A stretch of 61,833 nt of DNA, the filler included, from Nemertoderma westbladi (lineage: Eukaryota; Animalia; Xenacoelomorpha), in the NCBI GenBank assembly GCA_032718475.1. It is 3 parts of 3 records of this genome, joined end to end, with 100 filler letters (N's around TTAATTAATTAA, not from the genome) between each part and the next. Parts side by side here need not be neighbours in the genome. Positions count along the whole stretch, not along the records: positions 21,197 to 38,751 come from JAUCBJ010004309.1; positions 38,852 to 61,833 come from JAUCBJ010006236.1; 1 more part is not named here. One strand, 5' to 3'. The position numbers were made by a program, and so were the translations under genes. The notes below the pieces were generated by a model. It made no database searches. It was not told where the DNA came from and saw nothing but the letters and a program-made list of their open reading frames with translations. Positions 1 through 61,833 of this stretch are shown piece after piece (position 1 is the stretch's first letter; each line of letters opens with the position of its first letter).

Positions 1-20
1 CAACTGAAGCGAGCACTAAC

Positions 21-812
21 CTTGGTTCAGCCGATCCATCAGTCGCAGCAGTAGCCACTGCCGGTATGATCTTCTCATAAAGATCTTTAGTCGAACAAAT
101 TCTATCGACTCCGAGTTGTTGTACGCAAGTTAGTAGATGGCTAGCGCAGCACTTACGCACGGCCGCATTACGGTGGCTGGAGTATAACAAGGAACGTGTT
201 AAATAGACCAGGAATTTAGTGTAAAAATAAACATTGTGCAGCAGTTTAACTGCCCACACCAAATAGATTAGAGTTCACATGATCAGCATAAGGTTTATAT
301 TATAGATTTCATATTAAAAGCACTAAATTTTCGAAATATGAAGTCATAAAATAGGAAGTTAATTTTTTTTTCAAATATTTTAATGATAATTAATAATTTC
401 TAAATAATAATCTATAATTACATTACATACAATGCTAGTATTAGGTGAAATTATTACGTATTGGTTGTATTTATTCGAGTATATCAAAAAGCCCGTCAGA
501 GTTACTAGAGTCCACTGTTCCAAAAGTCCGAAAGTTAATTAGTTAAAAATATGAAATATATAGTAAAATGGAAACATTAAATAAATAAAATATTATATTC
601 ATTTTTATCATTCAAAACAATAATAACCCAGTCGGAATACAACAAATAAATAGGTAGACGTACTTGGTTCCTCCATTAACTAGAGAACTTGCTGCTTTCG
701 AGACAGACACATTGGAAACCATAGCAACAATGGATTTATCTACGTCATCGCGAATAAATCCATTAGAATCGCCGTATTTATGTAGGAGAGTTGAGGTAAT
801 GGGATCCAATTC
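21..812 (-). CDS. TOGARAM1: TOGARAM1/crescerin (FAM179)-like TOG-domain protein, two exons (664-812 and 21-176); the gene continues off the left edge
   Basis: Spliced translation ELDPITSTLLHKYGDSNGFIRDDVDKSIVAMVSNVSVSKAASSLVNGGTN-HRNAAVRKCCASHLLTCVQQLGVDRICSTKDLYEKIIPAVATAATDGSAEPR resembles the HEAT repeats of the crescerin TOG3 domain. GT-AG boundaries have compatible phases. Confidence 0.85.
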
Positions 813-1327
813 CTTTAACAAATAATAAATTCGTATTATAGAAATTACGACCAATATCATAAGATACAGTTCTCACTTAACAACATTGAGGGAATGTATT
901 TGGGGAAATCTTATCATCGTCCAAACCCATCCCCACTCTGCATGTAATGAGAAGTCTCGCCAGCAAATGCTGTCGTACATGACTTTGTAGATGTCGTGTT
1001 TGTATGATAGGGAGGGATAGGGTGATCAGCTTTAAATTTAAAGTTCTAATGAAATAAGCTAACTGTAGTTGCGAAGGCACGTTTTTTTATAGGCCCTATA
1101 TAACTTGTTTACAAAATCGATACAACGTCCTCCTAGTTGGGGTTTCTCATCATGTTTAGTAGCTAGTATTTATCAACACAATGCTGCCTGACGACGGTCT
1201 TCCGTACGGAGTCCGAAATATTGTTCCGTTTAATCACTTACGATAATTTAGCTGGTATTATTTTTAAAATTCACTTTTCTGTCCTGCTCTTCCGGTGAAT
1301 TTTCAAGATGTAATATTGCACTTTAAA

Positions 1328-1434
1328 TCCCGGCAAGAAAAAAAGACTTGCTTGACCGTTGAAATACTTGCTATTTACTTATCCCGGCAAGAAAAAAAGA
1401 CTTGCTTGACCGTTGAAATACTTGCTATTTACTT
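1328..1434. repeat. Direct duplication of ~53 bp
   Basis: atcccggcaagaaaaaaagacttgcttgaccgttgaaatacttgctatttactt occurs twice in tandem. Confidence 0.9.
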
Positions 1435-2721
1435 TCTTCCGGAACAAAAGTTAATTACCGTTAAAGCAAAGTGCATCAGCACTTCGTTAACTATAGGAGG
1501 AAAGACAATTAAAGAATTAAATTACATAATAAAAAAAAATTGTATGAAAAATAAATAGCGTTATTTATATTATGACGTCGATGGATTGGGCGGAAAACTT
1601 TCCTAGCTGCCACCTAATAAACTGATGTCCGCTTCAAATAGATTAACTCTGGATACTGTTGGTCTAGTTAGATAATTGACTCTTGCAAGATTTAACATTT
1701 TCGATCACTTAAGAAATAAAAAATAGAACATAAACGCGAAAAATATTAGTTTAAAAAGATTTAAAGAAATTATCTAAACGGATTTATAGCAGTTCGGATG
1801 AAGGATAAAGAGTTGCGGGGAAGGAGGAATTGAGACCCAGACACACCTAGAGTTAGAGTAGTGCATCGGTCTCTCTGTAACCTATCAAATATTTGTGTTA
1901 TATAATTTAGGTAGACAAACACCCGAGTCATAAGATTGTATTGTAAATAATACGTACTTATGAAACCCAACCCGGGTCTGTTCTCTAAGGTACGTCTATT
2001 CCAGTAAGAATACGCATTACACATTTCTATTGTTGTTTTTTGTGTCCCCCCCCCCCCCCCCCTGTAATGGACCCTGGTTAACTATGATGTACAGCTCCAA
2101 TCATACAAACACTGGCTATCATATTAAAGAACCCCCTTTCCCATGTTCGCTGTCCACATTTCAGCCAATTGCATGTTAGTATATTCATTCCTTAGTGGCT
2201 AGTTTAAAGTTATGAAGTCGGGGTGTGTCGCTTGCTTTGTCCCAACCCCCCCCCCCCCCCCCCCCCCCCCCTCCTATGAACCGCATTATTTTATAATATA
2301 GTATGACAATTGGGTACAATATATACATTACGTAACAGAGTAGACACCCTACGAAAATGGCATTAAAGGTGGGACTTAAAACCCAAATAGAGCTAGTGGA
2401 GTAAAATTTAATAGCTGTTCATTGTGCTCATCAAATTCTCCTGTTTATTCTCAAGTTTATAGGTTTTGAAACAAAAATTTTTGACGAAAATCCCATCTCC
2501 AGTTTGGCCACTTTTAGTGATTTTGACCCACCCACATAAAACAATATATTATTCGTTATTACAGATTGCCTATATATTCATTAAACTCTCGAAATAAACC
2601 CAAACCGAATGGTGATAAAGAAATGCAAGTCTAACGATGCCAATATTAATTGCATTAGTCAACTCGATATTAATTAAACACAACTCGATCCACCAGTCAG
2701 ACATAAATCAACCGGAAGTCC

Positions 2722-3255
2722 CTATTTGTACAGAGTTCTCGGTCGTTTCGTGGTGAACCTCGGCCGGTTCCAGTTCCCAACGACGCGATGCGGCAACGGA
2801 AACCGAATATGCGAGTCGCGGAACTGCAGAACGTGCGGTCGTCGGCAGTCGGCTGGTTTAACCTCGGCCACTCTCAGGATCGTTATATTGTGGGCGCGGG
2901 CACGATGTCGGGCGCCCATCTCCCGGTAACACGACGTGACGGCCCCCGAGGTGGTCAGGTCGCGGTACTCCTTGTACATGTTGTGCGTCCCGCTTCTACT
3001 GTCGTAACGGAGCCAAACCCCAAAGTTCTTGATCTTCAGCGGCCGTTTCTCGTACAACTCTCGGACGTTAATGATCTCCCCGTTGCTCCGTTTAACTTTC
3101 TTCATCTTCTTTATAAAGTACCAGAACCTCGATTTGGCGACTATATCGTCAGGCGCGAATATCTTCATCTTGTAAAGAGGAACGACTTCTGATTTGTCCT
3201 TCGGAACTTTACGTCCGATAACTTCGTATTGACGAAGATTTCCGCGGAATTTCAT
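2722..3255 (-). CDS. RPL18A: 60S ribosomal protein L18a (eL20), intronless CDS, nested in a TOGARAM intron
   Basis: 177-aa ORF with [48 protein letters not shown] and FPLPHR motifs. Confidence 0.97.
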
Positions 3256-4261
3256 GTTTTATTAGGCTGTTAACTGAAGGCTAAATGCGCCCCACCACTC
3301 CAATCAACACTTACCGGTAACAGTCTGACAGTAGGGTTTTTGGTAGAAGAGGAGATAGAACTAAGACTACCGGTAACGCGGTAACTGACTAAATAGTAAT
3401 TATTAAGTACTGAATTACGCTACCGGTAGGCCTACAACCTACTACACTACTGCACTACTACAGTACTGTAACCCTGCAAGTAACTGAGTACTGGAGTAAC
3501 CCTGTAACCAAGCTGCCAAAACAGTTTATTATCAGCTATCAGGTATCCAGTATCAGCTAACTGGCTAAGTAGCCAGTCAGGCCAGGCTACGGCTACCCAC
3601 CAGCCCGCTACAATACTACACTACGACTACAGCACGAGCACAGTAGTTGGTAGGCCTACTTGGCAGCTTGTTAAAAAGTAACCTTGTGCAGCACTTATGC
3701 CGCTCCCGCTACCTGGCTACTGACAGTGTGACAGACTGACAGGGACTACACACTACTACAGACTGAGGTCAGGAGGTGACAGCGACAGCGACAGCGACAG
3801 GCCTTGGGAATAGTGATACAGTGATAGGACAGGAGCACATGACTGCATGACACTGGCTGACTGTGACAGTCGCAGACTTGCAGTAATGTAAGCTACTAAC
3901 TGCAACACTGACTGACTACGTACAGCCGTCAGGACGTCAGGTCGTCTGGTCGTGACGTAGTCAGGTAGTGATTATTCTTCACTCGTCTGCTCTTGTAGAC
4001 TATATTCCAGGACATGGTGTAGATACATACAGATTTAGCTGAGACCATACGGGTACAACTGCTTTTGTATGTGAGGGCAGCATTCAATATAATAAGCGAA
4101 AAAAATAAATAGATAACAGAATCCATAGCATCACGTACAATCACTCTCGTGGGGCCAAGTAATTCATATCAGCTTATCATACGGATATGCAATTATTTAA
4201 GATGTAATATTATGGTTTTGTTCAGAAATGGAAAAAATGAGAAAGCGCGTCACCGGCGGTT

Positions 4262-4322
4262 GAACCAGCGCTATACGTACGTTTCAGCCTATCAGGCCTC
4301 ATCAGTGGCGCTAACCAGTTCA
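4262..4322 (-). ncRNA. Minimal type I hammerhead ribozyme (Penelope-like-element type)
   Basis: The minus strand reads AGCGCCA CUGAUGA GGCCU-GAU-AGGCU GAAAC GUAC GUA^UAGCGCU. It has the full catalytic core, stem II, a palindromic stem III (ACGUACGU), a GUA cleavage triplet and stem I AGCGC/GCGCU. Confidence 0.75.
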
Positions 4323-5689
4323 GCCACGTGTCCCTGACATTCACTATCCCACCTAATCCACTTCTATTGAACAGGCACTCTTAAGATGCATATCCTATTA
4401 TTTTAACAATTATTTAAACAGTTACATAGTCGTCCTCTAGCGAGAAACCGGGGAACTGCTGAGCCCGCACGCAATCTATTTCAGGTTTTGACAGACTACA
4501 TGAGTAACACTAGTAGCGGTACACTTTGGTGCACTACCAAATTGAATTTTCATCGAAGATTGATTGAGATATATGATTGATTAGCCTTCAAACACTTGCC
4601 TACAAACAGACCGACAAACAGACAGACAATGGTTGAAACACAGGTAGCTCATCCCACAGTGGAATTTTCGATTATTTCCGGATATACGTGTTTGCGTCGA
4701 CTTTGTGGTTCACAAGCCCCAATATACCAGATTCAACAATGTAGCGGCAACACCAAGTCACTGACCTGGTTGGTGTCCTGATTTTAATATTATTTTAATA
4801 TTTACTATTGATTTTAAAATTAAGAAAATCATCTGCCTGACTAATTCTATATATTTTAGACAAGATTTTTAAATTATATTTATATTTTTTACTAATTACT
4901 GTAATCGTGCTATATTATATCTTACTATACAGTACGTGATACTGGATTTTTTTTAGACTAGGCCTACTGTACTTACTGTACAGTGTACATAATATATTTT
5001 AATGTGATTTTTGCTATTCTCGTACGTTTTTACTTTTAACAATACCACTGGTTGCAATCCACATTGCTCGTTTTTACACTATATACTGTATATACAGTGT
5101 ACATATATTGTACATAATATATTCCAATGATATTTTGCTATTATTGTGTAAAATATATGAGTATTAGGGTTGGGGTGGTTAATACTTAAAAATGATGGTG
5201 TATAATTATTTTATGTATAGGCCTACTGTATATGTATTTTAGCCATCTACAGAGTAGGAACTACCGGTACTACTGTATGTGTTTTAAAGCGTCATTAAAT
5301 AAACTTCAATGCTATATTTAATCCTAAAGACTGTTTATTATTTATTTATTTATTAATAATTTCTACATAGCGTAAGAACATTCACAACATAATGATTAAG
5401 AATTTAGTTTATTCATAATATAATAGGCCTAACTAACAAACAACTTAAAGTGCACTGTGCAGTGTGCACACGTAGTCTAGTAATAATGGTGTGTAAATTG
5501 CAAACCATATGTGATATAAAATTCGTCAAAAATTATTAGTGTATTGCAACTGCGCATATAAAATGCATATTATATTAAAATATTATGCAAATCGAATTCG
5601 TCAATATTTTACATATGATTACTAATGAGTACAACCAATCACTCAAACCACCAATGAATACCTACATACTGTACATTAAACCGTGCTAA

Positions 5690-6095
5690 GCACGATGAGC
5701 TGGATCTCTGACATTTCGCCCCCTAGTGGCAGACATAGGAACTGTAAAAGTATGTCTGTGTGTAGAATTTCTAATTAAGCAATGCTCGTAGACTACCAAA
5801 TTTCAGATGAATCCGATGGCTGGTTCTATAATTACAGCTAATTTTAAGTTTCTGTCAATTCGCCCCCTAGCGGCAGACAGAGGAACTATATAAGTCTGTC
5901 TCCGCGTATAATTTTTGCTTTTGATAGACTACATGTGTACCAAGTTTGGTTCCATTTCATCTATGATTGACCTCCTTATTAGCGTTCAAACAATAAACCC
6001 AGCCAGCCAGCCAAAAACACAGCCAGCCAGCAACAAACACAGCCAGCCAGCCAGCCATAAACAAATAAACTAATAATAGCTACAGGGACTCGAGT
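5690..6095. mobile_element. Non-autonomous repeat with two ~144-bp subrepeats and a (CAGC)n microsatellite, possibly Helentron/HINE-like
   Basis: ttcgccccctag(t/c)ggcagaca..ggaact.taa is duplicated near 5715 and 5859, and (cagc)n runs occupy 6000-6057. Confidence 0.4.
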
Positions 6096-6402
6096 AGAGC
6101 TCCAGTGATTATCTACCACAATTATGAATTATTCCCAATTCGGTGGACGTAAAACATCAGGCCACGGACTTCTACCGCGGATTCGCCTCATACGAATATA
6201 TTATTGATTAAGATATAGGGTTGGGTTACTTGACAATTTTGGCCACCACTCCTGTATCAGAAGCGAAAGTTGTCTACTGGGATCTAAAGTCCCTCGGATT
6301 TATGTCTCCTGGGATCTATTAATTGTCACTCTATCGTCGATTTTTTGTAAAGAAAATTCGTACTCATGATGTTATGATCAACTTGTGCACCCGTCTTCTA
6401 TC

Positions 6403-6485
6403 ACCAGGATGGCCGAGTGGTTAAGGCGTTGGACTTAAGTTCCAATGGGTGTTATCCCGCGTGGGTTCGAACCCCACTCCTGGTA
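6403..6485 (+). tRNA. tRNA-Leu(UAA)
   Basis: Acceptor stem ACCAGGA/TCCTGGT+A, D-arm TGGCCGAGTGGTTAAGGC, anticodon stem TTGGA-CTTAAGT-TCCAA, long variable arm, T-loop GGTTCGAACC, and a downstream TTTT. Confidence 0.95.
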
Positions 6486-7167
6486 GTAAAATTTTGCATT
6501 TGTTTTAAATCTACTTGAAACTTCTTGTTTTAAATCTACTTGAAACTTCAAACACCGATTCACATTCTGTTTTTTAATTTCCAAGTAATATAATCAAAAT
6601 AATAGTCCAGTCAATCTAGCGAAAAAGAGGGGTAACCAAAAACTAATTCGCAATTCATTCAAAGCACATTTTTTTGACTCTACATTATTTTGCTAATATT
6701 ACCAAAAAAATCTGTTAAAAAAAATAAATTAGGCGGATCACTTTGTGCGATGTAACCTCGCCTCAAAAACCCTTATCTCCAAAAAGTTTATTTGTTATAT
6801 TATTTAAACTATTGTGGTTTTTAAACTAGAAGAAATTTAAACTAACAGAAATAATAATAAATTACACCTACAATCAATAGATCAATCACTCTTTTATTAT
6901 GTGAAAATCTTCACTAACATTAATGGAAATTATGACATTTCCTTGCAGAGGAATGTTATATTTTTTTTTACATCAATTACCTTAATATATCGTGAAATTT
7001 TTTAAATATTTAAAAATTGGATTCGATTTACCGAGATTCGAGATATAACAATTGAAGCCCTCATACGCAATAGGTAGTAAGTACGATTTTGTCAACATTG
7101 AGTTAGACATTGATTCTGGTACATTTTACTGTGCTAAATCAATAGTCATGAAGATATTTACATTTAA

Positions 7168-7432
7168 AAGATACTCCTTATTAGCATTGAGTATCAAAAA
7201 GGAGTAAGTGAGTAAGATACTCCTTATTAGCATTGAGTATCAAAAAGGTGTAAGTGAGTAAGATACTCCTTATTAGCATTGAGTATCAAAAAGGAGTAAG
7301 TGAGTAAGATACTCCTTATTAGCATTGAGTATCAAAAAGGTGTAAGTGAGTAAGATACTCCTTATTAGCATTGAGTATCAAAAAGGTGTAAGTGAGTAAG
7401 ATACTCCTTATTAGCATTGAGTATCAAAAAGG
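7168..7432. repeat. 46-bp minisatellite, ~6 copies, with an internal hairpin
   Basis: Unit aagatactccttattagcattgagtatcaaaaagg(a/t)gtaagtgagt, containing the inverted pair gatactc/gagtatc. Confidence 0.95.
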
Positions 7433-8905
7433 GGTAATAAGTGAAAGGAGCCATTAAAACAACTTGAATCACTATTTCTTGATTGGTTTTAAACCGGGTA
7501 CCTACCTAGCAACGCCATCAGCTGGTTTCAAAATATGCCATATTAATAATTAGCAGGGGCCCTTTAAAATACTGAACTAGAGTAACTATTAAGGACCCCT
7601 TAAAACAACTATAAACACTATTATTCATGATTGAATTTAAAGGAGTTATCAGGATGCAGTAAACCCTACAGTACTCAAACACCTGTCAGCCGGTACATAA
7701 CAGTTGTATAACGCTCAGATTGGAATTCGCTTTCATTTTATTAATACAGAAGCTACCTACTAAACAGCCCGACTGCTAGTTTGCTTTCATTGTATTAAAA
7801 CGATGCCTAATCGTCTGTACTTATACTGTCCAGTTCTATATTGTATTGTGAATTGGAAATTAAAGTGATAGCGATTAGCTATCGGATAGCGAACTGCATT
7901 GGGAATTTTTTGGACTGGGCCGTCTCCCAGTATTGAATTGAATACACAAATAAAAGTGAATAAATATCTGTGCAGTAGAACTTTATTAGTTTTGTGCATC
8001 GTGTTAAGGAATGGTGGGGAAATCCTAGCCTTTATAGTTTTTCCGGTTTTTCGTAATTACGATCTAATTACTCTCCTCACCTCATTTCGCTGCGAATTTT
8101 GATTGAGTTTTTGCCCTGTGCAGTAGTGTGTTCTGTGCTAAATTGAAAAATATGTTTGATGTAGGCCTATATTGTACTACACAGTAGTATATCATTAAGT
8201 ATCTCTTTAACTATACCATTTTGTACTGTTGGTATAGTACTGCAGGAGTTACTGCAGTTAATCGTGTATTAGTTGCGGTAAGAATTATAAAAATAAAAGA
8301 TCATTGAATACCTATTAATAGTAAATACCATTCAGGTAATGTGACATGGTGCATATGTCTAATGGAGGAGAAATTGTAGAGGTGAACTTAAATAATATGA
8401 CAGAATTTGTAAATTGGAAACAGATGTTTGAAATTAACACAAAGTAATCTTTCATGAAAAGGAATTCCTGGAAAGGTTTGATGGTGTAACTGTATTACAC
8501 AACTGCAAACAGGTGAACACTACAATCCCATTTTATTATATAAACCTGAAGGTGGAGAAGACACATCAATTAATATTAAATACTCGGCCCTAACAGACAA
8601 TGATTTTATGATTATCATCCAAACTGAGTACCAAATTCAATCAATGCCAGAAGGACGTTTCACAATAAATCAATGTCTGAAATAAAAACCTTCAGCCATT
8701 TCATATTATTGTTTATAATCCTTTCTTCCTGATTGATACCTGGCACATTCTAGGCCCAAACTTTTTGTGAGGTCATAAATCGACTGAAGTATCCCAGTCT
8801 GCCTCTAGGTGGTAAAGGTGATTAGGGGAGATCTGCTTAGATTTAGCTTCTAATTATTTCGAGTTGATACTTAACATAAGTTTATGCCACGTGTTGCGCG
8901 AAGTC

Positions 8906-11900
8906 ACGAGAAAGGCATTTCCTAAAGGAAATGCAACCACGAAGCTAAGGAAAATTAAACAAACGGCCACACTTTGGTTCGTTGCTTAGCCTAGTTTAGT
9001 AGCAATTGTCAATAATTAACTTCTATTCCCATGGAAACTAGAGTTCTCTGGAACTGTTGCTTTAACCTTTGAAAAAAAATTCAGTACAGATTGTGGTTCA
9101 GATAACACATATACTGAGTTTCAGAAAATATTGTAGTTTATGTCCAAATTACCGATTTTCTATCAAAATGCATCTGTTTGCAGTGGTTGTCATGGAAACT
9201 GAAAAATAGAACAATGTAATTCGGATGCAGAATATGTCATATAATGGGGGTAGGTCTTGGTCCCAAGTCATAATACTATTAACTTGTGCTTCAAATTATC
9301 ATTTTAGAAATTTTAACATCTGTTTAGTCTTGTTGCTATGGTAATTGGATTGTGTAATTAACCTCGAATGGATTGTATATGGACCGGACCTTACAGATGA
9401 CTTGCAAAACCCCAAATTTATATTTATTACATTATTTTGCTGCAAATAGAGTATTGAATTTAGACTTGAATGATATCGACTTTAATAAACTCCAGTTACC
9501 ATGGTAACAAGATATTTATGGAATGTTTTAGGTTTTACTAAAAGTTCCAACTAGTGGTCCAGATAACACATATCCAATTTCGTAAAATTTTATCGCGAAG
9601 TCTATGTCAAAATGAGTTATTTTTGTATAAAAACATCTGTTTTCAGCGGTTGTCATGGTAACTGCAAAATTAAACAATGAAATTCGGACGCAGAATAAGT
9701 CATATAGTGGGGGTAGGGGTTGGTCCCAAGACATAACACATTAACCTTAGGCTTCAAATTAACATTTTATAAATTTTAACATCTGTTTAGCCCGGTTGCC
9801 AAGGTAACTGGAATTTCTATTTAACCTCAATCGGCTCTGCTATGGACCTTATAGTTGAGTTGAGAAATCCCAAGTTTATATGTATTATAGTTTTCCTACA
9901 AATAGAGTTATAAATATTGACTTGAAATACATAGACTTTTTTCTAAGTCCGTTGCCATGGAAACCAGATTTTTCCTGAATATGAGACCCATCCCACACGA
10001 CGCGCCTCGATGAGTAGTACATACATGCAAAATTTCAGGGTACTTTTAAAGGCTAGTTTTTTCCCCGACCAAAAAAAAACAAATCTGCCCCACACAAGTA
10101 AAATAGCCCACTATGAATAGACCATCTCAGCTAAGGAAAATCTTTCTTAGCGAAAGTATTTGATTTTCCTTAGCTTCGTGGATTTGAACAGCTAGATCGA
10201 ATTTCTGATATGTAGGGTACACGGTATGGACAGTACGGTTAACAGTATACAGTAGTTACACTGCAGTACGTACGGCATCCGAAAATTTCATCTCGGAAAT
10301 TGAGAGCCTAATACGGAGGTGCCAACAAATTTCAGAAGATGAGACATTTTCAAACTTAAATACGAGAAAAGCATTTCCTAAAGGAAATGCAACCACGAAG
10401 CTAAGGAAAATTAAACAAAGGGCCACAATTTGGTTTGTTGCTTAGCCTAGTTTAGTAGCATTTGCTAATAAATAACTTATATTCCCATGGAAACTAGAAT
10501 TCTCTGGAACTGTTGGTTTTACCTTTGAAAAAAGATTCAGTCCAGATTGTGGTTCAACACATACCAAGTTTTGAAAATATTGAGTTTATGTCCAAATTAC
10601 CGATTTTCTATCAAAATGCATCTGTTTGCAGTGGTTGTCATGGAAACTGAAAAATAGAACAATGTAATTCGGATGCAGAATAAGTCATATTGTGGGGGTA
10701 GGTCTTGGTCCCAAGTCATAATACTATTAACTTGTGTTTCAAATTATCATTTTAGAAATTTTAACATCTGTTTAGTCTTGTTGCTATGGTAATTGGATTG
10801 TGTAATTAACCTCGAATGGATTGTATATGGACCTTACAGATGAGTTGCAAAACCCCAAATTTATATTTATTACATTATTTTGCTACAAATAGAGTTTTTA
10901 TTGAATTTAGACTTGAATGATATAGACTTTAATAAACTCCAGTTACCATGGTAACAAGATATTTCTGGAATGTTTTCAGTTTCACTAAAAGTTCCAACTA
11001 ATGGTCCAGATAACACATTCCCAGTTTCGTAAAATTTTATCGCGAAGTCTATGTCCAAATGAATTATTTTAGTATAAAAACATCTGTTTTCAGCGGTTGT
11101 CATGGTAACTGCAAAATTAAACAATGAAATTCGGACGCAGAATAAGTCATATAGTGGGGGTAGGGGTTGGTCCCAAGACATAACACCTTAACCTTAGGCT
11201 TCAAATTTTCATGTTTTCAGCGGTTGCCATGGAAAGTGAGATATAGAACAACGTAATTCGGATGCAGAATAAGTTATATAGAGGGGGTAGGGCTTGGTCC
11301 CATGTCATAATAGCTTTAACTTTTGCTTAAAATTATCATTTTATAAATTTTAACGTCTGTTTAGCCTGGTTGTCATGGTAACAGGATTTTTTAATTTACC
11401 TCAATCTGCTCGACTATGGCCCTTGTAGTTGAGTTGAGAAACCCCAAGTTTATATCTATTGCGGTTTTTCTACAAATAGAGTTATGATTATAGACCTGAA
11501 TGATATAATCTGTAATAAACTCCAGTTACCACGGTAACTAGATATTTCTGGAATGTTTTGAGTTTCACTAAAAGTTCGAACTAGTGGTCCAGATAACACA
11601 TATCCAGTTTCGTAAAATTTTATCGTGAAGTCTATGTCCAAATGAGTTATTTTCGTATAAAAACATCTGTTTTCAGCGGTTGTCATGGTAACTGCAAAAT
11701 TAAACAATGAAATTCGGACGCAGAATAAGTCATATAGTGGGGGTAGGGGTTGGTCCCAAGACATAACACATAAACCTTAGGCTTCAAATTAACATTTTAT
11801 AAATTTTAACATCTGTTTAGCCCGGTTGCCAAGGTAACTGGAATTTCTATTTAACCTCAATCGGCTCTGCTATGGACCTTATAGTTGAGTTGAGAAATCC

Positions 11901-12673
11901 CAAGTTTATATGTATTATAGTTTTCCTACAAATAGAGTTATAAATATTGACTTGAAATACATAGACTTTTTTCTAAGTCCGTTGCCATGGAAACCAGATT
12001 TTTCCTGAATATGAGACCCATCCCACACGACGCGCCTCGATGAGTAGTACATACATGCAAAATTTCAGGGTACTTTTAAAGGCTAGTTTTTTCCCCGACC
12101 AAAAAAAAACAAATCTGCCCCACACAAGTAAAATAGCCCACTATGAATAGACCATCTCAGCTAAGGAAAATCTTTCTTAGCGAAAGTAGTTGATTTTCCT
12201 TAGCTTCGTGGATAATAGTACGAGAAAGGCATTTCCTAAAGGAAATGCAACCACGAAGCTAAGGAAAATTAAACAAACCGCCACACTTTGGTTCGTTGCT
12301 TAGCCTAGTTTAGTAGCTTTTGCCAATAATTAACTTCTATTCCCATGGAAACTAAAGTTCTCTGGAACTGTTGGTTTAATCTTTGAAAAAAGATTCAGTC
12401 CAGATTGTGGTTCAGATAACACATCGAGTTTCAGAAAATATTGTAGTTTATGTCCAAATTACCGATTTTCTATCAAAATGCATCTGTTTGCAGTGGTTGT
12501 CATGGAAACTGAAAAATAGAACAATGTAATTCGGATACAGAATAAGTCATATAATGGGGGTAGGTCTTGGTCCCATGTCATAATACTATTAACTTGTGTT
12601 TCAAATTATCATTTTAGAAATTTTAACATCTGTTTAGTCTTGTTGCTATGGTAATTGGATTGTGTAATTAACC
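8906..12673 (-). mobile_element. Cluster of three Helentron-associated (HINE/DINE-1-like) non-autonomous elements: 8906-10183, 10362-12214, and truncated 12220-12673
   Basis: Each copy has sub-terminal inverted repeats ccacgaagctaaggaaaat / attttccttagcttcgtgg, a terminal palindrome gcatttcc-taaa-ggaaatgc beside one subTIR, a short extra inverted copy near the other subTIR, and internal tandem subrepeats. Copies are near-identical. Confidence 0.7.
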
Positions 12674-13035
12674 TTTTCGAATCTTTTTTTTCACATCCTG
12701 GGGTTGAGCTGTGTCGATTGTTATAACTTTCATTGACGGACTAGCTATAGCTTCGGAGGAGTTCACCCGATATACATACATACATACATACATACAATCA
12801 TAGTGAATACTTTTACAGTAAGAAGTCCTAACGAAAAAATAAACAAAATCTAAACCATTATTGAGAGAAAGCTCCCTCTGGTTTTGTAGAATATTATTAT
12901 TATTAGGACACAAATTAGTAAATTCGTAAATTCAATCGACTTCCATAGGGACAATGTTAAATGATAGAATCCGGATCCTGATCCGGATCCGCGTTTTACT
13001 CTGACCCTACAAGTAGTCTCTATGTTGGCACTCAC

Positions 13036-13982
13036 CGGCTCCATGTATTTATTTAAACTGGAGAACAAACTCTGGAACCCTAATACAGCAGCACGGGCCA
13101 CACTGGACCTCAGATTGCGCACCTCCAGAAGTAAGGCGACTGTCACATCGTGCATCTGATTGGCTACAACGGTGGGATGCACTTCCGCCAAGTGTTTCAA
13201 GCTGCCAATAGCGTCACACTTGGTATTCCTAGGGGAAAAAAGTTAACAAGTATTAATTAGTGGAATATTTAGATAGCTAAGGTAACAACGCACCGAAGTC
13301 TTTAAGTGTAAAGATGAAATGTGGTACGAAAAAACGGATTTAAATCGACACAGTGAAAACAGGTATTAATAATAGAAAGCCAATCAATAAATATCCCAAA
13401 ATGAATCGTGTTCTAGAATATCATAATACTAAACTAACCAATCGTCATCACCCATCTTTCTCAAGGCATCCCGAAGCAGTTGTTCTGGGGTTTTCTTGGG
13501 TTCAACTCTCATGTCTTCCAAGTTTTTATCTTTGTTATCTTTACTACCTCTGCGTGGAATCACAAGCGGTCTGCAGAACAAACATTGCTACGGTTATACG
13601 AAGGATTTAAATTAAAAATATTGTATTTCCATATTGTATATGTATTGGCATAGATAAAATATTAAAAATTAGAAAAATTTAAAATTAGAATTCCCTATTA
13701 CATGGAAAATTCGCAGAATTTTTCGTTATGACCCCTTGTTGTACTGTACATGTACATTGACAGCTTGCTGATTCAGCAAAATAATAATTGTACTGTTACA
13801 CTAACTTCCTGGGTTTCCTCGTTTGTGATTGGTTGACTTTGTGAGGCGGCTCTATTCGGATCGTTGCCAGAGTAGCCAATCCCGTATTTGATTGTAGTGG
13901 GCCCATCGTACTCTCCCGTGATTGGCTGCCGGCCCCGAATATACTTAATGAATCTTGATCCCGACGTTTCGCTTCTGCTTGT
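13036..13982 (-). CDS. TOGARAM1: TOGARAM1-like gene, three exons (13806-13982, 13439-13570, 13036-13228)
   Basis: Translation ...PEQLLRDALRKMGDDDW|NTKCDAIGSLKHLAEVHP...EVRNLRSSVARAAV...YMEP contains the TOG signature (DW...NLRS.V.RAA) and joins in phase 0 to exon 664-812. Confidence 0.85.
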
Positions 13983-14905
13983 CTGAAAACAAAAGGTCGA
14001 TTTTATAAAATCAATTAATCTTTTATATTGCCGCTATTGGCTATAAATCTTAATTAAATCGCATGAAATATGAAACAGAGATAGTTTCACCTCCTTGGGT
14101 GAGTCTGAATATAAATTTTCGATTTTAATCTTTAGTCTCTTTTTGTGTATCTTTTCGGTGATTATTGCTGTCCGATCTGCGCAAAATAGCATCACTGGTC
14201 AATACCGCGGATAATGATAAAATAGTCAATACCGGATAATGAAGAAACTATCAATCTCCTCTCCATGATATGGACAATCAGGCAGTAAATACTCATACAA
14301 AGTTGGCAACATTGGATTTCTGCATTTATATTTCACTTTGCAATTTACCCCTTCTCTTTGATGATAATAACATATTATTCATTGGAAATGAACCTGTCAT
14401 TATGGTACTGCTGAGCACAGTGTTAGGGTTGTATGATGTACCTCTATAGTCTATAACTGATAGCCTTATAGGTAGGATATGAGGAGGGTCTACCCTGCTA
14501 CCTCAGTACATGTAGCATAACTGTTAATTGATTAGTGGAAAGTTGATTTTGGCCAGTTGGAGGCAAGCTCTTTATCCCTCAGACATCATTTCTAATTATT
14601 GTTCACAGAATTGTTGTCTTCGGCAGTCTTAGTAGGTTCTGAGGAGGTTAGATAGTCCAGGTCCAGGGATTACGCACCAAGTCTGACAACGTATTTATCC
14701 GTGCAACAGTACAGCTGTACAGCAGTACCGGTCTGCCGGTACAGGTCGCTAGCCCTGTAGCCAGTAGGTCTAGGTACCATTCCAGCGTACGCGATCTGTC
14801 CAACGGCAGAACGGGCCATGGTGGTAATCTACTGAGTTCATTTTAAACTGGACTGGATGTCAAGAGGTGGACAGACTTGAACTCGAGAATTACAAGAATA
14901 CCACA

Positions 14906-16993
14906 ATGGATATAATTAAATCGACATTTAACCGGGAAACGATCGATGCCATCGACAAGGCAATCGAAGATTGCGAGTTTGTAGCCGTTGACGCAGAATT
15001 TTCGGGGCTGGGATTCAAGGGTTCAGGGAAAGATAAACCAATGGATATGCCACCACAGCGGTATACTAGGAAACGGAATAACTCAATGGATTACCTGCTG
15101 CTACAGGTGGGAGACAGCTGTGATCAGCTGATTACAGATTAACTATATACCGTACGGTAGGTTCGGCTTACAGATAAGAGATATTTCCTTTCACATAAAC
15201 AATAAGAGATATTTCCTTTCATAAAAACAGAGACATTTACGTCTTTGAGCACAAATGGAAAATTCAGTTATTCATACTGTCACAGCATTGTTTGTAGCCG
15301 ATGGTATCATATTTTATAACATGTACTGTACGGTCAGACGCACGGTACTGTTTGACTGTTGTTACTTATATTCTTATGTAGTTGTAGGAATATGATATGC
15401 TGATATGAACCTGCCTGAGTGTTACACTATGTTTATATTCGTTAAGTAAAATGTAATATAACGCCACTTATGTGATTGATTTTATTTATATTGTAGTTTG
15501 GGTTATGTATATTTGAGTTCGACAAGGCTACTAGAACCTACAAAGTTCGACCCTATAAATTCTACTTATTCCCCAACACCGACCCGAAATTCTCCAGCCC
15601 CACAAACAACCCCAACTTCAGCTGCCAACTCTCTAGTATCGATTTCCTAGCTTCTAATAAATTCAACTTCAATAAGGTCTTCAATGAGGGGGTCCCTTAC
15701 ATCAAGTACAGCCATTACAAGTTCCTCCAGGGTAAATACAAGAAGAAGTACAAAGACAGAGCGAGTGCCATCGCCGCTGGTCCGGTAGGTGAGTTAGGAG
15801 ACCTGAGCAACGTCCCTTATGAGCAAGAAGAATTGATCGAGGAATGTCTCGTTCGAATCTCCGAACTTATCGAGTCTCCTGAGAGACTCGAGGTCTTTCT
15901 ACCCGTCTGCAGTAACTACCAGAGACTCCTTGTTTACGAGACAGTAGATAAAGTGTTCGACACCAGTCTACTCTACTTGGAGACATTGCCGGGTGATGTA
16001 ACACTCTCAGAACGGGTTATACGCGTTACTAAGGTGACCAAGGCCGAGCACAAAGATTTGTTCACCCGGATGAGGGATACCGAGTTATTTGCTCTGGAGG
16101 AAGCAATGGGATTCTCTAAGATAGTCCATCTTCTCTCTACAAAAGGGAAACCAATCGTCGGTCACAACGTGTTCCTCGACCTTCTCCACATCTTCGACAA
16201 ATTTATCGTCAAACTCCCCGACGACTACCACGAGTTCAAGACGATGCTGCACGGACGGTTCCCCCGCATCATCGACACCAAAGTCGTCGCCTCAGCCGAC
16301 ACACTCCGGACGGTGATCCCGCACACCGGGTTGGGGGACCTAGTCGGGAGACTAAAGGAGCCGCCCTTCCGATGGCCGGAGCACCGCGTAGCGGAAGGCT
16401 TCCCGGAGCTCCGCAGCGAGAGCTACCACGACGCTGGCTACGACGCTTACGTCACCGGACTCGCCTACATCACAATGGCTGACCATCTAGAAGGTTCCAA
16501 CTCATTAGTGACTCTCGTTAATAAAATATTCCTTATGAACAGTCCAGACATTCCTTACATCGATATAACTGGGGAGGATCCTAAACCAGATAGGAGCAAT
16601 GTGTTCCATATTAAATACCCGGATACTTGGAGGCTTTGGAATGTTAAGGACGTGTTCGAACCCTTCGGGGAGGTGGATGTGTACCCGTTGGGGGTTGACA
16701 GCGCCTACGTGCGGTTACGCTCGCGCGGTTTCAGTAGGAGCGCGTTGCTAGAACTGTGTCACGGTAGCGAGCGATTAGAGTTCCAGGTTAATCCGTACGG
16801 AAGCAAACCGAGTCGGTTTGGTAGTCGAGGGCGGGGCGGTAGGAGTTACAGCGGGGGTTGGCTGCCCGTGCAAGGGGTAGGGGAGGATGGGAGCGAGGTG
16901 GGGAGTGCGAGGGGGGAGGGGATGAGTGGGAGGCAGTACGGGGGCGGGAGGGGGGGAGCCAATCCGGGAAGAGGCCAAAATAGAGGTTATTGA
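14906..16993 (+). CDS. PARN: Poly(A)-specific ribonuclease PARN-family DEDDh deadenylase, exons 14906-15106 and 15497-16993, nested antisense in a TOGARAM intron
   Basis: MDIIKSTF...FVAVDAEFSG (D-x-E), Q|FGLCIF, SSIDFLASNKFNFNKVF, an R3H-like CSNYQRLLVYE, PIVGHN, IDTK, HDAGYDA and an RRM. The GT-AG intron is phase 0. Confidence 0.9.
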
Positions 16994-17729
16994 ACAAACC
17001 CAGAAATAAACGAAGATGGAATTCTACCTCTATTAGGCAATATGGTGTCGGTAATTTCATATAATCAATTCTTATTTCGTAGTGGCGGTATTTTATACGG
17101 AAGTTGAATTTATATCCTTATTATTTTATTGTACAAAATAATAGTTGTAAAAAAATTTGTATAATATTTCATATTAATTAACTGTTGCCTTTAATTCATT
17201 TTTAATGCGCTTTGTATTACTTTATTATTTTTATATTTATCTAAATCTTTTATATATTATTGTAATCTAATATACGGAATTATATTTCATGCTTATTTCT
17301 ACTGAATATGTTTTTTTAAAGAAAATTACAAATTATAATTAAAAATTGTATGCTGGAATGTTGGAGCTGGAATGGAACGTTGAATTGAACGCTGGAATGG
17401 GATGTTGGAACACTATAAATTTAAATTGTTCTTCCATTTTAACTCTCCTACTTATTTCTGACCCCAGATTGTTAGATAACAAGTGATTATATCCACCTCA
17501 GCTATTTGGTATGATTATTCAAATTAATTATATTTTATGGGTTGTATATATAATTATTGCACTTTCAGTGTGCGTTATGTTTATAAACCGTACGTGATCG
17601 GGAGTGGAATGGTCAATAAAACATCATTTATATTCGCGTTTGTTAACTTCGGTTTATTGTTTTGGTTCCATACATGAATTATTTGTGCCTGAACTATGGT
17701 GAAATGCCAGCAGACCCAGCTAAAATACG

Positions 17730-18640
17730 TCCCAAATTACTCTGTCAGCCGCCCCAACTCACTCTGCGGCCACCCCAAATCATTCGGTGAGCCGCCCTAA
17801 ATCACTCGGTCAGCGGCTCCAAATCACTCGGTCAGCCGCCCCAAATCACTCGGTCAGCCGCCTCAAATCACTGAGTCAGCCGCCTCAAATCACTCAAGTC
17901 AGCCGCCCCAAATCATTGAGTCAGCCGCCTCGCCCGAAATCACTCGGTCAGCGGCTCCAAAACTCTCGGTCAGCCTCCCCAAATCATTCGGTAAGCCGCC
18001 CTAAATCACTGAGTCAGCCGCCTCAAATCACTCAAGTCAGCCGCCCCAAATCATTCGGTAAGCCGCCCTAAATCACTCAGGCAGCCGCCCCAAATCACTC
18101 AAGTCAGCCGCCCCAAATCACTCGGTCAGCGGCTCCAAATCACTTGGTCAGCCGCCCAAAATCATTCGGTAAGCCGCCCTAAATCACTGAGTCAGCCGCC
18201 TCAAATCACTCAAGTCAGCCGCCCCAAATCATTCGGTAAGCCGCCCTAAATCACTCAGGCAGCCGCCCCAAATCACTCAAGTCAGCCGCCCCAAATCACT
18301 CGGTCAGCGGCTCCAAATCACTCGGTCAGCCGCCCAAAATCATTCGGTAAGCCGCCCTAAATCACTCAGTCAGCCGCCCCAAATCACTCGGCCAGTGGCT
18401 CCAAATCACCAGTCAGCCGCCCCATATCACTCGGTCAGCCGCCCCAAACAATTCGGTAAACCGCCCTAAATCACTCAGTCAGCCGCCCCAAATCACTCGG
18501 CCGGTGGCACCAAATGTCAGCCGCTCCAAATCACCAGTCAGCCGCCCCATATCACTCGGTCAGCCGCCCCAAAATCACTCGGTGACCCGCCCCAAATCAC
18601 TCGATGACCCGCCCCAAATCACTCGGTCATCCGCCTCAGA
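17730..18640. repeat. 22-bp GC-rich minisatellite (~40 copies) in a TOGARAM intron
   Basis: Unit ccccaaatcactcggtcagccg with variants and higher-order blocks. Confidence 0.95.
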
Positions 18641-18675
18641 TCAAACCACGAGTTCACCATAGAAGACACACTAAC

Positions 18676-18842
18676 CTTTGTTTATCTTCTAGTTCCCGTA
18701 ATTTTTCCCTGACCTTCTGTCTGTCCCTCTCCCTTTCCTTGTTGCTATCCTCCCGATGTTGACGTCTCTCATCAGCCTCCTGTTGACGTCTGTTTATCTT
18801 TTCTCTAGCTGACTGCGAAACTGCCAAGGATTCGCCAGAGTT
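18676..18842 (-). CDS. TOGARAM1: TOGARAM1-like gene, charged coiled-coil linker exon (most 5' exon visible)
   Basis: cag|NSGESLAVSQSAREKINRRQQEADERRQ...KLRELEDKQR|gttagt joins in phase 2 to exon 13806-13982 (QAEAKRR). Upstream exons were not found and may lie in or beyond the gap. Confidence 0.65.
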
Positions 18843-19299
18843 CTGCAACAAATTACAGATCGTTACTTAGAAGTACAGCACCAGAACTACGGTATATAAA
18901 ACTAGTGCATCCAATGAATTATTATTTATAGTAAATAATTGTGTAACAAAAAAACAATAAATTGAAGGAAGGTGTTTTGCTTCTCAGAATGAAGGATTTT
19001 GAATTTTGATGAAATCTCAAAGAAATTCTTGGTAAAAATTGAAAACGGTTTTCAGATTTGGAATCTGAGTAAATTAATGATGACACGGTTAATGATATCA
19101 AGATTTTAGGCTCTAGAAATTTGCGTTTCGTTATTTTAGCTTCCAATCTCTAGCTACAAGTGTTTAAAAAAAGTGTCTCCGCGATATTGACCAGTCGCCG
19201 CTGCGAAAGTTTCATCAGAATCGTTAGAGCGGTTTTGGCAGGAGATCAGTCAGCCAGCTAGTCAAGCAGTCCCACCGCAGATTTTTATTCTTCTACCTT

Positions 19300-19765
19300 T
19301 TAGCAGTTTGATGGTACTGAATTGTGAATTTCGTTGAAAAATAGCTGAGATACGAGCGTTCAAAAGTTGCATGGTTTTCATCTGGACGAGGCTATCTTAT
19401 TCTATTTTATTTAATAAATGCGTCATATTCTGGAACATTTTCTTTATCCACGACGTGTAGCTAGGCAAAAATAAAATGCATTACATCTTTAATCCTACTA
19501 TTACGTAGCTATTCATACAATAACCATGTAGCAGAATAACGACACTATATTCCAGCACATCCACATGATGTAGATATTGTATATTCCGCTGTTGCCTACC
19601 AACTCTTAAATTAAATAACACGTTCAAGAACATTGTTAATTTATTAAATAGAATAAATGGCCTGCAGTGAACAATAATTCTTGCAATATTTGAACGCCTA
19701 TTTCTCAGCTGTTTATCAACGAAATTCAGATATTGTTACATATTTGGAATCCTTGCAACGCAAGC
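19300..19765. mobile_element. MITE-like element with long imperfect inverted repeats; related fragments at ~23435-23515 and ~54820-54885
   Basis: gaatttcgttga..aa.agctgaga.a.g.gcgttcaaa at ~19325 is inverted at ~19690-19727. gttgccaggattccaaatatgtaaca recurs at the other two sites. Confidence 0.5.
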
Positions 19766-21096
19766 TTTATGGTACCAACCACGGTGAGTGGAACTAGTTG
19801 TTTTTCAAATTTCAAGCAATGTGATACAGATTTGTAGAAAAATTTGGGGGGCGGGCGGGGGGGGGGGGGGGGGGGGGGTCCGTGTCATCAGAAAATGACA
19901 CTATATTACGGGTCATGGTGTATTATGAGAACTGCCATCATCTATAGATTCCGAATCTAAAACCGTTTTAATTTTGTGTAAATTTTGAGACGTAAATCGC
20001 TGTAATTATAATGTTTTTTGTCTTTATTCTAGAATATTAATTATTATTTAGTTGAGCCTTTAATACTCCCCATCTTGTTTCATGTTTCTTCATTACGCGT
20101 AATTAATATTCTAGAAAAATAAAGTTAACAGAAATGATTAAATATTGCTAAAAAGGTTGTTGTATCGAAATAGCTCATAAATTAAAAAATAAGGCTCTAA
20201 CAGCAGTAAGAAAAATTGTCGAACTATCATCGATTGGAATTAGGGGGGGGGGGGGGGGGGGGGGATCCGACCCCGTAAAAATGGTTATTGTGTTAAGGGA
20301 GATGGAGATTGTGTATATAGGTCAGACAAGATAACCTACACTATATTGTAGGGCGATTCTTATTAATTTATTCCCAAGTAGCTACATTTATTGGCCTCTT
20401 GGAATGTATTACTAATTAATTGAATTCCTGCAGCGTCTGCCATACATACTTTTAACATTGTAGTACGGAGTTCTATTATTTCCCGAGTTAATAAAAATAA
20501 TTATAACAAAGTCCCCTGAGCCCGGAATTGGCAATAGCCGGACTCGCTGCCATAGCAACACATGGTGTCAAGTATCGATTGGGATAAAATCTGCTCACTA
20601 ACAAAGTTAACCATTAATTTGATAATAAACCGGCTGGCAGTCAATATCGCTAAAAAATATTTAATAAAATACATTATGGTTACCATTGCAACATACTGTA
20701 TGTACATCATTCTGACTAGCGTAAGTGTGTTTTAAAACATAGGCCGACATATAGGAGCTAGGCCTACTAACTTGGACCTATATATATCCCACTATTAATG
20801 TATATCACTTAGGACTTACAGCCATGTCATTTGACGTCCACATTAATATCTGACATTTTGTGGTGGTCGTCTTTTTCAAAATAAAAAATGACGTATTCGT
20901 ATTAGGAAATTTGTAAAGGCATATGGATACAGTATTGTAATTTTCTCAGATTAAACAAATAAATATTGATAATTTTGATGATAAAAGTATTAATGGTGCT
21001 ACATTGCCAGGGAGTATCCGAAACTAATTATTATCCGAAACTAAATAATTTTGCCTCAATAATATTATTATGGCAGATAAAAAGCAGTCTAAAAAA

Positions 21097-21196
21097 NNNN
21101 NNNNNNNNNNNNNNNNNNNNNNNNNNNNNNNNNNNNNNNNTTAATTAATTAANNNNNNNNNNNNNNNNNNNNNNNNNNNNNNNNNNNNNNNNNNNN
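21097..21196. other. Scaffold gap with TTAATTAATTAA spacer
   Basis: N44-ttaattaattaa-N44, identical in format to the gap at 38752-38851. Confidence 0.95.
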
Positions 21197-22009
21197 ATCA
21201 GAATAAGCATAACATTACACGGTACATTACATGAGCGAATTAGAGTATTAAGGACTGAAGGATGGCCTACAGTACAAACTGACTACAGTAGTGGTAATCA
21301 ATGGACGGTGAAGTATGGCGTATGGGTGCGGTGCGATGCGGTCTACAATTTTTACTATCCCCGTTATCTATCAGTACCGGAATGGAATCGAATATCGCGA
21401 GAGTTTGTAATGTATAGGCCATCCATCCTCACTCAATGCTGTAATACGCCGCCACGCGGTAGCTAGTCACTAGTCTGATGGAAGCGAAGAAGGGTATGGA
21501 CAACAGTAGCCTACTGCTGTACTGACTACTGGTAATAAAGTAACGGAATGTCCTTAACCTGTTCAGACTGTAATAATTCCGTTTGTTGAATATTATATGT
21601 ATACTTTTGTACATTCATCTTTACTTGTCTCTTTGTATTAATTAATTTGTTTGTTTGTCTTTCATATACTATGAACTCATTATTCGAATTTCTGTCTTGG
21701 TATATTGTCTGTTTGTTCTGTTTTTGTTCATTTTGTAAATTATGTTCCTGATTCACGTTCCGTACGCTATTCATATTTCTGATCTCATTCTATTTATCCA
21801 AGTACTTCCGGTTTGTGTTACTTCCGGTTTGTGTTACTTCCGGTTTGTGTTATGTTCTTTTTGTTAATTGATTAAGTTCCTGATTCTCGTTTTCATTCTG
21901 CTCATACTATTCATCTATTTTGTGCTTAACCTTCCCTTCCTGAGGACTACTATAGGTTTGTTAATGTTTCTTCTTTGTGTTTCTTGATTGTTTTTTTAGT
22001 CTATAAATT

Positions 22010-22110
22010 TATACATACATACATATACCCCTACATACATACATACATACATACATACACCCCTACATACATACATACATACATACATACATACATACAT
22101 ACATACATAG
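22010..22110. repeat. (TACA)n microsatellite
   Basis: Direct tetranucleotide repeat. Confidence 0.95.
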
Positions 22111-23084
22111 GTAAGGCTTAATGAACAAGCCCAGCACTGCAGTAGTTTAGTACATTACAGAGCAATTACTGTAGTGAATTTATATTTCGCGAAGGAATAA
22201 CACCGTATTTCAAATTTAACGGCAATTGCTTGAAATATAGCCCCTATCCTTTTGTTTATGAATGCTATCGAATGCTGAAAGTGCGAAATATGCCCCCTAT
22301 CAGGGAATGGATAGCTTCCACCTCCACCTTAACCTTTTCGAAAACTTTCTCATAACTTTCGGTAGCTTTCGTTAGCTGTAGAAGTAGAATTTAAGAAGTT
22401 TCTGTAACACTAAGATGAAGAACAAAAATTGGTAAAAAGGAAAAATATTCGTTCCATCATTAACACCCCCCCCCCCCCCCCCCCCTTCATTTCACCCCCA
22501 CACTCCCTGCCCCCTTAACCCCCTCCTCCAACATAATCGAACACAAACCATATGGTAAGTAATTGGCTACTCTGCTTAAGCTACACAGCTATTCCACTGT
22601 ACTAAAGTTAACCCAATATTATTAACTAATTAATGGCTTTACCCAAACAATTTCAAGCAACACCTGTTTGTATAATAACTACTGTATAATGAATGTCTGC
22701 ATTGTAAGAAAGCCTTTAATGGAAAACCAGTAAATAGTTAATACACATTGGGCTATTACCCTTATGATTTAACTCACAATATATGTACATTATTAACTAT
22801 ATTTAGTTAAAAAAAATTGCCTGTAATCTGACAACTTTACAGTAAGAGCAGTTCAATTAGTAAAATAAAGTTTATAGTTGAAATAAATACAAATTTACAG
22901 TAAATAATAAAGTTTAAATAAAATTATTATGTAATCTGGCTGATTCGTCATATTTTTTTTGTTTAATTAATTATCGTATTGAAAAAGGGCAACCTGCCTC
23001 GCACCACTAAGTCCAAATAGTCTAAGTATAAAACCCAAAAAATTGTCTAAATCCAACAGTTGTTACTGCGAGAAGAAGAGAAGT

Positions 23085-26000
23085 ATGGTTGTAAATCACC
23101 AGTTATGCATAACTAAACGGAAATCTTACTGGGAGCTACTAAGGTTGAGTAGTGGGATCTGTGCGGTGGAGATGGTTTATGCGTCTGAGCTGGCCTTTGT
23201 GTCTCCTTTGTTGCTGAGAGTTGGACTTAGTAAAACCTACATGACTATGGTCTGGTTAGTAATACTTCCAGTATCAATACAATACCTATAAGACTATATA
23301 GTTTATGGTTAAAATAATGATTTAGTAATACGGTAGTAGTACAGTAATAGTACAATATAATAACAATGGTTGGTATATACTGTATATGTAGGATGTTACT
23401 TTCGCCTGACATCAACAATGTAATTAACAGCACAGCTGACGTTGCCAGGATTCCAAATATGTAACAATATCTGAATTTAGGTGAGAATCAGCTGAGATAT
23501 AGGCGTTCAAAGATTGGAGGAATAATTGTACGGGTGACAGCTACTGCTTAAAGGCAGTCGTTGGACTACCCCCAAAATACCTTGAAATGTATGATAATGT
23601 TACGCCGGCACTAAATGATGAATATTAGAGATTCGATACTGTAAAATTATCGCGGTACCAATTTGCCAAATCCATTCCTCAATAAAATCCTACCCTGCAA
23701 CTCCATCGCTTGGCAGTCATTAATAATTATCTTCACAATCTTGTTGCCTTGTTCTATATTAATAATAACTGTTACGCCGAATGTTCAATAAAACTGAACT
23801 TATGGTTGATCGAGTTGGACGACTTGTTTTGAGTGTACCGGTGTCCGGTTATATACCGCAATACATACAGGCCAAACATATAGTAGCATGTAATGTAATA
23901 TCTTTAGGATAACAGTAGTGTTAAACTATTTATGTAAATGTTAAAAATTTCCATCCTACTAAAAAATGAAATGTTGGCCTACAGTATGGGGATGAGCGAA
24001 TCTGAAATTATAGTTTAGGTGGGGAAGTCAGCAGTACTCCAGCCTCCACCAGGGTCAAATAGGTGTAAAGGATGGAATATAAAGGCCCGGTTTAGCGACA
24101 CGCTTTGCACTTTCAGCGCATTTGAGATGTTCAGCGACAACGCTTTGTAAATGCGTTGAGTTCAAAGTGCTCTCTGAAAACCCAGAGTTGAGAAATGTTG
24201 AACTTTCCGATTTCAAAGCGTTCCATATTAACATTATATCTATGGCGATGAATATGTGATGGATTTTCAAATTGCCATTTAAATCACATGATCACTTGCA
24301 GTTCGCGCCTGCGTTATTAAATTTATAATTGAGGTAGACCGTATAGTATACAGTATAAAAATGTCTTCAATTCTCGGCATTTTAAAGAAAGACCTGGCAA
24401 ATTTTGATGCAAAATTATAAATTAATTACAAGTAAATTATTGATGGATTATTGATAACTTTTCTCAAACATCGTTGCAACTATGTTTAAATATTGCTGCA
24501 ACCACATTTCCACAAATCGTTGTCGTTAAACCGAAAACGATTAGCTGGCGCTTCGCCAACGCACTCTGAACTCATTTTCAAAGTTGTCCCAGCGCGGTAA
24601 GAGTGCTCTCAACGAGTGCTGAAAGTGCGTTGAAAGTCTATGGAAAGCAAACCGGGCCTTACCCCGTTACCCGTTAAGTAGGCTACACTACAGTAAGCTT
24701 CCTTACTTTGCCCTGCGCCAAGGCTCATCGAACGTATGCAATGAACGAACTTCATTATTCGCAGGTGTCTGTCTCCCCTCCTCGGATTCTTCCTGACACC
24801 TGTACTCGGTTCCCTTAGCGACCAGTGCTCCTCTCCTATTGGTCGCCGCAGACCGTTTATCGCTGGACTCACTGCCACAATGCTCATCGGTCTGCTAATA
24901 ATCCCCAACTCCGTCAACCTAATCGAATCAACATCACCGATCCCCGACTTTCCATCCAATCAGAGCCAAATAGAATATATTGCCAAAGAAACCACTGACC
25001 AATCGGATAACAGTAGAACCTTGTGGTATCTGGGAAGAGTTTTGATGGTCATCGGGATAATATTTTTGGATTTCAGCAGCGATGCGAACACAAGCAGCAT
25101 TCGGTCGTATTTACTGGATGTACTCCACCCGGACGACCACAGTAGGGGACTGAGGTTAGTAAAACATAGACCACCACTAGTTCACATACTTACATATTCA
25201 CATAATGTCGTCATAGGGTTTTTCGAAAATTTAGTGCACGTGTTTGTCCATACATTTGACTATTATGCTTATGTACCTCTTCTGAAGAATTGGTTCAACA
25301 GAAAGGCTTGAAATTTGGAGGGGAATTAATTTTGCATGTGTCTCAGATGTGGTAGCAGAATACTTATTTTGATCACCAGAAATTTTCAAAGTGGAAAATG
25401 TTATTTGTAAAAAGTATTTTGGCTGTTTTTTTGTGATGTAACTTTTGAAATTTCTAACAGACATGTCTAAATGTGGTACCAATACTGTACAGTATAAAGG
25501 AATAGTAGAAGAAAATGTTCAATGAAAATTGAAATCGCTGAAAATTTCATGCAATTTGGTCCAGTAGTTCCAGAGAAACAGATATATGAGTGAAAAATGA
25601 AAAGGAAAACACAGACAGACAGCCTGATATAGACCATCTAGACTCCTTTAACCGTTAAAACAGACATCATAAATGAAATTATAGACTGACAGACAAACAG
25701 AGAGCTATAACTCGAGAACTAAAAAAGATCTCGCTATGTCGTTTTCTTTCAGTTTTGAAATCGCCATTAAATTTTGATCCAGAATCCGTAAAAAAAATGT
25801 TGATTTCTTTTAAATTTTGACCACAAACAGGAGCCCTTAAAATCATTGTTATTTGACATGGTTATAAATTTAACTCTTCAGTTCTGTAGACAGTTTACAT
25901 TGTAGTAAAACATTGTAATCACATCTTGTGTATCTCGTTACATTTTAAACTTTTCATATATCATGTACTGGAACACTACATCATATTTCAGTAAGAAAAA

Positions 26001-29000
26001 AAAAATTCCAAAAAAAAAATATTAATTTAAAATGAATCAAACGTTTTAAAAAACTGACGCCATTGATATTGTCTGGTTGAACCGCAGCCATAACAATACG
26101 TGTTTCATTTTCGTTGTATTTGTTGCTTTGGTGAGCAGGATCCTTATAGTGAGTTTACTTATTATATCTTTCGTAGTAATTTCAATTCTTAATTAAATAT
26201 TACCAACCAACTATCTTTGCAGCACGTTTACTTTCCTTGCTGGTTTCGGGGGTGCACTGATTTATGCTGCGAGCGCCATAGACTGGGACAAACTAACCGG
26301 CAGAACATCTGAATTAGAGGAACATGCTGCGGCAATATTCTACTTTTGTGCCGTATGTTTGGTCATTCAGGTTGGTGGTCTTAATGGTTAATAAAAAAAA
26401 CGCCTCTGCAATTTATATTTCAATGTATATTAGTTCTCACCTTGTCAGATAGGGGGAACTGGACGCAATAAAAATTCATCCCTCTCCAGGGGAAATTCGA
26501 ATAACAGCTGAATACTCTCAAAAATAAAACTGTAACCTGTTCTATTGTGTTTAGTTTATTGTTTTGGTTAAAATAACGTGCCACTGTAACCTGCTCCTTT
26601 CCCTAAATTGAGAATTTTACATTGAGGCGGGATATTAATTCGCCAAGGCGGGTTTTGCGTCGAGTTCCCCCCCCCCACTCCCCCTGTCTCCACCTCGTCG
26701 TAGAGGTTTTAATCCGTGGCCTTGAATTTACATCTCTCCGGAGGTCGTGAGAGTTTTGTGTCCCTGGCCTAACTACCTGAGAATAGTTCAATTATTTAAT
26801 ACAATAGGCCTACTTTACTTTTAACATTATTTAACAATTATTTAATACAATAGGCCTACTTTACTTTTAACATTATTTAATTGTTATGTATTATTTACAC
26901 AATTCTATTGTCATTATCGCACATTGTGCAATAATAAAGTAAAGATAAACCTATCAACTCAATAGATACAACAAATAATTATTTCCTAACTCGAATTTAT
27001 TCAGGTCGCTCTGACTATTACTGGGCAGAAGGAAGTCCCGCTGTCGGCTTTAACCCAAGTAACAGTCCCTACTGGTAGTTTGTTTGAAGATTCAGATGAT
27101 GATGTTTTAAGGTGCAGTATAAAATAAAATATAGCCATTCTATCCCTACCGGTACCAAAGTTTTTATTAGCTATAGTATTCACTCGATACGTTGTTGTTG
27201 TATTTCCAGTTAGGTTTTAACTGAAAACTCAAAAAAACTCAAAACCTCGCAGTAGTGGAGAGTTTGGTAGAGCGTTTGACTTCGAATCTCTAGGTGTACC
27301 GAGTTCAATCCCACATTCCGGTGAATTTTTTAGATAGTAAGATTGGTAGTAAGCCATTCAAGGAAGAGACCGTTCATGCGTTAGTAGACGCGGACCTTTG
27401 GGCGATTTTGCGCATGCTAATTTGACTTTTAGATGACAGAAAAAAAATTAATATACATATTAAAGTAAAAGTTTGAATTTATAAAGCAAATGAATATTGT
27501 TATATTAATTATTAAACTAATTAATAAATATTGAACTAATTTTCAAGAAAGTGAACAACAACCATATAGCGGTGGTAATTTAATTAAGCAAGTAGAACTA
27601 GTTAATAAAAAACTGGAGACCCATTGCTGCATGCGATGAGTACCGGGGGACAACCGCTAGCGTTCATCTCATAACAAGGGCATTCTCAGGAGGACAAGCT
27701 GAGAGAAATGCCAACAGAGATACGTCACAAAGGGATAGATAAATATTAATGAAGTAAATCAGAGTGGATGAGTTGCACGTAACTATAGTAACTAACCACA
27801 GGTAAGCAGTAACATTAGCCCGGATGTTGCCGCTTCATAAATTATAAGAGGGTGTTGAACTGACACTCAGAATTTGTTATATTTCAAAATTATCTGTTTT
27901 GGTTATAAATATTATTATTATTGCAGTAGAACGGTGTATAAAGACGACATCATTGAAACAGATGTTACCGAAACCGCCGTACCGGTACTTACAGACCACA
28001 ATGGGAAGGACAGTGTAGATTCTTATGAGGATATCGGCCTAGAAACCGAGTCCAACCAATCAGTGGAAGTGAAAGAAAATAAAAGGTTATGTCCAGCTTA
28101 GCATGAGTTAGTTAGCAGCACACTAATAACGGTTGGTTGTCATAAGGCCCGAGTCAGACATGAGCTTTCCCATAGGCTAGGCCTACACCATTCTGTTATA
28201 ACTATCGGTAATTCTAGCCAACCGTTAGAATGGCATTATATTAATATACTTTAGTACTTTATTATTTATTCTGAATGTGCTAATATTTTAGGCGCAAACT
28301 AAAAGAAATTGATGAGGTTGAGTTGACCTATTCTGTTAAACTCGCTCCCAATGAGGAGACAAGCTTGCGACAGTATCTGTGGAGTATAATTCGGTTGCCA
28401 TGGTGGTTGTTTATAGTCTGTCTGTCTAACTATCTCTGTTGGGTCAGCATAATGAGTTACATGATATTCTTTACAGACTTTGTTGGTAAGCAACCCTAAC
28501 TAATAGCAACCGTAGCTAACAGCAACCGTAACCACAGCAACCGTAACGCACACTAACAGCAACCGAAACATTTAATATTTAGCAGTTTCAATGTGTATAT
28601 TTGTTGTTATAGGCCTATACATTTTATACACAGGAGGTTTGAAAAAACAACTTGACTTTTCCAATGGATTTAATAATAATGGGTTTTCTTAAGGGAACCA
28701 ATTAAACTGTTTCTCTCCCTCTAAAAAATATGTTATTGCTTTACCGTGATAAATGAGTTGATAGTTTCACATTATTATAATTATGATATTACAACATTGT
28801 ATATATATACTGTATACACTGCCCTTTCATTGTGTAGCAAGTGGTTATAGAGGGAGGACGACGTAAATTGCGGACATACAAAGTATTAGGTAGTATTTCT
28901 AGGTCTACCTTTAACCTGAGAACCTAAATGAATGGTTAGAGCGCCAGAGTTCCAACCTGAAGGTCACCAGTTCGATCCCACCTGGACGTAATTGCCGACT

Positions 29001-30706
29001 ATTGCTAATATTGTACATTAATTCACTGTTAGGTGAATCTATATACAAAGGAAATCCGACGGGAACTATTGAGGAGAAGGCGTTGTACAACGTGGGAGTT
29101 CGTAGAGGATGTTGGGGATTGGCTATATGGTGTATAGCTAGTTCTTTTATAAGTTCAATGTATGCGAGTATATTGTCTCGTTTCGGTGAGTTGTAATTCA
29201 TTAACATTCATATATATATCTACATGCTGTATTGAGAATACTACGACGGATTGGTAAGTTAAAGATCACCCCGCCCACTCCCCCTACACATAATATATTG
29301 TCAAAAAATTAGGCCGCCTCAATTTATTATCTCCCGTGACTGAGATTATCTAATATATTTCAATCACTTGTGTTGTATATAGGATCCAAACGTACGTACA
29401 TCTTCGGGATGCTTATCAACACATTCGGGGCTATAGTCCAGGGTTTCGCTAACAACTTCGCTATCTCCATGTTCCTCAGCTGTCTTGGGGGTTTACTCTA
29501 CACCTCAACGTTTGTCATTCCCTTCAATATCGTCGCTACATATCACTCTCACGGATTGGTTAGTGTTTACTTTATAGGACTGTCACGGATTGGTTAGTGT
29601 TTACTTTATACGATTCTCACAGATTAGTTAGTTTACTTTATGCATGCGCCACCCACGGATTGGTTAGTGTTTACTTTATACGATTCTCACAGATTAGGTA
29701 GTTTACTTTATGCGACTCCCCTCGGAGTAGTTAGTGTTTACTTTATACGACTATCATGGATTGGTTAGTTAGTACTTTATGCGCCACCCACGGATTGGTT
29801 AGTGTTTACTTTATACGACACTCACGGATTGGTTAGTGTTTACTTTATACGATTCTCACAGATTAGGTAGTTTACTTTATGCGACCCCCCTCGGAGTGGT
29901 TAGTGTTTACTTTATACGACTCTCATGGATTGGTTAGTTAGTACTTTATGCGCCTCCCACGGATTAGTTAGTGTTTACTTTATACGACACTCACGGATTC
30001 GTTAGTGTTTACTTTATACGTCTCTCACGGGTTAGGTAGTTTACTTTATGCGACTCCCCTCGGAGTGGTTAGTGTTTACTTTATACGACTCTCATGGATT
30101 GGTTAGTTAGTACTTTATGCGCCTCCCACGGATTAGTTAGTGTTTACTTTATACGACACTCACGGATTCGTTAGTGTTTACTTTATACGTCTCTCACGGG
30201 TTAGTGTTTACTTTATGCGACTATCACGGATTGGTTAGTTTATTTATACTTTATACGACTCTCACAGATTGGACAGTATACTTGACATTACTGTTATTTT
30301 ACTTTATTTTACTTGAACGGACTGCTAATTTTATATTGCAGATTAGTAATCCTTTGTTTGGAAACTACTCTAAGTCAATATATAACGTCAATATGAGATA
30401 TCTACAGTTCGCACCAGTTAATTGTTGATGGTTTTTTTGTTTTAGGGTGGGTCCCAGCCGGGAGGTAAACGAATAGCCCCCCGCGGTCTGGGAACCGATG
30501 TTGGCATAGTAACCAGTATGATGTTTGTAGCCCAGTTCACGCTCAGCCTGTTTATGGGTTCCATAGTGGAGGCGGTTGGTACCACTAGCGCCACCATGTT
30601 TACCAGCGGGATATTCAGTGGCTTAGCAGCGATAATAGCGACGAGGATAGACTACCTAGATGATTACTCCGCCAATAGCAAAGATGGCTTCCAGTTAATG
30701 GCTTAA
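23085..30706 (+). CDS. SLC45: SLC45-family (proton-associated sugar transporter/MATP-like) MFS protein. Exons: 23085-23254, 24765-25154, 26223-26370, 27005-27111, 27927-28085, 28292-28485, 29033-29185, 29383-29558, 30446-30706
   Basis: Motifs EMVYASELAFVSPLLL, W|CLSPLLGF..P.LGSLSDQCSSPIGRRRPFI, LDFSSD...IRSYLLD, FTDFVGESIYKGNP, YNVGVRRGCWGL and RGLGTD. All GT-AG junctions are phase-compatible. The start codon is uncertain. Confidence 0.9.
24083..24659. mobile_element. Tourist/PIF-Harbinger-like MITE in SLC45 intron 1
   Basis: Terminal inverted repeats aggcccggttt / aaaccgggcct plus subterminal gcactttcagc / gctgaaagtgc. Confidence 0.65.
27249..27325 (+). mobile_element. Degenerate tRNA-derived SINE head or tRNA pseudogene
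   Basis: A-box-like tggtagagcg and B-box-like gagttcaatccc, with no intact cloverleaf. Confidence 0.45.
28915..28990 (+). mobile_element. tRNA-derived SINE head, same family as 49760-49833 and 50062-50316
   Basis: cctgag...gaatggttagagcgccaga...aggtcaccagttcgatcccacc. Flanking sequence is also shared with the 49760-49890 copy. Confidence 0.6.
29545..30270 (+). repeat. ~30-34-bp tandem array (~22 copies) made from the SLC45 exon 8 donor junction
   Basis: Unit cgactctcacggattg|gttagtgtttactttata. The first copy is the real exon end and donor (29558/29559). Confidence 0.9.
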
Positions 30707-32723
30707 ATAAATATGTTATTAAAATTTCCAGTTTAGAATTTAAATTTAATTTAAAACAATCTGTTACTAACTGTATAAAATCACCAAGTCCAGAAAGAGA
30801 AGAAACACATTTAGTAAAGGGTGTTTTTCATAAAAACTAAATAATTATTGAATAACTACGTAAACAAACACTGCCGCGTTAATGCAAAAACACCTCATCT
30901 CAAAAATATCGAAATACTGCATTTAATACAATAAGGTAATTTATAGTTTTTGGTACCACCAACTCAAATCCGAAAATCAGATATCGGCATATATTCCTAC
31001 GAACCGATTACTGAATTAAATGTTCGTTGTTGCTGGATGTGGATAAATTTCGTACAAAAGTCCTCAAGATTGAAGTTCCTGACATTCTTATAAGAAAAGT
31101 TTAAAAAGCATCAAATTTTCTTGTTTCGGCTGGAAGGGGCGTGACGACGTAACAGACACTGCCACCAACATATTATGTGGGGCGAGCCACGCAGTCAGGG
31201 CAAACCTTAGCGCACAATTATAATTCGTAAATAGGGCAAAGTTTCATGTCCGTATGACTGTCTGTCTGTCCGTCTGTCTTTCTGTCCTTCTCTAATGAAA
31301 AATTCATTCGTAAATAACTTTTTGAAGATTTTAACCATTTTCAACCAAATTTTGTATGGACATACTAGAGAAAAAGTTCCAATACTTTTGAAAGTTGGGG
31401 GCAAATACCGAACTTTTGACTCCAGATCAAATCGAACTTGTTTCGAGTTCACGTGCTGCGCGACGCCCCACGAACGTGTTTTTCCTTCAAATAAATTAGG
31501 TTAGGTATGTAATGCTAAGCAGCTTTATTCAAATAGCCCCAAAAGTGTTTCTATGACAACTGCATAATTCCAAACTTATGATAAAGTTTATACCAAAAAC
31601 TATAATTTCAATTGTTTTGGTTTATTTGAAAATGAAATTTAAGTATAAATAGCAAACACTGCTGTACGATCATAGTGTTGTTGTACCTAAATTTAATTTA
31701 GCGAACTAAATTATTTGACATGATATATAATTTTAAGAAACTTTTATAAAATAAAAATTGTTAAATATAAATTGTGTGTTTCAGGTATTCATGTTACGGT
31801 CTATTTATAGTAACTGTGTTACAGTAGCTGATGATGTATGTAGTCAGAGTAAATTGTGGTTAAGATTATAATAATATAGTTAGTTACAAACATAATGATA
31901 ACTTTTATAGTGAATGATAATTCTTGAATATATTCCGATATTAAATACGGAGGTTCGGTAAAGTAAAGGAGTTTATATAATCGCATTATATTATTCATAC
32001 AGATAAATTGTACTTTATCATTCATTGCTAAACCAAATAGCACAAAAAACGCGCGTACATATTCCAAGTCACGTATTTACTCAAATTATAAAACCCGGGC
32101 GTTAAAATGGGGGCGAGAGTGAGAGGGGTCTCATTCGAGGCAGATACTGTTAATTTTCGAAGGGGGGGGGGGGGGGGGGGGGTGTTGTATTTTATTAAGT
32201 ACACTTAAAAACAAAAAAAAAACAATTTAAGTTCTATTATAGACCAGACATTCTGAACTAAAATGGAAATTGTTTGCAATATTGCAATAGTTCAATTATT
32301 TATCGAGACATTTTACTTTATATTTTGTTTACTGCAGGTAGATAATGAAAAAAAGGAAATAACCCCTGGTGAGAACAAAAAATATATTTGATATACTTAC
32401 AGAATTTAATTCAGCCACACAAGTTCAGTTTTTATTCACTTACACTAGAGTTGCAACAGAGACCTGATTTTCTTAATCCCGGTAAACCAGAGCCCTACCC
32501 AGAGAATTATTTTGAAAAATACCGGAGACCAGAGCCGGAGATCAGAGACTTTGCATATTTTTATACTTACAATTTGATTACTCCCCTATATCACAAACAG
32601 GTACATACGGCCTTAGAACTGTTTTTCTATGGTTCAATTACAGTAAAGTAAATCCAACCCATTTCTCAACCCTTACCTACCGATTGTAAGAAAATAAGCG
32701 CACATACAGTTTGGGGGGCTTAA

Positions 32724-33632
32724 GGGGGGGGGGGGGGGGGGGGTATACCCCCCATGAACCTTTTATTAAAATGGCTGTCAATTAGTGTTAAATGATAATA
32801 TTGATATTTTGTCATGGTCAACCACTGTATGGAAGGCCAAAAAGCCTTTATAGTAAAATTTGAAAATTTATAGCCTCCCCCTAGCGGCTGGCGGCGGAAT
32901 TAAAGATTTCACTAAAATTGCTACTAGTCACTCAATTAATTTTGGTCCAAATTTCTTGAAACCAACTTTTTTGGACTCAGCGTGATCGACTCTACAAAAG
33001 TTATCTTATAGAATTTTTAATTAGCCATTTTTATTTTAATTAATTAATTTAATTAATTAATTATCATATTTTTAATAAAATTGGCTAATTAGAAAAAATA
33101 GTAATATTTATCAAAATTCCGTAAGATAACTTTTAAAGAGCTTCCAAAGCTTGTTCGAATGAGCCATAAACGAAGAAAATTGGTTAAAAAATGACGGAGG
33201 AGTAGTAATTTGAAAATGAAAAATGTCATTCCGAGAAAATGCCCTTCAAAGTTTAAACCGTCCCGCCAAAATTGGCTGTCTGTGTTCTGGTTGGTTAGTT
33301 ATTTTTGGCAAGAAGGATGCACACCAACGAGCTAAAATGTTCATTACTGGGGTTTTCGGGGTCGCTGATTTCATTTCCGATGTCAGTTTTAATTTTTGGT
33401 GGAATCTAGTCTATCTGTCTGTCTGTCGGTCTTCTGTCTTTCTTACAATTTGACGGACAGACCGTCATACGGAAAAACAGTGATAACTCGAGAACTAAAA
33501 GAGGTCTCACTAAGCGGTTTTCAGATTTGTAATCCTCATTAAATTCTGCTCTAGATGAAATAAAGAAGCAACAATTTGAAAATTTTACCTGAGGGGGGGG
33601 GGGGGGGGGGGTATACCCCCCCCCCCCCCCCC
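32724..33632. mobile_element. Non-autonomous DNA transposon with poly-G/poly-C termini and TTAA flanks (Kolobok-like)
   Basis: TTAA-G(n)TATACCCC ... GGGGTATAC(n)-TTAA terminal inverted repeats. Confidence 0.55.
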
Positions 33633-34055
33633 TTAATTAATATTAATTTGGTTATTTGTTTATTAATTCGTTCTTATTTTGTTATTGTTAATAATATGTT
33701 ACATTAATTTGTTTTGCGCCATAGGTACCGATACGTTGTTAATTAAAGTTACGCCCGTTCTCTCCATTTGGTCTTCATATTATCTATCCTATAACAAATT
33801 GAATTGAGATCAGCCCTTTCTTTCACTTTTAAACATTACGGGAGCTCAAATTAAGCGCCCTTATCCTTAAATAAGAACCCTCTTTAGGTGCTAATTAAAA
33901 TTAAAATTAAACGCACCTTAAATTAATTAAATAGAAGATTATCGCTACAATATTTATTAGAAATAGAAATAGTGTAAAAGTGAATATGTAATTTTGTTGA
34001 AGCAGAGTATTAAAAATATTTAAAAATTAAAGAAATTATTAATTGGAAAAAATTT

Positions 34056-36415
34056 GTGAATAATAATAAGTCCCAGATAGACCATATTCTGTTTCGTAGG
34101 AAATACAGGAGCTCTATACAAGACTGTAATGCATTTACACTTCGACCCTTCTCCAGTGATCACCGCCTTATTGTGGCCAAGGTAAGACTTAGTCTGCGTG
34201 CTAGCAGAACAACGAAATCTGCCTTGCCGCGGCATGACTGGTCCTCTCTGTTGCAACAGCCAAGTGTGAGATCCAGCTTCACATTACAGCTGAGCAACAG
34301 GTATGAGGCTCTTGCCTCTGAGGCGGCAGATCACTGTGAGGGCTATACTGCCTTTACAGAAGCAGTTAAGTTAGCAGCTGCAGAAACAGTTCCTGTATAC
34401 CCTCGAAACAGGAAAAGGGCCCCCTGGACTGACAACAAAATTCAGAAGTGCCGAAATGACCTTCATAAGGCGCAGAAAGAGTCCCGACTCAAACAGACTA
34501 CAGCGGCCAAGAATGCAGTTAAGGCTGCATCTAGGTCCCTGAACAGGCAGTACTCTATTAATCTACAGGAGCTAATAAACCAACAGGTTGATGCCATCAA
34601 TGATGCTGACGACAGCAGGCAATCATCCCAGGCATGGAAATCGATCAATTTGCTTACTGGGCGGAAAAGCCAACCAACCACCAAGGTTAAGGCTGAATCA
34701 CCAGCCGATCGCCTCAATGGTTGGAAAGCCCACTTTGAAAAGCTCCTCAATAATGACAGGGTATTGCCTGATAACTTTATAGAAGTAAAAGTGTCTGAGT
34801 CTGTACTCCCAGATATTCCCATTGGCGATATCTCCTTTGCAGAAGTGAAGGCTGCTGCAAAGAGCATTAAGACCAATCGTGCCAGTGGAGTAGATGGTGT
34901 TCCCCCTGAGGTCTTTAAAATACCTGAGTGTTTAAAGCTCATCTATCCCATCATAGTAGACATGTACCGAACAACAAGAGTTCCACAAGAAATGAAAACA
35001 AATAAGTTGGTGCCAGTTCCCAAGAAGGGCAACCTAACACTCTATGGTTCTTTTCGGGGAATCTCATTGATCTCGATTGCTGCAAAGCTATACAATAGGA
35101 TTCTATTAAATCGCATCAGGGATCCCATTGAGAGACTGCTCCGTGGAAATCAGAATGGGTTCCGTAAAGGTCGTGGGACCATGGAGCCCATTTTGGCACT
35201 TAGAAGGATAATTGAAGAATTATCAAAAAAGAAAGACAGGCACCTGGCTGTTATCTTTGTTGACTTCTTCAAGGCCTTTGATTCAGTCTCTCGCTCACGT
35301 ATGTTCAGCATACTTTCATTATATGGGATTCCTGATGAAATTATTGCAGCAATCAGATCAGTATACGATGGTTCGACAACATTTGTGTCTACTGTTGACG
35401 GTGACACAGAACCATTTGAAGTGTTATGGGGCGTCCTCCAAGGAGACACACTTGCACCATTCTTGTTCATTATTGTGGTTGACTATGTTCTACGCATGTC
35501 CTTAGATCATCATAATGATGATGGGGTGATGATAACTCCACCTACTGGCTCCAGAAGTCGAGGAAATCCTGCCAAGTACCTAACTGATCTAGACTTTGCT
35601 GATGACTTAGGAGTACTCTCAGAATCATTAGAGGGAGCCCAACGGCTCCTCAGCTCATTAGAACATGCTGCTTCTAGTGTTGGTCTTTTTATTAACTCCA
35701 GAAAGACCAAAATTTTGACAGTTAACTTTGAAAGTCCTCAGCAAGTCTCTGATCGGATGAGCATAAGCTCAAAAGATGGTATGCTTGAGCATGTGGACGA
35801 CTTCTGTTACCTGGGATCATGGATCCGGAAGTCAGGTGAGGACCTTCGAATACGTAAGGGAAAGGCATGGGCAGCCTTGAATAGGCTTTCCAGGATTTGG
35901 AAGTCACCGAGAATTAATCGGAAACTTAAGGTCCGATTATTTAGAGCAGCAGTAGTTCCAGTACTCCTCTACGGGAGTCCATGCTGGGCTCTAACTGCTG
36001 AGGACACCAAATCTCTGGATGGCACATTCACAAGAATGCTACGCCGGGTTCATTGTGTCAAGTACAATGCACACATCTCCAACCAGACACTATATAACAT
36101 TGGAGGTGTCTCATTGGTTCCCCCATGCTTGACACTAGAACAAAATCGCCTCCGCTTTGCAGGACATTGCTTTCGCCGTGAGGACCAGCCAGTGCATAAT
36201 CTTGTACTTTGGCAGCCTCATGGAGTGAATAAGCATGGTGGACAGCCCATGACTTTCTTGAGACGCATCTTAAAGGACACTGGCCTTGAAGATGCGGATG
36301 ATCTAGCAAATGTCATGGGTGATAGGGAGTTGTGGCGGTGCAATTTTGTTGACAGGCCGGCACAGCATTCTTAAAAATGCAGCTGCAATGCAGCATGCCG
36401 ATCCTAGTAGTAGTA
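34056..36415 (+). mobile_element. 5'-truncated RTE-clade-like non-LTR retrotransposon with an uninterrupted RT ORF (34056-36374)
   Basis: Endonuclease C-terminus (QIDHIL, SDHRLI), RT motifs FRGISL, QNGFR, VDFFKAFDSV, GVLQGDTLAP, FADD and YLGS, a short 3' UTR and a (TAG)n tail near 36404-36415. Confidence 0.9.
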
Positions 36416-37299
36416 TGAACACAGTTTTTGGAGCATACTACAACTGCTGACTTTTGCTGAACCAGGCTGATCAATCAGCTTATTAATAATTGCAGCCGGA
36501 TTGGATAAATTATTAATTAATTTGGGAAACTTTACTAATTAGTAAAATCGTTAATTAGTTCGATTCAAAAGATTTTAGAATAATTATTATTTGTAAAATA
36601 GTAAACCGCATTGATACACCTTGTGAATAAGGATTTGGGGGCGGGGGGGACAAAGCCCCCCCGCCAATTAGGTAATTAAGTAATTAGTTAATTACTAATT
36701 AACGGTAGGAGATACGGCATCGGCGCCAGAGACTTTTTTGTGTAGAATAAAATTCCGAACAACTTTGTGATGTTACGTTTTTTCATAGCTCTTAGTGTTT
36801 TCGAGTTACGACGCTAATTAGTTTTCGGCTAATTAGTACTAATTAACAGTAATAGGAGGGCCATAGCGATGACTGAACTTTTTTTAGATCTTACCGAGAT
36901 GAACAAAAAAAAACACCGTTGCTAGGGGAAAAACCAAATACTTTTTGAGAAAAATCAATTAGAAATCTTTAATCGCTAATTACTAATTAATTAATTAACA
37001 GATTTTTTCCACAAAAACTCCTAGCTATCGCGCTAGGGCCATCTACCAGATCGCGCAAACAGAATCGTTCTAGCTTTTGCCATTCTCCTGGAAAAATCCT
37101 TTAAAAATCGACCTAAAAAAGATCAAAGCAAAGTGCCTACTTGACAAGGGGTTCGATATAATGCTATCTTATGAGGTTTTACTTTGGTGTTTATGTTGGT
37201 TTGCTAAGTTCCGTTAAAAAGGCTGCATTATTTATTCCTCATAAGACTCTGTCGAGCCTTTGGCTCTCCAGTGGCAGCCAGACCATCCAGACCATCCAG

Positions 37300-38751
37300 T
37301 TTCTTAAATAACCGCACACATTTTGTTTCAATAGGCAACACAAAATCAGAACCGATACTGTCTCCCTGTGGAACCCCACAAGGAGCAATACTGAGCGCCA
37401 CTTTATTCCTACTTTACATTAACGACTTACCCAATTGTACAACACTTCTAGCAACCCTATTCGCAGACGACACTAACCTACTTTACAGCCATACAGACCC
37501 GACCATACTGACTGACACTGTAAACACAGAACTCCAAAAGGTCGAACAATGGCTTACTGACAATCAGCTCTCTTTAAACCTTAAAAAAACAGAACACCTA
37601 ATTTTTACATTTAAAAAGGAACCTATAAATAACAATATAAATATGCAAAACTTACCAATCAAGAAAGTAACTCAAACAAAATTTTTAGGAATATGGATAG
37701 ATAACAAACTTACATGGAAAAATCACTGCGCGTATGTACTAAAAAAAATCTCAAAATCTATAGGTATATTCTTCAAATTACGTCACATCCTACCATTAGG
37801 CATTATGAAATTACTTTACTACGCTTTGATACAACCATATATTACGTACGGTATAGTGATCTGGGGAACTGCTAAACATGTTCATATTAATCCGATTAAA
37901 ACTAAAATAAACAAATTAATTAGAGCAATTACCTTCAGTCACTACCGGAAACATGCACCACCACTATACAGACAATTAAATATACTACCTATAGACAAAT
38001 TACACATACTTGAAACAGCTAAACTAATCTGGGAAATCCGTAATAACAAAAAACGATCTTTTATAACATCATTGTTCCAACAAACATCCACTTTACATAC
38101 TTACAATACTCGATCAACGACACGCCAAAACTACTTTATACCTCGGACCCGACTATTACTAACTCAAAATTCATTAAAATATCACGGCGCCATTGTCTGG
38201 AACTCCTTAGACACCGACATAAAACAAAGCAAATCGAAAAAAACACTAGGTAGGAAACTAAAAATCAAATTAATTAATGAACTACAGTAAAAACAAAAAT
38301 GATATAAATTAAATACAAATAAATATCAAACCTAATCTTCCAAAAAATAACAATTTAATTATTTACAACAGATATCACAGGTAAAAAATAGTTGGAATAC
38401 AACTATTGGTTATGGTTATGGATATGGCAGAATTGAACTTAGTAGTGGCTGGCGGCATCCCTTGAAATTCTCCCCCCCCCCCCCCCCTCCCCCACCCACC
38501 CCTGATTGACCGATGGCAGCAACCGGCATTACTAGCTACCGCTACTGTCAGTTCCTGCCAGGGCACATAAACATAATAGCACACAAAAAAATTGCAGAAC
38601 ATACAAACAAATTTGAAATGCTCTCAAGGTGAATTATATTTTAATTTGTTTTGTGAACTACTGTTTATTTAAATATTGTCTGTAAATTGTGTGCGGTCAC
38701 TCTGGAACAAAATATAAGAGCCCTTACAGGCTCACATCAATCAATCAATCA
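37300..38751 (+). mobile_element. 5'-truncated L2/CR1-group LINE (RT C-terminal half to 38290, 3' UTR, (TCAA)n tail)
   Basis: GTPQGAILSATLFLLYINDL, FADDT, KFLGIWIDNKLTW and HTYNTRS; ends in atcaatcaatcaatca before the gap. Confidence 0.85.
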
Positions 38752-38851
38752 NNNNNNNNNNNNNNNNNNNNNNNNNNNNNNNNNNNNNNNNNNNNTTAAT
38801 TAATTAANNNNNNNNNNNNNNNNNNNNNNNNNNNNNNNNNNNNNNNNNNNN
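38752..38851. other. Scaffold gap with TTAATTAATTAA spacer
   Basis: N44-ttaattaattaa-N44. Confidence 0.95.
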
Positions 38852-41800
38852 CAGGTATTGCGGGCTCTGCTACTCTCCTTATTAGTACCTACTGTAGGCC
38901 GACAGTATAATATTACTCATATACTTTAGGTATCCATATCGCCAGGTATTGCGGGCTCTGCTACTCTCCTTATTAGTACCTACTGTAGGCCGACAGTATA
39001 ATATTCCCCATATACTTTAGGTATCCATATCGCCAGGTATTGCGGGCTCTGCTACTCTCCTTATTAGTACCTACTGTAGGCCGACAGTATAATATTCCTC
39101 ATATACTTTAGGTATCCATATCGCCAGGTATTGCGGGCTCTGCTACTCTCCTTATTAGTACCTACTGTAGGCCGACAGTATAATATTACTCATATACTTT
39201 AGGTATCCATATCGCCAGGTATTGCGGGCTCTGCTACTCTCCTTATTAGTACCTACTGTAGGCCGACACTATAATATTACTCATATACTTTAGGTATCCA
39301 TATCGCCAGGTATTGCGGGCTCTGCTACTCTCATTATTAGTACCTACTGTAGGCCGACAGTATAATATTCCCCATATACTTTAGGTATCCATATCGCCAG
39401 GTATTGCGGGCTCTGCTACTCTCCTTATTAGTACCTACTGTAGGCCGACAGTATAATATTCCCCATATACTTTAGGTATCCATATCGCCAGGTATTGCGG
39501 GCTCTGCTACTCTCCTTATTAGTACCTACTGTAGGCCGACAGTATAATATTACTCATATACTTTAGGTATCCATATCGCCAGGTATTGCGGGCTCTGCTA
39601 CTCTCCCTATTAGTACCTACTGTAGGCCGACACTATAATATTACTCATATACTTTAGGTATCCATATCGCCAGGTATTGCGGGCTCTGCTACTCTCCTTA
39701 TTAGTACCTACTGTAGGCCGACAGTATAATATTCCCCATATACTTTAGGTATCCATATCGCCAGGTATTGCGGGCTCTGCTACTCTCCTTATTAGTACCT
39801 ACTGTAGGCCGACAGTATAATATTACTCATATACTTTAGGTATCCATATCGCCAGGTATTGCGGGCTCTGCTACTCTCCTTATTAGTACCTACTGTAGGC
39901 CGACAGTATAATATTCCCCATATACTTTAGGTATCCATATCGCCAGGTATTGCGGGCTCTGCTACTCTCATTATTAGTACCTACTGTAGGCCGACAGTAT
40001 AATATTCCCCATATACTTTAGGTATCCATATCGCCAGGTATTGCGGGCTCTGCTACTCTCCCTATTAGTACCTACTGTAGGCCGACAGTATAATATTACT
40101 CATATACTTTAGGTATCCATATCGCCAGGTATTGCGGGCTCTGCTACTCTCCTTATTAGTACCTACTGTAGGCCGACAGTATAATATTCCCCATATACTT
40201 TAGGTATCCATATCGCCAGGTATTGCGGGCTCTGCTACTCTCCTTATTAGTACCTACTGTAGGCCGACAGTATAATATTCCCCATATACTTTAGGTATCC
40301 ATATCGCCAGGTATTGCGGGCTCTGCTACTCTCCTTATTAGTACCTACTGTAGGCCGACAGTATAATATTCCCCATATACTTTAGGTGTCCATATCGCCA
40401 GGTATTGCGGGCTCTGCTACTCTCCTTATTAGTACCTACTGTAGGCCGACAGTATAATATTACTCATATACTTTAGGTATCCATATCGCCAGGTATTGCG
40501 GGCTCTGCTACTCTCCTTATTAGTACCTACTGTAGGCCGACAGTATAATATTCCCCATATACTTTAGGTGTCCATATCGCCAGGTATTGCGGGCTCTGCT
40601 ACTCTCCTTATTAGTACCTACTGTAGGCCGACAGTATAATATTACTCATATACTTTAGGTATCCATATCGCCAGGTATTGCGGGCTCTGCTACTCTCCTT
40701 ATTAGTACCTACTGTAGGCCGACAGTATAATATTCCCCATATACTTTAGGTGTCCATATCGCCAGGTATTGCGGGCTCTGCTACTCTCATTATTAGTACC
40801 TACTGTAGGCCGACAGTATAATATTACTCATATACTTTAGGTATCCATATCGCCAGGTATTGCGGGCTCTGCTACTCTCCTTATTAGTACCTACTGTAGG
40901 CCGACAGTATAATATTCCCCATATACTTTAGGTGTCCATATCGCCAGGTATTGCGGGCTCTGCTACTCTCCTTATTAGTACCTACTGTAGGCCGACAGTA
41001 TAATATTACTCATATACTTTAGGTATCCATATCGCCAGGTATTGCGGGCTCTGCTACTCTCCTTATTAGTACCTACTGTAGGCCGACAGTATAATATTCC
41101 CCATATACTTTAGGTGTCCATATCGCCAGGTATTGCGGGCTCTGCTACTCTCCTTATTAGTACCTACTGTAGGCCGACAGTATAATATTCCCCATATACT
41201 TTAGGTATCCATATCGCCAGGTATTGCGGGCTCTGCTACTCTCCTTATTAGTACCTACTGTAGGCCGACAGTATAATATTCCCCATATACTTTAGGTATC
41301 CATATCGCCAGGTATTGCGGGCTCTGCTACTCTCCTTATTAGTACCTACTGTAGGCCGACAGTATAATATTCCCCATATACTTTAGGTGTCCATATCGCC
41401 AGGTATTGCGGGCTCTGCTACTCTCATTATTAGTACCTACTGTAGGCCGACAGTATAATATTACTCATATACTTTAGGTATCCATATCGCCAGGTATTGC
41501 GGGCTCTGCTACTCTCCTTATTAGTACCTACTGTAGGCCGACAGTATAATATTCCCCATATACTTTAGGTGTCCATATCGCCAGGTATTGCGGGCTCTGC
41601 TACTCTCCTTATTAGTACCTACTATAGGCCGTCAGTATAATATTACTCATATACTTTAGGTATCCATATCGCCAGGTATTGCGGGCTCTGCTACTCTCCT
41701 TATTAGTACCTACTGTAGGCCGACAGTATAATATTCCCCATATACTTTAGGTGTCCATATCGCCAGGTATTGCGGGCTCTGCTACTCTCCTTATTAGTAC

Positions 41801-44707
41801 CTACTGTAGGCCGACAGTATAATATTACTCATATACTTTAGGTATCCATATCGCCACGTATTGCGGGCTCTGCTACTCTCCTTATTAGTACCTACTGTAG
41901 GCCGACAGTATAATATTACTCATATACTTTAGGTATCCATATCGCCAGGTATTGCGGGCTCTGCTACTCTCATTATTAGTACCTACTGTAGGCCGACAGT
42001 ATAATATTACTCATATACTTTAGGTGTCCATATCGCCAGGTATTGCGGGCTCTGCTACTCTCATTATTAGTACCTACTGTAGGCCGACAGTATAATATTA
42101 CTCATATACTTTAGGTATCCATATCGCCAGGTATTGCGGGCTCTGCTACTCTCCTTATTAGTACCTACTGTAGGCCGACAGTATAATATTCCCCATATAC
42201 TTTAGGTGTCCATATCGCCAGGTATTGCGGGCTCTGCTACTCTCCTTATTAGTACCTACTGTAGGCCGACAGTATAATATTACTCATATACTTTAGGTAT
42301 CCATATCGCCAGGTATTGCGGGCTCTGCTACTCTCCTTATTAGTACCTACTGTAGGCCGACAGTATAATATTCCCCATATACTTTAGGTGTCCATATCGC
42401 CAGGTATTGCGGGCTCTGCTACTCTCATTATTAGTACCTACTGTAGGCCGACAGTATAATATTCCCCATATACTTTAGGTATCCATATCGCCAGGTATTG
42501 CGGGCTCTGCTACTCTCCTTATTAGTACCTACTGTAGGCCGACAGTATAATATTCCCCATATACTTTAGGTATCCATATCGCCAGGTATTGCGGGCTCTG
42601 CTACTCTCCTTATTAGTACCTACTGTAGGCCGACAGTATAATATTCCCCATATACTTTAGGTGTCCATATCGCCAGGTATTGCGGGCTCTGCTACTCTCA
42701 TTATTAGTACCTACTGTAGGCCGACAGTATAATATTACTCATATACTTTAGGTATCCATATCGCCAGGTATTGCGGGCTCTGCTACTCTCCTTATTAGTA
42801 CCTACTGTAGGCCGACAGTATAATATTCCCCATATACTTTAGGTGTCCATATCGCCAGGTATTGCGGGCTCTGCTACTCTCCTTATTAGTACCTACTATA
42901 GGCCGTCAGTATAATATTACTCATATACTTTAGGTATCCATATCGCCAGGTATTGCGGGCTCTGCTACTCTCCTTATTAGTACCTACTGTAGGCCGACAG
43001 TATAATATTCCCCATATACTTTAGGTGTCCATATCGCCAGGTATTGCGGGCTCTGCTACTCTCCTTATTAGTACCTACTGTAGGCCGACAGTATAATATT
43101 ACTCATATACTTTAGGTATCCATATCGCCACGTATTGCGGGCTCTGCTACTCTCCTTATTAGTACCTACTGTAGGCCGACAGTATAATATTACTCATATA
43201 CTTTAGGTATCCATATCGCCAGGTATTGCGGGCTCTGCTACTCTCATTATTAGTACCTACTGTAGGCCGACAGTATAATATTACTCATATACTTTAGGTA
43301 TCCATATCGCCACGTATTGCGGGCTCTGCTACTCTCCTTATTAGTACCTACTGTAGGCCGACAGTATAATATTACTCATATACTTTAGGTATCCATATCG
43401 CCAGGTATTGCGGGCTCTGCTACTCTCCTTATTAGTACCTACTGTAGGCCGACAGTATAATATTACTCATATACTTTAGGTATCCATATCGCCAGGTATT
43501 GCGGGCTCTGCTACTCTCCTTATTAGTACCTACTGTAGGCCGACAGTATAATATTCCCCATATACTTTAGGTATCCATATCGCCAGGTATTGCGGGCTCT
43601 GCTACTCTCCTTATTAGTACCTACTGTAGGCCGACACTATAATATTACTCATATACTTTAGGTATCCATATCGCCAGGTATTGCGGGCTCTGCTACTCTC
43701 CTTATTAGTACCTACTGTAGGCCGACAGTATAATATTACTCATATACTTTAGGTATCCATATCGCCAGGTATTGCGGGCTCTGCTACTCTCCTTATTAGT
43801 ACCTACTGTAGGCCGACACTATAATATTACTCATATACTTTAGGTATCCATATCGCCAGGTATTGCGGGCTCTGCTACTCTCATTATTAGTACCTACTGT
43901 AGGGCGACAGTATAATATTACTCATATACTTTAGGTATCCATATCGCCAGGTATTGCGGGCTCTGCTACTCTCCTTATTAGTACCTACTGTAGGCCGACA
44001 GTATAATATTACTCATATACTTTAGGTATCCATATCGCCAGGTATTGCGGGCTCTGCTACTCTCCTTATTAGTACCTACTGTAGGCCGACAGTATAATAT
44101 TACTCATATACTTTAGGTATCCATATCGCCAGGTATTGCGGGCTCTGCTACTCTCCTTATTAGTACCTACTGTAGGCCGACAGTATAATATTACTCATAT
44201 ACTTTAGGTATCCATATCGCCAGGTATTGCGGGCTCTGCTACTCTCCTTATTAGTACCTACTGTAGGCCGACACTATAATATTACTCATATACTTTAGGT
44301 ATCCATATCGCCAGGTATTGCGGGCTCTGCTACTCTCCTTATTAGTACCTACTGTAGGCCGCCAGTATAATATTCCCCATATACTTTAGGTGTCCATATC
44401 GCCAGGTATTGCGGGCTCTGCTACTCTCCTTATTAGTACTGTACCTACTGTAGGCCGACAGTATAATATTACTCATATACTTTAGGTGTCCATATCGCCA
44501 GGTATTGCGGGCTCTGCTACTCTCATTATTAGTACCTACTGTAGGCCGACAGTATAATATTACTCATATACTTTAGGTATCCATATCGCCAGGTATTGCG
44601 GGCTCTGCTACTCTCCTTATTAGTACCTACTGTAGGCCGACAGTATAATATTACTCATATACTTTAGGTATCCATATCGCCAGGTATTGCGGGCTCTGCT
44701 ACTCTCC
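38852..44707 (+). repeat. 91-bp tandem array (64 acceptor copies visible, running into the gap) made from an intron 3' end plus the exon start of the clavesin-like gene
   Basis: Unit gtatccatatcgccaggtattgcgggctctgctactctcc-ttattagtacctactgtaggccgacagtataatattactcatatactttag. The last copy continues as coding exon 44668-44797. Confidence 0.97.
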
Positions 44708-46768
44708 CTTGAGAAGATTTCCGACGATTCGGTAAATTGTTTGTTGCCATACAAAGTCGTGTTCATCGTCGATTTCGTTTCTTTTACATTCGATCAGGTG
44801 ATTACGCCATCTAGTGGGTGATTGTCGCATTGAATTATAATTTTAAATATTGCAGTATATCGGTAGGCCAAAAGTTATAAGGCCCTATGAAGATGAAGTA
44901 ACGCAATTTTTATAATATTACAGTACGCGGGGTGTTTTAAATTATTTGTAATGTGCCATATTGGAATATAATGCGCTAAACGCTACACTTGCTGCCTATA
45001 ATGTCAAGTAATATTGACAATTTATACAAAAGATATAGGCCTTCAAAGACATGTAAAAGTACAATTTACAAATCTAATGTAAGAAATATATCATAAGAAA
45101 TAATTATTACGTTTTAGAATTTATCACGATCAATAATTCGGTATTATATTAATTTAGCTGAATTATTATTATATTTATCAATATTTTTCTACTTTTTAAT
45201 TTCGTAGGCCAATATATTTTTCCTATCTTTCATTTCGTTTTAATTATTTTAGGCTAAAGAACTAACAGTGCGGGAACTGAAACTAACTGTAGACGCCCTT
45301 GAAGATAGTCTACCAATAGTTATAGATGAAGTTCATCTAATAAACCCGCCGTGGTTTATGCAGGCGGCGTTGGCTATGATTAGGCCATTTCTAAACACCA
45401 GATCCAAAGAAAAGGTTAGAATTCTGGTGGTACACCACAATTCCATAAAGTTTGCCACGGAGTTGGTGTAGTTTACCGCTATTCGCTCACTATTCGGCGT
45501 TTGCAGTGGTACCATACCGAATGCCCATCGGCACATTATGCCTAATTGCACAATATAATGCACATAGAATGCATTTAAACTAACTATTTTGCCTCAAGTT
45601 TTCGAACAACCTCTCCAGTCTGCATAAACTCATATTTGTTTTAGATTCACAAACATTCGAACAACCTCTCCAGTCTGCATAAACTCATATTTGTTTTAGA
45701 TTCACAAACATTCGAACAACCTCTCCAGTCTGCATAAACTCCTATTTGTTTTAGATTCACAAACATTCGAACAACCTCTCCAGTCTGCATAAACTCATAT
45801 TTGTTTTAGATTCACAAACATTCGAACAACCTCTCCAGTCTGCATAAACTCCTATTTGTTTTAGATTCACAAACATTCGAACAACCTCTCCAGTCTGCAT
45901 AAACTCATATTTGTTTTAGATTCACAAACATTCGAACAACCTCTCCAGTCTGCATAAACTCATATTTGTTTTAGATTCACAAACATTCGAACAACCTCTC
46001 CAGTCTGCATAAACTCATATTTGTTTTAGATTCACAAACATTCGAACAACCTCTCCAGTCTGCATAAACTCATATTTGTTTTAGATTCACAAACATTCGA
46101 ACAACCTCTCCAGTTTGCATAAACTCATATTTGTTTTAGATTCACAAACATTCGAACAACCTCTCCAGTCTGCATAAACTCCTATTTGTTTTAGATTCAC
46201 AAACTTTCGAACAACCTCTCCAGTCTGCATAAACTCCTATTTGTTTTAGATTCACAAACATTCGAACAACCTCTCCAGTCTGCATAAACTCATATTTGTT
46301 TTAGATTCACAAACATTCGAACAACCTCTCCAGTCTGCATAAACTCCTATTTGTTTTAGATTCACAAACATTCGAACAACCTCTCCAGTCTGCATAAACT
46401 CCTATTTGTTTTAGATTCACAAACATTCGAACAACCTCTCCAGTCTGCATAAACTCCTATTTGTTTTAGATTCACAAACATTCGAACAACCTCTCCAGTC
46501 TGCATAAACTCCTATTTGTTTTAGATTCACAAACATTCGAACAACCTCTCCAGTCTGCATAAACTCCTATTTGTTTTAGATTCACAAACATTCGAACAAC
46601 CTCTCCAGTCTGCATAAACTCCTACCGCGAGAGAATTTACCGGCTGATTTGGGGGGCCTTCGGCCGCCGTGTCAGCAGGATGCGTGGGCGTGGAGACTGA
46701 TATATAGCCAATACTGGGTTCCCAATAGCCAAAGAACAGAGGACGAAAAGCCCATATGGGAAGCCTAA
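44668..46768 (+). CDS. Clavesin/CRALBP (RLBP1)-like CRAL-TRIO lipid-binding protein, last three exons (44668-44797, 45253-45414, 46580-46768); 5' exons not visible
   Basis: Spliced YPYRQVLRALLLSLEKISDDSVNCLLPYKVVFIVDFVSFTFDQ|AKELTVRELKLTVDALEDSLPIVIDEVHLINPPWFMQAALAMIRPFLNTRSKEK|IHKHSNNLSSLHKLLPRENLPADLGGLRPP...WEA* is colinear with recalled clavesin motifs (LRAILLSLE, VHFVNQPW, KPFL, NNLNSLH, LPSEFGG). Confidence 0.88.
45601..46624 (+). repeat. 55-bp tandem array (18 acceptor copies) made from the terminal-exon acceptor junction of the clavesin-like gene
   Basis: Unit tttgttttag|attcacaaacattcgaacaacctctccagtctgcataaactc(c/a)ta. The last copy opens the final exon at 46580. Confidence 0.97.
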
Positions 46769-49019
46769 CCCTCTATAACTTTGTAAACGATGTCTAGGCC
46801 TACTGCATGTTGTACTGTACAGTAGTAGTAAAATTAAAATCTGTTGTAAGCCAGCCGCATTTTGTTTTGTATGTCATTCGTCATTGGCTTATTATTTTAT
46901 TCCAAAATTAAACATTACTTTACACAACTAGTATTGACATCGGAAACATGGGGGAATATTGACGCAAATCTCATCTTAGTAAATTAAGATGATTAATTAT
47001 CAATTTATGGAAAGGAACAGGTTACATTGGCTATTGGCATGGTATTCTACCATAAAAGCAGTCATTGACTGTTTACAGTTTCATTTTTCGAACGGAGATT
47101 GGACGCGTAAATAAACACTCTCGTGAGTAAAGTTTGCTCTGCGGACCCATTTTGCTTGGCCAGCAAGATTCACATTTCCCGTTAATTCAGTGACACTGAG
47201 GCTTTGGGGCTAGGGTTACAGTTTGGGCTTCTCAGAGCGAACTCTTTATGTTTATACGGGGTGTTAGAATACCATTGAGTTTTATCGGTTTTTGCGACAC
47301 GTCTGGGGTGAGCGAGGTGAGCGTCTCGAAGGGAGACGATCTGAATGGTTATTTTTAAAAAATTCTTACAAATTAATGATTGAGAATTGTTTGTGATTAT
47401 GAAACGTATTAAATTATATTGGATAATTTAAATTATATATACTCATTGTTTGGTTTCATACTTATGAGGCTAATATTATATTCATAAATAATTATAATTC
47501 ATACATAAACACAATATTATAGAATATAGTGTATTAATTAAATATATTAAATAACCTGCAGCGGAAATAAAAACATGCAGTTTTCTTATACGGCGCACTA
47601 TTCAGCTTTTATGAACCTTGTGTATTTATGTATACCTTCCTCGCAGCGCTCGCTCGGTTCACAAATACACTCAAATTTTCATTTCACACAATGTTATAAA
47701 TAGTTATTGTTATACGGGTGAATGAGAGGGTGAATGAATAATGAGCTCATGAATCCGCAATATCAACGGGAAAAATTCGGACCAGTTTACCCGTTGTTTC
47801 CGAATCCGTGTTGGTTTTTAACAAATCCATTGGCAGTAATTTTAACATAATGTAGGTGTGACCGCAAATCTAAGGGCACCACCCTAAGGTTTGTCGCAAT
47901 TTTAGTTACTTTAGAGGAAGAGTTTATTACAGTAGTTAGTCCCTGTAATACTATATTTAATATTACATGGTTAGTCCTATTCAGACTGTTGGCGCTATTT
48001 TTCTGATGTTGAGGTGGTTGCAGTCGACATTGATGGTGCCTCTCCGGGAGGAATTTTTCCCCTGTAGCGACCACCGGGCCGCCCTCCTCTTGCTCCTTAT
48101 CATCTCCTCTAAATAAGGATACTCAATTATGTTTCATATATAAACTTTCAGGTCTCTGTCGGTATGATAGGTCTGTTTCATTACTTGGGATAGCAACCTG
48201 CCTGATTATATAATTTCCTACCCGCAGACTCTCTTTGTTTGTTATAATACTTTTTCTAATTGTTTTTTGGAAAATGGCCTTTCTCAATTACAACTCGTGC
48301 CCTCCTATTTAGGTAATGTGTTAGTCCAAGTATTTTTGAATCAATTATTGTTGCTGACATTTTTACTTACCAACCGTTCTCCAAAAGCGACCATACTGTA
48401 TTTCTGTCTACTTCAGTGTTGTCTGTCAAAATTTTATTATTAATTAATTTTATTAAATTCTATTCAGATTTGTATATTGGTTTTAAAAATTCTGATAATG
48501 TTGGTTTTTCTATTTATTTAAATAATTTTATATTTAACTGCAAATCAATATATAATATATACTGTGTCAATGATATACTAGGAAATTTGTGAAGGTGCAC
48601 TCAAACGGGCATCTCGAAATTTCTCCCTAGGGTGTCTCTAAAGCCGCAATTAAAAATAAAATTATTACCATCGTAAAAAGCAAAAAGCGGCAGTGGCGGC
48701 GCAGACCCACCCGTAGCCGTATCAACAAATACAAACTTTGCGCTAAGTTGGCCTCCAAAGAAAGCGGCACACAGGGGAGCCGAAAGAACTTTTCATGCCG
48801 AAAGTAAGATTCTTAACTCTTGTAAATCATAACACACTATTCAAATAAATGTTAATTCTAGGCGTATATAAGGCTTGGATTCCAGGCCTTTAACATAATG
48901 GTGAGATGATTATTTTCGACAAAACATAAAAGCTGATATTTATCACGGATCTTAAAGATTTACAATGGATATCAAATTTTACCGAATATTCCACTCTTTA
49001 ATGGTTCTTCTATCAGTTC

Positions 49020-49300
49020 AGTGAATTTAAATCCCGCTGCCGTTTTGGCCATGTTGCGTAATCTGAAACCCAAATCTAGCAGCACACCGGACTGTTCTTC
49101 TTCACAAACTTTCGTGTGAGTTAGCAGGGCCCTCTTTCTATTATTTATTATTTTTAATGTTTCTTTTTTGACGCACTCATCACCGACTATTTGGCACTCA
49201 GCATTCATAGTACCTATATTTAAGAAAGGCAACGGCAATGACCCCTATTGTTAATGACCAGTTTCTTGCACGTGTATTTCTTGCAAAGTTTTACAAACAA
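49020..49300 (+). pseudogene. Degenerate non-LTR RT fragment (CR1/Jockey-like)
   Basis: Disrupted translation ...LRNLKPKSS.TPD...WHSAFIVPIFKKGNGNDP..**PVSCTCISCKVL resembles the RT N-terminus. Confidence 0.55.
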
Positions 49301-49759
49301 ATTAACACAAATTTATATCTAAAAGTTAACATGGATAAGAATTAAGAATCAAGATAGATATTCGCGCAACTTTCCGAATGCACTAGTGACTTGTTTAAAA
49401 TGGTCGACGCCCAGAAAACTATTGACAGTGTTTACATTAAGCGTTGCAATCTACCCGAAAATAATCTATCCCGGCTTTCGCATCTTAAATTGGAATCTTT
49501 AGAATAACGTACTGCACCGGTAAAATCAAATTTGACTCTTTTGGCAAAGTAAAAAATCACATATTTTTAAATCTTGATGATTAATTCGTGCTCTAATTAT
49601 CCTCCATCCCTACACAGTTACCAGTCGCCTTAAGGCCTGTTGTTTAGATGGCCCTAATATTTTTATAATTTATTATTGGATTAAATATTGGTGCTTTGGG
49701 GAATGAGTTAGTGTTTCATTTCATATTTTATTATAACTTTCTTTGGACACAGCTTTGTA

Positions 49760-49833
49760 ATTCCGGGTGGGATCGAACTGGTGACCTCCAGGATGGAAGT
49801 CTGACGCTCTAACCATTCAGCTAGCGGCTCAGG
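49760..49833 (-). mobile_element. tRNA-derived SINE head
   Basis: The minus strand reads cctgagccgctagctgaatggttagagcgtcagacttccatcctggaggtcaccagttcgatcccacccgg, with A and B boxes. Confidence 0.6.
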
Positions 49834-50061
49834 TAAAATATAGACCTGGAAATACTATCTGATACCTTGTATATCCGCAATTTACCTCCTCATGGCAACC
49901 AATCTTTTAATACCATCATATGCTGCCACTGTGCTCAACCCTACAGTGCTTGGCCGTCTTTAACAACTCGCTACACTGAAAGGGTAGTCTAGTCATATTA
50001 ACCATCACGGCCACAATAATTAATTATACACTCTAACAGTCATACTACAGTTAGTACTAAA

Positions 50062-50316
50062 GAATGGTTAGAGCGTCAAATCTTCAGATGGGGGGACAAA
50101 ATTAATCCCTCTCCTGGGGAAAATCGCCTCAAATAACAGCTGATTACACCCAAAAATAAAACTGTAACCTTTGACTTAAAGTTCATTGTTTTGGTTAGAA
50201 TAACGTTCATCTGTAACCTGCTCCTTTTCCCTTAAATTGATAATTTAACATTGAGGAATATTAATTCGCCGAGATGGCTTCAAATTTCCAACCCGGGGGT
50301 TCCCAGTTCGATCCCA
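50062..50316 (+). mobile_element. SINE head split by a ~200-bp insertion (50082-50279) related to 26446-26650
   Basis: The A-box half and B-box half are separated by an insert flanked by duplicated tcaaat. Confidence 0.55.
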
Positions 50317-50632
50317 TCGTATTTTGTGTTTTGCCAAGCTGTGTGCCTAATAATATTGTACAGTATAAAGCCCAAAGCCCAACGAATGATATAATGATAT
50401 TTATTTTTTGTCAGTTCAATGCATGACGTTTTATTTAGATCGAGACTATCCAATGCCACGTGCTGACTGCACGCTGCACACAGATCTGCGTTCTAACATC
50501 AGGACGTTGTGCTGTTGTGTTATACTGTTATACCATCGGTTTCTCTTTGGTCGGTGTCTTATCGCTACCGGAACTCTGTTACTTACCCGTATAGCAGTAG
50601 GCCTACCTGTTATCAGTTACTTTCTTAGATCT

Positions 50633-52747
50633 ATGGATTATCCTACGGTTCGAAGGGATTCCACACTATCCTACTCACTTGGAGATCGGAAAATAGACGA
50701 TCCTTACTTGTGGCTGGAAGATCCTGAGGCCGAAGAAACTAAAGAATTTGTGACCAAACAAAATCAGATCACTAATTCGTACCTAGAAGCCAATGGCAGT
50801 TCAATTCGCGAAAATTATAAGAACAAACTCACTAAACTCTGGGACTTCGAAAAATACGGTTCTCCTTTTAGAAAAGGTGATAATTATTTTTATTACCATA
50901 ATAGTGGACTTCAAAATCAATATGTTCTTTACAAACAAAGCTCGCTTTCTGAGAAAGGAGTTGCTTTTATAGACCCGAATGAGATTGCAGCAGACGGTAG
51001 CATATCGCTTACGTCCCTGTCGTTCAGTGAGGATGGTGCCATATGCGCTTATGGACTCAGCGAGAAAGGATCCGATTGGTCTACGGTTTATTTCCGAACT
51101 GTGGCGACAGGGGAGAACCTCCCGGACAAACTCGAGCGGGTCAAGTACAGCTGTCTGGAGTGGACGCACGACGGGGCTGGAGTCTTCTACAACACGTACT
51201 CCTTGGAGCAGGGAGAGGCCACCGGTAAGTCAACCACCAAGAACGAGAACCAACTACTGCGTTACCACGTGTTGGGTTCGGAGCAGTCCGCGGACGTCCT
51301 GTGCGCCGAGGAACCCGACCACCCTACGTGGATGGTGTACGCCGAGGTAACGGATTGCGGTAACTACGTCGTAGTAACCACGCACCATGGTTGCGAACCT
51401 TCAAACCAGCTGCATATCTGCGATCTCAGAAAGACAGGCGGCAAGATAACAGGCCGTTTGGAGTGTCTCTCTATTGTGGATAATTTCGAATCGAGTTACG
51501 ACTACGTCGCTAATGACGGACCGTTATTTGCCTTTAAGACAAATTCCGGCGCTCCGAATAATAAAATCGTTACTATCGATATTTCCTCGGATAGTCGGGA
51601 GTTTTCCGACCTAATTCCCACCTGCGACGACCCCTTGGACTGGGTGGTCTGCTGCGACCGCGACAAACTGCTGCTCTGTTACCTACACGACGTAAAGAGT
51701 GAGTTGTTCGTCCACGACCTGCGAACCGGCGGCAGACTGTTCGCGATCCCCTTGGACGTAGGCACGGTGCACGGTTGCTCCGGGGATCGCAAGTACAGCG
51801 AGGTGTTCTTTAAGTTCGTCTCCTTTTTGACCCCGGGTCGCACTTTCCGGGTGGATTTCTCCGAGTCGGAAGTTAAACCGACTCTCTTCCGAGAGACCGC
51901 AGTAGACGGATTCGACTCTGATTTATTCCGAGTCACTCAGGTTTTCTATAATTCCAAGGATTCCACTAGAATCCCCATGTTTATAGTCCACAAGAAGGAT
52001 ATCCTTTTAGACGGAAGCAACCCAACTAAGATCTACGCTTACGGAGGTTTCAATGTATCTATTAAACCGCATTTTAGTATCTCTATCATTCCGTGGATGT
52101 TGAATCTCGGTGGGGTTTACGCGGTGGCCAACGTCCGCGGCGGCGGGGAGTACGGGAGGGATTGGCGAGACGCCGGTTCGAATCTCAACAAGAAGAATAG
52201 TTTCGAGGATTTAGAAGCGGCCGCTGAGTACCTTATAGACGCGGGATACACCGCCAGCGACCGGTTGGTGCTGACCGGGGGCTCGGGCGGCGGTCTGGTT
52301 GTCGCAGCCACTATAAACCGGCGTCCCGGGCTCTACAAGGCCTGCGTGTCCCACGTCGGGGTTATGGACATGCTGCGGTACAACCGGTTCACCATCGGGC
52401 CCGCTTGGGTATCGGATTACGGGGACCCCGCCAGCCCCGAGTTCTACGAATATATCCGCAGTTACTCCCCGTTGCACAACGTGCCTTCCGGCGACGTTGA
52501 CTACCCCGCTATGTTGTTGGCTACCAGCGACCACGACGACCGAGTGTCGCCGCTCCATTCCTATAAGCTCATCTCCGAGCTGCAGTATAAGCTGGGCGCC
52601 ACTTCGGGACAGAAGAACCCTTTGCTTATTCGGATAGAAACAAAGGCCGGTCACGGTTTCGGTAAACCAACCACCAAGATTATAGAGGAGTTATCGGATT
52701 GTGACACTTTTCTAGCGACTACTTTAGGGCTGAAATGGATTGGCTAG
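50633..52747 (+). CDS. PREP: Prolyl oligopeptidase (peptidase S9A), intronless CDS
   Basis: MDYPTVRRD, DPYLWLEDP, YAYGGF, NVRGGGEYG, catalytic GGSGGG, HDDRV and KAGHG. ATG 50633 matches the family N-terminus, whereas the upstream ORF extension is non-homologous. Confidence 0.95.
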   Translation: MDYPTVRRDSTLSYSLGDRKIDDPYLWLEDPEAEETKEFVTKQNQITNSYLEANGSSIRENYKNKLTKLWDFEKYGSPFRKGDNYFYYHNSGLQNQYVLYKQSSLSEKGVAFIDPNEIAADGSISLTSLSFSEDGAICAYGLSEKGSDWSTVYFRTVATGENLPDKLERVKYSCLEWTHDGAGVFYNTYSLEQGEATGKSTTKNENQLLRYHVLGSEQSADVLCAEEPDHPTWMVYAEVTDCGNYVVVTTHHGCEPSNQLHICDLRKTGGKITGRLECLSIVDNFESSYDYVANDGPLFAFKTNSGAPNNKIVTIDISSDSREFSDLIPTCDDPLDWVVCCDRDKLLLCYLHDVKSELFVHDLRTGGRLFAIPLDVGTVHGCSGDRKYSEVFFKFVSFLTPGRTFRVDFSESEVKPTLFRETAVDGFDSDLFRVTQVFYNSKDSTRIPMFIVHKKDILLDGSNPTKIYAYGGFNVSIKPHFSISIIPWMLNLGGVYAVANVRGGGEYGRDWRDAGSNLNKKNSFEDLEAAAEYLIDAGYTASDRLVLTGGSGGGLVVAATINRRPGLYKACVSHVGVMDMLRYNRFTIGPAWVSDYGDPASPEFYEYIRSYSPLHNVPSGDVDYPAMLLATSDHDDRVSPLHSYKLISELQYKLGATSGQKNPLLIRIETKAGHGFGKPTTKIIEELSDCDTFLATTLGLKWIG

Positions 52748-53266
52748 TAGACTTATTGATTCCCGTATGTTGCGCTAAATGTATTTGCGCATCTTGTTGT
52801 TTTGTGCCGGGATTGTGTTTTATTCTTTAGATGATATTAATTACTTGACATCCTAAAATTAACCTTTACATTAATTAAAGTACCTTTGACATTGTGTGTG
52901 TTTACAGTGCTACAATTCATTATTTATTATTTTATTATTGCAGGTGAATAATAATATTGTGACCTCTTTCAGTTGTTGTCTGGCATTTTTGTTTGTTTGC
53001 AAAGTAACAATTTTGTGCTTCATAAATGGAACTGCCATTCAAATAGTTGATAAAACCCTAAAACATATCAAACAAAATGAAGCCATATTTTGCTCTTGGT
53101 CTCTCCATAAAGTTATCGTGAAAGAATGACTGCAGCAGCTGAAAATGATTTGAAACCACAAAATGATTTGATTACATTTAGACATTACGCCCTCTAACGT
53201 CAGACTGAAGAACTGCCGCCGGCTTTGTGAGTTATGACTTAGGGTGAGACTTTCTAACAAGCTGTA

Positions 53267-53720
53267 TTAACCCTTTGCGTACCAAAACTTAAAAAAAGGC
53301 GGTACGCGGTACACCGCTGCCTTTTTCTTTCTAAATAATCCAGGATCATGCGCATAAAGGCGGCAGTGTGCCGCCTTTATATAATTATAACTTTTAGCCG
53401 CCTTTACAAATTATTATCCTGAACCCCGGGGTGGCAGACTGCCGCCTTTATTTAAAACCTTTTATAACTTCCTTATAACGGGGCGGAAAAGTTCATATTC
53501 GTGTTGGGCGGCAGGAAAAACTGGTCTAGAAAGTTAATTTAATATTGAATGAAGGGTATTGGTTTGAGGGCATTTTAAATTGCATAATTTATGCAATTTA
53601 ATTTCAATTTAGCCAATAATTTTGTTACAAATGATTAAGGCGGCAGTGTGCCGCCCATGGGGTTCAAATGAAACATTTATAAATTTCGTAAATGGTTAAA
53701 GGCGGAAGTGTGCCGCCTTT
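53267..53720. mobile_element. piggyBac-like MITE remnant with repeated palindromes
   Basis: TTAA-CCCTT start and several aaggcggcagtgtgccgcc palindromic motifs. Confidence 0.45.
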
Positions 53721-56700
53721 GAATGTAGGATGAGTAATAATATGGTTATCCTCTTTATATATATAAAAAATCTCTGCTACGACAACTTCTAACAGACCAA
53801 GTACTGCAAATGTTATAATGTTAATACAACAAAGAACAAATACAGACTAGGCCTATATGCAAATGAAACGTTAGTCTACCATATAATAATGATAAGTCTA
53901 CATTCTACATTTTATCTAAACTCACTATGTAATTATATTTTCTGCCGTTTTTTATATTAACTTCGTAAAAACAAATACACCAATGGAATTATATTTGATG
54001 CCATTAGTTAGTCTATAATATTAACTTCTTAATAAAATAAATGTAGCATAGCACGTGATAGGATTACAATTGTTCTTGTCTAGCCCTTTTAGCTAAGATT
54101 CTATAGTATAATACGAGCTTTGGTTCCCTTTATTCAAATTTGAACCGAGAGCATATGAAATTTGGTGCTCAAATTATTGGTGTTACGAGTTTTGGCGAAA
54201 GTCTGGCTTTCTTCCCCCAGCCTTGGTCAATGCTGATTATTTATTTTTTAGCGGCTTATCATCCTTTGAGGAAGCACTTCGGCTACGATGGACACATTTC
54301 TAACTTAGGAACTTATTCTGGGCCTATTAATATTTGCACCGATATTAAGCTCATTCGAACCGCAACATCGATTTAGTGGGAGTTGACAACATCGAAAGAG
54401 AAAACAATAATTGCGATATACAGTTATTATAATATATATATTTTAATTATTTATTTAGTAAATCCAATTACATTTTAAGCAATAACTTTCATATCAGAAA
54501 TATTAGATATTATTAAATTAGATGTATTAATTAGTAATTACCGAATTTGCTTCACTCAAATCACTCAAAGTTTATTTATAAATCTTTAAATTTGCAACTT
54601 TATAATTTTGTGTAATTTTTTGTTAGTGAGGGGGGGGGGGGGGGGCTCTCATTGTGGCGCAAAATTCTAGCTCCTACCCTCCCTGGCCCTGCCATTGGAG
54701 CCGGAATTTTCGATTTTGCCTTTATCTATCAATTTTTTATAAGCGTTTAAAAAGTGTGTTTTGCGAAATCGCACCCTCCGTATCGTGGCCATTCTTCACA
54801 TTAGTAGTAATTCAGAAAGCTTACGTTGCCAGGATTCCAAATATGTAACAAAATATCTGAATTATTTGAGAAACAGCTGAGATAACTTCACAAGCGTTTT
54901 TAATTCTGCCTCATAATAATAAACTCAAAACCTTAGGTACTTTTTGGAGCTCTTCAGCAATTTAGATGGCCGTCTATATACGTTATGCAATATAGTTGGC
55001 CTGGCATGGTTATGTCTTACTATGATATGATCGTGTCGTGATTATAGACTACACAAATACTTATATATTTATTATACCGAATCATGAAGATTAGATTAAA
55101 GGGATACCGCCTATATACAAGTTGTAAATACATCAAAGATTCAAAGGGACCGCCCTGGCCACAGAAAAGTTATGTAGTTCTCTTTTAATAATTGGCTCAC
55201 CTCCTAAACTGACTAAAACCACAATTAAATAGGACAATTAAATTGCACTTTCTCTGTCTGTCATTGTTTTAAAAGAAGACAATCTCTGGGAACCAATAAT
55301 TATTATAGCTCGCTGGATGGCCCGTTCAGGGCATTGGCGTTTAAAGCGCCCCCTGTTGGAATTGAAAGAAGAATATTAGTAGCTAAAGCAAGGCAAGCAG
55401 CCCTCTGATTGGGGGAATTGTTGTATTTAGTGCTCCCTTATTGGTCGCTTTTGTTATGTTGGTTGGCTACTCTTGGTTTTTAATAATAATTGCAAGGATG
55501 CCACTACCAATGTACGTTTTCTACTGGTGTGTGATTATTTTATGTTGCTTGCCTTTACACTATGGTATCTATTTCTGTATTTAGTATTTACATCACGGTA
55601 CTGCGGTACGGTACCCTGTTACTATACAGCTCTAGGTAAGGTCGATGTCGAAGGTGGTAGATAAACCTTAACCTTTTTCTGTTTTGCTTTTGTCTGTTCA
55701 GCTGTTTGTACCGTATTGTATCCGAACCTGTCTGCAGTCCATACCCAGCGGCCAGCGCGAGCGACTGACCGTCAGACCGTCGTGACCGAAGCGTCATGTA
55801 GGATTGTATGTGGTGAGGTAGAGGCTGAGAGGTACTGTTGCAGTGCTGCTGTGCTGTGCTCGTGCTGAGTGCTGTACTGAGTACTGGTCCGGTACTGTGC
55901 TGCTGCCTTGACATGATATGACATAGAAGAACATAGCTGCATGGACAATGACAATTCTGCAATGCGACAATCAAACAACACAATGCAGCAATGGATGTGA
56001 TGCGGATGGGATGTGATAACCGCGATGTGTTGTGTATGTCATGTCATTGTCATTTTTTGTCCGCTGTGTCTGTCAGTATATCAGTATATTATTAGGCCTA
56101 TTATTAAAAGTTACAGGAACAAGAAAGTTGAGAACTTATATTGATCCGTCCCATAAATCACGATAGGCCCATGTAAGTGGAAATTAAACTTTAAAAATAT
56201 AAGAATAACTCAAAAATTTAGTTATTCTACTAGGCTAAATGATAAACAACACAATTAGGCCAGGCAGATACACATTTCTGCATTTAGCATTTACGGCATG
56301 TCTCCATACAGCCAGACAGCCATAGTACTGTAGTACCGGTACAATAAAATGGGGCAACGTGTAGCTGTGAAGTGTAACTGAATAAAAGATTATTTATCAC
56401 AGTGGATGGTGGAGGATCCGTTTTAAACAAATAAAATGAATAAATAATGATAAGATAGATAAAAATTAATGGCATAAAAGCAGAAAAGTAATCTATAGAT
56501 AGATAGATTTATTTATACATTATGTAAAAACAATAACAAATACACCAAACAATGTACCGGTATAAATGTATTGTCCAACATAACATATAGGATTCCCTAA
56601 AGCTTTGCAGCTTATTTCCAAGGGCTGAAGGGGGTCCTTAAATCTATACATTGGCTATAATGTACAACGCAGTGTCCTATAAATAATTAAAGTGGGATTG

Positions 56701-56947
56701 CACAACATGTGAGTAAAGGAGTAAAATATAACTACTGGAAAATTACCACCACAGAACAGAACATATATAGGCTACAGACAGACAGACAGGTAATTCAATA
56801 ATTACACTAATTACATAATTAATATTATTTTTTTGTATTAGATCTACTTCCAGACTTCGTACTTTGCATTATTTTGGACAGTTCCTGTAACACAACCCTA
56901 GCAGCCTAGCTATATTGACAATCAAATAATTTTCGTTTCTAGAGTTA

Positions 56948-57155
56948 GGCCGGGTTCACTTCACACTACTGAGTCAAAGTCAAAAGTCAAAATGTAAAAC
57001 ATAATCACAGGAAATTAAATTTTCTAGAATGCCCTTATGTATTATATTGGGCCTACATAATGTATTATTATTTATTATTGCTAGCTAGCTGTCAGGCTGT
57101 AGGCCTATTTATTTTCTTTTGACTTTGACTTTGACTCGGTAGTGTGAACGCGGCC
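56948..57155. mobile_element. Tourist/Harbinger-like MITE with TTA target duplication
   Basis: tta-ggccgggttcac...actactgagtcaaagtcaaa / tttgactttgactcggtagtgtgaacgcggcc-tta. Confidence 0.7.
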
Positions 57156-58052
57156 TTAGGCTACATGCCTGCGGATGGTTGTTAGGGTCGATTTTCTCAC
57201 TACGTTTGCAGATTCGTAGTAATTCCATAATAAAAGAACAATTCGCTAAAAATATCGAATTGTTCTTTTATTATAAAAGAACATAAAAGAAAAGTACAAT
57301 AAACTGATAAAAGAACACTTAACATCCCTGACTGGTATAGGCCTACTACAGTACTAACTGACTACAGGTACCGGTACAGGACTAATACTGTTATTATTTT
57401 TACTCAAGTTTGCCGTTACCGGTGTAGGTAGCAGAAAATTTCCACCCACAAAAAAATTCACCTATCGGATAAAATTCCCTAGTGTCTGAGTGTATTTTCA
57501 CCCCACGGTTAGAATTCACTAGGCCTAGGGTATTTTAACCGGGGGTGAAACTACTCCATACTCGGGGTGATTTTTTAGTGAAATTTAAGTTTTATTCGTT
57601 ATAAGCATACAGTTAAGAGCAGAACAGGTTAAGCGAACGGAGATTTGTATATAGTAAAGTACTGTAGAGTAGAAGATAAAAAAAAATACACCGCACCGGG
57701 AGTGAGAATACACTACTGCACTACCGGTAGGCACTAGGTCTCTGTTACACCGGTAGTAAGGTTTAATCCTATGATTTGAGATAGGCCTAGGCTGTAGGCA
57801 AGGCAACTAGATTTAGTCTATTATTATTTACATATATATTTGCTTTACTATTAATTGCTGTATTGTTTTACCTTTGTTCATTGTTCATTATCATTGCAAG
57901 GGGTAGGCCTATCTCTTTATATACAATTTCAACTTCATACCGGTAGCAGCATTAATTATGGTCTGCTAGATTATAGAATTAGTGGATTTAGTACAAAATG
58001 GTTGATTGAGAGGATTTGTTGCTATAGAAACGGGATAATTAATCACTCGAAT

Positions 58053-61000
58053 ATGATATTCCAATATTTTCTCGCGATTTACTTTGTCGGTTCCCTGATA
58101 CCCGGTAATCAAGGCGACCGTGACGTATTATACGACACGTTCAACCAACCCTCCAAACTCCAATGGACCGCGTACTCGTCGCCCCAGGACAAGGACAACG
58201 GGGCCAGATACGGCTGGGTGGAGGTCTCCAAGTACGACGAATCTGGTCGCTCAACCTCCCGCGCTTACCAGGTCTGCGACATCACCAACGACAAGAAGGA
58301 CCACTGGGTTCGAACTCGCTACATATCCCGCGAGAAAGCCACCAACATAAAGATAAACATTATATTCTCTATGATGGATTGCAGCAGTTTGCAAGCGGAA
58401 GAGGTAAAATCCGCAGTTAATAAAGTCTGCAAGGAGACTTTCGATCTCTACTACTTCGAGGCCAATCCCGGAGTAATCCCTTCCGTGGATCACCCAGGAT
58501 TCAAAAAGATCGCCAAAGTAGCGGGTGAGGGATTCCACGAAGGGAAAAACGCGATAAACAATAAAACCTTCGAGATTTCGGATTTAACTCAGCAGGGATT
58601 CTACTTGGCCTTCCACGATGAGGGTTCCTGTACCGGGATCCAGCGGCTCTACGTTTACTACAACTTCTGTCCCGCGATGACGACCAATCTGGCCGAGTTC
58701 CCGCGGACCGCCACGGACACCGGCGGATACCAAGTGGTCACCATCGTGGAGGGCCGCTGCGTGAAGCGAGCAGCGTCCGACTCGCAGCGGGCCCCCGTGG
58801 CGCACTGCACCTCCAAGGGGGATTGGTACGAGTTCCAGGGCGGTCTCGAGGGCTGCGAGTGCATCCAGGGCCACGAGCCGGGCGCGGACGGAACCACCTG
58901 CAACACCTGCCCCACCGGTTTCTACAAACCCTCGTACGGGAACACCGCCTGTCTGCGTTGCCCGCCGCACTCTGAGTCGCTCAACCCCGGCTCTACCAGC
59001 TGTAAGTGCACCCCGGGGTTCTACCGCGGCGCGCGGGATTCCGTGCCCGACGCGTGCGCCAGCCCGCCCTCGGAACCGCGCAATCTCACCGCCTCGGTGC
59101 AGCGAACCGTAGTCCTCCTCGCGTGGGAGCCCCCGGTTAACGACGGCGGTCGCGGCGACCTCTCCTACTACGTGGAGTGTCCGCTGTGCGACCACGGCGT
59201 CCTATGGGATCCCTCGCGTACGCGGATCCTCGGTACCAACGTCACCGTGACCCATCTAACCCCCGAGACTCGCTACACCTTCCGGGTCTTCTCCGAGAAC
59301 GGAGTCTCTCAGTTCGCTAAATCCACCGAGACGTTGTTCAGCGCTATCTCGGTCTCCACCGGGGAGGCTGTCAGCATCGCCAACCTCTCCGTGACTAACT
59401 TCACATCGACGTCGGTATCTTTGCGATGGTCGGCGCCTAATTATCCAGCGGAGGAGATCCTCGGTTACATCGTGAGGGTGTTCCATCGTGACCGCCACGA
59501 CGGGTACCACAGCGACCTCTCTGTGAACACGACGCACGCGGTGGTCGGGGAACTGAACCCCGAGCACGAGTACACCTTCCAGGTGGGCGTCGACATCCAC
59601 GGCGGCTTCGGGAAGTTCTCGGATCCGGTCTCGGCGCCCCGCTCCGGCACCGGGGGCGCCTCCGAGTCGAACCATCGGCACGACGGCGTCGCCAACATCT
59701 TCACGGCCCACACCGGGATCATCATCGGGGTGAGCGCCTCCGTGGTCGTCCTCATCGTGGTCGTCTGCATCATCCTGGTGGCGGTGATCCGTAAGACCCG
59801 CGGGTACAAACACGTGGACTCGTTGGAGGGCTTCCGGGGGACCGAGATGAAGCTCCCGGTGCGATCCGATCGGGTCTACGTGGATCCGCACACGTACGAG
59901 GACCTCGGACAGGCCGTGCGGGAGTTCGCGAAGGAGATCGACGTCTCCTTGGTCGCGATACACAGCGTCATCGGAGGCGGCGAGTTCGGGGATGTCTGCA
60001 AGGGACTGCTGAAGACCAACGATAAGAACCAACAGTTGAAAGCCGTCGCGATAAAAACCTTAAAAACGGGATCCTCGGATAAGAATATTAAGGATTTCCT
60101 CGCGGAGGCTTCGATAATGGGGCAGTTCAACCACTGCAACGTCATCTACCTCGAGGGCGTCGTGACTAAGTCGCAGCCGGTTATGATAATCACCGAGTTT
60201 ATGGAGAACGGCGCGTTAGATCAATTCCTGAGGGGCAACGACGGTAAGTTAACGCCTATTCAGTTGGTCGGTATGCTCAGGGGGGTCGCCTGCGGGATGG
60301 AGTACCTCTCCGATATGGGCTACATCCATAGGGATTTAGCGGCGCGGAATATCATAGTGAGCGCGAGTTTGGTCTGCAAGGTGGCCGACTTCGGGTTGTC
60401 GCGGGTGCTGGACGGGTCCTCCGGGTGTCGGGAGTACACGACGCACGGCGGGAAGGTACCGGTGCGGTGGACCGCCCCCGAGGCGATCGCCTTCAGGAAG
60501 TTCACCTCGGCGAGCGATGTGTGGAGTTACGGGATCGTGGGATGGGAGGCCATGAGCTTCGGGGAGCGCCCCTACTGGGACTGGAGCAACCACGACGTTA
60601 TCAAGGCGGTGGACGGGGGCTACAGGCTGCCGCCCCCCATGGATTGCCCCGACGCGATCTACACGCTCATGGTGGAGTGTTGGCACCAGGAGCGGTCGAA
60701 TCGCCCGCGGTTCGCGGACATCCGTCAACGACTCGATCGGATCATACGGAATCCCGCGATGCTCAACTACGTGGCCCAGCGTCGCTTCGATAGCGTCTCC
60801 CGCGCGCAGGAGCCCGTGTCCTTCGACTGCGTCGTTCACATAGAGGATTTCCTGCGGGTTATTAAGATGGACCGCTACCTAGACGTGTTTGAGGAGGCCG
60901 GGTGCGTGAGTCTGGACGAACTGCGGGACCTGAACGTCCAGAAACTCGTCGATATGGGGATCACCCTGATAGGCCATCAGAAGAAGATACTGTCGAACAT

Positions 61001-61058
61001 TCAGGCGCTTCGAGCTTATTTCGAGAACTTGGAACGGGAATCCGAGATAGAATGCTAA
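58053..61058 (+). CDS. Eph: Eph receptor tyrosine kinase, full length (1001 aa), intronless CDS
   Basis: Signal peptide, ephrin-binding domain (GWVEVS, YQVC, CKETFDLYY), Cys-rich region, two FN3 domains, TM helix, YVDPHTYED juxtamembrane motif, kinase (GGGEFG, HRDLAARN, DFG, RWTAPE) and SAM domain. Confidence 0.97.
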   Translation: MIFQYFLAIYFVGSLIPGNQGDRDVLYDTFNQPSKLQWTAYSSPQDKDNGARYGWVEVSKYDESGRSTSRAYQVCDITNDKKDHWVRTRYISREKATNIKINIIFSMMDCSSLQAEEVKSAVNKVCKETFDLYYFEANPGVIPSVDHPGFKKIAKVAGEGFHEGKNAINNKTFEISDLTQQGFYLAFHDEGSCTGIQRLYVYYNFCPAMTTNLAEFPRTATDTGGYQVVTIVEGRCVKRAASDSQRAPVAHCTSKGDWYEFQGGLEGCECIQGHEPGADGTTCNTCPTGFYKPSYGNTACLRCPPHSESLNPGSTSCKCTPGFYRGARDSVPDACASPPSEPRNLTASVQRTVVLLAWEPPVNDGGRGDLSYYVECPLCDHGVLWDPSRTRILGTNVTVTHLTPETRYTFRVFSENGVSQFAKSTETLFSAISVSTGEAVSIANLSVTNFTSTSVSLRWSAPNYPAEEILGYIVRVFHRDRHDGYHSDLSVNTTHAVVGELNPEHEYTFQVGVDIHGGFGKFSDPVSAPRSGTGGASESNHRHDGVANIFTAHTGIIIGVSASVVVLIVVVCIILVAVIRKTRGYKHVDSLEGFRGTEMKLPVRSDRVYVDPHTYEDLGQAVREFAKEIDVSLVAIHSVIGGGEFGDVCKGLLKTNDKNQQLKAVAIKTLKTGSSDKNIKDFLAEASIMGQFNHCNVIYLEGVVTKSQPVMIITEFMENGALDQFLRGNDGKLTPIQLVGMLRGVACGMEYLSDMGYIHRDLAARNIIVSASLVCKVADFGLSRVLDGSSGCREYTTHGGKVPVRWTAPEAIAFRKFTSASDVWSYGIVGWEAMSFGERPYWDWSNHDVIKAVDGGYRLPPPMDCPDAIYTLMVECWHQERSNRPRFADIRQRLDRIIRNPAMLNYVAQRRFDSVSRAQEPVSFDCVVHIEDFLRVIKMDRYLDVFEEAGCVSLDELRDLNVQKLVDMGITLIGHQKKILSNIQALRAYFENLERESEIEC

Positions 61059-61833
61059 TGTTAATAATGTTTCTAATTGAGTTCGGAAATGAAATACAGT
61101 AATATCTATATTTTATCGTTATTATTATTATAATAGTTATGATTTTTGAGTATATTTAGCAACTTGAATAGTTTATGGAGAATCAGTTCGTTTCCTACGA
61201 ATGTTTGATATTTTGCTGAGTTTTTTGCATGTTGAACTTTTTTTTCGTTGCGCTTATTAAATTGAATCTGCAATATATTTATTTCCCAGGGTTCTATTTG
61301 TGTGTGTTGTGTATAATATGGTTGGTGCAAGTTGTATTTGTGCTTTGTAATTAATTTAACCTGTAACTGAGGGATGTTTAGTAGTTGTAGCTCTACTGTA
61401 ACATATCTAGTAAGTTAGCCAGTATTAGCAGTTGTTCTCATTTACGTGCAAATGTTATAGTTTTTAGCAGTTTATCTAGTTTGTATTTGCGTTTATTTTT
61501 TCAACAGTTTCTCTGTTTAATGTTTCTAATATTTCCCAAATTTAAATAAATGACAATATTGTCGAATTATCATGTAGGAAGTGCGAAACGTGTGTTGGAT
61601 TTCTGTATATAATAATGAATATTATATGTTTAGTTAAGTAAAACGTTTTATATTCAAACGGAAAGTCACAGTATTTACGTTACTACGCTGTGCAATATTA
61701 ATAATCTTATTATTTAGTTATATTAGATATTATTAGTTTATAGAAATTAGTTACTAAAATGATCTTTTGGAGTTCCGAATTCTTTTAAACTTAAAATCTA
61801 AATATTTTATTATCTTTATTATTTACTGTAGTT

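Follow-up and report, generated by a model that had tools for sequence, protein, structure and literature searches.

Splice-junction minisatellites in an SLC45-like and a CRAL-TRIO gene of Nemertoderma westbladi resemble amphioxus mirages and human junction minisatellites

Tandem repeats built on a splice junction have been described in amphioxus and in human genes. The amphioxus repeats, termed mirages, occur in Adh3, in the globin genes BflGb6 and BflGb9, in troponin C (TnC) and in PGBD5 (PMC3087553, PMC3902484); the founding paper, as cited in both of these sources, is Canestro et al. 2002. They are described there as minisatellite-like tandem duplications whose unit lies across an intron/exon boundary, and normal splicing and length instability are reported for them. 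In human F7, IFI6 (6-16), CBS, LMNB2 and PDGF, the first monomer of a minisatellite spans an exon-intron boundary (PMC1557585). According to the same source, the most upstream donor alone is used in the 37-bp VNTR of F7 intron 7, by 5'-to-3' scanning, and LMNB2 and PDGF, like F7, normally splice from the most upstream site alone, whereas IFI6 and CBS make additional use of the two nearest pseudo-sites.

Here we analysed a stretch of 61,833 nucleotides from the Nemertoderma westbladi genome (the window), in which three arrays of this kind lie in two genes that neighbour each other in the window, all on the plus strand. Array 1 is located at a donor junction of an SLC45-like gene, and arrays 2 and 3 at acceptor junctions of a CRAL-TRIO (clavesin-like) gene. 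The repeat type is one already published, as amphioxus mirages and as human junction minisatellites, and the present loci add three clean examples to that class, two of them acceptor-side and one with 64 or more copies. It is likely, in our judgement, that they are three independent minisatellites of the mirage type, in which the splice site is chosen by position, the decoy sites are tolerated and no junction-targeting process need be invoked.

The likeness to the amphioxus mirages, as these are described in PMC3087553 and PMC3902484, extends to several features. All three arrays run head to tail with units of minisatellite size, and in each the unit extends across a junction between an exon and an intron of the gene that carries it, although for array 2 no partner exon was found upstream in the window. 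Either a 5' or a 3' boundary is affected, AG/GT signals are kept in many units, and the authentic section is the exon-contiguous copy, the remaining copies being intronic as judged in silico. Unit lengths of 34, 55 and 91 bp compare with 10-72 bp reported for Adh3, 150-160 bp for the globins, and 60 and 108 bp for PGBD5. The host genes are unlike those of the amphioxus mirages, and copy number rises to 64 or more in comparison with the 3-6 given for BflGb6. Array 1 also resembles the human cases, since the authentic donor lies in its first monomer and is succeeded by identical pseudo-donors, although its unit comprises 14 exon and 20 intron nucleotides, whereas that of F7 has 4 and 33. The human cases in PMC1557585 are all donor-side and mammalian; two of our three arrays are acceptor-side.

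Array 1 was placed by Tandem Repeats Finder (TRF) at 29545..30272, with a 34-bp unit, 21.4 copies and 76% matches, and with a higher-order period of 169 bp, or five units, that is repeated 4.2 times at 91%. Its exon share, 29545-29558, is the final 14 nt of the penultimate coding exon of the SLC45-like gene (29383..29558), which was delimited by the acceptor tatag|GATCC, the donor TTG|GTTAGT at 29558|29559 and the alignment of relatives. The translation of this exon aligns with residues 454-510 of the relative P0027 and 420-477 of P0028, and its end, ..ATYHSHGL, stands opposite ..AHYHSNGV in the alignment. The last coding exon, which runs through the stop codon (30446..30706, acceptor ttttag|GGTGGG), is similar to P0027 residues 519-582 (tblastn) and, in a structure search, to residues 656-721 of the human SLC45A4 chain 9giu_A (E=0.0033). 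Joining 29558 to 30446 gives a product collinear with P0027 residues 454-582, with a single one-residue gap. Overall, the gene comprises seven exon blocks with 12 internal junctions backed by homology. A homologous-protein search with 24745-25311 found two SLC45 relatives; the same search with 30446-30703 gave no scoring relative in the protein collection, and a PDB search with 29385-29558 gave no matches. We also considered the peptide LYINSLLGE, before exon 29034, as a decayed copy of the preceding exon end, and rejected this because it represents intron read-through ahead of the acceptor tgttag|GT. The array contains 21 donors, one authentic and 20 decoys. At the homologous position GTTAGT is found in 18 of the 21 copies and GGTAGT in the other 3, and the five copies at 29559, 29593, 29663, 29798 and 29832, which include the authentic one, are identical across -9..+8.

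Array 2 (38852..44707; TRF: 91 bp, 64.3 copies, 97%) holds 64 copies of ACTTTAG|GTRTCC, one authentic and 63 decoys, in units made up of 51 nt of intron end and 40 nt of exon start. The authentic junction, ACTTTAG|GTATCC at 44667|44668, opens a CRAL-TRIO exon (44668..44797, donor GATCAG|GTGATT) whose initial 40 nt, 44668-44707, form the exon share. This exon was identified by tblastn, in which P0015 residues 110-150 align from 44669 and other relatives likewise, and by a profile match to positions 131-172 (E=3.5e-06), of which the decoy copies reach 131-146. A PDB search with 44663-44791 gave no matches. The predicted position of the acceptor rests on the AG, the reading frame and the point at which homology starts, without an upstream partner exon: a CRAL-TRIO exon upstream of the array (profile positions 1-130) was not found anywhere in the window by tblastn with 11 relatives or by a 12-relative profile run against 3339 window ORFs of at least 12 aa. 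The array begins exactly at an assembly gap or linker of 100 nt (38752..38851, unstranded; 44 N + TTAATTAATTAA + 44 N), identical in form to one at 21097-21196, and 64 is a minimum copy number. Since array 2 adjoins this gap and the upstream exon was undetected, the CRAL-TRIO gene may be incomplete or mis-scaffolded at this point.

Array 3 (45601..46624; TRF: 55 bp, 18.6 copies, 98%) has 18 copies of TTTGTTTTAG|ATTCAC at a spacing of exactly 55 bp, one authentic and 17 decoys, and each unit joins 10 nt of intron end to 45 nt of exon start. All 18 acceptors are identical across at least -8..+12. The authentic junction at 46579|46580 opens the last coding exon (46580..46768, tblastn), which starts with IHKHSNNLSSLHKLLPRENLPADLGG.., runs through the stop and contributes its initial 45 nt to the array. 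A middle exon at 45253..45414 matches Pfam CRAL_TRIO positions 78-130 (E=1.6e-10), the structures of CRALBP and alpha-TTP (E about 2e-05) and P0015 residues 151-204 (tblastn). The match of the last exon, through 46580-46714, covers P0015 residues 205-249 (E=4.5e-07) and is continuous with that of the exon before it; the segments 44669-44797, 45253-45414 and 46580-46714 thus correspond to the consecutive P0015 residues 110-150, 151-204 and 205-249, while the decoy copies align over just 15-16 residues. Five junctions of this gene are backed by homology. The closest protein relatives found in the whole analysis share at most 48% identity. A homologous-protein search with 45253-45414 gave no scoring relative in the protein collection, and a PDB search with 46580-46768 gave one match at chance level.

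The start of the 5.9-kb array 2 right at the gap and the lack of an upstream CRAL-TRIO exon within the window would also fit an assembly artefact, in which the arrays, or their sizes, derive from mis-assembled repeats; one mirage was misassembled in a draft genome, according to the authors of the amphioxus globin paper (PMC3087553). We regard this explanation as very unlikely. Arrays 1 (0.7 kb) and 3 (1.0 kb) are short and have unique sequence on either side, all the arrays carry structured variants (15 unit types in array 2 and 4 in array 3), and the exon-contiguous copies match the reading frames exactly.

The array coordinates agree with the original prediction, except that array 1 ends at 30272 rather than 30270, and its proposal that authentic exon/intron junctions form the repeat units is supported by homology collinearity and splice motifs. 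The three satellites were also said to be unrelated, and indeed the units share nothing past chance matches of 11-15 nt; nor did we find further copies of them elsewhere in the window beyond matches of that size. A single dispersed or mobile element is thereby ruled out as the source of all three, and we therefore treat the arrays as three separate local events. As judged by in silico splicing, the exon-contiguous copy is, in each array, the only one predicted to yield a protein collinear with its relatives, and use of any decoy would truncate the reading frame. All 20 decoy donors of array 1 led to a premature stop, 19 of them at 12 codons beyond the exon end and one at 18, past the join. The decoy acceptors of array 2 (63/63) ran into a stop after 29 codons in 62 cases and after 20 in one, and those of array 3 (17/17) did so after 30 codons. 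The expectation that near-identical decoys lead to a stop no more than two units on was thus upheld. Two further claims, that the arrays expand only into the intron and that only the exon-proximal copy is productive, are true in sequence but uninformative on mechanism, since the geometry of any junction-spanning tandem duplication suffices to produce both: the remainder of the exon can adjoin a single copy at most, so that the other copies are intronic by definition.

We propose that each array would have originated separately, in a short tandem duplication spanning a junction, and would then have spread and been homogenised through unequal exchange or replication slippage. Such arrays could be tolerated because one intact junction always stays beside the exon, and no junction-specific process would be required. 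The variants of array 2 are arranged in recurring multi-unit blocks, one of which ('bdbhbag' in the variant order) occurs twice; together with the 169-bp period of array 1, this suggests unequal exchange of multi-unit blocks. An alternative is that the duplications created the host introns themselves, either from an AG|GT proto-splice site as in the Rogers model or by the mirage intron-gain model put forward in the amphioxus globin paper (PMC3087553). The array 2 unit does contain two AG|GT motifs (TTTAG|GTATCC and GCCAG|GTATTG), and the Rogers model, a form of internal gene duplication (see also PMC4974935), resembles the present arrays in that a tandem duplication adds splice signals and would leave the mRNA unchanged (PMC3087553). 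However, the unit duplicated here already held a junction and contains sequence that is non-coding by homology, and unique, non-repeat intron sequence remains both 3' of array 1 (30273-30445) and 5' of array 3 (45415-45600). The introns are not duplicated segments bounded by a duplicated AG|GT, and we consider intron birth extremely improbable.

Under the local duplication that we favour, the authentic copy would be selected by the spliceosome through its position. Five copies of array 1 and all 18 of array 3 carry sites identical to the authentic one, and the choice among them must therefore be positional. On the donor side, the first site in 5'-to-3' order would be taken, as experiments have demonstrated for the human F7 intron-7 minisatellite; for array 1, we infer use of the most upstream donor from the integrity of the frame and from the account of F7 in PMC1557585. 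On the acceptor side, we argue by analogy that the last site would be chosen through exon definition, since it alone stands before the unique exon sequence and the donor or poly(A) signal further downstream. Arrays 2 and 3 would in this respect be the mirror image of the donor-side choice dissected in F7, and the arrays amount to natural experiments in splice-site choice, in which dozens of identical sites differ by position alone. The decoys are predicted to be passed over for the most part, and occasional use of one would yield truncated or NMD-targeted transcripts. There is a practical risk for annotation as well, in that gene predictors may settle on one of the decoys and report a protein that is cut short.

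It is conceivable that the decoys are kept so that repeated splice sites or enhancers can tune the yield of productive mRNA, a form of regulated unproductive splicing in which copy number would act as the dial. In human, thousands of loci show an association between tandem-repeat length and variation in splicing (PMC10078293), and the splice motifs are intact in 18/21, 64/64 and 18/18 copies of arrays 1, 2 and 3, respectively. High identity is, however, predicted by recent expansion or concerted evolution alone, and the F7 pseudo-sites are described as silent and non-competing (PMC1557585). Moreover, the variable positions of array 2, as read off by eye, show no depletion in the exon-derived part of the unit (about 3 of 40 columns) relative to the intron-derived part (about 7 of 51). 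We find functional tuning quite unlikely on these grounds.

Recursive (ratchet) splice sites have an acceptor immediately before a GT donor. Every unit of array 2 shows this order, with TTTAG followed by GTATCC; the layout is absent from arrays 1 and 3. The GTATCC that would be regenerated is nevertheless a poor fit to the donor consensus MAG|GURAGU (PMC1557585), as AG|GTATCC and AG|GTATTG both lack the +4 purine and the +5 G, and array 2 does not offer the strong donor of a recursive site.

The original prediction had further held that three arrays on about 34 junctions were unlikely by chance. Homology supports 12 junctions in the SLC45-like gene and 5 in the CRAL-TRIO gene, and a nominal excess is indeed present, with three straddling arrays against 0.25-0.85 expected. 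Depending on the null, P was 0.001-0.02 within the two genes, where three of five arrays straddle a junction, and 0.003-0.04 across the window, but these tests are post hoc, as the window was singled out for the pattern itself, and the introns are short. The excess could point, as the original prediction proposed, to a mutational process targeted to junctions, such as breakage or slippage linked to splicing or R-loops, or (rolling-circle) reverse transcription of RNA that spans a junction, that seeds arrays genome-wide; the amphioxus authors speak of 'possibly a more general phenomenon', with the mechanism unclear (PMC3087553). We think such a process unlikely. The CRAL-TRIO introns were very short before the arrays expanded (about 140-455 nt), and a founder of 55 or 91 bp there would hit a junction with a chance of 3-42%, according to the upstream intron length assumed. 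In addition, the units consist of contiguous genomic intron and exon, with no sign of an RNA intermediate, and the variant patterns match unequal exchange. Within the collection searched, we found no paper on genome-wide enrichment of junction-straddling arrays. It is similarly unlikely that such arrays are truly over-represented in this and other marine-invertebrate genomes, either because tandem duplications are seeded preferentially at splice junctions by DNA instability coupled to transcription or splicing, or because decoys are retained for setting the yield of productive mRNA; array 2, with its 63 decoys and an AG|GT in each unit, would in that case be resolved stepwise in a recursive-like manner. 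A general junction-linked origin, if true, would bear on intron evolution. Also on the side of a junction-linked process is a 16-bp array of 3.8 copies (28489..28547, plus strand, TRF) beside another SLC45 donor. The tblastn-backed exon ends at 28485, the GT occupies 28486-87, and the array begins at intron position +4, adjoining the junction without copying its sequence. Given its start 3 nt past the donor, some bias linked to junctions is conceivable.

Tandem Repeats Finder returned 35 rows for the whole window, with at least 10 copies in four arrays, and three of these arrays lie at exon/intron boundaries. Array 1 (29545–30272; 34 bp × 21.4, 76% matches, with an additional 169-bp five-unit higher-order period × 4.2, 91%) is on the donor side in an SLC45-like transporter gene (about 23109–30706, plus strand). 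Array 2 (38852–44707; 91 bp × 64.3, 97% matches) and array 3 (45601–46624; 55 bp × 18.6, 98% matches) are on the acceptor side in a CRAL-TRIO (clavesin-like) gene, of which the window carries three exons (44668–46768). The splice motifs and homology, together with the repeat analysis, bear out the original prediction that the unit of each array is an exon/intron junction. The array 1 junction is at 29558/29559 (exon end ...CAC GGA TTG/GTTAGT), and its unit comprises the last 14 exon nt and the first 20 intron nt. In array 2, ACTTTAG/GTRTCC occurs 64 times, the final copy being at 44667/44668 with unique exon sequence from 44708, such that the unit contains 51 intron nt and 40 exon nt. Similarly, array 3 contains 18 copies of TTTGTTTTAG/ATTCAC at a spacing of exactly 55 bp (final copy 46579/46580, unique exon sequence from 46625, unit of 10 intron nt and 45 exon nt). 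Inspection of array 2 at 44590–44707 revealed two AG/GT motifs in each 91-bp unit, TTTAG/GTATCC and GCCAG/GTATTG; the ‘intronic’ 51 nt are open in the frame of the exon up to the final TAG.

As far as homology can show, the three junctions appear authentic. Seven exon blocks of the SLC45 gene were set by two relatives, and an in silico join of 29385–29558 to 30446–30703 was collinear with residues 454–582 of the SLC45 relative P0027, with one 1-residue gap; the last exon also matched solved human SLC45A4. A full-library HMMER search with the middle CRAL-TRIO exon (45253–45414) as query gave 26 relatives, and this exon matched Pfam CRAL_TRIO (E=1.6e-10) as well as the CRALBP and alpha-TTP structures. 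When 11 of the 26 relatives were used in tblastn, the three exons aligned to consecutive residues 110–150, 151–204 and 205–249 of the relative P0015, and the match of the array 3 decoys (copies of the splice site other than the exon-contiguous one) was limited to 15–16 residues. Using a profile built from 12 relatives, the authentic exon behind array 2 matched positions 131–172 (E=3.5e-06) and the decoy copies positions 131–146 only. The window DNA is animal, and the closest protein relatives found show at most 48% identity.

Array 2 starts directly at a 100-nt gap or linker (38752–38851: 44 N, TTAATTAATTAA, 44 N), hence its copy number is a lower bound or the assembler's estimate. An identical construct is present at 21097–21196, and the two look like scaffold-join linkers with stop codons in all frames. 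A search of 3339 window ORFs, plus tblastn over the entire window, gave 0 credible hits for an exon covering CRAL-TRIO profile positions 1–130, thus leaving the array 2 acceptor with no partner exon here. The interval that separates the SLC45 gene from array 2 (30707–38751) contains two LINE reverse-transcriptase ORFs (34014–36374 and 37208–38290), and no CRAL-TRIO 5′ exons were found in it. Accordingly, either the assembly holds an incomplete clavesin-like gene, or this gene is mis-scaffolded or a 3′ fragment. It may continue past the gap, or the scaffolding may be at fault.

The 21 array 1 donors carry GTTAGT (18 copies) or GGTAGT (three copies) at the homologous position, and five copies including the authentic one are identical across −9 to +8. 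In simulated use, every decoy led to a premature stop: 20/20 in array 1 (12 codons beyond the exon end in 19, and 18 codons beyond it, past the join, in the remaining one), 63/63 in array 2 (after 29 codons in 62 and 20 in one) and 17/17 in array 3 (after 30 codons). The prediction that decoy use soon meets a stop was therefore correct. Since array 3 precedes the last coding exon and the stop of the second array 1 donor copy falls in the last exon, the products of the array 3 decoys and of this donor would probably escape NMD and yield truncated proteins. As the decoys are sequence-identical, choice of the authentic copy must be positional. On the donor side, the most upstream copy of array 1 would be chosen by position, as in human F7. 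On the acceptor side we infer exon definition, because the last copy alone precedes unique exon sequence together with a downstream donor (array 2) or terminal-exon signals (array 3).

Comparison within the window upheld the claim that the three satellites are unrelated. Since the units share no relationship and have no further copies in the window, the arrays are three separate local events rather than a single mobile element. Internally, they are patterned as in ordinary minisatellite turnover. Array 1, with its 76% matches, is older, and a block of five units was amplified anew in it; array 2 has 15 unit variants in repeated multi-unit motifs (‘bdbhbag’ twice), and the four variants of array 3 include pairs that alternate at the 5′ end of the array. 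No pointer to an RNA intermediate was seen in the array sequence examined. The most economical reading is probably chance inclusion of a junction in a tandem duplication, followed by expansion. A short duplication, arising by slippage or unequal exchange, would happen to take in a junction, the duplicated unit would expand, and the array would be tolerated because one intact junction remains. That the arrays expand only into the intron and that only the exon-proximal copy is productive holds as description. However, these features are automatic for any tandem duplication with a junction in its unit, because just one copy can adjoin the remaining exon and the others are by definition intronic with a truncated exon piece. 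They cannot, therefore, be used as evidence of a directed process.

The prediction also stated that three junction hits seem unlikely by chance. When the founder unit of each array was placed randomly in the window, the 28 arrays of period at least 10 gave 0.29–0.72 expected straddlers for 20–50 junctions, with P(3 or more)=0.003–0.04; when the calculation was restricted to the four large arrays, P was 5e-05 to 7e-04. Junction density is high inside the two genes; with the array removed, the last CRAL-TRIO exon follows an intron of only about 140–190 nt, and the preceding intron measures 455 nt. A Poisson-binomial calculation for the five arrays in these genes gave P(3 or more)=0.001–0.02, varying with the assumed length of the intron upstream of array 2. 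We estimate that the P values would be higher still if exon interiors were treated as off limits. The nominal probabilities of 0.001–0.04 favour the claim, but junction density is high and each of the tests is post hoc, the window having been flagged for this very pattern. A smaller array in the SLC45 gene (28489–28547, 16 bp × 3.8, AGCAACCGTAACTAAC) starts at intron +4 of donor 28485/28486, and neither the GT nor the junction is copied.

Arrays 1–3 are additional loci of an already known repeat class. The amphioxus ‘mirages’, minisatellites spanning intron/exon boundaries, are described at both boundary types, as in the window, and are also listed in the globins BflGb6 and BflGb9, troponin C and PGBD5; AG/GT signals are kept in many units, splicing is reported as normal, and the authors term the generating mechanism unclear (PMC3087553, PMC3902484). 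In the account of human F7, which like array 1 has a donor-side array, the pseudo-sites are all functional and a 5′-to-3′ scanning-type process picks the most upstream donor, with IFI6/6-16, CBS, LMNB2 and PDGF given as further cases (PMC1557585); site choice is experimental in F7, whereas in array 1 it is deduced. Tandem-repeat length is reported to modulate splicing in humans (PMC10078293). The literature searched yielded no genome-wide study of junction-straddling arrays. Overall, the observation of three junction arrays is confirmed and its original interpretation partly supported. The large acceptor-side arrays 2 and 3 offer natural material for testing how 3′ splice sites are chosen, and they call for caution in gene annotation.

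Several other features of the window were recorded. A 46-bp × 5.9 array at 7168–7437 (98% matches) has a consensus-like donor, G[AT]/GTAAGTGAGT, in every unit, after an open frame from an ATG at about 7148, and could be a further junction-type array in an unrecognised first exon. The 22-bp × 41 array at 17731–18643 (CCCAAATCACTCGGTCAGCCGC), which has a 67-bp period as well, is not junction-derived. Its end lies about 35 nt away from a candidate minus-strand donor, CAAAG/GTTAGT, of an arginine/glutamate-rich ORF (18654–18866). One minus-strand ORF of roughly 70–105 codons (containing VMSWDQPLPPLYDLFCVRISLFNFAVTMTTAENRCFYTKI) occurs in three copies (9528–9740, 10870–11187 and 11456–11776), had no Pfam match and is a local repeated element; a 127-bp × 2 repeat was detected by TRF at 11085–11339. 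Four genes that typically have many introns in animals are present as long, uninterrupted single ORFs, namely a complete Eph receptor in one 1067-codon frame with ligand-binding, fn3, TM, kinase and SAM domains (57855–61055, plus), a 785-codon prolyl oligopeptidase (50390–52747, plus), most of a PARN-like CAF1 nuclease (15497–16993, plus) and RPL18A (2725–3252, minus). They may be retrogenes, or may belong to a subset of genes with few introns. Local GC in the Eph receptor ORF is about 0.60, compared with about 0.35 nearby.

What the first reader, a model, noticed from the sequence alone, without database searches (positions are those of the whole stretch)
29545..30270. Mirror case: donor-junction array in SLC45 intron 8
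The exon end (cactctcacggattg) plus donor (gttagtgtttactttata) is repeated about 22 times downstream, with ~30-nt and ~34-nt variants in higher-order blocks. Read-through hits TAG at 29595-29597. The array is more diverged than the clavesin ones, suggesting an older event of the same kind at a 5' splice site.
Basis: seen in the sequence. Interest (0 to 1): 0.7.

Follow-up and report, generated by a model that had tools for sequence, protein, structure and literature searches.

The report
Donor-site minisatellite in SLC45 last intron
In an invertebrate transporter gene, a 34-base piece straddling the end of an exon has been copied head-to-tail about 21 times into the next intron, leaving many spare splice signals that are likely ignored; this kind of repeat is already known from human genes and lancelets.

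Summary
The array is real. It has 22 units of about 34 bp (29545-30290), each 14 nt of exon end plus about 20 nt of intron start, in the last coding intron of an intact SLC45-family gene (9-exon model, 585 aa). 17 of 21 downstream copies keep the GT; 8 match the real donor from -3 to +6. The donor at 29558/29559 is well supported but not proven, since no RNA was available. With the acceptor at 30445, only the first unit's donor keeps the frame; every copy gives a frameshift or meets TAG 29595-29597. Corrections: spacing is 33-38 bp with a single 30-bp unit; the higher-order block is a 169-bp five-mer, 95-97% alike, so the array was active recently; 'older than the clavesin arrays' is not shown. 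This is a known kind: the human F7, CBS, 6-16, LMNB2 and PDGF donor minisatellites, and amphioxus 'mirages'. This scan has also noted such arrays on other DNA (annelids, abalone, sea urchins). Most likely it is a tolerated neutral repeat. One lead remains: 3 of 5 long arrays in the window sit on splice junctions, more than a uniform model predicts.

The parts
29383..29558 (+). Penultimate coding exon (exon 8 of the 9-exon model) of an SLC45-family MFS transporter; its last 14 nt are the exon-derived half of the repeat unit
   Evidence: profile hit E 3e-8; open 585-aa model
29559..29564 (+). Inferred true donor, TTG|GTTAGT, phase 0; first unit of the array
   Evidence: only array unit whose donor gives an open frame with acceptor 30445; same hexamer at SLC45 introns 1 and 2
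29545..30290 (+). Junction-spanning minisatellite: 22 units of about 34 bp
29595..29597 (+). In-frame TAG in unit 2; ends any read-through, so copies 3 and later all carry a stop
29683..30189 (+). Three 169-bp higher-order blocks of five monomers, 95-97% identical
30258..30290 (+). Decayed terminal unit: exon-derived half 13 of 14 like the exon, GT lost (GACAGT)
29604..29622 (+). Acceptor-like pyrimidine run plus CAG made by one monomer variant; recurs ending at 29692, 29861 and 30267; none gives an open frame as a single-intron splice
30291..30445 (+). Non-repetitive rest of the intron with T-rich tract and acceptor AG at 30444-30445
30446..30706 (+). Last coding exon to the stop codon
   Evidence: best PDB match human SLC45A4, E 0.003; profile hit E 8e-19
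23085..30706 (+). Whole SLC45-family coding model, 9 exons, all GT-AG, 585 aa, no internal stop
   Evidence: profile E 3e-154; best homologues 35-38% identical

Best explanation
This is a minisatellite whose 34-bp unit straddles the last donor site of an SLC45 transporter gene; it likely began as a small tandem duplication, likely grew by slippage or unequal exchange, and is likely harmless because splicing is predicted to use the first donor. Shown: the unit is 14 nt of exon end plus about 20 nt of intron start; the first unit is continuous with the exon; monomers fall into about five types arranged in a 169-bp block repeated three times; the far end is decayed; every downstream copy gives a frameshift or stop with the strong acceptor. 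Inferred: (1) a duplication across a donor leaves the original donor first in line, so it is tolerated, just as a duplication across an acceptor leaves the true one last; (2) monomers diverged, then the five-mer was amplified recently; (3) the most upstream donor wins, as shown experimentally for human F7, with possible low leakage to copies 2-3 as in CBS and 6-16. Because this is the last intron, leakage to copy 2 would put the stop in the last exon (23 nt after the junction) and would give a protein lacking the last exon's conserved part, probably without decay of the mRNA.
For: Unit anatomy and copy number. Intact 585-aa gene with GT-AG introns. Of 79 GT x 47 AG candidates, 16 pairs keep the frame; with acceptor 30445 the only array-unit donor among them is 29559. 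3 of 8 SLC45 donors are GTTAGT. The loop across the junction is 16 aa against 16-24 aa in 38 of 54 homologues. Decoys are not purged: 17 of 21 keep GT, 8 of 21 identical from -3 to +6. No folding that could hide them: z +2.85, 100 of 100 shuffles fold at least as well; units 1 and 2 equally accessible. Precedents: F7 uses only the first of identical donors (PMC1557585); amphioxus mirages do not disturb splicing (PMC3087553; PMC3902484).
Against: No RNA evidence, so donor use is inferred. Protein homology bounds the donor but does not pick it: 29565+30445 scores 145.6 bits, 29559+30445 141.3 and copy 2 (29593)+30464 139.2. The first has a poor donor motif (GTTTAC); the last needs an acceptor with 2 T in its tract against 12 for 30445. 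First-donor priority was shown in mammalian cells, not in this animal. 3 of 5 long arrays in the window span junctions against 0.2-0.5 expected under uniform placement, which plain neutrality does not fully explain. No orthologous intron or second allele was found.
Confidence: 0.8

Rival explanations
1. Same array, but seeded by a mechanism that favours splice junctions in this lineage (for example transcription- or splicing-linked DNA breaks, or template slippage during reverse-transcript-mediated repair), so junction arrays would be strongly over-represented genome-wide.
For: 3 of 5 arrays with period >=20 and >=5 copies span a junction; P 0.0004-0.006 for 35-90 assumed junctions, and 0.009-0.05 for 2 of the other 4. 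A fourth array (17731-18643) nearly fills an intron, and a small one starts just after the exon 6 donor. Several neighbours are intronless, which may point to reverse-transcript activity.
Against: One window, chosen because arrays were seen; two of the three lie in one gene; junctions were counted by hand. Collapsed to one unit, the two measurable introns are only about 173 and 186 nt, where a seed touching the intron spans a junction 30-43% of the time. Selection alone removes most duplications that fall inside exons. No genome was held.
Confidence: 0.1
2. The array is a regulatory device: spare donors divert part of the transcripts into truncated or decay-bound forms and copy number tunes transporter level.
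For: Donor cores are kept in 17 of 21 copies; all give non-productive mRNA with acceptor 30445. In human CBS and 6-16 two further donors are used (PMC1557585 introduction). Repeat length affects splicing at many human loci (PMC10078293, listing and passages).
Against: Retention of GT is expected from homogenisation alone. In F7, adding or deleting monomers did not change splicing. No stable RNA structure. No conservation could be shown.
Confidence: 0.05
3. A pre-existing intronic minisatellite came first and the exon's donor shifted into its first unit, so 14 nt of repeat were taken into the exon.
For: The shared exon part lies in a variable loop (16-24 aa in homologues); the window's loop is at the short end.
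Against: The unit begins inside the codon of the His of the Tyr-His pair found in 38 of 54 homologues. The same unit is found nowhere else in the window. The two neighbouring arrays carry 40 and 43 nt of coding sequence, which fits exon-to-intron copying.
Confidence: 0.04
4. Assembly artefact: the array is a mis-assembled short duplication.
For: The assembly is gapped (176 N; one gap abuts the 91-bp array). Copy number may be collapsed or inflated.
Against: About five distinct monomer types in ordered blocks with private mismatches do not arise from assembly error.
Confidence: 0.01

Closest known systems
Human F7 intron 7 37-bp VNTR (PMC1557585; abstract, introduction and most results read, parts 1-3 of 6)
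   Same: First monomer spans the exon-intron boundary; identical donor copies follow in the intron; similar unit length; the first donor is the productive one.
   Different: F7 has 5-9 monomers with 4 exon nt each; here 22 units with 14 exon nt, diverged types and a 169-bp higher-order block. F7 splicing and allele variation are shown by experiment; neither could be tested here.
Human CBS intron 13, interferon-inducible 6-16 intron 2, LMNB2 and PDGF intron 4 minisatellites (seen only as summarised in the introduction of PMC1557585)
   Same: Donor-spanning arrays of 10-25 copies, the same size range as here.
   Different: CBS and 6-16 also use two further donors; LMNB2 and PDGF use only the first. 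Which pattern holds here is unknown.
Amphioxus 'mirages' in Adh3, globins BflGb6 and BflGb9, troponin C, PGBD5 (PMC3087553 passages of abstract and section 16; PMC3902484 passages; original Adh3 paper PMC117041 not held)
   Same: Tandem copies of exon-intron boundaries on both 5' and 3' sides in an invertebrate; many but not all copies keep the splice signal; concerted evolution inside, cluster edges excluded; unit 10-72 bp in Adh3.
   Different: A different gene family and probably a different animal (best homologues, Branchiostoma included, 35-38% identical). The five-monomer higher-order block is not described in the passages read. Length instability was not testable.
Internal tandem repeats at exon-intron boundaries in human duplicated genes (PMC2812944, passages) and the mirage model of intron gain
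   Same: Minisatellite units of about 30 bp at boundaries as raw material for new splice patterns; here four units carry an acceptor-like CAG.
   Different: No in-frame new intron or micro-exon emerges from any single-intron combination here.

Membership tests
Junction-spanning minisatellite (F7-type VNTR / amphioxus mirage) | Head-to-tail array of 10-160-bp units | tested here: met
   period 34, 21.4 copies, score 790
Junction-spanning minisatellite (F7-type VNTR / amphioxus mirage) | Unit contains both exon and intron sequence, with a terminal unit at the real boundary | tested here: met
   14 exon nt plus about 20 intron nt; unit 1 ends the exon in the open 585-aa model
Junction-spanning minisatellite (F7-type VNTR / amphioxus mirage) | Splice signal repeated in many copies | tested here: met
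   17 of 21 keep GT, 8 identical from -3 to +6
Junction-spanning minisatellite (F7-type VNTR / amphioxus mirage) | Homogenised interior, diverged edge | tested here: met
   blocks 95-97% alike; last unit 67% to unit 1 and its nearest unit 69%
Junction-spanning minisatellite (F7-type VNTR / amphioxus mirage) | Normal mRNA made from the authentic site | not testable with these tools
   needs RNA reads; only the frame argument is available
Junction-spanning minisatellite (F7-type VNTR / amphioxus mirage) | Copy number varies between alleles or cells | not testable with these tools
   no second allele, genome or related locus available
SLC45 family (host gene) | Full-length similarity to named SLC45 proteins with exons in order | tested here: met
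   64 hits at E<=0.001 among 419 candidates, named ones mostly SLC45-type; colinear profile hits and model E 3e-154; SLC45A4 best in PDB
Intron gain by tandem duplication | A duplicated donor/acceptor pair defines a new intron that restores the frame | tested here: not met
   no open-frame pair uses an AG inside the array (16 open pairs of 79 GT x 47 AG); multi-intron paths were not enumerated by script
Recursive splicing array | AG|GT sites with a pyrimidine tract used as zero-length exons | tested here: inconclusive
   three units read TAG|GTAGTT (29698, 29867, 30036); use needs nascent RNA reads

The most novel reading that the evidence does not exclude
This animal generates minisatellites preferentially at splice junctions, on donor and acceptor sides alike, by a splicing- or transcription-linked mutational process; its genome then holds hundreds of natural arrays of identical competing splice sites that test, in one species, whether the first donor and the last acceptor always win.
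Probability: 0.1. Interest if true: 0.6.

Novelty: new member of a known kind. Interest (0 to 1): 0.2.

Why it matters
By itself it is one more example of a described repeat type. It is a usable natural test of first-donor priority outside mammals: 8 exact donor copies, all non-productive, in a last intron where leakage to copy 2 or 3 should survive in mRNA. It can also mislead gene predictors and read mappers. It would matter more only if a genome-wide count showed true junction bias beyond short introns and selection.

Tried and rejected
No whole genome is held, so no genome-wide count. No RNA holder was listed; this is no evidence on expression. Homologue searches with the last exon (170 candidates) and exon 1 (4 candidates) gave no hit; the third, on exon 2, worked but did not list the window's own protein. 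The profile search of protein representatives never ran, so no independent annotation of this junction was seen. PDB: exon 8 gave no match, exon 1 only importin at E 1.5. The Atlas gave only weak MFS leads for exon 8. The repeat core has no exact match in metagenome contigs and no look-alike in earlier notes. Hairpin masking of decoys rejected. CpG deamination as the driver of monomer change not supported: 12 of 29 variant states are transitions and CpG observed/expected is 0.86 nearby. Global alignment did not separate the eroded ends from chance (22% and 17% of random segments score as well); only the anchored, post hoc test did for the SLC45 end. Six paper searches showed no genome-wide survey of junction-spanning minisatellites in an invertebrate; the library lacks most subscription papers, and for only 30 of 108 listings were seen. 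No supplements were opened; those of PMC3087553 and PMC2812944 may list further cases.

Full report
Observation. Tandem Repeats Finder gives an array at 29545-30272 with period 34 (21.4 copies, 76% matches, score 790) and period 169 (4.2 copies, 91%). A 29-nt core matches 12 times at up to 3 mismatches, all inside the array, with none in 100 shuffles. Cut at the donor-like site there are 22 units: the real junction, 20 inner copies and a decayed last unit. Spacing is 34 nt in 15 cases, 33 in 3, and 36, 30 and 38 once each. Read-through of the exon frame ends at TAG 29595-29597 as stated.

Host gene. A search with part of exon 2 returned 64 proteins among 419 candidates, the named ones mostly SLC45-type. 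A profile of the 54 that are 480-800 aa long hits the window in order from 23100 to 30661. A 9-exon GT-AG model reads 585 aa without a stop, E 3e-154; best homologues are 35-38% identical. The last exon's best PDB match is human SLC45A4, E 0.003. The array lies in the last coding intron, 29559-30445 (887 nt). A possible 39-nt in-frame exon at 27763-27801 would change the intron's number, not its position. The organism is an unidentified animal, probably an invertebrate, with several intronless genes nearby.

Is the donor right? Of 79 GT and 47 AG candidates, 16 pairs keep the frame to the final stop. With the T-rich acceptor at 30445 the open donors are 29514, 29532, 29559 and 29565. The first two cut conserved sequence (104.6 and 115.1 bits against 141.3). 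29565 scores slightly higher (145.6) but reads GTTTAC, far from the consensus. 29559 reads TTG|GTTAGT, and GTTAGT is also the donor of introns 1 and 2. Copy 2 (29593) is open only with acceptors 30464 or 30476, which have 2 and 1 T in their tracts against 12. The loop across the junction is 16 aa against 16-24 in 38 of 54 homologues (the motif used was recalled, then tested on those proteins). So 29559 is the best candidate, but homology alone does not single it out and no RNA was available.

Decoys. Of 21 downstream copies, 17 keep GT in register, 8 are identical from -3 to +6, 3 read GG with a new GT one base later, and the last has GA. With acceptor 30445, copy 2 gives a frameshift that stops 23 nt into the last exon; copy 3 stops 29 nt before the junction; later copies stop 65 nt or more before it. 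By the recalled mammalian 50-55-nt rule, products of copies 2 and 3 would escape decay and lack the last exon's conserved part (69 bits against 141). The RNA folds less well than its shuffles (z +2.85), units 1 and 2 are equally accessible, and no inverted repeat lies in the array, so structure does not hide the decoys. Four units also carry an acceptor-like CAG; none yields an open frame.

History. Monomers average 76% pairwise identity against 97.5% and 98.6% for the 91-bp and 55-bp arrays. But identity peaks at lags 5 and 10, and three 169-bp blocks differ by 5, 6 and 9 bases with a 149-bp exact run. The latest expansion is therefore about as recent as in the other arrays. The last unit keeps the exon half (13 of 14) but has a decayed intron half (10 of 14 to the short variant; 79 of 17,088 window 14-mers do as well, a post hoc test; a global alignment did not beat chance). 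This suggests an old seed with recent turnover. The 55-bp array also begins with a partial copy and an eroded flank, so its seed may be old too.

Context. Of 5 arrays with period >=20 and >=5 copies, 3 span a junction. Uniform placement predicts 0.19-0.47 for 35-90 junctions (P 0.0004-0.006; 0.009-0.05 for 2 of the other 4). This is a rough, post hoc figure from one window with hand-counted junctions. The two measurable introns collapse to about 173 and 186 nt, where a seed touching the intron spans a junction 30-43% of the time. No genome was held to test further.

Mechanism. Inferred: a 34-bp duplication across the donor left the true site first; slippage or unequal exchange expanded it; monomers diverged; a five-mer was then triplicated. 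Splicing likely takes the most upstream donor. In human F7 minigenes only the first of identical donors is used, the next one takes over when it is mutated, and adding or removing monomers changes nothing (PMC1557585, parts 1-3 of 6 read). Its introduction lists CBS, 6-16, LMNB2 and PDGF as further cases, with two extra donors used in the first two.

Comparison and novelty. Amphioxus 'mirages' are the invertebrate equivalent, on both 5' and 3' boundaries, with homogenised interiors, excluded edges and normal mRNA (PMC3087553, passages; PMC3902484, passages). I took the term and the first of these papers from earlier notes of this scan, which describe such arrays in annelids, abalone and sea urchins; those notes are unchecked, but I read the papers' passages myself. 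The four features of the kind testable from sequence are met; splicing outcome and allele variation could not be tested. Verdict: a new member of a known kind, interest 0.2. The most novel reading not excluded is a lineage-wide mutational bias for splice junctions (probability 0.1, interest 0.6).

Noticed in passing
window 38852-44707 and 45601-46624 (+): Two acceptor-spanning arrays in a CRAL-TRIO gene: 91 bp x 64 (about 51 intron + 40 exon nt) and 55 bp x 18.6 (12 intron + 43 exon nt); the last copy continues into the exon. The 91-bp array starts at an assembly gap, and the gene's upstream exons were not found in 30750-38800.
   Followed up: partly
window 17731-18643: 22-bp x 41 array (67-bp higher order) nearly fills an intron of a minus-strand gene, starting about 30 nt from a GTTAGT donor near 18675, without including the junction.
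   Followed up: partly
window 28489-28547: Short 16-bp array (3.8 copies) begins 3 nt after the SLC45 exon 6 donor at 28486, abutting but not including the GT.
   Followed up: no
window 1-18840 (-): A spliced gene that looks TOG-domain/TOGARAM-like (recalled resemblance; no Pfam hit for two exons) appears to host other genes in its introns: intronless RPL18A at 2725-3255 (-) and a CAF1/PARN-like nuclease at about 14905-16993 (+).
   Followed up: partly
window 50390-52744 and 57855-61055 (+): Prolyl oligopeptidase and an Eph receptor each lie in one long open frame, although both genes are recalled to be intron-rich in most animals; with RPL18A this suggests heavy intron loss or retroposition in this lineage.
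   Followed up: no
window donors at 23255, 25155, 29559 (+) and about 18675 (-): GTTAGT is an unusually common donor here (4 cases), with GTTGGT, GTTATG and GTTAGA also seen: T at +3 is frequent.
   Followed up: partly
window 27763-27801 (+): Possible 39-nt in-frame cassette exon in the SLC45 central loop with a strong CAG|GTAAGC donor.
   Followed up: partly
window 7168-7437: 46-bp x 5.9 array containing a GTAAGT motif, with no exon assigned to it.
   Followed up: no
window 34014-36374 and 37208-38290 (+): Two open frames that look like LINE reverse transcriptases (by recalled motifs) between the SLC45 and CRAL-TRIO genes.
   Followed up: no
window about 21097-21197 and 38752-38851: Both assembly gaps have the same short TTAA-repeat spacer between two N runs, probably a scaffolding mark.
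   Followed up: no
window about 8840-12680: Several diverged copies of a long repeat, not picked up whole by TRF.
   Followed up: no

Follow-up and report, generated by a model that had tools for sequence, protein, structure and literature searches.

A probable mirage-type minisatellite of intron-end and exon-start copies in a CRAL-TRIO gene of Nemertoderma westbladi

The locus raises the question why one acceptor splice site should stand at the end of a long row of copies of itself, and what those copies would mean for splicing. The window, that is the whole stretch of DNA that was analyzed, has a length of 61,833 nucleotides and consists of three parts of three records of the N. westbladi assembly GCA_032718475.1; the gene discussed here lies in the part from JAUCBJ010006236.1. 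A first-pass annotation had described a 5.8-kb array of 64 decoy acceptors, each ending in an in-frame TAG, and considered every upstream copy to behave as a built-in poison exon.

The 91-nt array is real. On the + strand, Tandem Repeats Finder reports positions 38852-44707 as a repeat (array 1) with period 91, 64.3 copies, 97% matches, 0% indels and a score of 10981, and TTTAGGT occurs 64 times within it, first at 38925 and last at 44663. The left border coincides with the end of the contig. In the following, a slash in a sequence marks a splice junction.

38752..38851, no strand: contig linker N44 + TTAATTAATTAA + N44; array 1 begins at the very next base
38852..44707, + strand: array 1, each unit very likely made up of a 51-nt intron tail ending in TTTAG and the first 40 nt of an exon (E1); 63 decoys and the true acceptor

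Because array 1 starts at the contig end, the 64 copies and 5.8 kb, which come from a single assembly, are lower bounds, and no upstream exon of the gene lies inside the window. Among the 63 units of 91 bp that were compared, 10 of the 91 columns are variable and the rest invariant; one further unit, at 44403, measures 96 bp as a result of a 5-bp insertion. The unit variants show a 182-bp alternation and a 6-unit pattern that recurs 14 units apart. Within the unit the GC content is 0.55 in the 40-nt exon head versus 0.31 in the 51-nt intron tail, and each unit carries two AG/GT junction motifs, TTTAG/GTATCC and GCCAG/GTATTG. Elsewhere in the window the unit finds chance matches only, of at most 23 nt. 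Rfam gave no match for 38852-50700 at E ≤ 1, and a metagenome scan with a 27-nt piece of the unit gave none.

Each reading frame was started at the G that follows an AG, in the phase given by the first-pass annotation. From 62 of the 64 sites the frame covers 29 codons (YPYRQVLRALLLSLLVPTVGRQYNI[T/P]HIL and six minor variants) and then runs into the TAG of the next site. At one site the insertion in the 96-bp unit causes a stop after 20 codons, and at the last one (AG at 44666-44667) the frame stays open into ...LEKISDDSVNCLLPYKVVFIVDFVSFTFDQ. The earlier count of 64 decoys, each with an in-frame TAG, is thus correct for the 62 sites that end at the next TAG but has to be amended to 63 decoys, one of them with its stop at codon 20, and one true site; all 63 decoys stop within 30 codons. 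The statement that the acceptor at 44667 alone reads on into LEKISDD was borne out. Stops are present in all three frames of the unit, and the in-frame TAG should be counted as a single motif, present in 64 copies at a period of 91 (3n+1), not as 64 independent events; per strand, a chance YYYAG/G is expected in roughly 9% of stretches 91 nt long. The true acceptor equals the modal decoy from 51 nt upstream to 40 nt downstream. The decoys duplicate the acceptor only, and the GTs that follow are weak and belong to the same repeat (CAG/GTATTG at +16, TAG/GTATCC at +91).

To the right of array 1, exons E2 and E3 reveal by their domain matches a + strand CRAL-TRIO gene, similar to tocopherol transfer protein, that crosses the region. 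Three of its exons are visible in the window, including the candidate E1, and its N-terminal half lies beyond the contig start.

44668..44797, + strand: candidate exon E1, acceptor TTTAG/G, donor CAG/GTGATT; the first base would complete a split codon, followed by 43 codons YPYRQVLRALLLSLEKISDDSVNCLLPYKVVFIVDFVSFTFDQ
44798..45252, + strand: intron 1, 455 nt, GC 0.27, without an array
45253..45414, + strand: exon E2, 54 codons, acceptor TTTTAG/GCT, donor AAG/GTTAGA; CRAL_TRIO profile 78-126
45415..46579, + strand: intron 2, 1165 nt, of which the final 979 nt (45601-46579) are array 2
45601..46624, + strand: array 2, a 55-bp unit × 18.6 with a 10-nt intron tail TTTGTTTTAG and the first 45 nt of E3; 17 decoys and the true acceptor
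46580..46768, + strand: exon E3, the last coding exon, IHKHSNNLSSLHKLLPRENLPADLGG..., 62 codons and TAA; CRAL_TRIO profile 130-153

The open reading frame 45253-45468 matches Pfam CRAL_TRIO (PF00650) with E 1.6e-10 and 41.4 bits (cut-off 22.6), and after trimming to the exon borders (45253-45414) E2 still matches profile positions 78-126 with E 4.1e-9 and 36.9 bits against the cut-off of 22.6. The PDB matches of this frame are alpha-tocopherol transfer protein TTPA (1oip, residues 176-226, E 4.5e-6) and retinaldehyde-binding protein 1 (CRALBP). The first 30 codons of E3 match CRAL_TRIO positions 130-153 of 153, colinear with E2, at E 0.048, and this is the sole Pfam family found at E ≤ 10. The PADLGG of E3 is one of two matches to a loose end-of-domain pattern in the + frames of 5.2 kb; the other is FGG, in an overlapping frame. 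When E3 alone was compared with the PDB, the best match was an unrelated methyltransferase (E 1.2). No longer protein containing the E2 frame was found in the protein collection, and the metagenome scan gave no relatives of it. The view of the array as mere non-coding satellite DNA, its motif being incidental, was dropped after the CRAL_TRIO matches of E2 and E3.

The gene could be a dying or dead copy, in which splicing was destroyed by the junction duplications and nothing now restrains the growth of the arrays. Sixty-three and 17 competing acceptors look harmful, and the window's genome holds several single-ORF genes, so redundant copies may exist. The N-terminal half is outside the window, and the gene could be dead for that reason. 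Such decay is nevertheless very unlikely in view of E2 and E3, which are free of stops and frameshifts, keep the conserved CRAL_TRIO positions and end in a normal stop codon, while the visible splice sites of the gene are all consensus-like.

The first-pass annotation divided the unit of array 1 into 40 nt of exon start and 51 nt of intron end, a division that depends on E1. This candidate exon is open throughout and has phase 0 at CAG/GTGATT, meeting the phase-0 start of E2. Candidates of its class, defined as YYNYAG/...AG/GTR with 90-200 nt, an open frame and phase 0, number 4 in the background on both strands, which gives 0.033 expected in the 636 nt searched. The GC content is 0.39 in the unique part of E1 against 0.27 in intron 1. 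The in-phase joining to E2, the low chance expectation and the GC step make it very likely that the 91-nt unit combines an intron end with the start of E1. What needs qualification is the exact border, since CTGTAG/GCC at 44635/44636 is also in frame; its use would start E1 at 44636 and divide the unit into a 19-nt tail and a 72-nt head. The codon log-odds score per codon ranges from +0.06 to +0.19 in E1 and is -0.22 in the verified E2; the value of +0.19 belongs to the unique part of E1 and is just over the 95th percentile (0.178) of open background windows.

A different view is that E1 is not an exon and that array 1 is simply a minisatellite within an intron of the CRAL-TRIO gene, with TTTAG/GT and an open frame at its right edge by chance. 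The AT-rich background does contain many open frames of at least 43 codons (280 over the six frames of 39.5 kb), and E1 alone has no homology match: neither its short nor its long form matched Pfam or the PDB at E ≤ 10. A phmmer search with the 50-aa E1 read-through against 1.84 billion proteins gave a single match, to a translated tandem repeat rather than a relative. A word-index protein search with the E1 peptide gave none in a collection that is without the window's own proteins (best prolyl oligopeptidase match 53% identical), and the ESM Atlas returned no usable match for E1 or E3. Chance is still distinctly unlikely as an explanation, because it would have to provide the splice motifs, openness and phase for which 0.033 candidates are expected, and because the step in GC content coincides exactly with the borders proposed. 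In addition, the CRAL_TRIO positions before 73 must come from upstream of 45253, where the unique DNA amounts to 545 nt, and the adjoining array 2 has the same build at an exon that is supported by Pfam.

Array 2 is located at the next acceptor but one, so that arrays stand at two of the three visible acceptors. Its 18.6 copies of 55 bp have a 98% match (Tandem Repeats Finder) and contain 18 TTTTAG/ATTCAC sites, spaced 55 nt apart. From 17 of these the frame holds 30 codons and then a stop, and the remaining one is E3, which reads on into PRENLPADLGG.... The decoys are identical or nearly so to the true acceptor over 10 + 45 nt. A degenerate copy of the unit at the left edge of the array was not significant (P 0.17), nor was a likeness of the two array-end regions (P 0.14-0.2). 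Pfam scans of 137 open reading frames showed no further arrays at exon borders in the window. An MFS exon at 30446-30703 lies about 170 nt past an array at 29545-30272.

Array 2 also bears on the idea that array 1 is excised stepwise by recursive splicing at its juxtaposed AG/GT sites. Each unit of array 1 offers two such motifs, but the donors that would be regenerated (GTATCC, GTGTCC, GTATTG) are weak. Array 2 shares the architecture although its unit is devoid of AGGT, so recursion cannot explain both arrays, and for array 1 we consider it highly improbable.

The reading that we prefer is that array 1 is a 'mirage' minisatellite; it would then represent at least 63 extra copies of an intron end and exon start in the CRAL-TRIO gene that are predicted to be removed with the intron and not used, and we regard this as probable. 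Both arrays consist of head-to-tail minisatellite repeats. In array 2 the unit spans an intron-exon boundary with its splice signal, as E3 matches CRAL_TRIO 130-153 colinear with E2; in array 1 the gene structure, not RNA or homology, points to the same arrangement. In both, the authentic copy at the edge continues into unique exon (LEKISDD..., PRENLPADLGG...). Each array may go back to a single tandem duplication that spanned a 3' splice junction; its later growth and its uniformity could be due to unequal crossing-over or to slippage in replication. A single duplication followed by growth would fit the 182-bp alternation and the 6-unit pattern recurring 14 units apart.

With such an array the spliceosome would have to take the last copy, the one that alone is followed by the rest of the exon. 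Since the modal decoy matches the true acceptor in every base of those 51 + 40 nt, this choice would hang on an enhancer and on exon definition. A candidate enhancer is present past both arrays, which end 3-4 nt before a purine motif of the form GAGARRA.

44711..44717, + strand: purine motif GAGAAGA, in E1, 4 nt past the point where the true exon leaves the decoys
46629..46635, + strand: purine motif GAGAGAA, 5 nt past the end of array 2

The + strand of the window has 13 occurrences of GAGA[AG][AG]A, a motif defined once it had been noticed, and two of the 13 are these motifs at 4 and 5 nt past the array ends. With a generic definition (a purine 7-mer with at least 3 G) the joint chance is 4.5e-3. 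The motif is possibly an exonic enhancer that marks the true exon. True sites do not begin to depart from decoys until 41-46 nt into the exon, and the decoys possess neither the purine motif nor the remainder of the exon. Beyond the repeat, the spliceosome would thus meet GAGARRA after 4-5 nt and then a donor (E1) or the gene end (E3), which would amount to exon definition. Splicing to an upstream copy would lengthen the mRNA by 91n or 55n bases, bring in a premature stop and probably lead to degradation of the transcript. A co-transcriptional 'first come' mode of splicing, which would favor the first copy, counts against a choice of the last.

Use of the upstream acceptors is the basis of another explanation, in which the premature stops turn the array into a copy-number-dependent brake on expression through nonsense-mediated decay (NMD). 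The (near-)identity of decoys and true acceptor, over 51 + 40 nt in array 1 and 10 + 45 nt in array 2, would agree with such a brake, and so would the stops within 30 codons from 63/63 and 17/17 decoys. We consider it unlikely, since the decoys, which would be alternative 3' sites and not cassette exons, lack both the purine motif and the remaining exon sequence, and since used decoys at 63:1 would almost silence a gene of which E2 and E3 are intact and conserved. Repeated sites were also silent in the only studied precedents. A more speculative proposal, to which we give a similarly low probability, is that the arrays are not neutral clutter: only enhancer-excluding duplications would survive, the locus would be a natural dissection of 3' splice-site choice, in which 63 and 17 perfect acceptors lose out to the one provided with the enhancer, and residual decoy use could make array length a heritable, fast-mutating NMD dial on CRAL-TRIO expression.

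If array 1 is a mirage, then mirage repeats are not confined to the lancelets in which they were named but extend to an unrelated lineage of animals; with at least 63 identical decoy acceptors they would be of extreme size here, and a single gene would hold two arrays. Such loci would be natural experiments on how the spliceosome chooses among identical 3' splice sites. They also pose practical hazards: array 1 broke the assembly, hides the upstream exons and presents gene predictors with 63 wrong acceptors.

How do the arrays compare with known systems? Poison exons are conserved cassette exons with two splice sites of their own, whose regulated inclusion is a form of unproductive splicing coupled to NMD. 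Use of a decoy would likewise bring in a premature stop, in frame and ahead of later exon junctions, but the copies found here are recent near-identical duplicates of one acceptor. As probable alternative 3' splice sites they do not support the poison-exon label, and in amphioxus mirage copies left splicing undisturbed.

The Rogers model describes intron birth by tandem duplication across an AGGT (PMC3265369; PMC3087553 Figure 7) and shares with the present arrays a tandem duplication that includes splice signals and a redundant copy that is spliced out. For array 2 the donor and acceptor do not both come from copies of one AGGT segment. The intron 2 donor (45415) lies 186 nt upstream and outside the array, and with a unit that contains no AGGT this means that array 2 lies within an intron that was already present and did not give rise to it. 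The comparison covers array 2, as the 5' end of array 1 is beyond the contig start. In intron 7 (IVS7) of human F7, a 37-bp VNTR repeats the donor, and the pseudo-sites are normally silent (PMC1557585). There too the edge unit of a minisatellite spans an exon-intron boundary and generates a row of identical pseudo splice sites. In contrast to the arrays here, the F7 donor is repeated downstream of the authentic site, and the choice was explained by 5'-to-3' scanning (PMC1557585). With acceptors repeated upstream of the authentic site, scanning of this type would pick a decoy.

The closest likeness is to the amphioxus mirage minisatellites, which are described for Adh3, the globins BflGb6 and BflGb9, PGBD5 and troponin C, with normal splicing by RT-PCR (PMC3087553, PMC3902484); the original Adh3 description is Canestro 2002, as cited in PMC3087553. 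As presented there, they also consist of head-to-tail units across an intron-exon boundary that carry the splice signal, with the authentic copy at the array edge and copies homogenized within the cluster. BflGb6 repeats an intron 3' end and an exon 5' part, exactly as array 2, and very likely array 1, do in N. westbladi, but with 3-6 units against at least 64 and 18.6 copies here. A further difference is that one gene has arrays at two of its three visible acceptors, and the animal, which has no near relative in the protein collection (best prolyl oligopeptidase match 53% identical), is not a lancelet. Tandem repeats of intron-exon boundaries are already known from lancelets, and the present arrays are probably a large new example.

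An N44-TTAATTAATTAA-N44 spacer occurs at 21097-21196 and again at 38752-38851. The window thus consists of three contigs joined end to end, and proximity across the spacers carries no meaning. The first base after the second spacer is also the first base of the larger repeat array (array 1), which must consequently have been cut by the assembly; its 64 copies are a minimum, and exons upstream of it lie outside the window. The elements of the CRAL-TRIO gene discussed here are as follows.

38852-44707, array 1, 91-bp units
44668-44797 (+), E1, proposed exon
45253-45414 (+), E2, exon
45601-46624, array 2, 55-bp units
46580-46765 (+), E3, exon ORF, followed by the stop TAA at 46766-46768

Tandem Repeats Finder gave array 1 a period of 91, 64.3 copies, 97% matches, no indels and a score of 10981; by unit it comprises 63 repeats 91 bp long and a single 96-bp repeat, with only 10 of the 91 unit columns variable. 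In the middle of the array unit variants alternate in a 182-bp rhythm, and a six-unit variant pattern at 41400-41855 appears again at 42674-43129, a distance of 14 units; both features point to unequal crossing-over. The first-pass annotation had described each copy as an acceptor leading to an in-frame TAG, with a single copy continuing into coding sequence, and this is accurate. TTTAGGT occurs 64 times, and when reading starts at the G after AG, in the phase of that annotation, 62 of the 64 sites give 29 codons followed by the TAG of the next site. At one site a 5-bp insertion brings the stop after 20 codons, and one (AG at 44666-44667) reads through into LEKISDD. Stops are present in every frame of the unit, and the 64 in-frame TAGs represent a single motif repeated at a period of 3n+1. 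Chance alone would put one YYYAG/G into about 9% of random 91-nt stretches on each strand.

The identity of the gene follows from a Pfam scan across 44560-50632 that covered 56 of the 62 ORFs with at least 40 aa, the six omitted being further frames of the 55-bp array. ORF 45253-45468 (+) matches CRAL_TRIO (PF00650; E 1.6e-10), and its PDB matches are alpha-tocopherol transfer protein and retinaldehyde-binding protein 1. The splice sites of E2 can be read directly, with acceptor TTTTAG/GCT at 45253 and donor AAG/GTTAGA after 45414, and its 54 codons cover profile positions 78-126. When the + frames of 5.2 kb downstream were searched loosely for the end-of-domain motif, two matches came up, FGG in an overlapping frame and PADLGG in ORF 46580-46765. 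The first 30 codons of the latter, E3, match CRAL_TRIO positions 130-153 of 153 (E 0.048), the sole Pfam family at E<=10 and colinear with the match of E2. Tests with E1 by itself were null or intermediate and pointed away from a gene; the CRAL_TRIO match reverses this picture. That these exons belong to a dead gene would be another reading of the locus, to which we assign very little probability.

Array 2 occupies the end of the E2-E3 intron (55 bp, 18.6 copies, 98% matches), and each unit joins TTTGTTTTAG to the initial 45 nt of E3. It holds 18 TTTTAG/ATTCAC sites spaced exactly 55 nt apart; 17 give 30 codons and then a stop, and the remaining one is E3. Junction-spanning arrays thus stand at two of the three acceptors visible in the gene. 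Two such arrays in one compact gene are less improbable than they appear; exons make up roughly 40% of the non-array sequence by a rough estimate, and selection would purge duplications wholly inside an exon, since neither 91 nor 55 is a multiple of three. None of the window's other arrays proved to lie at an exon border in Pfam scans covering 137 additional ORFs. Recursive splicing at the AG/GT sites of array 1 is hardly credible; it breaks down at array 2, where the unit contains no AGGT.

The status of E1 needs separate consideration. CRAL_TRIO positions before 73 require coding sequence upstream of 45253, where only 545 nt of unique sequence separate E2 from array 1. The segment 44668-44797 is open, is flanked by TTTAG/ and CAG/GTGATT, and ends in phase 0, matching the start of E2. 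Segments of this quality (YYNYAG/...AG/GTR, 90-200 nt, stop-free, phase 0) were sought on both strands of the non-genic background; there were four, corresponding to 0.033 expected in the 636 nt concerned, or 0.008 if a GC content of at least 0.39 is also required. Composition changes stepwise at the proposed borders: GC is 0.55 in the exon head and 0.39 in the unique part of E1, against 0.31 in the 51-nt intron tail and 0.27 in the E1-E2 intron. Codon log-odds are +0.06 for E1 overall and +0.19 per codon in its unique part, compared to -0.22 for the verified E2, and the E1 frame scores much the best of the three. The codon score of the 43-aa peptide is intermediate, in the top 9.5% of open background windows and, among the known coding sequences of the window, in the bottom 5%. 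The peptide found no match in a word-index protein search, E1 alone had none in Pfam or PDB even at E<=10, and the single phmmer match among 1.84 billion proteins was a translated repeat. Judged from sequence features, 44668-44797 is very probably an exon of the CRAL-TRIO gene; that it is not an exon is quite improbable. The same scan offers an alternative acceptor, CTGTAG/GCC, with an exon start at 44636; the unit would then divide into a 19-nt tail and a 72-nt head. The acceptor of the first-pass annotation is favoured by composition, the extra 32 nt having a GC of 0.31, and with either acceptor the unit spans the 3' splice junction. The GC step, splice motifs and phase thus support the earlier description of the unit as intron end plus exon start, and the second array extends the pattern.

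The tail of the E1-E2 intron, just upstream of the E2 acceptor, carries a direct repeat of roughly 25 nt, 33 nt apart (45181-45205 and 45214-45238), with TAG/GC after each copy. Dinucleotide shuffles give it a P value of 0.03, and its score was reached by 1 of 481 adjacent-window controls. A junction duplication at the third acceptor, since decayed, may have produced it.

The arrays and the gene are observed in the sequence, and so are the stops that use of a decoy, an acceptor copy upstream of the true one, would bring. We suggest that one tandem duplication across each 3' junction would have been followed by growth and homogenisation through unequal exchange or slippage. The decoys would leave with the intron because the rest of the exon follows the last copy alone. 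Purine-rich exonic enhancers are established elements. The pattern GAGA[AG][AG]A, set after it had been seen, has 13 occurrences on the window's + strand; two of them, at 44711 and 46629, lie 4 and 5 nt past the ends of arrays 1 and 2. They are the only purine runs of at least 7 in the roughly 200 nt scanned around each of E1 and E3. The joint chance of this placement is 4.5e-3 for a generic purine 7-mer with at least three G and 1.4e-2 for any purine 7-mer. Hypothetically, both motifs could act as exonic enhancers, which would account for the choice of the last copy and for surviving duplications ending just short of the motif.

The remainder of the window contains the following features.

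2722-3258 (-), ribosomal protein L18a, one uninterrupted ORF
7168-7437, 46-bp unit x 5.9, with inverted repeat GATACTC...GAGTATC and donor-like AAG/GTGTAAGTGAGT
14907-15106 / 15497-16993, PARN-like gene with a clear GT-AG intron, CAG/GTGGGA ... TTGTAG/TTT
17731-18643, 22-bp unit x 41, alternatively a 67-bp period, some 740 nt downstream of ORF 15497-16993 (PARN-like)
29545-30272, array with 34-bp and 169-bp periods, ending about 170 nt before ORF 30446-30703, short of the exon border
34014-36374 and 37208-38290 (+), reverse-transcriptase ORFs (RVT_1) of LINE-like elements
49762-49891, dispersed repeat matching 28857-28986 (opposite strand, 85%)
50098-50273, dispersed repeat matching 26471-26647 (81%)
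50633-52747 (+), prolyl oligopeptidase, 704 codons, one uninterrupted ORF
58053-61058 (+), complete Eph receptor spanning ligand-binding domain to SAM, about 1000 codons, one uninterrupted ORF

The PARN-like intron gives a reference for genuine splice sites in this genome. ORF 30446-30703 has a weak MFS_1 match (E 6e-4), and no sign of an exon turned up beside the 7168-7437 array. The two dispersed repeats, which lie a short distance upstream of the gene for prolyl oligopeptidase and have partners on another contig, are probably fragments of a mobile element. The prolyl oligopeptidase, Eph receptor and L18a genes look intron-poor or retrogene-like, which is unusual for an animal. GC is 0.59 in the Eph gene versus 0.35 in the background. 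Prolyl oligopeptidase has its best matches among nemertean, mollusc, cnidarian, echinoderm and vertebrate proteins, in every case at an identity of no more than about 50-53%.

Minisatellites whose unit spans an intron-exon boundary were named mirages in amphioxus. In BflGb6, an intron's 3' end together with the 5' portion of exon 2 is repeated in 3-6 units of 150-160 bp; AG/GT signals occur in many units, the arrays show unstable length and concerted evolution, a link to intron gain is proposed, and Adh3 data and globin RT-PCR suggest that regular splicing is undisturbed (PMC3087553). Further mirages, in PGBD5, Adh and troponin C, are stated in one account to 'not generate aberrant mRNAs' (PMC3902484), and the VNTR in IVS7 of human F7 is depicted as a donor-side analogue with silent pseudo-sites (PMC1557585). 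The proposal that the copies are built-in poison exons draws on the stops that follow them, but runs contrary to the amphioxus and F7 precedents and to the intact E2 and E3; by this analogy a poison function appears unlikely. Array 2 does not fit a Rogers-type intron birth: the donor stands outside it, 186 nt upstream. The match to the amphioxus pattern places the CRAL-TRIO locus within a described kind, of which it is a large example; its novelty against the amphioxus mirages lies in how large the arrays are, in their occurring twice within one gene, and in the host lineage.

Follow-up and report, generated by a model that had tools for sequence, protein, structure and literature searches.

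The locus raises two connected questions: how one 3' splice site is picked from a row of near-identical ones, and what kind of repeat places such a row in front of an exon. The window, by which we mean the whole stretch of DNA that was analyzed (61,833 nucleotides), consists of three contigs joined by linkers of N44 + TTAATTAATTAA + N44 at positions 21097–21196 and 38752–38851. In the third contig, the last intron of a gene on the plus strand ends in a tandem array, and Tandem Repeats Finder reported positions 45601–46624 as a repeat of period 55 with 18.6 copies, 98% matches, 0% indels, and a score of 1971. Each unit is composed of the last 10 nt of the intron (TTTGTTTTAG) and the first 45 nt of the terminal exon; its exon share, ATTCAC...CTC(C/A)TA, equals exon positions +1 to +45, after which TTTGTTTTAG follows. 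When the copies were laid out in register, the array was found to consist of a 44-nt partial unit and 17 full units that run directly into the real exon start. All 18 TTTTAG motifs stand at exact 55-nt steps, with AGs that end at 45644, 45699, and so on to 46579. The intronic part of the array (45601–46579, plus strand), as delimited by Tandem Repeats Finder, the register, and the DNA contigs described below, holds 17 decoy acceptors together with the real one. The first 45 nt of the terminal exon (46580–46624, plus strand), from which the exon-derived share of each unit was copied, are identical to the CTCCTA-type units (row 18 against rows 13–17 of the register alignment). The first-pass annotation had described 18 acceptors and a unit with 45 nt from the exon and only 10 nt from the intron, with the first acceptor at 45644, the real one at 46579, and the right-hand limit of the feature at 46768; this anatomy was borne out by both the repeat finder and the register alignment, and all three coordinates were correct.

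Among the 17 full units, only three positions vary: an A/C difference at unit position 43, a C>T change in unit 9, and an A>T change in unit 11. The CTCATA form (A at unit position 43) occurs in units 1, 3, 5–9, and 12 and in the partial unit, and the CTCCTA form (C at the same position) occurs in units 2, 4, 10, 11, and 13–17 and in the exon. This shift from CTCATA on the 5' side to CTCCTA on the 3' side had been taken to indicate polar homogenization from the exon. A rank test supports the gradient, though weakly (p = 0.027, 9 vs. 9, with neighboring units non-independent), and the exon as its source stands on weaker ground, as exchange with the selected exon copy and ordinary local minisatellite duplication fit the gradient equally well. 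The 20-mers of the unit occur 17–18 times, or 9–10 times if they include the variant site, and none was found outside the array or on the minus strand within the window. The 5' edge of the array falls mid-unit, at unit position 12, which the simplest one-step duplication model does not predict. A search for a decayed unit upstream of 45601 gave a best local alignment score of 17, which was reached by 51 of 300 shuffles and was not significant. Rfam and tRNA scans gave no match in or near the 55-bp array; their sole match in the window was a tRNA-Leu at 6403–6485.

Five public runs (X1 to X5), kept as 31-mer contigs from which rare variants are dropped, were compared with the locus. None of the five is on record as RNA. 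From the GT..AG joints in X4 and X5, their exon-only cover, and the absence of these joints in X1–X3, we infer that X4 and X5, which come from different studies, are transcript assemblies.

By its predicted protein, the host is a CRAL-TRIO gene (PF00650; CRALBP/alpha-TTP-like), the product of which would be a lipid carrier. The penultimate coding exon (45253–45414, plus strand; 54 codons), which holds the core of the CRAL-TRIO domain and is present in X4 contig 17 and X5 contig 19, matched Pfam CRAL_TRIO over profile positions 78–126 of 153 with an E-value of 4.1e-9 (36.9 bits, cut-off 22.6), and in the PDB it matched residues 214–261 of CRALBP and residues 176–221 of alpha-TTP (E 2e-5). The coding part of the terminal exon (46580–46768, plus strand), seen as an open reading frame and in the X4 and X5 contigs, comprises 62 codons and TAA and carries the LPADLGG end of the domain. 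Its residues 2–26 matched profile positions 130–153 of 153 with an E-value of 0.29, which is weak alone; the two profile stretches, 78–126 and 130–153, are contiguous only via the last acceptor. Against the PDB, the terminal-exon peptide matched one unrelated chain only (E 1.2), and against the longer proteins of a 5.8-billion protein set it yielded one candidate and none that was scored. Further upstream lies an internal coding exon of 130 nt (44668–44797, plus strand), which is matched by letters 687–814 of X5 contig 19 with no differences and which alone (44669–44797) matched no Pfam family. The same contig skips the 455-nt GT..AG intron between 44797 and 45253. It has 686 letters upstream of the 130-nt exon that are absent from the window, in which the 30 letters preceding 44668 had no match; the N-terminal exons are likewise absent, and the third piece of the window begins inside a second array, of 91-bp units, in the preceding intron. 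Downstream of the stop codon, the 3' UTR (46769–46881, plus strand) was followed to the reach of the spliced contigs, X4 contig 17 ending at 46844 and X5 contig 19 at 46881, and a motif search found ATTAAA at 46833 and 46907.

The acceptor in use was read from the same two contigs. In both X4 (436 nt, depth 193) and X5 (1279 nt, depth 30), one contig joins 45414 directly to 46580 and skips the last intron (45415–46579, plus strand; 1165 nt, GT..AG). These joints confirmed the annotated gene model with its real acceptor at 46579, and dominant use of the first acceptor at 45644, the alternative that had been named against it, was not what the spliced contigs showed. An RNA spliced to a decoy acceptor would diverge at 46624/46625; both spliced contigs pass unbroken over this point. 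The last acceptor was thus found in 2 of 2 spliced contigs and a decoy acceptor in none, at the level of contigs, from which rare isoforms would drop out. No unit-to-unit junction was present in X4 (2 contigs) or X5 (4 contigs), and the array interior (45631–46539) had no cover in either run apart from the joint that crosses over it. In the DNA-like runs X1, X2, and X3, no contig contained the 45414|46580 joint and the intron flanks were present, which makes a retrocopy unlikely. Compared with the window, the spliced contigs belong to a different allele: they have A for G at 46663, C for G at 46792, and a one-base gap at 46789, and the X5 contig also has A for T at 45288. By codon reading these differences are synonymous or lie in the UTR; the 18 copies and the splice joints are thus read from different alleles.

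These contigs bear directly on the possibility that the upstream acceptors are appreciably used and give a stable, NMD-escaping mRNA for a protein that ends in FVLDSQTFEQPLQSA and is devoid of the LPADLGG end. The 17 upstream acceptors share their local context with the real one, and each of them leads to 30 codons and TAA. A stop codon in the last exon has no junction after it, as EJC-dependent NMD would need, and rare isoforms are those that drop out of contigs. The peptide that had been predicted for these acceptors was exact in 15 of 17 cases, and two products differ from it by one residue, that of acceptor 8 ending in PLQFA and that of acceptor 11 starting with IHKLS. However, X4 and X5 lack the unit-to-unit junction, the spliced contigs are unbranched over 46624/46625 at depths of 193 and 30, the product would lose the end of a conserved domain, and the arrays of this kind published from lancelets are, in the available text, reported without aberrant mRNAs (PMC3087553, PMC3902484). 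We consider this reading unlikely. No contig uses any of the 17 upstream acceptors, so the truncated isoform with its FVLDSQTFEQPLQSA ending stays a prediction, and the 17 sites are likely to be silent or nearly silent decoys.

The acceptors had been regarded as near-equivalent locally, and this held in the strict sense that acceptors 15–18 are identical from −110 to +45. We examined RNA structure as a possible discriminator of the last acceptor and rejected it: the predicted unpaired probability over −20 to +3 was 0.44 for the last acceptor vs. 0.37–0.55 for the other 17. Because acceptors 15–18 share this sequence and are alike in accessibility, we infer that whatever singles out the last one must be sought from exon position +46 onward and that selection acts from the exon side. 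The last acceptor may be picked by terminal-exon definition or by exonic enhancers and not by the acceptor itself. One candidate cue is the purine-rich GAGAGAA at +50 to +56 (46629–46635); another is proximity to the ATTAAA at 46833, which lies approximately 255 nt downstream of the last acceptor and farther from all the others. A literature search on tandemly duplicated acceptors found nothing relevant; duplicated splice sites were reportedly a subject of work by Reed and Maniatis in 1986. In the human transcriptome, by the available part of one report, the upstream 3' splice site is preferred overall where competitors are separated by 20 nt or more, and exon definition only weakens this preference (PMC9225289). 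Given that preference, use of the last acceptor is not a trivial expectation.

The location of the branch point follows from the composition of the unit. The 10-nt TTTGTTTTAG contains no A except in its AG, and all 979 nt upstream of 46579 belong to the array; therefore, the branch adenosine must lie in exon-derived sequence, and the earlier deduction to this effect was sound. The branch-point consensus is YNYTRAY. A motif scan of the plus strand gave three candidate branch adenosines, all in exon-derived sequence between 46533 and 46563: 46563 in CATAAAC (−17), 46541 in TTCGAAC (−39), and 46533 in CACAAAC (−47), each of which agrees with the consensus at 6 of 7 positions. An internal AG is located at −28 of the real acceptor. 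Just upstream of the 55-bp array, a perfect CTAAC occurs at 45580, which, speculatively, may be a displaced ancestral branch site.

The array belongs to a known, little-studied repeat class. The term mirage denotes a minisatellite that arises from tandem duplication of an intron/exon boundary, as described in lancelets (Ebner et al., PMC3087553). According to the available text, lancelet mirages are found in the globin genes BflGb6 (3' boundary type) and BflGb9 and in Adh3, troponin C, and PGBD5 (PMC3087553, PMC3902484), the Adh3 mirage being credited by Ebner et al. to Canestro et al. 2002 (PMC3087553). They are reported there not to disturb splicing (PMC3087553), and the same is stated for Adh, TnC, and PGBD5 (PMC3902484). 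In the part of their paper available, Ebner et al. regard the mechanism of mirage origin as unclear and describe concerted evolution within arrays (PMC3087553); length polymorphism is shown for the published cases. Among the literature searched, these two lancelet papers were the only ones that used the term in this sense (PMC3087553, PMC3902484). The present array resembles lancelet mirages in that its unit joins the 3' end of an intron to the 5' part of the next exon in head-to-tail order, the authentic copy is at the exon-side edge, regular splicing is kept, and variant units are clustered along the array. It differs from the BflGb6 mirage, for which 150–160 bp units and 3–6 copies are given in the available text, in having 55-bp units with 10 nt of intron and 18 repeats, and in having a sister array of at least 64 copies in the previous intron. 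The hosts of published mirages are cephalochordates, whereas the present host is probably not a lancelet.

A related array is known at a donor site. Human F7 has in intron 7 a 37-bp VNTR whose first element straddles the boundary of exon 7 and IVS7 (Borensztajn et al. 2006, PMC1557585). By the available account, an authentic splice site is multiplied there as it is here, the pseudo-sites are silent, and only the exon-edge copy is used. In F7, however, the repeated site is the donor, of which 5'-to-3' scanning selects the most upstream copy; in the present locus the repeated site is the acceptor, and the copy farthest downstream is used.

Other known systems share single features with the array. 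Recursive splice sites, or ratchet points, are juxtaposed AG|GT sequences and, like the decoys, are intronic acceptor-like sites upstream of a real acceptor. We rejected this explanation: AGGT does not occur in 45601–46634, so splicing to a decoy regenerates no donor and stepwise removal of the intron is impossible, in agreement with the earlier view that a ratchet cannot explain the 55-bp array, whose units have no AG|GT. NAGNAG and other subtle tandem acceptors resemble the array in that several acceptors compete for one donor. By the available text, no more than 9 nt separate NAGNAG-type acceptors, and a single branch point serves them all, the choice being made at the second catalytic step (PMC9225289). 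This class was also rejected; the spacing here is 55 nt, too wide for acceptors to share a branch point and a pyrimidine tract. In the Rogers model, as discussed in the available part of PMC3087553, introns are gained by tandem duplication across AG/GT proto-splice sites. As in that model, a tandem duplication that includes splice signals would have yielded sequence that is removed as intron; unlike in that model, no new intron has appeared, and an existing intron has become approximately 1 kb longer.

The array in the preceding intron of the CRAL-TRIO gene (38852–44707, plus strand) gave 64.3 copies with 97% matches in Tandem Repeats Finder and, its 5' side being cut by the contig end, has at least 64 copies. 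Its 91-bp unit consists of 51 nt of intron end and the first 40 nt of the exon at 44668–44797. It contains 48 exact TTTAGGTATCC acceptor words, the last of which stands at the real exon start, and X5 contig 19 starts the exon at 44668, right after the last TTTAG of the array. This array had apparently been read earlier as a ratchet; it turned out to be the same kind of acceptor array as the 55-bp one. Thus, acceptor arrays close two consecutive introns of one gene, and splicing at each of them goes to the last acceptor. Another contig of the window carries a third array (29545–30272, 34-bp unit), which contains 12 G|GTTAGT words and has its start where an MFS-like exon would have its donor (CACGGATTG|GTTAGT). 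From a reading frame with weak Pfam support, it looks like a donor-side counterpart; the MFS-like exon itself (29340–29558) matched no Pfam family.

The presence of arrays in two consecutive introns could also be taken to mean that the 55-bp array is functional, with decoy acceptors or U2AF/U2 sites that slow or tune removal of the last intron and with copy number as a dial. The 98% homogeneity of the units would agree with this, as would a published account in which both of two alternative 3' splice sites can be occupied at once and, in the words of the available text, "concurrent occupancy inhibits splicing" (Chen et al. 2016, PMC5389562). However, a minisatellite that is young or still exchanging units would be as homogeneous anyway, nothing points to an effect on expression, and similar arrays in unrelated genes, as far as the available accounts of them go, fit a mutational by-product better than a gene-specific device. 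A function of the array in intron removal therefore seems distinctly improbable to us.

The DNA-like runs addressed the reality of the array itself. Its left flank is bridged by contigs that cover 44680–45630 (X2) and 44684–45630 (X3), and its right flank by contigs of X1, X2, and X3 that cover 46595–46974. Contigs of 81 nt that contain a unit-to-unit junction with no differences reached depths of 128, 521, and 366, vs. 27–31 for the flanks. The resulting array/flank depth ratios of approximately 4 (X1), 17 (X2), and 13 (X3) are not copy numbers, as variant-specific contigs split the depth, and the copy number of the 55-bp array is that of the assembled sequence, beyond a check with 31-mer contigs. 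An assembly artefact, in which the repeat was wrongly expanded or created, might be suspected from this limit on copy number, from a window joined from three contigs, and from the adjacent 91-bp array, which breaks an assembly contig, but both flank junctions and the faithful unit junction are found in contigs of two studies, and we consider it very hard to credit; the absence of read support that would have spoken against the array was not encountered.

We conclude that the array is probably a mirage minisatellite in a CRAL-TRIO gene, in whose assembled transcripts the upstream exon is spliced to the last, authentic acceptor and to no other. The units are head-to-tail and of minisatellite type, they include the authentic boundary with its splice signal, and the copy at the exon edge is the one found in mRNA. 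A tandem duplication that spanned the 3' splice junction would have started the array, slippage or unequal exchange would have followed, and the array would persist because its copies are on the intron side of the used acceptor and are removed with the intron. It most likely has no function of its own and would be a tolerated by-product of repeat instability.

As a further example of its class, the array has consequences mainly for annotation. Faced with 18 or approximately 64 identical acceptors, gene finders may choose wrongly and predict a truncated protein. The locus is also of some use as a natural experiment: splicing distinguishes between four acceptors that do not differ from −110 to +45, and the branch point must lie in sequence copied from a coding exon. 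It is thus a clean substrate for the study of what, beyond the acceptor, fixes the choice of a 3' splice site, and would be an acceptor-side counterpart of the F7 donor array. What is somewhat special here is the tiny intron share of the unit, the acceptor arrays of 18 and at least 64 copies in consecutive introns, and a host that is apparently not a lancelet. The window also contains an Eph receptor in one open frame, which together with the CRAL-TRIO gene marks the host as an animal, and an uninterrupted prolyl endopeptidase ORF, the best named relatives of which are at most 53% identical. The best named matches of this ORF were from a nemertean, molluscs, a cnidarian, echinoderms, and vertebrates, with no lancelet among the 120 matches listed. 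With no close lancelet relatives of this neighboring gene among the matches listed, the locus would add to the signs that mirages exist outside lancelets.

A broader reading is that mirages, instead of being random minisatellites that chance to overlap a junction, originate at splice junctions through a mutational process linked to them and that the copy nearest the exon body always wins, through discrimination from the exon side only. Behind it stands the occurrence, in 62 kb, of two RNA-verified acceptor arrays in neighboring introns of one gene and a third array at a predicted donor; the strict oriented rule comes from this locus, where the last acceptor is used, and from human F7, where the first donor is. 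We offer this generalization tentatively and give it a rather low probability. If it is true, such arrays would report in nature, in a non-model animal lineage outside lancelets, on how exon definition drives the choice of a 3' splice site.

The intron that precedes the one with the 55-bp array in the CRAL-TRIO gene carries a 91-bp array of its own at 38852-44707, with at least 64 copies. Its unit is composed of 51 nt of intron end and the first 40 nt of the exon at 44668-44797, an internal coding exon of the gene, and the last acceptor of the array coincides with the start of this exon in the transcript contig. Every unit contains CAG|GTATTG (an AGGT), and splicing to an upstream acceptor would lead to reading into the TAG of the following TTTAG. 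The 91-bp array is an acceptor mirage, that is, a tandem minisatellite duplicating an intron/exon boundary together with its splice signal, like the 55-bp array of the same gene. At 45580-45584, 17 nt 5' of the start of the 55-bp array, we found CTAAC, a perfect branch-site-like match. It may represent the ancestral branch point, which would by now be displaced by approximately 1 kb from the acceptor in use.

Two further arrays lie elsewhere in the window. An MFS-like exon has a predicted donor, ..CACGGATTG|GTTAGT, where the 34-bp array at 29545-30272 (approximately 21 copies, 76% matches) begins. Exon end and donor are repeated along this array, in which G|GTTAGT occurs 12 times. Judged from the reading frame alone, this array looks like a donor-side mirage. 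The unit of the 46-bp array at 7168-7437 (5.9 copies) includes a donor-like AAAAG|GTGTAAGTGAGT, and no exon adjoining this array was identified.

The spliced contigs found in X4 and X5 (runs that appear to be transcript assemblies) disagreed with both the window and the X1, X2 and X3 DNA contigs at positions 46663, 46789, 46792 and 45288. X4 bears the same sample label as X1 and X2 despite its differences from the contigs of these two runs. The differences could reflect another allele, another individual or allele-biased expression. Shortly 3' of the CRAL-TRIO gene, a high-copy dispersed repeat of approximately 35 nt was located at 46993-47031, where the summed contig depth was 4531 in X2 and 2454 in X3 (approximately 30 in the flanks) and many distinct loose contig ends were present on both sides.

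The window consists of three contigs, which are joined by linkers at 21097-21196 and 38752-38851 (N44 + TTAATTAATTAA + N44), so that genes flanking a linker are not necessarily genomic neighbours. The middle contig contains two LINE-like reverse-transcriptase ORFs, at 34014-36374 (RVT_1, E 1e-28) and 37208-38290 (RVT_1, E 1e-12).

A prolyl endopeptidase ORF of 704 codons, assigned to the Peptidase_S9 family by its relatives, runs without interruption at 50633-52747; its best relatives are only approximately 53% identical, which leaves two readings, a retrocopy or a gene that lacks introns. A complete Eph receptor (Ephrin_lbd, CRD, fn3, TM, tyrosine kinase and SAM domains) occupies one open frame of approximately 1000 codons at 58053-61058. 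Eph receptor genes are typically divided among many exons, and a one-frame Eph receptor is unusual for its gene family.
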